Shown here in pieces: positions 1 to 64,000 of a stretch of 64,000 nt of DNA (position 1 is its first letter; every line of letters begins with the position of its first letter). The translations under genes were made by a program, and so were the position numbers. Source of the DNA: Macrostomum lignano (lineage: Eukaryota); contig NIVC01001776.1 of assembly GCA_002269645.1 (NCBI GenBank), forward strand, positions 62,001 through 126,000, written 5' to 3'. The notes under the pieces were generated by a model. The model did no database searches and was not told the origin of the DNA. It saw nothing but the letters and a program-made list of their open reading frames with translations.

Positions 1-270
1 GTAGGGTTTGGTTTAGAGTGTGTGTACATTGGCGGAGGGGTAGGGTTTGGTTTAGAGTGTGTGTACATTGGCGGAGGGGTAGGGTTTGGTTTAGTGTGTG
101 TACATTGGCGGATGGGTAGGGTTTGGTCAAGAGTGTGTGTACATTGGTGGAGGGGTAGGGTTTGGTCAAGAGTGTGTGTACATTGGCGGAGGGGTAGGGT
201 TTGGTCTAGAGTGTGTGTACATTGGCGGAGGGGTAGGGTTTGGTCTAGAGTGTGTGTACATTGGTGGAGG
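1..270 (+). repeat. 39-bp G-rich minisatellite (~7 units, cut by the window edge)
   Basis: GTAGGGTTTGGTCTAGAGTGTGTGTACATTGGCGGAGGG repeats. Confidence 0.95.
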
Positions 271-877
271 GTGAGTTTCGTCTACAATATCTTCCTAATT
301 AATTTGTGAATTCAATGTTGAAATGCAGCCAACGTACGGAAATATACGGGCATATAGACAGCAGACGTAACTACAGGCTATTATATATTTAAAAAATATG
401 ACTTCTACTGCGCGACAAGACAATAACACAATTTAATAGTAAGATAAAAAATAACATGCGATTCGATTCAATGAAAATAGCACGAAAAATAAAACGGGCA
501 TCACATAGAACTACAGTTAAATAATAATATATTTGTATAACACACACCTAAGTGAATATTGCACCAATGCACAGGAAACACCTTATTGTACAACGGAAAC
601 GAACTGAAAAGCCTTGCTGGCATATTCAGGGCATCCAATCGAGACCGTGAATGAAAAACCGCAGGCTGTAAAAACTGGCCAGTGACCAAAAAGTACTGGG
701 TTCGACTCGGGCATGTCGCTGAGGTCGCAGAAAGTCGTACAAACTGAATCCCAATTCATGAGCCTACTGTACTACTGCCGAGGAGGGCCGGGTCATAATA
801 TCAGTAGTAATGCGCCTGGCTCTCGCGTCACAGTCCGCGGCTTCGATTCCGTGCACTAATACACTTAAGGGGTTTGT

Positions 878-1490
878 CAGGCTTAGGGCAAGGGTCATAT
901 AGTTGGGGTTAGGGCAAGGGTCATATAGTTGGGGTGAGGGCAAGGGTCATATAGTTGGGGTGAGGGCAAGTTCATATAGTTGGGGTTAGGGCAAGGGTCA
1001 TATAGTTGGGGTGAGGGCAAGTTCATATAGTTGGGGTGAGGGCAAGGGTCATATAGTTGGGGTGAGGGCAAGGGTCATATAGTTGGGGTGAGGGCAAGGG
1101 TCATATAGTTGGGGTGAGGGCAAGGGTCATATAGTTGGGGTGAGGGCAAGGGTCATATAGTTGGGGTTAGGGCAAGGGTCATATAGTTAGGGTTTGGGTA
1201 AGGGTCATATAGTTGGGGTGAGGGCAAGGGTCATATAGTTGGGGTGAGGGCAAGGGTCATATAGTTGGGGTTAGGGCAAGGGTCATATAGTTAGGGTTTG
1301 GGTAAGGGTCATATAGTTGGGGTGAGGGCAAGGGTCATATAGTTGGGGTGAGGGCAAGGGTCATATAGTTGGGGTGAGGGCAAGGGTCATATAGTTGGGG
1401 TGAGGGCAAGGGTCATACAGTTGGGGTTAGGGCAAGGGTCATATAGTTGGGGTTAGGGCAAGGGTCATACAGTTGGGGTTAGGGCAAGGG
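878..1490 (+). repeat. 26/27-bp G-rich minisatellite
   Basis: GGGGTTAGGGCAAGGGTCATATAGTT and GGGGTGAGGGGCAAGGG variants. Confidence 0.95.
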
Positions 1491-1557
1491 CTGACTGTTG
1501 TCTTAATTTCGGCTCTCCACAAGCCCCAGCGACAAGCCAACAAGCTGAAATGCGCTG

Positions 1558-18434
<16,877 letters not shown>

Positions 18435-21099
18435 GGCTTTCAGGCTGTTTCTATTTCTCACTCTATTTATATGTTTATATCTGTTTGTTTCAACTAGCCT
18501 ATGTACAGTTTGCTAGTGAGGCCATCCACTTCAGTGTTGCAGAATCTGCAGTGGCCAACTGCTTGCAATTTGAAGTTGGGCCAGGAATTTTCAGACAGAC
18601 TGCAGGGCTTAGGCTGAAAATAATTTAAGAATTCGAGCCATGGAATAAAAAAACCAGGGACATATCCAATGTCTTTCAAACAAAATAGTACATATAAGAT
18701 TTTCTATGTGTATTCATTATTCAACATAATAATTGGACTAATGCGAGTTTTTCAGAAAAAAAGATAAAAAAAATAATGCCTTAAAAATTATGAAATTTAT
18801 TTATGTGAATTACTAGCTTTTGTGAACTATTTATTCATTTTTAAACTTTGCTCCTTTCTAAATCAACAAAAAATTTGCAAAAAAACATCATATATCATTA
18901 AATTTAAATCAAATAAGACAATTATTTCATAAATTTAGCATGTCTGACAATATAGAGACATTAGCAACATGCTGCAACAGTAAGAAAGAATTTTTGAAGA
19001 AAATCAAGCAAGTGTTATAACTTTATTTTCTATTTACTAAGATATTAATTAAAATCAAGAATAAATCAATAGAGTTTTAAAATTTAAACAAGAACATCAT
19101 AATTTCATAGAAAGGGTAAAACAACATAGATTCTGCTCAGTAATAAAACTCGCTTGTAGAATTAATAAAAGAGAACACAGATTCATATATATTGTCATTT
19201 TTAAAAGCAACAATATCATTTATCATATGTATCAGTTCTATCTATCCACTATGACTTTCAACTATAAACTGCCATTGGCATTTGTTTGCAGAAAAACAAA
19301 TCAATGAATATTATAAGCGATGCTTTATAAGCTGCACTGCAGAAGACTTTGATATATTCCAAATTATATTTTCTGTTATGTAGCATAGTACTCTTCATAG
19401 AATTAGTTGGAATAAATTGTAGGGCCTAAAACTTAATTGATTAAATTCACAATAAATAAGCTTGATAAACTCATACAAATTATTTAAATACTTAATAAAC
19501 ATACCTATAATTGAACAAATCAAGCAATGTACAAGGGAATTTCATTTTTGATACACCCTAAAGGCAATTATTCGGTTTTTTAGATTTTGCAACAAAAAGG
19601 GCAATGTTAAAAATAAAACGCACTAAAAAACTCACAAAAATTTTCTATCAAAACTAAATTATAGACCCAAGCATTATATATAGATCTAATCTCTAGAGAA
19701 TGATAAACTCAGCTGTCAGCTCACATAAATAAGCCTTGAAATTTCGAAAGATCTAAATTAAAAAACTATTTTCAGTAATTTTGAATTTTCGCAAATAATT
19801 TATTACCGTTTCGAGAATGAACTTTCTGAAGTTTAAACTATTGTTTAATAAAAGTGAATTGGTTAACAGTCAGAGGTCAGAGCGGTAATGTAGAAAGAAG
19901 CATTATTTTTTTTTTCTGACATCTAATTAGGGCAATTGTTTTCTTTAACTTTGCTTTTTGTATAATCTAGCAACTCACGGTGTTGCAATTCTTACAACGG
20001 CAGCAGCTATTAAAACTAATACTGTTTATATTTTTGACTAATAGATAATAAGAAACTGTAAAAATAGCTATTTTTTGTTGTTAAAAATAACTTTACAATA
20101 AAAAAGCAAAATAAGTGCACACTATTTGTGTCAGAGAATAAATTTAATTGCAAGTTTATATCCGTAGTTAATTACAATTAAGTTTTCAATTTCAATATAC
20201 AATTGTCTATATATATATTTCAGGAACTAATCATGGCATGGTGTATTACTTTTAGCTCGTTTTTTATTCAGTTATCAAAGATATTCAGAAAATGTTTGAA
20301 TGTTTCCGAAATATTTAACTAGCTACATTATAACTACAATGCCAAGAAGCAGGAAGTGACCTTTTTAAATTTGTACTTATAAGTTTGAATAAGTCAAGAC
20401 AATGACATGCCTTTTAGTTTGTGGAAAGTTTTCAGCCCCCCCCATTACTAAAAATTTAGTTATAATCTTCTTCCTGAATAGGTTGCCAAAATTATCAGTG
20501 ATAAAAGTGTTTAAATAAATGAAATTCAAAGCTCTTAAATTTTTTTCTAATATTATCATTGATAGAGATTTGGTTTTGATAGAGACTTAAGGGCTAGAAC
20601 CTAGAACTAAGGGACTGATAATTGGCTTTAGTTCTTCTAGCTTTTTAGAAGAGTTAGGTACTGCAACTGGATTCTTAATTGGTATTAATCATAATATATT
20701 TTGCTTTTTTATTGCTAAAATCTTGCATGTACACAATCCTAAATGCAATGAAAATTAGGATTGTGTTTATAAAAATAATTTTCTTAAACTAATTTCTGCA
20801 GGAAAGTAATTTTTTATCTTAATCAAATCATTAAATATTAAAATGTTTTAAATGAATCAGATAAAACAAATTATTGCTTATCTATCTTGTTTATTGTTTA
20901 TTAGCTTAATATTTAATATTTTTTGTTTTAGTTTTTAAATATTTTTTCAGATTAGGCCTAGCTTTCATATAATGAATAGTAGTAATAGCAAATAATTTTT
21001 ATGATTGTAATTTTTACATTTGCAATATTTGCCTATTCTAATTGCATGATATTGTGCTAAATATTGTCACAAAAATTGTGACTTAGCCATCCTTCAGCC

Positions 21100-24000
21100 A
21101 TGTATAGTGAAGGAACTCCACAGCCAATGTATGAAGAGGATGTGCAGCAAAAGAAGCTAAAGTAAGTGGTTTAAAATACTTTATTATTGATGAAATTCAT
21201 AAAATAATTAAGTTATAAAATAATTATTTCAGACCAATTCTGCTGCAAAACAGGCCTCTCTATGCTAAGATGATCATGTTCCTAGTGGCTATGTTTGCAT
21301 TTGTAAGTTGAATTCAAATATTTGCATTTTCTCTATTTCTAATTACACCAAACATTGCTTCGTAATGCTCTGCAGTGCCTCGGCGGCTCCCTAGTGGCCA
21401 TCGGGGTGTACATTCAGCTGGACCGCGGCTTCATCTCCGAGATCATTGGCAGTGTGGTGGCCCTGGCCGCTGCTTACCTGTGCATTGTTGCCGGCTTTCT
21501 TATTGCTTTCGTCGGCCTGCTGGGCGCCTACGGAGCTCACAAGCTGAACAAGGCCTGTCTGATCGCCTTTCTGGTCATCATGCTGGTGCTCACCCTGGTC
21601 ACCTTTGTTGGCAGCCTGCTGGCTGTGATATTCAGGGCCACGGTGATCCAGACTGCCAAGGACACCATGAGCTACTCGCTCACCATTCACTATGGCAAGA
21701 CGCGGCTCATCACGGAATCTTGGGATGCCATCCAGGTTGGTCTAGTGATCCTTTATGCTTGAGAAGTGCTGCTTTTAACTCTGTCACACTGAGTGTCTGA
21801 TAAGTTAGATTTGAGATTCTGATCTATCAGATTGAGTCTGATCTATCAGATTTGAGATTCTGACCTATCAGATTGAGTCTGATCTATCAGATTTGAGATT
21901 CTGACCTATCAGATTTGAGATTCTGACCTATCAGATTTGAGAGTCTGACCTATCAGATTTGAGATTCTGATCTATCAGATTGAGTCTGATCTATCAGATT
22001 TGAGATTCTGATCTATCAGATTGAGTCTGATCTATCAGATTTGAGAGTCTGACCTATCAGATTTGAGATTCTGATCTATAAGATTTGAGATTCTGATCTA
22101 TCAGATTTGAGATTCTGACCTATCAGATTTGAGATTCTGATCTATAAGATTTGAGATTCTGATCTATCAGATTTGAGATTCTGGCCTATCAGATTGAGTC
22201 TGATCTATCAGATTTGAGATTCTGACCTATCAGATTTGAGAGTCTGACCTATCAGATTTGAGATTCTGATCTATCAGATTGAGTCTGATCTATCAGATTT
22301 GAGATTCTGATCTATCAGATTGAGTCTGATCTATCAGATTTGAGAGTCTGACCTATCAGATTGAGTCTGATCTATCAGATTTGAGAGTCTGACCTATCAG
22401 ATTTGAGATTCTGATCTATCAGATTGAGTCTGATCTATCAGATTTGAGATTCTGATCTATCAGATTGAGTCTGATCTATCAGATTTGAGAGTCTGACCTA
22501 TCAGATTTGAGAGTCTGACCTATCAGATTTGAGAGTCTGACCTATCAGATTTGAGAGTCTGATCTATCAGATTTGAGAGTCTGATCTATCAGATTTGAGA
22601 GTATGATCTATCAGATTTGAGAGTCTGATCTATCAGATTTGAGAGTATGATCTATCAGATTTGAGAGTCTGATCTATCAGATTTGAGAGTATGATCTATC
22701 AGATTTGAGAGTCTGATCTATCAGATTTGAGATTCTGACCTATCAGATTTGAGATTCTGATCTATCAGATTGAGTCTGATCTATCAGATTTGAGAGTCCG
22801 GTCTATCAGATTGAGTCTGATCTATCAGATTTGAGAGTCCGGTCTATCAGATTGAGTCTGACCTATCAGATTTGAGAGTATGATCTATCAGATTTGAGAT
22901 TCTGACCTATCAGATTTGAGATTCTGATCTATCAGATTGAGTCTGATCTATCAGATTTGAGAGTCCGGTCTATCAGATTGAGTCTGATCTATCAGATTTG
23001 AGAGTCCGGTCTATCAGATTGAGTCTGACCTATCAGATTTGAGAGTATGATCTATCAGATTTGAGATTCTGACCTATCAGATTTGAGATTCTGATCTATC
23101 AGATTGAGTCTGATCTATCAGATTTGAGAGTCCGGTCTATCAGATTGAGTCTGATCTATCAGATTTGAGAGTCCGGTCTATCAGATTGAGTCTGACCTAT
23201 CAGATTTGGGAGTCTGGTCTATCAGATTTCAGAGTCCGGTCTATCAGATTGAGTCTGATCTATCAGATTTGAGAGTCTGGTCTATCAGATTTGAGAGTCT
23301 GGTCTATCAGATTTGAGAGTCTGGTCTATCAGGTTTGAGAGTCTGGTCTATCAGATTTGAGAGTCTGGTCTATCAGGTTTGAGAGTCTGATCTATCAGAT
23401 TTGAGAGTCCGGTCTATCAGGTTTGAGAGTCTGATCTATCAGATTTGAGAGTCTGGTCTATCAGGTTTGAGAGTCTGGTCTATCAGATTTGAGAGTCTGA
23501 TCTATCAGATTTGAGAGTCTGGTCTATCAGATTTGAGAGTCTGGTCTATCAGGTTTGAGAGTCTGGTCTATCAGATTTGAGATTCTGATCTACCAGACTT
23601 GGAAGTCCAACCTATCACGCTCATATTATGCATTCAAAACAATCCCGAGAGTCCAGCTCAGTGGTTGAGCAATTCCCAAGTGCCCCCCCCTCGCAACCAT
23701 CGCAGACGCACCTTCGCTGCTGCGCGGTGGACAGCAACGGCTGGCAGCTGTACATCGGCAGCCAGTGGGACCTGATGGTCAACGCCGATGCGCGCAACCT
23801 CGGCTCCAGAATTCCTCAATGGTCGCCGCTGTACAAATTCGTGCCCGAGTCCTGCTGCCTCAGCCTCATCGACCCGCGCACCCTGTGGCCCAGCGGCAAA
23901 GTCAGGAACAAGGAGCAGTGCCAGTACTTCCCCTATGGCCCGCCCAACAAGCTTAGCGGAGCGTTCAACGATGCCGTTAACTATAAGGTGAGTACCCCGG

Positions 24001-27000
24001 TTTCGGAAAATCCTATATTTCTACTGACAGTAGTTTGTTTTTATTCCTGTATTTCTACTGACAGTAGTTTGTAGCAGTTTTTATTCCTGTATTTCTACTG
24101 ACAGTAGTTTGTAGCAGTTTTTATTCCTGTATTTCTACTGACAGTAGTTTGTAGCAGTTTTTATTCCTGTATTTCTACTGACAGTAGTTTGTAGCAGTTT
24201 TTATTCCTGTATTTTTACTTACAGTAGTTTTTAGCAGTTTTTATTCCTGTATTTCTACTGACAGTAGTTTGAAGCAGTTTTTATTCCTGTATTTCTACTG
24301 ACAGTAGTTTGAAGCAGTTTTTATTCCTGTATTTCTACTGACAGTAGTTTGTAGCAGTTTTTATTCCTGTATTTTTACTTACAGTAGTTTGTAGCAGTTT
24401 TTATTCCTGTATTTTTACTTACAGTAGTTTGTAGCAGTTTTTATTCCTGTATTTCTACTGACAGTAGTTTGTAGCAGTTTTTATTCCTGTATTTCTACTT
24501 ACAGTAGTTTGTAGCAGTTTTTATTCCTGTATTTTTACTTACAGTAGTTTGTAGCAGTATTTATTCCTGTATTTCTACTTACAGTAGTTTGTAGCAGTTT
24601 TTATTCCTGTATTTTTACTGTAGCAGTTTTTATTCCTGTATTTCTACTTACAGTAGTTTGTAGCAGTTTTTATTCCTGTATTTCTACTGACAGTAGTTTG
24701 TAGCAGTTTTTATTCCTGTATTTCTACTTACAGTAGTTTGTAGCAGTTTTTATTCTTTATATTTCTACTGACAGTAGTTTGTAGCAGTTTTTATTCTTTA
24801 TATTTCTACTGACAGTAGTTTGTAGGTATTTTTAATCCTATAATCCTATATTTCTACTGACAGTAGTTTGTAGCAGTTTTTATCACAACTTTCTACACCT
24901 TTTCACACACACGTGCAGGGCTGCTTCCAAGCCGGAGCGGAGGTGATGGGCTTTTACAGCAACTTCCTGGGCTACATTGGATTCTCTCTGTTCATCATTA
25001 TGGTGAGAATTTGAGCTCACAATTATTAAACATAGTTGATTACTAGCAATCTAGTGCCCCCCTTCGGGGCGGCCGATAAGAAAGAGCAAGATTTATTTAT
25101 TTAAATTCTGGTAGCGATTAGTATGGCGTCATTGGTAACAATAAGCATGGTGTCTTAAAGTATGAGTACACTTAGAAAACTTTCGTACCATTTATTTATA
25201 AAATTGGTAATCCACATTGCAGAATCGGTTTCTAAGAATCTACCAACAATACCCCAATCAGGTTTGCAATGATCCCCCAGTCAGGTTTGCAATGATCCCT
25301 CAGTCGGTTTTAAAATGATCCCCCTAGTTCAATCATAGTTTTCTCATCCTGTGCAATAATAGTCGTCTAAGCTAATGCAATAATAGTTTTCTCATCTAAT
25401 GAAATTACAGTTTTCTCGTCTCGTGCAATGATAGTTTTCTCATCTTGTGCCATAACAGTTTTCTTATCTCGTCCACCAGAGAACAAGTAGCTAGTGCAAC
25501 AATTTCCTTAGCTTTATAGAGGCTCCATTTTGTTTGGCATGACACTTCTTTTTATGTTTGAAACTGTGTCTCTTTTATGTTTGAAATGGTGACTCTTTAA
25601 TGTTTGACATGGTGGCTCTTCTATGTTTGACATGGTGGCTCTTCTATGTTTGACATGGTAGCACTTTAATGTTTGACATGGTGGCTCTTTTATGTTTGGC
25701 ATGGTAGCACTTTAATGTTTGACATGGTAGCACTTTAATGTTTGACATGGTGACTCTTCTATGTTTGACATGGCGGCCCTTTTACGTTTGAAATTGTGTC
25801 TCTGTTATGTTCGACATGGTGGCTCTTTAATATTTGACATGGATTCACGTATATGCTCGACATGGTGGCTCCCTTATGTGTGGCATGGTGTCTCTTTTAT
25901 GATTAATGTTTGACATGGAGTCGCGTATATGTTTGACATAGTGGCTCCCTTATGTGTGGCATGTTGTCTTTCTTGTATTTTTAATGTTTGACATGGAGTC
26001 ACATAGATGTTTGACATGGTGGCTCTTTTATGTTCGAAATGGTTGCTCTTTAATGTTTGACATGCAGTCACGTATATGTTTGACATAGTGGCTCCCTTAT
26101 GTGTGGCATGTTGTCTTTCTTGTATTTTTAATGTTTGACATGGAGTCACATTGATGTTTGACATGGTGGCTCTTTTATGTTCGAAATGGTTGCTCTTTAA
26201 TGTTTGACATGCAGTCACGTATATGTTTGACATAGTGGCTCCCTTATGTGTGGCATGTTGTCTTTCTTGTATTTTTAATGTTTGACATGGAGTCACATTG
26301 ATGTTTGACATGGTGGCTCTTTTATGTTCGAAATGGTTGCTCTTTAATGTTTGACATGCACTCACGTATATGTTTGACATAGTGGCTTCATTGTGTGGCA
26401 TGTTGTCTCTCTTGTATGTTTAATGTTTGACATGGAGTCACGTAGATGTTTGACATGGTGGCTCTTTTATGTTCGAAATGGTTGCTCTTTAATGTTTGAC
26501 ATGGAGTCACGTATATGTTTGACGTGTTGGCTCTTTTATTTTTGACATTGTGGCTCTTTATTGTTTGACATGGTGGCTCTTTAATGTTTGACATGCAGTC
26601 ACGTGTATGTTTGACATGGTGGCTCTTTACTGTTTGACATGGAGTCACGCATATGTCTGACTTTGTAGCTTTTTTATGTTTAACATTGTGGCTCTTTATT
26701 GTTTGACATGGCGGCTCTAAAATGTTTGACATGGAGTCACGTATATGTTTGACATGGTGGCTCTTTTATGTTCGACATAGTGGCTATTTTATGTTCGACA
26801 TGATGGCTCTTTAATGTTTGACATGGTGGCTCTTTAATGTTTGACATGGTGGCTCTTTCATGTTTGACATGGTGTTTCTTTAATGTTTGACATGGTGTCT
26901 CTTTAATGTTTGACATGGTGGCTCTTTTGTGTTTGACATGACAGCTCTTTAATGTTTGACATGTTGGCTCTTCTATGTTTGACATGGTAGCACTTTAATC

Positions 27001-30000
27001 TTCGACATGGTGGCTCTTTAATGTTTGACATGGTGGCTCTTTTATGTCTTACATGGTGGCTCCTTTATATCTTTCATGGTGGCTCTTTTATGTCTTACAT
27101 GGTGGCTTTTTTATGTTTGACATGGTGACTCTTTTATGTTTGACATGGTGCCACTTTTATGTTTGACATTGCGCTTCTTTTATGTGTAACATTTTTGGTT
27201 TTTAAGGTGTTTTAATAAAAAAATCTTTTTGCACTACTAATATTGGAACCCAGGTCGCTACATTAGCAGTCCAGTCTGTTCGCATCTAGGCTATCTCTTT
27301 TCAATTGGAGAACATGAATTGCTGTCCTTATAACTCAATTCTTACATCCCAAGACAGCAAGCATCCCCCAGATAGCAAGCATCCTCCAGATTACAAGCAA
27401 CCCCCGGATAGCAAGCATCCCCTAGATAGCAAGCATCCCCCAGATAGCAAGCATCCGCCAGATAGCAAGCATCCCCTACATAGATAGCATCCCCAAATAG
27501 CAAGCATCCACCAGACAATAAGTAGCTAGTGCGACAATTTCCTTAGCATTATAGTGGCTCCTTTAAAATTCGCTTACTTTTATGTTTGAAATTGTGTAAA
27601 TTTTATGTTTGACATGGTGCCTGTTTTATGTTCTACATGGCAACTGTTTTATGTTTGAAACGATGGCTTTTTAATGTCAGACATGGTGGCTCTTTTATGT
27701 TTTACATGGTGGCTCTTTTATGTTTGACATGGTGCCTCTTTATTGTTTGACATGGTGGCTCTTTAATGTTTAACCTGGTGGCTCTTGTTTGAAACAGTGG
27801 CTCTTTTATGTTTGACACAGTGGCTCTTTAATGTTCGACAAAGTGGCTATTTAATGTTTGACAAGGTGGCTTTTAAATGTTTGACATGGTGGCTCCTTAA
27901 TGTTCGAAATGGTGGCTCTTTAATGTTTGACATAAAGACACATATATAATTGACATGGTGGCTCTTAAATGTTTGACATGGTGGCTCTTTAATGTTCGAG
28001 AAAGTGGCTCTTTAATGTTTTTCATGGTATAGCACTTTTATGTTCGACATGGTGGCTCTTTTAGGTTTGACATGGTGGCTCTTAAATGTTTGACATGGTG
28101 GCTCTTAAATGTTTGACATGGTGGCTCTTAAATGTTTGACATGGTAGCTCTTTAATATTCTACATTGTGGCTCTTTAATGTTTAACATGGTGGCTCTTAA
28201 ATGTTTGACATGGTGGCTCTTTAATGTTTGACATGGTGGCTCTTTAATGTTTGACATAAAGTCACTTATATGTTCGAAATGGTGGCTCTTTAATATTTTA
28301 CATTGTGGCTCTTAAGTGTTCGACATGGTGGCTCTTTTAGGTTTAACATGGTGGCTCTTTTAGGTTTAACATGGTGACTCTTAAATGTTCGACATGGTGG
28401 CTCTTTAATATTCTTCATGTTATAGCTCTTTCATGTTTGACATGGTGGCTCTTTAATGTTCGACATGGTGGCTCTTTAATATTCTTCATGTTATAGCTCT
28501 TTCATGTTTGACATGGTGGCTCTTTAATGTTCGAAATGGTGGCTCTTTAATGTTCGAAATGGTGGCTCTTTAATGTTTGACACAAAGTCACATATATGTT
28601 TGACATGGTGGCTCTTTATGTTTGACATGTTGGCTCTTTTATGTTTGACATGGTGGCTCTTTTATGTTTGACATGGTGGCTCCTAAATGTTTGACATGGT
28701 GGCTCTTAAATGTTTGACATGGTGACTCTTTAATGTTTCAAATGGTGGCTCTTAAATGTTTGACATGGTGGCTCTTTAATGTTTTACATGGTGGCTCCTA
28801 AATGTTTGACATGGTGGCTCTTTATGTTTGACATGTTGGCTCTTTTATGTTTGACATGGTGGCTCTTTATGTTTGACATGTTGGCTCTTTTATGTTTGAC
28901 ATGTTGGCTCTTTTATGTTTGACATGGTGGCTTTTTTATGTTTGACATGGTGGCTCCTAAATGTTTGACATGGTGGCTCTTAAATTTTTGACATGGTGAC
29001 TCTTTAATGTTTCAAATGGTGGCTCTTAAATGTTTGACATGGTGGCTCTTTAATGTTTTACATGGTGGCTCCTAAATGTTTGACATGGTGGCTCTTAAAT
29101 GTTTGACATGGTGACTCTTTAATGTTTCAAATGGTGGCTCTTAAATGTTTGACATGGTGGCTCTTTAATGTTTTACATGGTGGCTCCTAAATGTTTGACA
29201 TGGTGGCTCTTTATGTTTGACATGTTGGCTCTTTTATGTTTGACATGGTGGCTCTTTATGTTTGACATGTTGGCTCTTTTATGTTTGACATGTTGGCTCT
29301 TTTATGTTTGACATGGTGGCTCTTTTATGTTTGACATGGTGGCTCCTAAATGTTTGACATGGTGGCTCTTAAATTTTTGACATGGTGACTCTTTAATGTT
29401 TCAAATGGTGGCTCTTAAATGTTTGACATGGTGGCTCTTTAATGTTTTACATGGTGGCCCTTAATGTTTGACATGGTGGCTCTTTATGTTTGACATGTTG
29501 GCTCTTTTATGTTTGACATGGTGGCTCTTTAATGTTTTACATGGTGGCTCTTAAATGTTTGACATGGTGGCTCTTTATGTTTGACATGTTGGCTCTTTTA
29601 TGTTTGACATGGTGGCTCTTTAATGTTTTACATGGTGGCTCTTAAATGTTTGACATGGTGGCTCTTTATGTTTGACATGTTGGCTCTTTTATGTTCGACA
29701 TGGTGGCTCTTTAATGTTCGACATGGTGGCTCTTAAATGTTTGACATGGTGGCTCTTTATGTTTGACATGTTGGCTCTTTTATGTTCGACATGGTGGCTC
29801 TTTAATGTTCGACATGGTGGCTCTTCTATGTTTCACATTGCGCTTCTTTTATGTTTAGTAGTTTTGTGTTTTTTAGGTGTTTTAATAAAAAAAATCTTTT
29901 TTGCACTACTAAGATTCGAACCCAGGTCGCTACAGTAGCAGTCCAGTCTGTTCGCATCTTGGCTATCTCTTTTCAATTGGAGAACATGAATTGTGGCCCT

Positions 30001-31748
30001 TATAATTCAATTCTTACAGCAAGTCAATTGGAGTAAAAAATTATGACATAATCAATTTCTCAGTCAGCCAGAATCAGTCTCAATTTAAGTTGGCAATATG
30101 GTTACGCAATTTCATTCAAGTTTTGTGTGCATTTGTTCGGCACTGTTTTCAACTTGTTGTGATGCAATCTTTATCACAATCGGAATTCAGTCAGTCAGTT
30201 TTTTCTCTAGCATTTTTACAGTGCGTTTCAAGTCGAAATAGCTGCTTGACCTTTGCAAAAAAGCATGTTTTTCGAATATTTAATCCCTTTAGCATCGAGC
30301 AATTTCTTAGCCACGATGCATGTACCGTCACGGAAAAATTTCTGATCGAATGGTGCAAGTTCGAAGAAAATCGGTTCAGGCATTCAGGCTGTGGACTGGA
30401 ATTCCGGTCAGACAGACAGACAGACAGATCTTAGAGATTTAGTATATTGTGAGATGAGATGAGATGAGATGAGAATGAATGATTAGTTATTTTATATTAA
30501 TTCGATATTATCTATTCAAGAGTTAAGATTTTTTAAAGTTCCATGCGTCAATTTTTTGCATTGAAACTTTACTCACAACATTGCTGATTCACATATTATG
30601 ATTTATAGCCTCTGTAGTGCCAGACTATATGTTCACACATTTATTAGCTCACAGACCTAGCGTTCACATATTTTCCATTCACAGATTCTTTATTCACCAA
30701 ATGAGCATTCACTGAATCCGGATTCACATATTTCTCATTCACAGACGTCTGACTCACAGATTCTGCATTCACCGATTACACATTCACAGATTCTGATTTA
30801 CAGGTTTCACAGTCACGAACTCCACATTTACATATTCCGCCGTTCACAGATCCTGTATTCACTGATTACACATTCACAGATTCTGATTTAACGTTTTAGC
30901 AACCACAGGTTCTGTGTATTAACAGATATCACATTCACAGACCCGCTCTGTAGTCCCAGCGTCCTTATTCACATGTGCCGCACTTACAGATTCCATATTC
31001 ATAGATTTCTATTTCGTGAATGAAGCTTCCTTCTCCTCAAAGAAGTTTAAAATTTGAAATTTCAGCAGCTTCACTAAAAACACTGGAATTGTCTGATGAG
31101 AATATCAAATGGTGAAAATAAGCCTTTGACATTTCCCCATGCCCTCCAGATAATTGGCATCATCAGCAGTTTGGCCCTGATCGTCACTATTAACAAGGAC
31201 ATGAAGATGGTACGTAAGCAGGCGGGCAAGGACTATCGGATGCCCGGAGGCGGCGGCTATTGAGCTCGAATGATAGACCTTTGTTTTTCCTGACAAAATA
31301 ATTACCTTCTTTGTGCGTGCGCTCCTGTCAGTCCTATTATTACTAATATTGCTTAAATTAAAATAATTGCAGACCTGTAAAACTTTGACCTTAATGTCTT
31401 ATTTAAGCTTGTTTTACCGTTAGCAGTGAGATGGTGCATCTAATCGAGTGTGTTTGACTTAAGCTGCTTACACTGTATGTGGAATTTAAGCATAGGATTA
31501 TTTGTTTGAATGCAAAATTAGACTTAAATTAGATTAATAGTCTATGGCCACAAGACTGTATATTGATTTTCCTGCGCAAAGCCAGCGGGCACGAGACCAC
31601 CAACTTCACGCCCGCCCAGACTGTTGTCTATGGCAAATCCTCACTGGGTGCTGCGCGAACAGAAACTATGCTTGGCCATAGACAGTTAGGGACCCTCAGG
31701 TTTCTCCAGCACCCCCTCTGTTTCAGCAGTGTAATTGAAATCAAGTAG
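21100..31748 (+). CDS. Tetraspanin, copy 1
   Basis: Exons 21100-21161, 21233-21302, 21376-21735, 23706-23987, 24919-25002, 31150-31213, 31582-31748 (or read-through to TGA at 31263). Four TM helices; large loop has CCA (for CCG), PESCC, C and GC; GT-AG ends and phases are consistent. Confidence 0.9.
21805..23600 (+). repeat. 19/22-bp self-complementary minisatellite in tetraspanin intron 3 (duplicate ~50863-52755)
   Basis: TATCAGATTTGAGAGTCTGATC and TATCAGATTGAGTCTGATC variants. Confidence 0.96.
24012..24885 (+). repeat. 40-bp minisatellite in tetraspanin intron 4 (~21 units; ~4 units at 53167-53326)
   Basis: TATTTCTACTGACAGTAGTTTGTAGCAGTTTTTATTCCTG with internal palindrome CTACTG-A-CAGTAG. 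Confidence 0.95.
25520..27180 (+). repeat. 22/23-bp satellite, block 1 (inside the Helitron-like element)
   Basis: ATGTTTGACATGGTGGCTCTTTA with diverged higher-order variants. Confidence 0.93.
27345..27515 (+). repeat. 18-bp minisatellite
   Basis: GCATCCCCCAGATAGCAA. Confidence 0.9.
27590..29840 (+). repeat. 22/23-bp satellite, block 2 (inside the Helitron-like element)
   Basis: Same monomer as block 1, more homogeneous. Confidence 0.95.
29903..29968 (-). pseudogene. Degenerate tRNA-like sequence inside the Helitron-like element (second copy 27231-27296)
   Basis: Minus strand AGATAGCCAAGATG...TGGACTGCTA...CTGGGTTCGAATC followed by a T-run. GGACTGCTAAT in the 27231 copy resembles a tRNA-Ser(GCT) anticodon arm; the acceptor stem does not pair. 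Confidence 0.45.
30575..31010 (+). repeat. Degenerate ATTCACA(GA) repeat region (duplicate ~53570-54090)
   Basis: ATTCACAGA/ATTCACAT motifs recur at roughly 20-bp spacing. Confidence 0.7.
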
Positions 31749-33837
31749 TGAGGTTGTGAAATCAAATGGAAGATCATGTTTCATAACAAATTTTTGTATT
31801 TGTCGATGCAATGCTGATTCACGATCGTGTCTAATGCCATAAGTCCCAAGGGGTTGAAGAGAAATAGCCATACCTGATAATTGACCTATAGAGGCTTTAG
31901 TGCTGATTTCTTCTATCTGAGTGTAATTTACGAGTAATTCTGCCCAATGCGAAACATTCCAATGTTTTTTAATGTGTGTTTTTCATTCCTAAGCTCGTTT
32001 CCCGTGTATATAATGGTACGTCTAAAAAAAGTAAAATTTTCTGCTTATAATCATCCGTTGTAGCCTGCAAACAACACGACCAACTGCAAGCAGTGTTTTT
32101 GTCTACCCATTAATACTATTTGCTCGGTTCTAGCATATAGCAAATACATTTTACCAAGGCTGGAATGAAAGCTTCTTGTAATACGCTTCATTAGCATGAT
32201 TCTTGCTATTATACCTACATTTTTAGTCATCAAGTATTTACTCTCTTTTTTCAAAAAGAAGATACGAAATAGTTCGTTTAGGATTGCAGATTATTTTTTA
32301 TCGTTTGAAGCAAGGAATTCATTTCTAGCTTAGTGTATGGGTACTCGAACTTATTTATATGGCACATATGGAATATAATTTTTAGTATAGAGGACTAGCA
32401 TTTTGCACCCTCGTGTGGGGCGCGAGCGGGGACACAGGCTCACACGAACGATGCTGGCGAGCCAAGCGTTGTACGAGCTATTGTTTTACTGCTTGATGGC
32501 TCAGCCTATTGCATTATGCTAATGACAATGCCTTGTGTTGGCTAATAAACTTGATACTAGCTAATTGCCCTTCATAGTTTATACGATTTCAACAAATTGC
32601 GACAAAGGCCATGCCGCCGGACCTAATCCGGCGTTCGCCAGCAGGCAGTCGACGAAACGCCGAGTGCCCGATTGTCTCCGGCGGTAGGGCGCCTGCAGTG
32701 TCAGCAGCAGCGCCTCTTGCACCTGGTACGGAGTACGGACAGTAGGGACTCGGCGCGGTAAAATGATAAAATGACATCACAGCTTAGGATGAGCACTAGC
32801 TTTGCCAGAGCCCCTCTAAGCCAGGTTGCCTTGAGAGTGCGACCCTAAGTGTGTTCTTTGGTACGGCTGGGGCTGGACCGCTCGATGTTCCCCTCACGGT
32901 CCCTGGCGCCACCCAGAAGATCCGCATGGGCCGGCGCAGCAGCGGCTCGGCGGGCAGCACCACATCTCCGACCGCGCCCATTTCTCTCACGCCAGCGCTC
33001 AATACGTTCGCTGCCGCTTGGTCTTGCCTCTGCTGGACGCCGCAGCAGTGAAACGCGGCTCATTCCTGGATTCCGTTTAGGCGTCCATAGAAATTGGTTT
33101 ACAGTCTCCAGCACATCTTGACCAGCAATTAAAGCATTCCAGGAAAGCTCTTTCGTCTCTGCATCTATCGAATTTGGGCTATTCAGCTCACCGAATTCGT
33201 CGTCTGACATGAACGCCTCTTTGTCATTGGACGCCATTATCCCAGAAATTACTTGTTGCTTTTACTATAAGATACTTAAGAATGATTTAACTCAGTCGTA
33301 ACTCGTAAAAATACAGTATATCTATATATGTTAGTGTTCTTAGGCTATGCATTTTCATCCGACTGGAATAGTGATAGACATGGAAAGTCGTCACTCCTAA
33401 GAAAATAGTCTATGGTATGAGCGTTAAGCTTTTAAACTTAAACTTACCATCCGACCGAAAAGGAGATGAACGGTTCATTTGGCTCAGTTAGAAAGAGATT
33501 ATTTTGCAGGCTCTTCGAAAATCACGCCAATTTTTATACAGTTCATTTGAAGCATTATTACGACTTTTTATTAAAAATGTGCTATGCATCATCAACTGGA
33601 ATTATTTGAGCGTTGAATGATACTTTTATTTGGCAATATTATCGAGAAGTTTCAAAAAAACAAATTGATGAAAAAATTAGCAGTTCACATTACAATAATG
33701 TAAAATCGTACAAAAAAGTATTATATTAAATGAATTAAAATTTTAATCATTAAATGAGCACCGATCTTTTCATCATGAACAATTGTTAAAAAATTAATGA
33801 ATGACGTGGCCATGGAGTGCATGTACGGCAGCTATCT

Positions 33838-36536
33838 TTAAATAGACCTGGGTGCCACCAGCTTGCAAATACCAACTGTGGACAGTAACGCCATAATTAC
33901 CAGAGCAAAGACCAACACGGCTGTCTGAGTTCCGAAATCCAGTCTTCCTTCAGCATCCTCGATGTCTTTCTTATCTTTCCTCTGCTCGGCAGAGAGTGTG
34001 ACAGGTACAGAAACTGTGGTAGAGGTGCTCTCTGATTGTTGTGACGCTGATGAAGCCTCTGTAGTTGTAGTTGGTGTAGTTGTGGTTGTAGTTGATGTAC
34101 TTGTTGAAGTTGTTGTGGTCATCGGCGTAGTTGTCGTCGTGCTTGTTGACGTGGTTGTCGTGGTTGTTGACGTGGTCGTCGTGGTTGTTGGCATGGTAGT
34201 CGTGGTTGTTGGTGTAGTCGTCGTCGTTGTAGTCGTTGAAGTAGCTGACGGAGTCGTTGATGATGGTGCAGATGTCGAAGCAGCAGTGGTTTCTACCGCT
34301 GTTGGAGGTTGAGTAGGCGGTGGAGTGCTGGAGAGTTCACTTTCAAAGCTGCAGTTTGCATAGAGGTTGATTTTTTTACTACTGTTTTCACCGCTCTGAA
34401 TCTCGATAAGCATGAAGCTCCCAGTCGAGGGGTTTAAAAGCTGGCAAACAACTGGCCAGTAAGAGGTACTAACTGATTGGAACACCTGGACCAGTCGGTC
34501 GGCATTGTCCCCAGTTGAAATTCCGTTCACTAGAACGTTGCCCCATTGCAGCACCATGTTGCTGGCGTCCCCGAGTATCCGAAAGGACACGCTGGCAGCC
34601 GACGGCTCGACCAGGCTAGTGGTGTCTCGGTTGGTCCACATCAGCTCTGAATCGGACGAGTTCAAAGCCAGAATGCACCAGGCCAGCTTTGCAGCAGATT
34701 CCTCTGCTGTGGCATTGGCTGCCGGGCACGGGTTGAACCGCAATGCGGTTCTGTTGACCAAGTTCACAGTGACAGTCGGGTTGGCGGAGTCCGCGCAAAC
34801 CTCCGTCCAATTCGCGTCGCCCTGGAGGAAAACTTTTAAAAAGGCGTCTCCCAGTGCCAGGCTGGAACTGCTGTCGCAGGGTGCCACGTAAAGGTCAAGG
34901 GTAGCTCTGACTACGGTAGGTGTAGTGGCGCCGGAGTCCAACCCGATCACGATTTCGTCGACCGCATTCACGAGGACAGCCCCGTCAGCTTTGGATGCGT
35001 TGCAGAAGTTAAGGCCCCCAAACGTCTGCTCAGTCAGAAGTCGCTGCAGTGTGGGGCCCCAGTAGCCACCGGAGGAGCTTTGGACGGCCGGGACTGGGAG
35101 AGTTTCGTTGGAACTGTTGGCTGGAGCACCCAGCACCAGGGTAGGCTGTACGAGACTCCCACAGTCCATATGCATATCCACGGTTTCATTGTTGTCAGAG
35201 ATTGTCACTAGCAAGTCCTCCGTAGCATTGAGAACACTGCAGATAAGCAGCCACCATCTTTGCCCCGGAGCCGTTGAAATGGACGTCAAAACCGCCTGTA
35301 CGCGTTGATTTGGCGACATGGAATCTTCGAGCAGGCCAGAGTTCACTTGAACGCGATACCAAGTGGCATTCGACAGTGAATCCGTGCTGCTACTGAGCAT
35401 TACAGATGCTGTGGTGTTGCTGTCTCTGGGCTCTGGTAGAGTTCGATTGACCCACACGGGGTCCCAGTTGGCTGTGTAGGTCACCAGCACCCACGCGGTC
35501 ACCTGCTGCTCAGTGATTCCAGAATGCTGTACTTCATAGTTGCAGGGCTGCAAAGTGTTCTGTAACTCTGGTCTAACTGACGACTGCAGGTAAATAGCCA
35601 GGTTGATCGTGTTGTCGCAGATGTCTCGCCATTGAATCACAGTCGGCATTTTCGCTACTAAAAAATTTCGAGTGGCTTCTGAACCATCACTGCAGAAGAT
35701 GACGTATAGTTTAATGCTTGACTTCACCGAGTAGACTAAACCTGGCGTGTTCGCGTCCGTGATGTTGTAAGCATCTACCGCCTCTAACACAACGCTCTTC
35801 GATGGAGGCGCGTTGCACAGCCGAAAACGAGTGGCCAACTCCGAGCTGAAGGCCTGCGTCCAAACCAGGGCCTGGGACGGCTGCTGATGCAACGCGCAGA
35901 TGGTCAGCAGGGCCAGAAGCGGCGCAGCTGTGGCAGCGGCGTTGGCTGCAATGAGTTAAAATATCAGAAACTTCTCAAACCCAATTTGCATGTCCGTTAG
36001 TCTTTTAATTACCCTAAATCTTTGTCTCAGTCTATATCCTAGAGTAGCACCAAAACGAATCTACGTATCGAATCTACGCACTCCTTCAGAGTCACAACGC
36101 CAAATCAATGTACTTTTAATGGCCTGAGAATCTCTTCAGTTTAAATTGGTTTTGAGTGTAAAGAAATGACACAGGTGAACGAAAATTCCCAGCCATCTAA
36201 ACGTAAATCGAGAGTCTTGCAGTTCAAACGAAATGTTCTAGAATGCCGCTTCATTAGAAAACGTTTCAAGCAGCTACTGCAGTACTTTCCGGCGATTTTT
36301 TGCTATCTAATTGGCCGCTAATGATTTCAAGCGAAAAAATACTTTGAAGCAGGTTCTCTGTCTCGGTAACTTGAAGCAAAGTTCATTAGTTATTTTTTTG
36401 CTGAGATTCTGCCGCAGGAAACGTGCCACTGCTTGATTTGATTTTAGTTCAAGTGACTCGGTTGCAGCTAGTTATGTTACACAGATGCAAACTGTGAAAA
36501 TTAAGCCATAAATTATTATCTATGACACTTACGCAT
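33838..36536 (-). CDS. Orphan type-I membrane glycoprotein, 703 aa: signal peptide, two ~219-aa Cys domains, Thr-rich mucin stalk, TM, very short tail; copy 1
   Basis: join(36536-36533 ATGC|GTAAGT, 35945-33838 after ctcattgcag|CC) gives MPNAAATAAPLLALLTICALHQQPSQA-LVW... Many N-x-S/T sequons; poly-Thr stalk at ~34030-34330; TM TAVLVFALVIMALLSTVGIC. Confidence 0.85.
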
Positions 36537-37042
36537 GGCTGCTGAGTCTCACCGGGGCGAATACCTTATAGCAGTGGCTGCAAGACGCTTCTAGTCAGCT
36601 CAGAGTTGAGGCCCGTCATTGATGGACCGAGCCAGAGCTCTCACTGCGTGAGCTTTTTATTCCGGCCTTCTGCGCGCACAAGTGTTGAGCTGGGGTTGTC
36701 ATTCTTCGGGTGCAATTGGAATTCGCGTGGACAGACGCACGCAGGGGTCACCTGAGCATTCGTGGTTAAGTGTTTGCCATGGGTGGCTAAGGGTAGGTTA
36801 GTCCCTGTCTTTTATTGTCTCAGAAACACACAGAGCCCATCTCCATCTTCTGAGCTATACGCTACTCAAATACTTGAACGCCCTCGCACAACAGCAGATT
36901 GAAGACAACTGCCGCTTGTTTTTGCCTCTCTGCGTCGACTTTTTGCCGGCCTCTCTCTACCCTAGCCGAGACAGAAGATGATAGTTAAAGCAATGGAAGG
37001 GGCTTAGGCAGAAATACAACCGAAGATGCCGCTGAACTCCCT

Positions 37043-37480
37043 CCACACAGCTATCCATCCATACAGCTATCCATCCACATAGCTATCCATCCATATAGCT
37101 ATCCATCCATATAGCAATCCATCCACACAGCTATCCATCCATATAGCAATCCATCCACACAGCTATCCATCCATATAGCTATCCATCCACATAGCTATCC
37201 ATCCACATAGCTATCCATCCACACAGCTATCCATCCACATAGCTATCCATCCACACAGCTATACATCCATACAGCTATCCATCCACATAGCTATCCATCC
37301 ATATAGCTATCCATCCACATAGCTATCCATCCACATAGCTATCCATCCACACAGCTATCCATCCATACAGCTATCCATCCACATAGCTATCCATCCACAC
37401 AGCTATCCATCCAGATAGCTATCCATCCACACAGCTATCCATCCACACAGCTATCCATCCACACAGCTATCCATCCACAT
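37043..37480 (+). repeat. 16-bp minisatellite (duplicate ~60163-60583, one unit shorter)
   Basis: AGCTATCCATCCACAT; offset changes from 23120 to 23104. Confidence 0.95.
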
Positions 37481-38354
37481 AACGATCCCCTTAAATTAAC
37501 GATACCTCAGCAACTCGTTAATTAGTCCCGGAAAATACGCATATAGCTGCCTGGTTATTGAAATTCAGAGGTTCAGAAGGCTTCTTTTTCGTTAAATGTT
37601 CCTCAAATTAGTGCAGCTGCTTTCTGCTTCAGTTCAGTTGTCAATTGAAAGGCTAGCGTGCCTTTGCCTTTGCTTGCCAACCATCCACTGTTTCAATTCA
37701 GCCTATCGTGACTTCCCCCAGGGTTGGGTATTCAGTTATTCAGAGTGGTCCTTCTTATTCAGTCCAAGAGCAACTGATTTTTCGTGCAAAGCATCAGGTA
37801 TCCAGTGTATTTCCACAAAAACACAGATAGACTCGATAAATCTATTCAAACGCAGAGGTTTCTAAAAGTCTAAAAGTGCCACAACAGAATGACTGCAATG
37901 CACTTTGCAGTGACGCAATACAACAGAATAGCGTAGCCAGGTTTTGCTTGCGTGTTAAATAAGCGCGAATCTTTGACGAGCCTGAGCTGTCACGATCTCA
38001 ATCTGGAAGGAGTCTTCTGAAAAGCGCATCCCTAATCCTCCTAATCCAGAGTAGGATAGGGATTAGCGTTTAATCCACACTAATTCCAATGGATTTGGAT
38101 TTCACATAGTCCAAAAGCTTTCACTCGACGACTGAATTCAAGAAAAGTTCGAATTGTAATTTCTTAAATCGTCATCGCGTGTTGAAGCGGCTGTTGACTT
38201 GACCGACTGAATCTGCTAAGGAGTCTTCTTATACAGGACTTTTCTGGGTTTAGAAAAATGCCAATCCAATTTCTTGTCTGAGTTGGGAGTTTCCATTCGG
38301 TAAAATATCATGAATTAACCATTTTCAGCTTAAAGTAAGACATACGTCTTATAA

Positions 38355-38820
38355 TGACTGAGGGATTGGAGAGGCAGACTCAGGGACTGATCAGGGAGCT
38401 GAGAGGCAGACTCAGGGACTGATCAGGGAGCTGAGAGGCAGACTCATGGACTGATCAGGGAGCTGAGAGGCAGACTCAGGGACTGATCAGGAAGCTGATA
38501 GGCAGACTCATGGACTGATCAGGGAGCTGAGAGGCAGACTCAGGGACTGATCAGGGAGCGGAGAGGCAGACTCAGGGACTGATCAGGAAGCTGAGAGGCA
38601 GACTCAGGGACTGATCAGGGAGCTGAGAGGCAGACTCAGGGACTGATCAGGGAGCGGAGAGGCAGACTCAGGGACTGATCAGGGAGCTGATAGGCAGACT
38701 CAGGGACTGATCAGGGAGCGGAGAGGCAGACTCAGGGACTGATCAGGGAGCGGAGAGGCAGACTCAGGGACTGATCAGGGAGCTGATAGGCAGACTCAGG
38801 GACTGATCAGGGAGCGGAGG
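38355..38820 (+). repeat. 32-bp minisatellite (duplicate ~61460-61924)
   Basis: GAGAGGCAGACTCAGGGACTGATCAGGGAGCT. Confidence 0.95.
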
Positions 38821-38861
38821 TTCCCTCAGTTTGTCAGCAGTTGACTGAAAGTCGGCAATTT

Positions 38862-40595
38862 CTACCAATGGTGGTTTTTCCGATTCAGCAGTGTCAGCTC
38901 AGTGGCACTCGGGGCGCCCCGAGTTGGCGCCTGTCCCGATGAGGAGCTGCGCTGCTGTCGATGACAGGCCTGCAGCGTTGTTGTGGCGGCTGAGGTCAGT
39001 CGCTGACGCTGCTGCATCTGGCCGGGCCGTTTTTGACGCTGGCGCCGACAGAAGCAGCTCAGGAGGCGCCAGAAAGCGCGCTTGAATTCTCGGTTTGAGC
39101 AGGCGTAGATCACGGGGTTGCACAGAGAGTTGCAGTAGCCCAGCCAGAACACAACTTTGAACAGCAGGTCCGGCACTGAGCACTGCCGACAGAGAATCTC
39201 CTCTGTGGAAGCGGTAGGTAAGAATTATTGTTCTCACTCAATGTACATTTGAACCTACAATCTCGTCCCCACTCAATGTACATTTCAACCTACAATCCCG
39301 TCCCCACTCAATGTACATTTGAACCTACAATCTTGTCCCCACTCAATGTACATTTCAACCTACAATCCCGTCCCCACTCAATGTACATTTGAACCTACAA
39401 TCTCGTCCCCACTCAATGTGCATTTCAACCTACAATCTCGTCCCCACTCAATGTACATTTGAACCTACAATCTCGTCCCCACTCAATGTGCATTTCAACC
39501 TACAATCTCGTCCCCACTCAATGTACATTTGAACCTAAAATCCCGTCCCCACTCAATGTACATTTGAACCTACAATCTCGTCCCCACTCAATGTACATTT
39601 GAACCTAAAATCTCGTCTCCACTCAATATACACTGAACCTGTTATCTCATTCATTGGCAGAACAGACTCAATCAAATAACTTAAGCTCGTAATAAAAATT
39701 TCCAAGCTAAAACCCTCAAACTCGGACACAGGAGAATTATCGGACACGCACTGAACGGATAGATGAAGAAGAAGGGCAACCAGCACAGGATGAAAACGCC
39801 GACCACAATGCCCAGAGTTTTAGCGGCCTTTTTCTCGCGCTTGAACCGGGCCAGCTTGCCTGAAATTTAAATTATTAATTACATGTATTAACTAACGAGA
39901 TTTTTCAAAATTTTAGAACTAAAAAAATGAGTACGAGAACTAACTCTAGTCAATGCGAACTCAGACATCTGACGTGCATTAAAATTGCCTGTTATAATAC
40001 CTGTACCGTGCAATCAGTGTGGGCTTGCAGCCTAGTGGTTAGAGCGTCGGACTCAGGACTGAATGGTCGGGGGTTCGATTCTCGACCCACTTGGAATGCT
40101 TTGTGTCCTTGAGCAAGACACTTAACTCTGCATTGCTTCAGTTCACCCAGCTGTAAAATGGGTGCCAGCATTAGCTGGGGTAACTGAGGGTGTGGCGACC
40201 CCTCAGTCCTTGGACTGAACAGCCGTACGCAGCCTTCAGATGCGCCGCGCAATAGCTGCGGCTGAGCTGTCGGTTGCACATCTGCCCATTGGGGCAGGTG
40301 TAATCAATTATTATTAAAATTATTATCACAGTACAATACTTTTACTACGTGGGAGGACACCAAGAGCTACAATTGTGCGCCAGTCTGTTCTGGTGAAAAA
40401 ATCAAATTCAAAATTTCTAATTCATAAGAAGCATGGCTACGGGTTTCACCAATAGCTTGTAACTAAGCAGCTTTCACGGACAAGTACTCGCTGAAAACAA
40501 GTTAGGCGTACCTTGTTGATCCGCGGTTTTTCCATGGGTATGCGATACTATAATCACGGGTGTTTGGGTGGTTTGGTGCGCCACATTGGCATCAG
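38862..40595 (-). CDS. 3' exons of a class-A amine GPCR (alpha1-adrenergic/octopamine-like), copy 1, 5'-truncated
   Basis: Exon 39859-39752 [36 protein letters not shown] (TM6); exon 39202-38862 ...[32 protein letters not shown] (TM7, NPxxY, helix 8); candidate phase 1-1 ICL3 exon 40595-40512. No TM1-5 exons found before the junction at 41866. Confidence 0.88.
39234..39632 (+). repeat. 35-bp minisatellite in a GPCR intron (duplicate ~62338-62806, two units longer)
   Basis: ACTCAATGTACATTTGAACCTACAATCTCGTCCCC; offset changes from 23104 to 23174. Confidence 0.95.
40021..40325 (+). mobile_element. tRNA-derived CORE-type SINE, antisense in a GPCR intron
   Basis: A-box (TAGTGGTTAGAGC), B-box (GGTTCGATTC), then GCTTTGTGTCCTTGAGCAAGACACTTAACTCTGCATTGCTTCAGTTCACCCAGCTGTAAAATGGG (40098-40162), which resembles the MIR/CORE consensus; ends in an (ATT)-rich tail. 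Confidence 0.78.
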
Positions 40596-40734
40596 CTTGA
40601 TAAATAAATAAATTTAACAAAATAGTTAGCAGCAGGCATATATGACACAGGCAAGGTAAAGTCGAAATAAATAAATGAACTGTTATGCAATGCTCGCCAG
40701 ATTCACAGTCTGACTAAACAGGGCTCTGACGCTA

Positions 40735-41106
40735 GCCAAGGAGTGCTTGGATGTGACACTGGCCAATGAGTGCTCTATACCTGGATGTGACACCAGCCAA
40801 GGAGTGCTCTATACCTGGATGTGACACCAGCCAAGGAGTGCTCTATACCTGGATGTGACACTGGCCAAGGAGTGCTCTATACCTGGATGTGACACTGGCC
40901 AAGGAGTGCTCTATACCTGGATGTGACACTAGCCAAGGAGTGCTCTATACCTGGATGTGACACTAGCCAAGGAGTGCTCTATACCTGGATGTGACACTGG
41001 CCAAGGAGTGCTCTATACCTGGATGTGACACTGGCCAAGGAGTGCTCTATACCTGGATGTGACACTAGCCAAGGAGTGCTCTATACCTGGATGTGACACT
41101 AGCCAA
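40735..41106 (+). repeat. 34-bp minisatellite (duplicate begins ~63908)
   Basis: GGAGTGCTCTATACCTGGATGTGACACTGGCCAA. Confidence 0.95.
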
Positions 41107-41865
41107 TGAGCCTTCATGCGACCAATTATTCAATAATCGTTTGCACTATTTCAATTCATTGAGAATAATTGATTTGGAAGTAGCAAATTTCCGCTAGACA
41201 AAATAGTTTAAACTAACCCGGGAAAACTGTAACTCCTTGGCCAGTGTACATCCCAGGTACAGAGCTCTCCTTGCATTAGAATAGGAAAAACATGAGTCTG
41301 GTGTGCTGTCACCTGCACTCAAGCAACAATACATAACGCTCGCATTGCACTCTGTTTTACTGTAGCCCAGAATGCATTCACGCGGGTGAAAGACGAGGAA
41401 GCTGGGGACAGATGAAGCGTTACAAGTGGATCAATAATGACTCAGTCAAACCCCGAAGATGCAGGCGATGCAGTCCGGCTTGAGCTGCATTAGAGTTGAG
41501 TAGAAACCAAGATGAGCAGACTTTGACAGAAGAATCATTCGGAAATTCTAGAAGAAATGCATCCAGTATTAAATTTTGCAACTTGATTACTTCGTCTGCA
41601 GCAACTGCGCGGCGAATTACTCTGACTACTCTTTGTAAGCTGCAGTTGCACCATCTGTTCTGCCCTTAAATATACAGTTCCAAGCATCCGTTTTACTTCA
41701 AATAGAAGCCAAGTGCGTCATAATATATCTAGAAAACAGGCCAGCAGAGACAGATGGCCAAGCCTTCTAATTTGCAGGCAGAAGCTTGCTATAGTTAGCT
41801 CTGTAAATGTTTACCCTGTGTAGAGCATAATGTTTCAATCGATCTAAGTAATAACTCGAGGCAAA

Positions 41866-42059
<194 letters not shown>

Positions 42060-45000
42060 GCAGCAGCAGAAACGGCAGTCAGCATCTATAATTCATCAAT
42101 GAATGAGCAGAGCAACTCTCACTACTCCGAGGCCCCCCACTCCAAAGCATGGTAAGGCGGGAATATAAGATCTGAGTAAGAGCTGCTCAGCCGGCAATCT
42201 CACGGATTGAGCCGCAAGCATCGGGCCGGCTTAGCCGCGGCAAATTAGCCCCCTCACTCCCGGATCTGAAAGTCAGCGACCAAACCGCCCCCCCCCCCAA
42301 AAACGGTTCAATCGATCGAACGCAGACGGACTGCAGCAATTGGGCGTGATTTATAATGCATTGCGCTTACCCTGTGCGGCATCTCTACAATATATTGTTT
42401 GTACTTAGCTCTGTAACTCTGCCAACATATGCATTGGCGCATGGAAGAATGTTCTCATAGAGGAGATGAGATGAGGTGCACATGAGATACATGAGAGCTA
42501 TAAAAGGGTTGTAGCCTAGTGATTAGAGCGTCGGACTCACGACTTGAAGGTCAGGGGTTCGATTCTCGACTAATCAGGCGGAAATTAGATACACGTGAGA
42601 GACAGGAGACTAATCACATAAAGGAGATGAGATGTACATGAGAGACAGGAGACTAATCAGGTGGAGATGAGATGCAAATGAGAGACAGGAGACTAATCTC
42701 ATAGAGGAGATGAGATGCACATGAGAGACAGGAGACTAATCAGGTGGAGGTGAGATGCACATGAGAGACGGGAGACTAATCTCATAGAGGAGATGGGATG
42801 CACATGAGAGACAGGAGACTAATCAGGTGGAGGTGAGATGCACATGAGAGACGGGAGACTAATATCATAGAGGAGATGGGATGCACATGAGAGACGGGAG
42901 ACTAATCTCATAGAGGAGATGGGATGCACATGAGAGACGGGAGACTAATCTCATAGAGGAGATGAGATGTATTTGAGAGACATGAGACTAATCTCATAGA
43001 GGAGATGAGATGTATTCGAGAGACAGGATACTTATGTCATAGAGGAGATGGGATGCACATGAGAGACGGGAGACTAATCTCATAGAGGAGATGAGATGTA
43101 TTTGAGAGACATGAGACTAATCTCATAGAGGAGATGAGATGTATTCGAGAGACAGGATACTTATGTCATAGAGGAGATGAGATGCACATGAGAGACGGGA
43201 GACTAATCTCATAGAGGAGATGAGATGTATTTGAGAGACATGAGACTAATCTCATAGAGGAGATGAGATGTATTCGAGAGACAGGATACTTATGTCATAG
43301 AGGAGATGAGATGCACATGAGAGACGGGAGACTAATCAGGCGGATATGAGATGTACATGAGAGACTAATCTCATAGAGGAGATGAGATGTATTTGAGAGA
43401 CAGGAGACTAATCTCATAGAGGAGATGAGATGCACATGAGAGACAGGAGACTAATCAGGTGGAGATGAGATGCAAATGAGAGACAGGAGACTAATCAGGT
43501 GGAGATGAGATGTAAATGAGAGACGGGAGACTAATCAGGTGGAGATGAGATGCAAATGAGAGACAGGAGACTAATCAGGTGGAGATGAGATGCAAATGAG
43601 AGACAGGAAACTAATCTCATAGAGGAGATGAGATGCAAATGAGAGACAGGAGACTAATCAGGTGGAGATGAGATGCAAATGAGAGACAGGAGACTAATCA
43701 GGTGGAGATGAGATGCAAATGAGAGACAGGAGACTAATCAGGTGGAGATGAGATGCAAATGAGAGACGGGAGACTAATCAGGTGGAGATGAGATGCAAAT
43801 GAGAGACAGGAGACTAATCAGGTGGAGATGAGATGCAAATGAGAGACAGGAAACTAATCTCATAGAGGAGATGAGATGCAAATGAGAGACAGGAGACTAA
43901 TCAGGTGGAGATGAGATGCACATGAGAGACAGGAGACTAATCAGGTGGAGATGAGATGCAAATGAGAGACAGGAGACTAATCAGGCGGAGATGAGATGTA
44001 GCTACAAGAGAGTGCAGCATCAAGAGCTGACAGCTAGGGCACATAACAAAGAACACAGGCCAGGCCACAGGTAGCTAATCAGTGCTGGCTGCTACCTGCC
44101 GGTCATCAAGCGAATGCCGCCTCGGCGAGCTGGTTTGCTGGCTGACTGCCAAGGCAGTCCTCTGAGGATGCCGCAAGTTTCCTTCGTACAATAAGGTTTC
44201 GTTCGAGCATTTACTACTAGTGCTAGGACAAGGATCAGTAGTATTAATAGCACTATTAGAATAATAACTAATATCATTGTCGCTAGAGCTGCCTTCCTGT
44301 CTGAGCAGTTCAGCGGATGCAACTGGAGTCATAGGCCGGCCCAGAGCCGCTAGAACTTGCCGACGCTGCGATCGAGACCGAGAAGACTTCAATGACGGCA
44401 ACAAAGACTTGGCAGACATATTTAGCAGCTTCAAATATATCCTGCATTTGTCTGCAAGAACTAATCGCTCAACAAATTCTCATCAATGCAGAGGTCGCTG
44501 CTGCTATTTATCGAACTCTCAGCCAATCAGATCAGAGGATAGCGGACACGGAGAGAGAGAGAAAAAAATGATGTTAAACAACTGCGAACAATGCTACTTC
44601 TAGTAGGTAAGTAAAAAATGTCTGTATTTGTCTAAATTCCTATTTTTTTCTGTGTAAATATGTCCTAAGGTTCGAAAATTATGTAATAAACATCTAAATT
44701 TCGACAAGATTCGCAAAATAAATTTTAGCAACTATTTCAAATGAGCAAAAGAGAAAAGTGACAAGACTAAGGTAAACTTGCATAGATGACTGATTAGCAA
44801 AATGACTTGTGGTACCAGTATAAAGAAAACATATTTCAGCAAATAAAAATATTTCCCCTGGCCTGCTAGTCGAGCACCCAGGAATGGTAAAACCAGGCCT
44901 CATCTTCAAACTGTTCCCTATCTGTCAAGCAGGCGCACTTTGGTGTTTATTTATTCCACAGAACGGCTGGGGCCCTGTAGGACAAAGTTTAGCTATCAAA

Positions 45001-45355
45001 GAAGCTCGCCGTCTGGGGCTGGGATCGGGCCAAGGAGATCTTGGAACGAGTATTCTGGCGCAGGATTATCTGGCAAACTTGCGTGTCGCCTTTTACTATT
45101 CGACTTGTCGTATTCAATGTGCTGTTTGGTCAAAACTGTGCTTCTAGTTTAGATTTGGTATTGTGTTATAGATGAGCGTAAAATGTTTAATAATTTCCCT
45201 TGAAACTGACTGACTGACTGACTGACTGACTGACTGACTGACTGGCTGACTGACTGACTGACTGACTGGCTGACTGACTGACTGACTGACTGACTGACTG
45301 ACTAACTGACTGGCTGACTGACTGACTGACTGACTGACTGACTGACTGACTGACT

Positions 45356-45416
<61 letters not shown>

Positions 45417-45809
45417 GCTGGCTGACTGGCTGAGTCTGATTGGCTGACTGACTGACTGACTGACTGACTGACTGACTGACTGACTGACTGGCTGACTGAC
45501 TGACTGACTGACTGACTGACTGACTGACTGACTGACTGACTGACTGACTGACTGGCTGACTCACTGGCTGACTGACTGACTGACTGACTGACTGACTGAC
45601 TGACTGACTGTCTGACTGACTGACTGACTGACTGACTGACTGGCTGACTGACTGACTGACTGACTGACTGACTGACTGACTGACTGACTGACTGACTGGC
45701 TGACTGACTGACTGACTGACTGACTGACTGACTGACTGACTGACTGACTGACTGACTGACTGACTGACTGGCTGACTCACTGGCTGACTGACTGACTGAC
45801 TGACTGACT

Positions 45810-45846
<37 letters not shown>

Positions 45847-45889
45847 GCTGACTGGCTGAGTCTGATTGGCTGACTGACTGACTGACTGG

Positions 45890-45922
<33 letters not shown>

Positions 45923-47182
45923 TGACTGACTGACTGACTGACTGACTGACTGACTGACTGACTGACTGACTGACTGACTGACTGACTGACTGACTGACTG
46001 ACTGACTGACTGACTGACTGACTGACTGACTGACTGACTGACTGACTGGCTGAGCGACTGACTGACTGACTTGAGTGAGTGGGTGACTGACTGACTGACA
46101 AGAGTTGTTGCTCCAGATCCCTGCTAAGGTACACCTTGACCTGGCGGCACCAGAACGGAACATGCGGCAGCCATGTGCGGAGAGGGAGGCTGCGCTTTCC
46201 CCATCAATTCCAGAGGGTGCTGGGGACTTGACTGCCGGGCTGACTGAACCGCTGCGTAAGGCTAATAGCGAGTTATCAAGACTGTGGATAAATGGATGGA
46301 CGCTGTATAAACCAATCCAGTTTGGTTGCTGTGTGCCTTTCCTTTATTATGATTCATGTTGTAGTTTTAGGCTAAGGAATGATAAGCGTTACATAAGAGC
46401 TTAGTCAAAAATGGAAATAAAACATTGGGACAACTTTTATAATTTATACCCTTGAATTGGTTGTCTCTATTAGTATAGGCCATTTCTACTCTACAATCTG
46501 CCACTTCTACTCTACAGTCTGCCATTTCTACTCTACAATCTGCCATTTCTACTCTACAATCTGCCATTTCTACTCTACAATCTGCCACTTCTACTCTACA
46601 GTCTGCCATTTCTACTCTACAATCTGCCACTTCTACTCTAAAATCTGCCATTCTACTGTACAATCTGTCATTTCTATTCTGCAACATGCCACTTCTACTC
46701 TACAATCTGCCATATCTATTTTACAATCTGCCACTTATACTTTACAATCTGCGATTTAACTTTACAATCTGCCATTTTTACTTTACAATCTGCCCCTTCT
46801 ACTTTACAATCTGCCGTATCTATTTTACAATCTGCCATTTTTACTCTACAATCTGCCAGTTCTATTTTACAATCTGCCATATCTACTCGACAATTCGCCA
46901 CTTCTACTCTACAATCTGCCAAATCTATTTTACAATCTGCCACTTAGACTTTACAATCTGCGATTTGACTTTACAATCTGCCATTTTTACTTTACAATCT
47001 GCCACTTCTACTTTACAATCTGCCGTATCTATTTTACAATCTGCCATTTTTACTCTACAATCTGCCACTTACAACTTTACAATCTGCCATATCTACTCGA
47101 CAATTCGCCACTTCTACTTCAAAATCTGCCGTATCTATTTTACAATCTGCCATTTGATTTCTTCGCATCCAATAAGACAAAC

Positions 47183-47482
47183 CTTAGGCATGCTGGAGTC
47201 CAGCTGACGCTGCAGCTGGTCCCTCTCCCGCTGCAGGTCCTCCGCGCGCCGGTGCGACAGACCCAGCTGCTCCTGCGCGTCTCGAAGCGCCTCCGTCAGC
47301 CTGTCGCGCTCATCTAACATGCTGATCATCAGCTGCTCGACGTTGCCAGCTGCCGATAGCTCCTCCTGGGAGAAGTCGCGCTCTCCGCTGCCACCGCCGC
47401 CGCCTTCGCCGTTGCCACCGTCTCCTCCACCAGTAGGCCCGACAATGCCATCCTCAACTATGGTGGGCATCACATCGCACAT
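47183..47482 (-). pseudogene. Orphan duplicate of liprin-alpha exon 1
   Basis: Identical to 18135-18434 except one synonymous change (GCA>GCG at 47288). The following intron copy ends at the GATA tract 41866-42059 and no exon 2 follows. Confidence 0.8.
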
Positions 47483-50157
47483 GGCTTTCAGGCTGTTTCT
47501 ATTTCTCACTCTATTTATATGTTTATATCTGTTTGTTTCAACTAGCCTATGTACAGTTTGCTAGTGAGGCCATCCACTTCAGTGTTGCAGAATCTGCAGT
47601 GGCCAACTGCTTGCAATTTGAAGTTGGGCCAGGAATTTTCAGACAGACTGCAGGGCTTAGGCTGAAAATAATTTAAGAATTCGAGCCATGGAATAAAAAA
47701 ACCAGGGACATATCCAATGTCTTTCAAACAAAATAGTACATATAAGATTTTCTATGTGTATTCATTATTCAACATAATAATTAAACTAATGCGAGTTTTT
47801 CAGAAAAAAAGATAAAAAAAATAATGCCTTAAAAATTATGAAATTTATTTATGTGAATTACTAGCTTTTGTGAACTATTTATTCATTTTTAAACTTTGCT
47901 CCTTTCTAAATCAACAAAAAATTTGCAAAAAAACATCATATATCATTAAATTTAAATCAAATAAGACAATTATTTCATAAATTTAGCATGTCTGACAATA
48001 TAGAGACATTAGCAACATGCTGCAACAGTAAGAAAGAATTTTTGAAGAAAATCAAGCAAGTGTTATAACTTTATTTTCTATTTACTAAGATATTAATTAA
48101 AATCAAGAATAAATCAATAGAGTTTTAAAATTTAAACAAGAACATCATAATTTCATAGAAAGGGTAAAACAACATAGATTCTGCTCAGTAATAAAACTCG
48201 CTTGTAGAATTAATAAAAGAGAACACAGATTCATATATATTGTCATTTTTAAAAGCAACAATATCATTTATCATATGTATCAGTTCTATCTATCCACTAT
48301 GACTTTCAACTATAAACTGCCATTGGCATTTGTTTGCAGAAAAACAAATCAATGAATATTATAAGCGATGCTTTATAAGCTGCACTGCAGAAGACTTTGA
48401 TATATTCCAAATTATATTTTCTGTTATGTAGCATAGTACTCTTCATAGAATTAGTTGGAATAAATTGTAGGGCCTAAAACTTAATTGATTAAATTCACAA
48501 TAAATAAGCTTGATAAACTCATACAAATTATTTAAATACTTAATAAACATACCTATAATTGAACAAATCAAGCAATGTACAAGGGAATTTCATTTTTGAT
48601 ACACCCTAAAGGCAATTATTCGGTTTTTTAGATTTTGCAACAAAAAGGGCAATGTTAAAAATAAAACGCACTAAAAAACTCACAAAAATTTTCTATCAAA
48701 ACTAAATTATAGACCCAAGCATTATATATAGATCTAATCTCTAGAGAATGATAAACTCAGCTCACATAAATAAGCCTTGAAATTTCGAAAGATCTAAATT
48801 AAAAAACTATTTTCAGTAATTTTGAATTTTCGCAAATAATTTATTACCGTTTCGAGAATGAACTTTCTGAAGTTTAAACTATTGTTTAATAAAAGTGAAT
48901 TGGTTAACAGTCAGAGGTCAGAGCGGTAATGTAGAAAGAAGCATTATTTTTTATTTTTTTCTGACATCTAATTAGGGCAATTGTTTTCTTTAACTTTGCT
49001 TTTTGTATAATCTAGCAACTCACGGTGTTGCAATTCTTACAACGGCAGCAGCTATTAAAACTAATACTGTTTATATTTTTGACTAATAGATAATAAGAAA
49101 CTGTAAAAATATCTATTTTTTGTTGTTAAAAATAACTTTACAATAAAAAAGCAAAATAAGTGCACACTATTTGTGTCAGAGAATAAATTTAATTGCAAGT
49201 TTATATCCGTAGTTAATTACAATTAAGTTTTCAATTTCAATATACAATTGTCTATATATATATATATTTCAGGTACTAATCATGGCATGGTGTATTACTT
49301 TTAGCTCGTTTTTTATTCAGTTATCAAAGATATTCAGAAAATGTTTGAATGTTTCCGAAATATTTAACTGGCTACATTATAACTACAATGCCAAGAAGCA
49401 GGAAGTGACCTTTTTAAATTTGTACTTATAAGTTTGAATAAGTCAAGACAATGACATGCCTTTTAGTTTGTGGAAAGTTTTCAGCCCCCCCATTACTAAA
49501 AATTTAGTTATAATCTTCTTCCTGAATAGGTTGCCAAAATTATCAGTGATAAAAGTGTTTAAATAAATGAAATTCAAAGCTCTTAAATTTTTTTCTAATA
49601 TTATCATTGATAGAGATTTGGTTTTGATAGAGACTTAAGGGCTAGAACCTAGAACTAAGGGACTGATAATTGGCTTTAGTTCTTCTAGCTTTTTAGAAGA
49701 GTTAGGTACTGCAACTGGATTCTTAATTGGTATTAATCATAATATATTTTGCTTTTTTATTGCTAAAATCTTGCATGTACACAATCCTAAATGCAATGAA
49801 AATTAGGATTGTGTTTATAAAAAATAATTTTCTTAAACTAATTTCTGCAGGAAAGTAATTTTTTATCTTAATCAAATCATTAAATATAGAAATGTTTTAA
49901 ATGAATCAGATAAAACAAATTATTGCTTATCTATCTTGTTTATTGTTTATTAGCTTAATATTTAATATTTTTTGTTTTAGTTTTTAAATATGTTTTCAGA
50001 TTAGGCCTAGCTTTCATATAATGAATATAATGAATAGTAGTAATAGCAAATAATTTTTATGATTGTAATTTTTACATTTGCAATATTTGCCTATTCTAAT
50101 TTCATGATATTGTGCTAAATATTGTCACAAAAATTGTGACTTAGCCATCCTTCAGCC

Positions 50158-53100
50158 ATGTATAGTGAAGGAACTCCACAGCCAATGTATGAAGAGGATG
50201 TGCAGCAAAAGAAGCTAAAGTAAGTGGTTTAAAATACTTTATTATTGATGAAATTCATAAAATAATTAAGTTATAAAATAATTATTTCAGACCAATTCTG
50301 CTGCGAAACAGGCCTCTCTATGCTAAGATGATCATGTTCCTAGTGGCTATGTTTGCATTTGTAAGTTGAATTCAAATATTTGCATTTTCTCTATTTCTAA
50401 TTACACCAAACATTGCTTCGTAATGCTCTGCAGTGCCTCGGCGGCTCCCTAGTGGCCATCGGGGTGTACATTCAGCTGGACCGCGGCTTCATCTCCGAGA
50501 TCATTGGCAGTGTGGTGGCCCTGGCCGCTGCTTACCTGTGCATTGTTGCCGGCTTTCTTATTGCTTTCGTCGGCCTGCTGGGCGCCTACGGAGCTCACAA
50601 GCTGAACAAGGCCTGTCTGATCGCCTTTCTGGTCATCATGCTGGTGCTCACCCTGGTCACCTTTGTTGGCAGCCTGCTGGCTGTGATATTCAGGGCCACG
50701 GTGATCCAGACTGCCAAGGACACCATGAGCTACTCGCTCACCATTCACTATGGCAAGACGCGGCTCATCACGGAATCTTGGGATGCCATCCAGGTTGGTC
50801 TAGTGATCCTTTATGCTTGAGTAGTGCTGCTTTTAACTCTGTCACACTGAGTGTCTGATAAGTTAGATTTGAGAGTCTAATCTATCAGATTTGAGAGTCT
50901 GTTCTATCAGGTTTGAGAGTCTGACCTATCAGATTGAGATTCTGATCTATCAGATTTGAGAGTCTGATCTATCACATTTGAGAGTCCGGTCTATCAGATT
51001 GAGTCTGATCTATCAGATTTGAGAGTCTGACCTATCAGATTTGAGAGTCTGACCTATCAGATTTGAGAGTCTGACCTATCAGATTGAGTCTGATCTATCA
51101 GATTTGAGATTCTGACCTATCAGATTGAGTCTGATCTATCAGATTTGAGATTCTGACCTATCAGATTGAGTCTGATCTATCAGATTTGAGATTCTGACCT
51201 ATCAGATTGAGTCTGATCTATCAGATTTGAGATTCTGACCTATCAGATTGAGTCTGATCTATCAGATTTGAGATTCTGACCTATCAGATTGAGTCTGATC
51301 TATCAGATTTGAGATTCTGACCTATCAGATTTGAGAGTCTGACCTATCAGATTTGAGATTCTGATCTATCAGATTGAGTCTGATCTATCAGATTTGAGAT
51401 TCTGATCTATCAGATTGAGTCTGATCTATCAGATTTGAGATTCTGACCTATCAGATTTGAGATTCTGATCTATCAGATTGAGTCTGATCTATCAGATTTG
51501 AGATTCTGACCTATCAGATTGAGTCTGATCTATCAGATTTGAGATTCTGACCTATCAGATTGAGTCTGATCTATCAGATTTGAGATTCTGACCTATCAGA
51601 TTTGAGAGTCTGACCTATCAGATTTGAGATTCTGATCTATCAGATTGAGTCTGATCTATCAGATTTGAGATTCTGATCTATCACATTTGAGAGTCCGGTC
51701 TATCAGATTGAGTCTGATCTATCAGATTTGAGAGTCTGACCTATCAGATTTGAGAGTCTGACCTATCAGATTTGAGAGTCTGACCTATCAGATTTGAGAT
51801 TCTGATCTATCAGATTGAGTCTGATCTATCACATTTGAGAGTCCGGTCTATCAGATTGAGTCTGATCTATCAGATTTGAGAGTCTGACCTATCAGATTTG
51901 AGAGTCAGATCTATCAGATTTGAGAGTCAGATCTATCAGATTTGAGAGTCTGACCTATCAGATTTGAGAGTCCGGTCTATCAGATTTGAGAGTCTGATCT
52001 ATCAGATTTGAGATTCTGACCTATCAGATTTGAGAGTCTGACCTATCAGATTTGAGAGTCAGATCTATCAGATTTGAGAGTCAGATCTATCAGATTTGAG
52101 AGTCTGACCTATCAGATTTGAGAGTCCGGTCTATCAGATTTGAGAGTCTGATCTATCAGATTTGAGATTCTGACCTATCAGATTTGAGAGTCTGATCTAT
52201 CAGATTTGAGAGTCTGATCTATCAGATTTGAGAGTCTGATCTATCAGATTTGAGAGTCTGACCTATCAGATTTGAGAGTCAGATCTATCAGATTTGAGAG
52301 TCAGATCTATCAGATTTGAGAGTCTGACCTATCAGATTTGAGAGTCCGGTCTATCAGATTTGAGAGTCTGATCTATCAGATTTGAGATTCTGACCTATCA
52401 GATTTGAGAGTCTGACCTATCAGATTTGAGAGTCAGATCTATCAGATTTGAGAGTCAGATCTATCAGATTTGAGAGTCTGACCTATCAGATTTGAGAGTC
52501 CGGTCTATCAGATTTGAGAGTCTGATCTATCAGATTTGAGATTCTGACCTATCAGATTTGAGAGTCTGATCTATCAGATTTGAGAGTCTGATCTATCAGA
52601 TTTGAGAGTCTGATCTATCAGATTTGAGAGTCTGGTCTATCAGATTTGAGAGTCTGATCTATCAGATTTGAGAGTCTGGTCTATCAGATTTGAGAGTCCG
52701 GTCTATCAGATTTGAGAGTCTGGTCTATTAAATTTGAGATTCCGATCTACCAGACTTTGAAGTCCAACCTATCACGCTCATATTATGCATTCAAAACAAT
52801 CCCGAGAGTCCAGCTCAGTGGTTGAGCAATTCCCAAGTGCCCCCCTCGCAACCATCGCAGACGCACCTTCGCTGCTGCGCGGTGGACAGCAACGGCTGGC
52901 AGCTGTACATCGGCAGCCAGTGGGACCTGATGGTCAACGCCGATGCGCGCAACCTCGGCTCCAGAATTCCTCAATGGTCGCCGCTGTACAAATTCGTGCC
53001 CGAGTCCTGCTGCCTCAGCCTCATCGACCCGCGCACCCTGTGGCCCAGCGGCAAAGTCAGGAACAAGGAGCAGTGCCAGTACTTCCCCTATGGCCCGCCC

Positions 53101-54859
53101 AACAAGCTTAGCGGAGCGTTCAACGATGCCGTTAACTATAAGGTGAGTACCCCGGTTTCGGAAAATCCTATATTTCTACTGACAGTAGTTTGTTTTTATT
53201 CCTGTATTTCTACTGACAGTAGTTTGTAGGTATTTTTAATCCTATAATCCTATATTTCTAGTGACAGTAGTTTGTAGCAGTTTTTATTCCTGTATTTCTA
53301 CTGACAGTAGTTTGTAGCAGTTTTATCACAACTTTCTACCCCTTTTCACGCACACGTGCAGGGCTGCTTCCAAGCCGGAGCGGAGGTGATGGGCTTTTAC
53401 AGCAACTTCCTGGGCTACATTGGATTCTCTCTGTTCATCATTATGGTGAGAATTTGAGCTCACAATTATTAAACATAGTTGTTTTATATTAATTCGATAT
53501 TATCTATTTAAGATTTAAGATTTTTTAAAGTTCCATGCGTCAAATTTTTGCATTGAAACTTTTCTCACAACATTGCTGATTCACATATTCTGATTTATAG
53601 CCTCTGTAGTGCCAGACTATATGTTCACACATTTTTAGTTCACAGACCTAGCGTTCACATATTTTCCATTCACAGATTCTTTATTCACCAAATGAGCATT
53701 CACTGAATCCGGATTCACATATTTCTCATTCACAGACGTCTGTCTGACAGATTCTGCATTCACTGATTACACATTCACAGATTCTGATTTACAGGTTTCA
53801 CAGTCACAAACTCCACATTTACATATTCTGCCATTCACAGATCCTGTATTCACTGATTACACATTCACAGATTCTGATTTACAGGTTTCACAGTCACAAA
53901 CTCCACATTTACATATTCCGCCGTTCACATATCCTGTATTCACTGATTACACATTCACAGATTCTGATTTAAAGTTTTAGCTACCACAGGTTCTGTGTAT
54001 TAACAAATATCACATTCACAGACCCGCTCTGTAGTCCCAGCGTCCTTATTAACATGTGCCGCACTTACAGATTCCATATTCATAGATTTCTATTTCGTGA
54101 ATGAAGATTCACTGGTACATTAAAGCTATAATCCTTCTCCTCAAAGAAGTTTCAAATTTGAAATTTCAACAGCTTCACTAATAAACACTGGAATTGTCTG
54201 ATGAGAATATCAGATGGTGAAAATAAGCCTTTGACATTTCCCTATGCCCTCCAGATAATTGGCATCATCAGCAGTTTGGCCCTGATCGTCACTATTAACA
54301 AGGACATGAAGATGGTACGTAAGCAGGCGGGCAAGGACTATCGGATGCCCGGAGGCGGCGGCTATTGAGCTCGAATGATTGACCTTTGTTTTTCCTGACA
54401 AAATAATTACCTTCTTTGTGCGTGCGCTCCTGTCAGTCCTATTATTACTATTATTGCTTAAATAAAAATAATTGCAGCCCTGTAAAACTTTGACCTTAAT
54501 GTCTTATTTAAGCTTGTTTTACCGTTAGCAGTGAGATAGTGCATCTAATCGAGTGTGTTTGACTTAAGCTGCTTACACTGTATGTGGAATTTAAGCATAG
54601 GATTATTTGTTTGAATGCAAAATTAGACTTAAATTAGATTAATAGTCTATGGCCACAAGACTACTCGTATATATTGATTTTCCTGCGCAAAGCCAGCGGG
54701 CACGAGACCACCAGCTTCACGCCCGCCCAGACTGTTGTCTATGGCAAATCCTCACTGGGTGCTGCGCGAACAGAAACTATGCTTGGCCATAGACAGTTAG
54801 GGACCCTCAGGTCTCTCCAGCACCCCCTCTGTTTCAGCAGTGTAATTGAAATCAAGTAG
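50158..54859 (+). CDS. Tetraspanin, copy 2 (intact)
   Basis: Exons 50158-50219, 50291-50360, 50434-50793, 52861-53142, 53362-53445, 54255-54318, 54693-54859. Same frames as copy 1 with a few substitutions (Q>R in exon 2; N>S and F>S in the last exon). Confidence 0.9.
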
Positions 54860-56957
54860 TGAGATTGTGAAATCAAATGGAAGATCATGTTTCATAACAA
54901 ATTTTTGTCGACATCGTATTTGTCGATGCAATGCTGATTCACGATCGTGTCTAATGCCATAAGTCCCAAGGGGTTGAAGAGAAATAGCCATACCTGATAA
55001 TTGACCTATAGAGGCTTTAGTGCTGATTTCTTCTATCTGAGTGTAATTTACGAGTAATTCTGCCCAATGCGAAACATTCCAATGTTTTTTAATGTGTGTT
55101 TTTCATTCCTAAGCTCGTTTCCCGTGTATATAATGGTACGTCTAAAAAAAGTAAAATTTTCTGCTTATAATCATCCGTTGTAGCCTGCAAACAACACGAC
55201 CAACTGCAAGCAGTGTTTTTGTCTACCCATTAATACTATTTGCTCGGTTCTAGCATATAGCAAATACATTTTACCAAGGCTGGAATGAAAGCTTCTTGTA
55301 ATACGCTTCATTAGCATGATTCTTGCTATTATACCTACATTTTTAGTCATCAAGTATTTACTCTCTTTTTTCGAAAAGAAGATACGAAATAGTTCGTTTA
55401 GGATTGCAGATTATTTTTTATCGTTTGAAGCAAGGAATTCATTTCTAGCTTAGTGTATGGGTACTCGAACTTATTTATATGGCACATATGGAATATAATT
55501 TTTAGTATAGAGGACTAGCATTTTGCACCCTCGTGTGGGGCGCGAGCGGGGACACAGGCTCACACGAACGATGCTGGCGAGCCAAGCGTTGTACGAGCTA
55601 TTGTTTTACTGCTTGATGGCTCAGCCTATTGCATTATGCTAATGACAATGCCTTGTGTTGGCTAATAAACTTGATACTAGCTAATTGCCCTTCATAGTTT
55701 ATACGATTTCAACAAATTGCGACAAAGGCCATGCCGCCGGACCTAATCCGGCGTTCGCCAGCAGGCAGTCGACGAAACGCCGAGTGCCCGATTGTCTCCG
55801 GCGGTAGGGCGCCTGCAGTGTCAGCAGCAGCGCCTCTTGCACCTGGTACGGAGTACGGACAGTAGGGACTCGGCGCGGTAAAATGATAAAATGACATCAC
55901 AGCTTAGGATGAGCACTAGCTTTGCCAGAGCCCCTCTAAGCCAGGTTGCCTTGAGAGTGCGACCCTAAGTGTGTTCTTTGGTACGGCTGGGGCTGGACCG
56001 CTCGATGTTCCCCTCACGGTCCCTGGCGCCACCCAGAAGATCCGCATGGGCCGGCGCAGCAGCGGCTCGGCGGGCAGCACCACATCTCCGACCGCGCCCA
56101 TTTCTCTCACGCCAGCGCTCAATACGTTCGCTGCCGCTTGGTCTTGCCTCTGCTGGACGCCGCAGCAGTGAAACGCGGCTCATTCCTGGATTCCGTTTAG
56201 GCGTCCATAGAAATTGGTTTACAGTCTCCAGCACATCTTGACCAGCAATTAAAGCATTCCAGGAAAGCTCTTTCGTCTCTGCATCTATCGAATTTGGGCT
56301 ATTCAGCTCACCGAATTCGTCGTCTGACATGAACGCCTCTTTGTCATTGGACGCCATTATCCCAGAAATTACTTGTTGCTTTTACTATAAGATACTTAAG
56401 AATGATTTAACTCAGTCGTAACTCGTAAAAATACAGTATATCTATATATGTTAGTGTTCTTAGGCTATGCATTTTCATCCGACTGGAATAGTGATAGACA
56501 TGGAAAGTCGTCACTCCTAAGAAAATAGTCTATGGTATGAGCGTTAAGCTTTTAAACTTAAACTTACCATCCGACCGAAAAGGAGATGAACGGTTCATTT
56601 GGCTCAGTTAGAAAGAGATTATTTTGCAGGCTCTTCGAAAATCACGCCAATTTTTATACAGTTCATTTGAAGCATTATTACGACTTTTTATTAAAAATGT
56701 GCTATGCATCATCAACTGGAATTATTTGAGCGTTGAATGATACTTTTATTTGGCAATATTATCGAGAAGTTTCAAAAAAACAAATTGATGAAAAAATTAG
56801 CAGTTCACATTACAATAATGTAAAATCGTACAAAAAAGTATTATATTAAATGAATTAAAATTTTAATCATTAAATGAGCACCGATCTTTTCATCATGAAC
56901 AATTGTTAAAAAATTAATGAATGACGTGGCCATGGAGTGCATGTACGGCAGCTATCT

Positions 56958-59656
56958 TTAAATAGACCTGGGTGCCACCAGCTTGCAAATACCAACTGTG
57001 GACAGTAACGCCATAATTACCAGAGCAAAGACCAACACGGCTGTCTGAGTTCCGAAATCCAGTCTTCCTTCAGCATCCTCGATGTCTTTCTTATCTTTCC
57101 TCTGCTCGGCAGAGAGTGTGACAGGTACAGAAACTGTGGTAGAGGTGCTCTCTGATTGTTGTGACGCTGATGAAGCCTCTGTAGTTGTAGTTGGTGTAGT
57201 TGTGGTTGTAGTTGATGTACTTGTTGAAGTTGTTGTGGTCATCGGCGTAGTTGTCGTCGTGCTTGTTGACGTGGTTGTCGTGGTTGTTGACGTGGTCGTC
57301 GTGGTTGTTGGCATGGTAGTCGTGGTTGTTGGTGTAGTCGTCGTCGTTGTAGTCGTTGAAGTAGCTGACGGAGTCGTTGATGATGGTGCAGATGTCGAAG
57401 CAGCAGTGGTTTCTACCGCTGTTGGAGGTTGAGTAGGCGGTGGAGTGCTGGAGAGTTCACTTTCAAAGCTGCAGTTTGCATAGAGGTTGATTTTTTTACT
57501 ACTGTTTTCACCGCTCTGAATCTCGATAAGCATGAAGCTCCCAGTCGAGGGGTTTAAAAGCTGGCAAACAACTGGCCAGTAAGAGGTACTAACTGATTGG
57601 AACACCTGGACCAGTCGGTCGGCATTGTCCCCAGTTGAAATTCCGTTCACTAGAACGTTGCCCCATTGCAGCACCATGTTGCTGGCGTCCCCGAGTATCC
57701 GAAAGGACACGCTGGCAGCCGACGGCTCGACCAGGCTAGTGGTGTCTCGGTTGGTCCACATCAGCTCTGAATCGGACGAGTTCAAAGCCAGAATGCACCA
57801 GGCCAGCTTTGCAGCAGATTCCTCTGCTGTGGCATTGGCTGCCGGGCACGGGTTGAACCGCAATGCGGTTCTGTTGACCAAGTTCACAGTGACAGTCGGG
57901 TTGGCGGAGTCCGCGCAAACCTCCGTCCAATTCGCGTCGCCCTGGAGGAAAACTTTTAAAAAGGCGTCTCCCAGTGCCAGGCTGGAACTGCTGTCGCAGG
58001 GTGCCACGTAAAGGTCAAGGGTAGCTCTGACTACGGTAGGTGTAGTGGCGCCGGAGTCCAACCCGATCACGATTTCGTCGACCGCATTCACGAGGACAGC
58101 CCCGTCAGCTTTGGATGCGTTGCAGAAGTTAAGGCCCCCAAACGTCTGCTCAGTCAGAAGTCGCTGCAGTGTGGGGCCCCAGTAGCCACCGGAGGAGCTT
58201 TGGACGGCCGGGACTGGGAGAGTTTCGTTGGAACTGTTGGCTGGAGCACCCAGCACCAGGGTAGGCTGTACGAGACTCCCACAGTCCATATGCATATCCA
58301 CGGTTTCATTGTTGTCAGAGATTGTCACTAGCAAGTCCTCCGTAGCATTGAGAACACTGCAGATAAGCAGCCACCATCTTTGCCCCGGAGCCGTTGAAAT
58401 GGACGTCAAAACCGCCTGTACGCGTTGATTTGGCGACATGGAATCTTCGAGCAGGCCAGAGTTCACTTGAACGCGATACCAAGTGGCATTCGACAGTGAA
58501 TCCGTGCTGCTACTGAGCATTACAGATGCTGTGGTGTTGCTGTCTCTGGGCTCTGGTAGAGTTCGATTGACCCACACGGGGTCCCAGTTGGCTGTGTAGG
58601 TCACCAGCACCCACGCGGTCACCTGCTGCTCAGTGATTCCAGAATGCTGTACTTCATAGTTGCAGGGCTGCAAAGTGTTCTGTAACTCTGGTCTAACTGA
58701 CGACTGCAGGTAAATAGCCAGGTTGATCGTGTTGTCGCAGATGTCTCGCCATTGAATCACAGTCGGCATTTTCGCTACTAAAAAATTTCGAGTGGCTTCT
58801 GAACCATCACTGCAGAAGATGACGTATAGTTTAATGCTTGACTTCACCGAGTAGACTAAACCTGGCGTGTTCGCGTCCGTGATGTTGTAAGCATCTACCG
58901 CCTCTAACACAACGCTCTTCGATGGAGGCGCGTTGCACAGCCGAAAACGAGTGGCCAACTCCGAGCTGAAGGCCTGCGTCCAAACCAGGGCCTGGGACGG
59001 CTGCTGATGCAACGCGCAGATGGTCAGCAGGGCCAGAAGCGGCGCAGCTGTGGCAGCGGCGTTGGCTGCAATGAGTTAAAATATCAGAAACTTCTCAAAC
59101 CCAATTTGCATGTCCGTTAGTCTTTTAATTACCCTAAATCTTTGTCTCAGTCTATATCCTAGAGTAGCACCAAAACGAATCTACGTATCGAATCTACGCA
59201 CTCCTTCAGAGTCACAACGCCAAATCAATGTACTTTTAATGGCCTGAGAATCTCTTCAGTTTAAATTGGTTTTGAGTGTAAAGAAATGACACAGGTGAAC
59301 GAAAATTCCCAGCCATCTAAACGTAAATCGAGAGTCTTGCAGTTCAAACGAAATGTTCTAGAATGCCGCTTCATTAGAAAACGTTTCAAGCAGCTACTGC
59401 AGTACTTTCCGGCGATTTTTTGCTATCTAATTGGCCGCTAATGATTTCAAGCGAAAAAATACTTTGAAGCAGGTTCTCTGTCTCGGTAACTTGAAGCAAA
59501 GTTCATTAGTTATTTTTTTGCTGAGATTCTGCCGCAGGAAACGTGCCACTGCTTGATTTGATTTTAGTTCAAGTGACTCGGTTGCAGCTAGTTATGTTAC
59601 ACAGATGCAAACTGTGAAAATTAAGCCATAAATTATTATCTATGACACTTACGCAT
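56958..59656 (-). CDS. Orphan mucin-stalk type-I membrane protein, copy 2
   Basis: join(59656-59653, 59065-56958); the ORF-track translation is identical to copy 1. Confidence 0.85.
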
Positions 59657-61965
59657 GGCTGCTGAGTCTCACCGGGGCGAATACCTTATAGCAGTGGCTG
59701 CAAGACGCTTCTAGTCAGCTCAGAGTTGAGGCCCGTCATTGATGGACCGAGCCAGAGCTCTCACTGCGTGAGCTTTTTATTCCGGCCTTCTGCGCGCACA
59801 AGTGTTGAGCTGGGGTTGTCATTCTTCGGGTGCAATTGGAATTCGCGTGGACAGACGCACGCAGGGGTCACCTGAGCATTCGTGGTTAAGTGTTTGCCAT
59901 GGGTGGCTAAGGGTAGGTTAGTCCCTGTCTTTTATTGTCTCAGAAACACACAGAGCCCATCTCCATCTTCTGAGCTATACGCTACTCAAATACTTGAACG
60001 CCCTCGCACAACAGCAGATTGAAGACAACTGCCGCTTGTTTTTGCCTCTCTGCGTCGACTTTTTGCCGGCCTCTCTCTACCCTAGCCGAGACAGAAGATG
60101 ATAGTTAAAGCAATGGAAGGGGCTTAGGCAGAAATACAACCGAAGATGCCGCTGAACTCCCTCCACACAGCTATCCATCCATACAGCTATCCATCCATAT
60201 AGCAATCCATCCATATAGCAATCCATCCACACAGCTATCCATCCATATAGCAATCCATCCACACAGCTATCCATCCATATAGCTATCCATCCACATAGCT
60301 ATCCATCCACATAGCTATCCATCCACACAGCTATCCATCCACATAGCTATCCATCCACACAGCTATACATCCATACAGCTATCCATCCACATAGCTATCC
60401 ATCCATATAGCTATCCATCCACATAGCTATCCATCCACATAGCTATCCATCCACACAGCTATCCATCCATACAGCTATCCATCCACATAGCTATCCATCC
60501 ACACAGCTATCCATCCACATAGCTATCCATCCACACAGCTATCCATCCACACAGCTATCCATCCACACAGCTATCCATCCACATAACGATCCCCTTAAAT
60601 TAACGATACCTCAGCAACTCGTTAATTAGTCCCGGAAAATACGCATATAGCTGCCTGGTTATTGAAATTCAGAGGTTCAGAAGGCTTCTTTTTCGTTAAA
60701 TGTTCCTCAAATTAGTGCAGCTGCTTTCTGCTTCAGTTCAGTTGTCAATTGAAAGGCTAGCGTGCCTTTGCCTTTGTTTGCCAACCATCCACTGTTTCAA
60801 TTCAGCCTATCGTGACTTCCCCCAGGGTTGGGTATTCAGTTATTCAGAGTGGTCCTTCTTATTCAGTCCAAGAGCAACTGATTTTTCGTGCAAAGCATCA
60901 GGTATCCAGTGTATTTCCACAAAAACACAGATAGACTCGATAAATCTATTCAAACGCAGAGGTTTCTAAAAGTCTAAAAGTGCCACAACAGAATGACTGC
61001 AATGCACTTTGCAGTGACGCAATACAACAGAATAGCGTAGCCAGGTTTTGCTTGCGTGTTAAATAAGCGCGAATCTTTGACGAGCCTGAGCTGTCACGAT
61101 CTCAATCTGGAAGGAGTCTTCTGAAAAGCGCATCCCTAATCCTCCTAATCCAGAGTAGGATAGGGATTAGCGTTTAATCCACACTAATTCCAATGGATTT
61201 GGATTTCACATAGTCCAAAAGCTTTCACTCGACGACTGAATTCAAGAAAAGTTCGAATTGTAATTTCTTAAATCGTCATCGCGTGTTGAAGCGGCTGTTG
61301 ACTTGACCGACTGAATCTGCTAAGGAGTCTTCTTATACAGGACTTTTCTGGGTTTAGAAAAATGCCAATCCAATTTCTTGTCTGAGTTGGGAGTTTCCAT
61401 TCGGTAAAATATCATGAATTAACCATTTTCAGCTTAAAGTAAGACATACGTCTTATAATGACTGAGGGATTGGAGAGGCAGACTCAGGGACTGATCAGGG
61501 AGCTGAGAGGCAGACTCAGGGACTGATCAGGGAGCTGAGAGGCAGACTCAGGGACTGATCAGGGAGCTGAGAGGCAGACTCAGGGACTGATCAGGGAGCT
61601 GAGAGGCAGACTCAGGGACTGATCAGGGAGCTGAGAGGCAGACTCATGGACTGATCAGGGAGCTGAGAGGCAGACTCAGGGACTGATCAGGAAGCTGATA
61701 GGCAGACTCATGGACTGATCAGGGAGCTGAGAGGCAGACTCAGGGACTGATCAGGGAGCGGAGAGGCAGACTCAGGGACTGATCAGGAAGCTGAGAGGCA
61801 GACTCAGGGACTGATCAGGGAGCTGAGAGGCAGACTCAGGGACTGATCAGGGAGCGGAGAGGCAGACTCAGGGACTGATCAGGGAGCTGATAGGCAGACT
61901 CAGGGACTGATCAGGGAGCGGAGGTTCCCTCAGTTTGTCAGCAGTTGACTGAAAGTCGGCAATTT

Positions 61966-63769
61966 CTACCAATGGTGGTTTTTCCGATTCAGCAGTGTCA
62001 GCTCAGTGGCACTCGGGGCGCCCCGAGTTGGCGCCTGTCCCGATGAGGAGCTGCGCTGCTGTCGATGACAGGCCTGCAGCGTTGTTGTGGCGGCTGAGGT
62101 CAGTCGCTGACGCTGCTGCATCTGGCCGGGCCGTTTTTGACGCTGGCGCCGACAGAAGCAGCTCAGGAGGCGCCAGAAAGCGCGCTTGAATTCTCGGTTT
62201 GAGCAGGCGTAGATCACGGGGTTGCACAGAGAGTTGCAGTAGCCCAGCCAGAACACAACTTTGAACAGCAGGTCCGGCACTGAGCACTGCCGACAGAGAA
62301 TCTCCTCTGTGGAAGCGGTAGGTAAGAATTATTGTTCTCACTCAATGTACATTTGAACCTACAATCTCGTCCCCACTCAATGTACATTTCAACCTACAAT
62401 CCCGTCCCCACTCAATGTACATTTGAACCTACAATCTTGTCCCCACTCAATGTACATTTCAACCTACAATCCCGTCCCCACTCAATGTACATTTGAACCT
62501 ACAATCTCGTCCCCACTCAATGTGCATTTCAACCCACAATCTCGTCCCCACTCAATGTACATTTGAACCTACAATCTCGTCCTCACTCAATGTGCATTTC
62601 AACCTACAATCTCGTCCCCACTCAATGTACATTTGAACCTACAATCTCGTCCCCACTCAATGTGCATTTCAACCTACAATCTCGTCCCCACTCAATGTAC
62701 ATTTGAACCTAAAATCCCGTCCCCACTCAATGTACATTTGAACCTACAATCTCGTCCCCACTCAATGTACATTTGAACCTAAAATCTCGTCTCCACTCAA
62801 TATACACTGAACCTGTTATCTCATTCATTGGCAGAACAGACTCAATCAAATAACTTAAGCTCGTAATAAAAATTTCCAAGCTAAAACCCTCAAACTCGGA
62901 CACAGGAGAATTATCGGACACGCACTGAACGGATAGATGAAGAAGAAGGGCAACCAGCACAGGATGAAAACGCCGACCACAATGCCCAGAGTTTTAGCGG
63001 CCTTTTTCTCGCGCTTGAACCGGGCCAGCTTGCCTGAAATTTAAATTATTAATTACATGTATTAACTAACGAGATTTTTCAAAATTTTAGAACTCAAAAA
63101 ATGAGTACGAGAACTAACTCTAGTCAATGCGAACTCAGACATCTGACGTGCATTAAAATTGCCTGTTATAATACCTGTACCGTGCAATCAGTGTGGGCTT
63201 GCAGCCTAGTGGTTAGAGCGTCGGACTCAGGACTGAATGGTCAGGGGTTCGATTCTCGACCCACTTGGAATGCTTTGTGTCCTTGAGCAAGACACTTAAC
63301 TCTGCATTGCTTCAGTTCACCCAGCTGTAAAATGGGTGCCAGCATTAGCTGGGGTAACTGAGGGTGTGGCGACCCCTCAGTCCTTGGACTGAACAGCCGT
63401 ACGCAGCCTTCAGATGCGCCGCGCAATAGCTGCGGCTGAGCTGTCGGTTGCACATCTGCCCATTGGGGCAGGTGTAATCAATTATTATTAAAATTATTAT
63501 CACAGTACAATACTTTTACTACGTGGGAGGACACCAAGAGCTACAATTGTGCGCCAGTCTGTTCTGGTGAAAAAATCAAATTCAAAATTTCTAATTCATA
63601 AGAAGCATGGCTACGGGTTTCACCAATAGCTTGTAACTAAGCAGCTTTCACGGACAAGTACTCGCTGAAAACAAGTTAGGCGTACCTTGTTGATCCGCGG
63701 TTTTTCCATGGGTATGCGATACTATAATCACGGGTGTTTGGGTGGTTTGGTGCGCCACATTGGCATCAG
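61966..63769 (-). CDS. 3' exons of the same amine GPCR, copy 2 (5' part presumably beyond the window)
   Basis: Exons 62306-61966, 63033-62926, candidate 63769-63686; same translation as copy 1. Confidence 0.88.
63195..63499 (+). mobile_element. tRNA-CORE SINE, duplicate copy
   Basis: Same as 40021-40325 with at least one substitution (GGTCAGGGG vs GGTCGGGGG). Confidence 0.78.
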
Positions 63770-64000
63770 CTTGATAAATAAATAAATTTAACAAAATAGT
63801 TAGCAGCAGGCATATATGACACAGGCAAGGTAAAGTCGAAATAAATAAATGAACTGTTATGCAATGCTCGCCAGATTCACAGTCTGACTAAACAGGGCTC
63901 TGACGCTAGCCAAGGAGTGCTTGGATGTGACACTGGCCAATGAGTGCTCTATACCTGGATGTGACACCAGCCAAGGAGTGCTCTATACCTGGATGTGACA

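What the first reader, a model, noticed from the sequence alone, without database searches (positions are those of the whole stretch)
33838..36536. Orphan surface protein built from an unrecognised, internally duplicated ~219-aa six-cysteine domain on a mucin stalk
Seen: repeat 1 (Cys 35817 to Cys 35161, 219 aa) and repeat 2 (Cys 35004 to Cys 34351, 218 aa) align motif by motif: RLCNA..VVLEAVD / NFCNA..VLVNAVD; KLYVIFC / DLYVAPC; WRDIC / WTEVC; LQPC / FNPC; TAW / LAW; WVNR / WTNR; WYRVQVN / WGNVLVN; RVQAVLTSIST..WWLLICSVLN / RLVQVFQSVST.YWPVVCQLLN; MHMDC / LYANC. Six Cys and several Trp are conserved, and repeat 2 has one extra Cys. The protein also has a signal peptide, many N-glycan sequons, a Thr-rich stalk, one TM and an almost absent tail; the first exon contributes only ATGC. 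I recognise no known family. Inference: a new extracellular beta-rich domain displayed above the glycocalyx (adhesion, lectin or receptor role). Its position beside a tetraspanin, a class of protein that organises short-tailed membrane proteins, is suggestive but unproven.
Basis: partly seen in the sequence, partly recalled or inferred. Interest (0 to 1): 0.75.

Follow-up and report, generated by a model that had tools for sequence, protein, structure and literature searches.

The report
Flatworm-only stalked surface glycoprotein gene
This is a real gene of the flatworm Macrostomum lignano for a membrane protein that holds two copies of an unrecognised cysteine-containing module on a sugar-coated stalk. 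It has no detectable relatives anywhere else, which is common in this animal, and nothing yet shows what it does.

Summary
The minus strand carries a two-exon gene: exon 1 is ATGC (36536-36533), the intron is a canonical GT-AG, and exon 2 is 35945-33838. It encodes a 703-aa protein: signal peptide, two paralogous ~245-aa modules (26% identical; six Cys and four Trp invariant; shuffle z = 13.9), a Thr-rich stalk, one TM helix and an 8-aa tail.

GenBank holds the same gene model, PAA65546.1 from Macrostomum lignano, as a hypothetical protein.

No described domain matched. Pfam, PDB sequences, an exhaustive phmmer against 1.84 billion representative proteins, a profile search and a metagenome scan all gave nothing credible. 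Two AlphaFold runs failed (pLDDT 36 and 31), so the fold, and the claim that it is beta-rich, stay open.

- The gene occurs twice in this window, inside a ~23-29 kb tandem segmental duplication, with a 4824-bp tract that is identical between the copies.
- Two further copies sit on other contigs. One has a frameshift and has lost a conserved Cys.
- Copies differ with dN/dS of about 0.86.

The tetraspanin lies tail-to-tail 2.57 kb away in all four loci, but these are young duplicates, so the linkage says nothing about function. About 35-45% of M. lignano genes are Macrostomum-specific. I read this as an ordinary lineage-restricted surface glycoprotein of modest interest.

The parts
36565..36570 (-). 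TATA-like element (TATAAG), 29-34 nt upstream of the ATG. It implies a very short 5' leader.
   Evidence: Read directly; conserved in L001. Its function is inferred.
36533..36536 (-). Exon 1 coding part: ATGC (Met plus the first base of the Pro codon).
   Evidence: It is required to give MPNAAATAAP as in PAA65546.1.
35946..36532 (-). Intron, 587 nt, GTAAGT...TTGCAG.
   Evidence: It is 2.56% diverged from the L001 copy, against 1.04% for exon 2.
33838..35945 (-). Exon 2, 2108 nt including the stop codon; encodes residues 2-703.
35869..35943 (-). Signal peptide (residues 1-27 together with exon 1). The predicted cleavage is after SQA, by the -3/-1 rule.
   Evidence: Sequence. The cleavage site is inferred; no predictor was run.
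35140..35868 (-). Module 1 (residues 28-270), with Cys45, 86, 111, 136, 237 and 263.
35065..35139 (-). Inter-module linker (residues 271-295), rich in Pro, Ser and Asn, with two sequons.
34330..35064 (-). Module 2 (residues 296-540), with Cys316, 358, 385, 408, 502 and 533 plus the unpaired extra Cys425.
33985..34329 (-). Thr/Ser/Pro-rich mucin-like stalk (residues 541-655). It includes a 21-nt (7-aa) tandem repeat at 34133-34230.
33937..33984 (-). Charged juxtamembrane segment QRKDKKDIEDAEGRLD (residues 656-671).
33865..33936 (-). Transmembrane helix (residues 672-695), ending in Cys695 at the cytosolic face.
   Evidence: Kyte-Doolittle hydrophobicity scan.
33838..33864 (-). 8-aa cytoplasmic tail KLVAPRSI plus the stop codon.
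33625..33630 (-). AATAAA polyadenylation signal, 208 nt after the stop.
   Evidence: Whether it is used is inferred.
56958..59656 (-). Second, identical copy of the whole gene (exon 2 at 56958-59065, exon 1 at 59653-59656).
32254..37077 (.). 4824-bp tract that is 100% identical to 55374-60197, embedded in duplicates that differ by about 1-2% on both sides.
21100..31263 (+). Neighbouring tetraspanin gene, convergent, with its stop 2.57 kb from this gene's stop. Its introns are swollen by tandem repeats. Copy B ends at about 54368.
   Evidence: Pfam PF00335, E = 7.9e-11; mapping of the annotated L001 gene onto the window.

Best explanation
This is a transcribed, lineage-restricted Macrostomum lignano gene encoding a type I membrane glycoprotein.

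Shown from sequence: after signal-peptide removal, the mature protein carries two tandem paralogous ~245-aa modules. Each has six conserved cysteines, and the region is heavily N-glycosylated. Below them are a ~115-residue Thr/Ser/Pro stalk, one TM helix and an 8-residue tail.

Inferred:
- The six cysteines of each module form three intramodule disulfides.
- The stalk is O-glycosylated and extended, roughly 25-30 nm at about 0.25 nm per residue (textbook mucin behaviour). It would hold the modules above the glycocalyx.
- The tail is too short to signal, so the protein acts either as a passive recognition or adhesion surface, or through a lateral membrane partner.
- Juxtamembrane Cys695 is a plausible palmitoylation site.

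The gene family is young and unstable. It has been copied by segmental duplication and polyploidy, homogenised by gene conversion, is weakly constrained, and one copy looks broken.
For: - The gene model is independently present in GenBank (PAA65546.1). That annotation is built from RNA-seq transcripts (PMC5730564).
- P0003 lacks 12 nt (QFFG) that the L001 genome encodes. That fits a transcript-derived model rather than an ab initio one.
- A 684-codon open frame with canonical splice sites, TATA element and AATAAA is present.
- The internal duplication has z = 13.9, with invariant Cys and Trp.
- Sequons are enriched (p = 0.003).
- Stalk composition and the 7-aa tandem repeat.
- A single TM and an 8-aa tail.
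- Exon 2 is less diverged from L001 than the intron (1.04% against 2.56%), so there is some constraint.
- No homologue was found in 1.84e9 representative proteins or in the 5.8e9 clusters.
- Copies and mosaics are documented.
Against: - No expression or localisation data could be found. No paper or held supplement mentions Mlig003108 or PAA65546.
- dN/dS between the window copy and L001 is about 0.86, from 16.5 non-synonymous against 6.5 synonymous changes. That is compatible with near-neutral drift.
- The L002 copy has a frameshift and a Cys136-to-Arg change.
- The structure could not be predicted, so 'globular disulfide-bonded module' is inferred only from the conserved Cys/Trp pattern.
- The signal peptide lacks a basic n-region.
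- No signal-peptide, GPI or O-glycosylation predictor was available.
Confidence: 0.6

Rival explanations
1. The modules are strongly diverged members of a known extracellular fold, for example a pair of Ig/FN3-like beta-sandwiches or a lectin-like jelly roll. Sequence methods cannot see this because no intermediate sequences are available. On this reading the protein is an ordinary adhesion-type receptor rather than a new domain.
For: - UniRef names the cluster 'Fibronectin type-III domain-containing protein', presumably from an automatic profile rule.
- Most lineage-restricted genes turn out to be diverged rather than new (general knowledge).
- The alignment depth is only two diverged sequences, so AlphaFold's failure says nothing about fold novelty.
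- There is a weak local resemblance of WTEVCAD / WRDICDN to the SRCR 'WGxVCDD' motif (SRCR_2, E = 0.42).
Against: - Pfam fn3 and every other Pfam model fail even at E <= 10.
- The PDB sequence and profile searches give only a designed armadillo protein.
- The two halves of a module are not similar to each other, which argues against two equal sandwich domains.
- Six Cys spaced 41-25-25-101-26 do not fit the Ig, FN3, SRCR, CTLD or ZP patterns (my knowledge of those families).
Confidence: 0.25
2. It is a rapidly evolving reproductive recognition protein, on the sperm or egg surface or in the genital tract, under diversifying selection.
For: - It is restricted to the lineage.
- dN/dS is about 0.86 overall.
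- 8 of 15 replacements plus both indels fall in residues 41-126, against one synonymous change there.
- 48.5-54% of germline-enriched M. lignano genes are Macrostomum-specific (PMC5816591).
Against: - Mlig003108 is absent from the held supplementary germline and neoblast lists of PMC5816591 and from the supplements of PMC7336406. This is weak evidence, because held files may be cut.
- The substitution cluster could equally be a gene-conversion tract. L002 is a mosaic of the two types.
- The counts are too small for a significant test.
Confidence: 0.15
3. It is a young, redundant, decaying gene family with little or no function. The open frame persists only because the copies are recent and keep being homogenised.
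For: - dN/dS is about 0.86.
- L002 has a frameshift plus loss of a conserved Cys.
- There is a 4.8-kb identical tract between the tandem copies.
- There are no homologues elsewhere.
Against: - The two modules are only 26% identical yet keep six Cys and four Trp aligned. That requires long-term purifying selection since the internal duplication.
- Exon divergence is 0.4 times intron divergence.
- Sequon enrichment.
- The L002 frameshift may be a single-base assembly error. I recall Mlig_3_7 as a long-read assembly but did not check this here.
Confidence: 0.1
4. The C-terminal hydrophobic segment is a GPI-attachment signal, or the ectodomain is shed at the basic juxtamembrane stretch. Either way the mature protein is not a transmembrane protein.
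For: The C-terminal hydrophobic run is preceded by a small-residue or charged spacer (AEGRLDFGTQT) and followed by only 8 residues. RKDKK lies 20 residues above the membrane.
Against: GPI signals normally end in the hydrophobic run, whereas here a Lys/Arg-containing tail follows it (my knowledge). No predictor was available.
Confidence: 0.07
5. It is an envelope-type glycoprotein gene of an endogenous virus or mobile element.
For: The general outline (signal peptide, glycosylated Cys-containing ectodomain, TM, short tail) also fits viral glycoproteins.
Against: - No gag, pol or integrase ORFs or matches around it. The neighbours are a class-A GPCR exon, a tetraspanin and a liprin-like gene.
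- It has a spliced 5' end and its own TATA element.
- The same flanking genes are present in all loci.
- There are no Pfam hits.
Confidence: 0.02

Closest known systems
Stalked type I adhesion or recognition glycoproteins (MAdCAM-1, CD8alpha, GPIb-alpha, membrane fractalkine, PSGL-1 / CD43-type sialomucins)
   Same: Signal peptide, N-terminal globular recognition module(s), a membrane-proximal Ser/Thr/Pro mucin stalk with short tandem repeats, and a single TM. It most likely works like these, by displaying a binding surface above the glycocalyx.
   Different: The globular modules match none of the Ig, LRR, chemokine or other domains of those proteins. The tail is 8 aa, shorter than in most of them. 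No SEA or EGF modules are present. There is no sequence homology.
Apicomplexan 6-Cys (s48/45) surface proteins
   Same: Tandem paralogous modules defined by six conserved cysteines. They are lineage-restricted, sit on the cell surface, have no signalling tail and depend on partners.
   Different: The s48/45 module is about 120 aa, whereas here it is about 220-245 aa with a different Cys spacing. Pfam PF07422 does not match. The phylum is different and there is no mucin stalk. This is an analogy only.
Short-tailed tetraspanin partner proteins (EWI-2 / CD9P-1; schistosome Sm29 with TSP-2)
   Same: A single-pass glycoprotein with a very short tail and a juxtamembrane Cys, encoded next to a tetraspanin.
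   Different: It has no Ig or Ly6 domains. The only link to a tetraspanin is genomic adjacency within one set of recent duplicates. No interaction data exist.
Fibronectin type III proteins (the name UniRef gives A0A267EVR8)
   Same: An extracellular, modular protein.
   Different: The Pfam fn3 models do not match at E <= 10. FN3 domains are about 90-100 aa and normally lack conserved disulfides. The name probably comes from an automatic rule and could not be reproduced here.

Membership tests
Fibronectin type III (UniRef name) | Match to the FN3 profile (Pfam PF00041 and relatives); a ~90-100-aa seven-strand sandwich. | tested here: not met
   hmmscan of the whole protein and of each repeat at E <= 10 gave no fn3-family hit. 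The PROSITE profile could not be run.
Fibronectin type III (UniRef name) | Beta-sandwich fold. | tested here: inconclusive
   The AlphaFold models have pLDDT 36 and 31.5. Foldseek's best hit has E = 1.5 and TM <= 0.16.
Membrane-tethered mucin-like glycoproteins | A Pro/Thr/Ser-rich tandem-repeat region next to a TM anchor. | tested here: met
   72% Ser/Thr and 11% Pro over about 110 aa; 21-nt repeat with 4.5 copies; TM at residues 672-695.
Membrane-tethered mucin-like glycoproteins | SEA or EGF-like modules, as in canonical transmembrane mucins (MUC1 / MUC4 type). | tested here: not met
   No Pfam SEA, EGF, NIDO, AMOP or VWD hit.
Membrane-tethered mucin-like glycoproteins | Actual dense O-glycosylation of the stalk. 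| not testable with these tools
   Needs glycoproteomics, or lectin or mobility-shift assays.
Zona pellucida domain proteins | A ~260-aa ZP module with 8-10 conserved Cys, a furin site and a TM directly after it. | tested here: not met
   No PF00100 hit. There are six Cys per module, and a mucin stalk separates the modules from the TM.
6-Cys s48/45 | A ~120-aa module matching PF07422. | tested here: not met
   No hit. The module is about twice that length.
SRCR | A ~100-110-aa module with 6-8 Cys that reaches the Pfam gathering score. | tested here: not met
   Only a 25-residue SRCR_2 fragment matches, E = 0.42, 11.7 bits against a cut-off of 27.
Tetraspanin-web partner protein | Physical association with a tetraspanin. 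| not testable with these tools
   Only genomic adjacency is shown.
Taxonomically restricted (Macrostomum-specific) gene | No detectable homologue outside the lineage. | tested here: met
   - Exhaustive phmmer against 1.84e9 representatives returned only itself and a spurious tandem-repeat ORF.
- The word-indexed search of 5.8e9 clusters returned only itself.
- The profile search, PDB and JGI metagenomes were negative.
Taxonomically restricted (Macrostomum-specific) gene | Presence or absence in congeners (M. cliftonense, M. hystrix, M. janickei). | not testable with these tools
   The assemblies GCA_950096795 and GCA_950097015 exist, but their annotation is only on Zenodo (PMC10468722). No tool here can tblastn them.

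The most novel reading that the evidence does not exclude
The ~220-245-aa six-cysteine module is the founding example of a genuinely new extracellular fold, confined to macrostomid flatworms. The protein would act as a cell-surface recognition molecule working through the adjacent tetraspanin, or as a fast-evolving gamete or mating-tract recognition factor. Its hypervariable segment at residues 78-126 would be the binding loop.
Probability: 0.1. Interest if true: 0.55.

Novelty: new variant of a known kind. Interest (0 to 1): 0.3.

Why it matters
If the module is a real new fold, it would add one more lineage-specific extracellular domain. It would also give M. lignano, the only flatworm with stable transgenesis (PMC8717057 abstract), a tractable surface marker or recognition molecule.

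The locus also shows concerted evolution in a neopolyploid: tandem and homeologous copies, a 4.8-kb perfectly homogenised tract, a mosaic copy and a possibly dying copy.

However, 35-45% of M. lignano genes are already classed as Macrostomum-specific (PMC5816591), so an orphan membrane glycoprotein is not surprising on its own. Without expression or binding data it does not open a long-standing question.

Tried and rejected
- Pfam hmmscan of the whole protein and each repeat at E <= 10 gave only noise: DDHD and SOG2 on the Thr-rich stalk, and SRCR_2 at E = 0.42.
- phmmer and a profile hmmsearch against PDB sequences gave only a designed armadillo protein and an aminotransferase, at E = 0.006-0.7.
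- The word-indexed search of 5.8e9 clusters returned only the protein itself.
- The profile version of that search returned nothing, not even the protein itself. I treat that as uninformative rather than negative.
- The exhaustive phmmer against 1.84e9 representatives gave one extra hit, P0004 (E = 5.8e-6). I rejected it. It is a 5x tandem 72-aa repeat whose single best stretch scores only 32.7 bits, so the E-value comes from summing repeats. Its 'LQSSALPTELSR' motif is, from memory, typical of ORFs called across tRNA genes. No tRNA lies in the gene.
- The JGI metagenome scan found 52 pattern matches, none confirmed by tblastn.
- AlphaFold2 on module 1 and on module 2, each with the four-row repeat alignment, gave pLDDT 36.0 and 31.5. 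I did not run the second model or the viral library.
- Literature: full-text searches for Mlig003108, PAA65546 and A0A267EVR8 found no paper. Of seven M. lignano papers tried, five had supplements held as text and none mentioned the gene. Two had no supplements held.
- The bacterial promoter and terminator scan is irrelevant for a eukaryote and was ignored.
- I considered and rejected a viral envelope or transposon origin, and trans-splicing as the source of the ATG. From memory, the M. lignano spliced leader ends in ATG. Joined to the exon 2 acceptor it would read ATG CCA ACG... and hit a stop after 14 codons, whereas the GenBank protein needs the extra C of exon 1.
Full report
**What is in the sequence.** On the minus strand, a TATAAG box (36570-36565) is followed 29 nt later by ATGC (36536-33). 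Then come a GTAAGT donor, a 587-nt intron and a TTGCAG acceptor. Exon 2 (35945-33838) is open to a TAA stop. An in-frame TAA lies five codons upstream of the acceptor. The hydrophobic N-terminus (AAATAAPLLALLTICAL) therefore has no start codon of its own and needs the upstream ATG. The spliced CDS encodes 703 aa. AATAAA lies 208 nt after the stop.

**Organism and independent gene model.** The exact-cluster look-up shows this is Macrostomum lignano. The 90% cluster contains three proteins:
- PAA65546.1, 'hypothetical protein BOX15_Mlig003108g1', 704 aa.
- A 445-aa fragment, P0002.
- The window's own product, P0001.

The Mlig_3_7 annotation that produced PAA65546.1 is built from RNA-seq transcripts (StringTie/TACO/TBONE plus a de novo assembly; PMC5730564). 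P0003 also lacks 12 nt (QFFG) that its own contig encodes. That is what one expects from a mapped transcript, not from an ab initio predictor. I take this as indirect evidence of transcription. I could find no direct expression data.

**Architecture.**
- Residues 1-27 are a signal peptide, with SQA|L at the predicted cleavage site.
- Residues 28-270 and 296-540 are the two modules, joined by a Pro/Ser/Asn linker.
- Residues 541-655 are the stalk: 72% Ser/Thr and 11% Pro, with a 21-nt (7-aa) tandem repeat of 4.5 copies at 34133-34230.
- A charged segment, QRKDKKDIEDAEGRLD, follows.
- The only strong hydrophobic stretch besides the N-terminus is 672-695, followed by the tail KLVAPRSI.
- Fifteen N-X-S/T sequons lie in the ectodomain, against 7.2 +/- 2.4 in composition-preserving shuffles (p = 0.003).

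Module 2 has the extra Cys425.

**The internal duplication is real.**
- BLASTP of module 1 against module 2 gives E = 3e-8 (22% identity over 236 aa).
- The Smith-Waterman score is 118, against 36.3 +/- 5.9 for 2000 shuffles (z = 13.9, none reach it).
- MAFFT puts the identity at 26%. It aligns six Cys (45/316, 86/358, 111/385, 136/408, 237/502, 263/533) and four Trp (107, 166, 197, 233 in module 1) as invariant.
- The halves of one module do not resemble each other, so the unit is one ~220-245-aa module and not two equal sub-domains.

Keeping this skeleton at 26% identity implies long purifying selection after the internal duplication.

**Is it a known domain?** Nothing says so.
- Pfam at E <= 10 gives only noise.
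- PDB sequences give nothing, by phmmer or by profile.
- The word-indexed search of 5.8e9 clusters finds only the protein itself.
- The exhaustive phmmer over 1.84e9 representatives finds itself plus P0004. P0004 is a 5x tandem 72-aa repeat whose E-value comes from adding up a 32.7-bit chance stretch five times. I reject it.
- A profile of the four repeat sequences found nothing in the big database. It did not even return the protein itself, so I do not count that search.
- The same alignment found nothing in JGI metagenomes.
- UniRef's name 'Fibronectin type-III domain-containing protein' could not be reproduced with Pfam fn3.

AlphaFold2 on either module, with the only alignment available (two diverged plus two near-identical rows), gave pLDDT 36.0 and 31.5. 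So 'no described family by sequence' stands. 'New fold' and 'beta-rich' are untested. The low-confidence models draw a mix of hairpins and helices.

- The window contains a tandem segmental duplication. Roughly 13.2-40.8 kb recurs at 41.9-64.0 kb, with an offset of 28.5 kb at the left and 23.1 kb at the right because intronic tandem arrays differ in length.
- It carries the 5' part of a liprin-like gene, the tetraspanin, a small ORF, this gene and the last exon of a class-A GPCR.
- The second gene copy is at 56958-59656.
- The two copies are identical over 4824 bp (32254-37077 = 55374-60197). The duplicated flanks differ about every 50-100 bp on both sides. At about 1.2% divergence, zero differences in 4.8 kb is not chance. 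It is either recent gene conversion or assembly collapse.

In the Mlig_3_7 assembly there are two more loci:
- L001 (NIVC01001640.1, the source of P0003) differs from the window copy by 15 replacements, 6 synonymous changes and two in-frame indels.
- L002 (NIVC01001641.1) is a mosaic. It is L001-type at most diagnostic sites in residues 41-126 and window-type at the diagnostic sites elsewhere (residue 78 and all from 191 onward). It has a frameshift near residue 211 and Cys136-to-Arg. It is either a dying copy or contains an assembly indel error.

**Constraint.**
- Window against L001: pN = 0.0105 and pS = 0.0122, so dN/dS is about 0.86 on very few changes.
- Exon 2 divergence (1.04%) is 0.4 times intron divergence (2.56%).
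- Eight of the 15 replacements and both indels lie in residues 41-126, mostly between Cys86 and Cys111, with one synonymous change there.
- That pattern could be a fast-evolving loop or a conversion tract. The data cannot separate these.

**Neighbourhood.**
- The tetraspanin (Pfam E = 7.9e-11) is convergent. Its stop maps to about 31263, 2.57 kb from this gene's stop.
- The same spacing holds in copy B, L001 and L002.
- These four loci are 0-2.6% diverged duplicates, so they amount to one observation.
- Upstream on the same strand, 38862-39176 is the last exon of a rhodopsin-type GPCR ([15 protein letters not shown]).
- No transposon or viral genes are nearby.

**Most likely mechanism.**
- Shown: it is a secretory-pathway type I protein with two paralogous Cys-conserving modules, dense sequons, a mucin-type stalk, one TM and an 8-aa tail.
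- Inferred: three disulfides per module, and an extended O-glycosylated stalk of about 25-30 nm that lifts the modules above the glycocalyx.
- Inferred: with no signalling tail, it acts as a passive recognition or adhesion surface, or through a lateral partner. Cys695 at the cytosolic end of the TM is a candidate palmitoylation site.
- In what it works like, the closest things are stalked adhesion glycoproteins (MAdCAM-1, CD8alpha, GPIb-alpha, fractalkine) and, by analogy only, the apicomplexan 6-Cys proteins. It is a member of none of them.

**Context for scoring.** Grudniewska et al. classed 35% (ORF clusters) to 44.5% (all transcripts) of M. lignano genes as Macrostomum-specific (PMC5816591). 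Congeneric genomes exist, but their annotations are not in sequence databases (PMC10468722). 'No homologue' here therefore means 'none outside the genus as sampled'. The finding is a correct and careful piece of reading, and the gene is real. It is one of thousands of lineage-restricted genes in this species. Its function is unknown and its fold is unresolved.

**Verdict.**
- Observation: confirmed.
- Interpretation: partly supported.
- Novelty: a new variant of a known kind, that is, a stalked type I surface glycoprotein with an unclassified module.
- Interest: 0.3.

Noticed in passing
window 13165-40826 and 41866-64000: There is a large tandem segmental duplication with units of about 23-29 kb. 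It carries the 5' exons of a liprin-like gene, a tetraspanin, a small ORF, the stalked glycoprotein gene and a GPCR exon. Identity is 92-99.5%. The length differences come from intronic minisatellite arrays.
   Followed up: partly
window 32254-37077 = 55374-60197: This 4824-bp tract is perfectly identical between the two duplicate units, while both flanks differ by about 1-2%. That means recent gene conversion or assembly collapse. It covers the whole gene plus the small downstream ORF.
   Followed up: partly
L002 9268-11338 (NIVC01001641.1): A third copy of the gene is a mosaic of the two sequence types. It has a frameshift in module 1 and a Cys136-to-Arg change. GenBank annotates only its C-terminal 445 aa (P0002). 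It is either a pseudogene or contains an assembly indel error.
   Followed up: partly
window 32845-33237 (-), also 55965-56357: An unannotated 130-aa ORF (MASNDKEAFMSDDEFGELNSPNSIDAETKELSWNALIAGQDVLETVNQFLWTPKRNPG...) lies between this gene and the tetraspanin. It has no Pfam hit. It may be the first exon of a small gene.
   Followed up: no
window 38862-39176 (-), also about 61966-62280: This is the last exon of a rhodopsin-class GPCR ([26 protein letters not shown], NPxxY motif). It lies 2.3 kb upstream of the gene on the same strand.
   Followed up: no
window 1558-18461 (-): A liprin-like gene with long coiled-coil exons and SAM domains (Pfam SAM_1, E = 6.5e-21). Its 5' exons (15548-15907, 18087-18461) are duplicated at 44075-44434 and 47135-47509.
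   Followed up: no
window 880-1490, 4731-5659, 6203-6768, 8678-9544, 10203-11136, 13866-15473, 21790-23601, 27577-29856, 45205-46099: There are many long minisatellite or tandem-repeat arrays with periods of roughly 20-85 bp. They produce long spurious repeat ORFs such as (SVSQ)n, (LSIY)n and (TDSTS)n. They inflate the introns of the tetraspanin and liprin-like genes, and array lengths differ between the duplicate units.
   Followed up: no
L001 about 10710-10721, compared with P0003: The GenBank protein PAA65546.1 lacks four residues (QFFG) that its own contig encodes in frame. This suggests the CDS was derived from a transcript of another copy and mapped with a 12-nt gap.
   Followed up: partly
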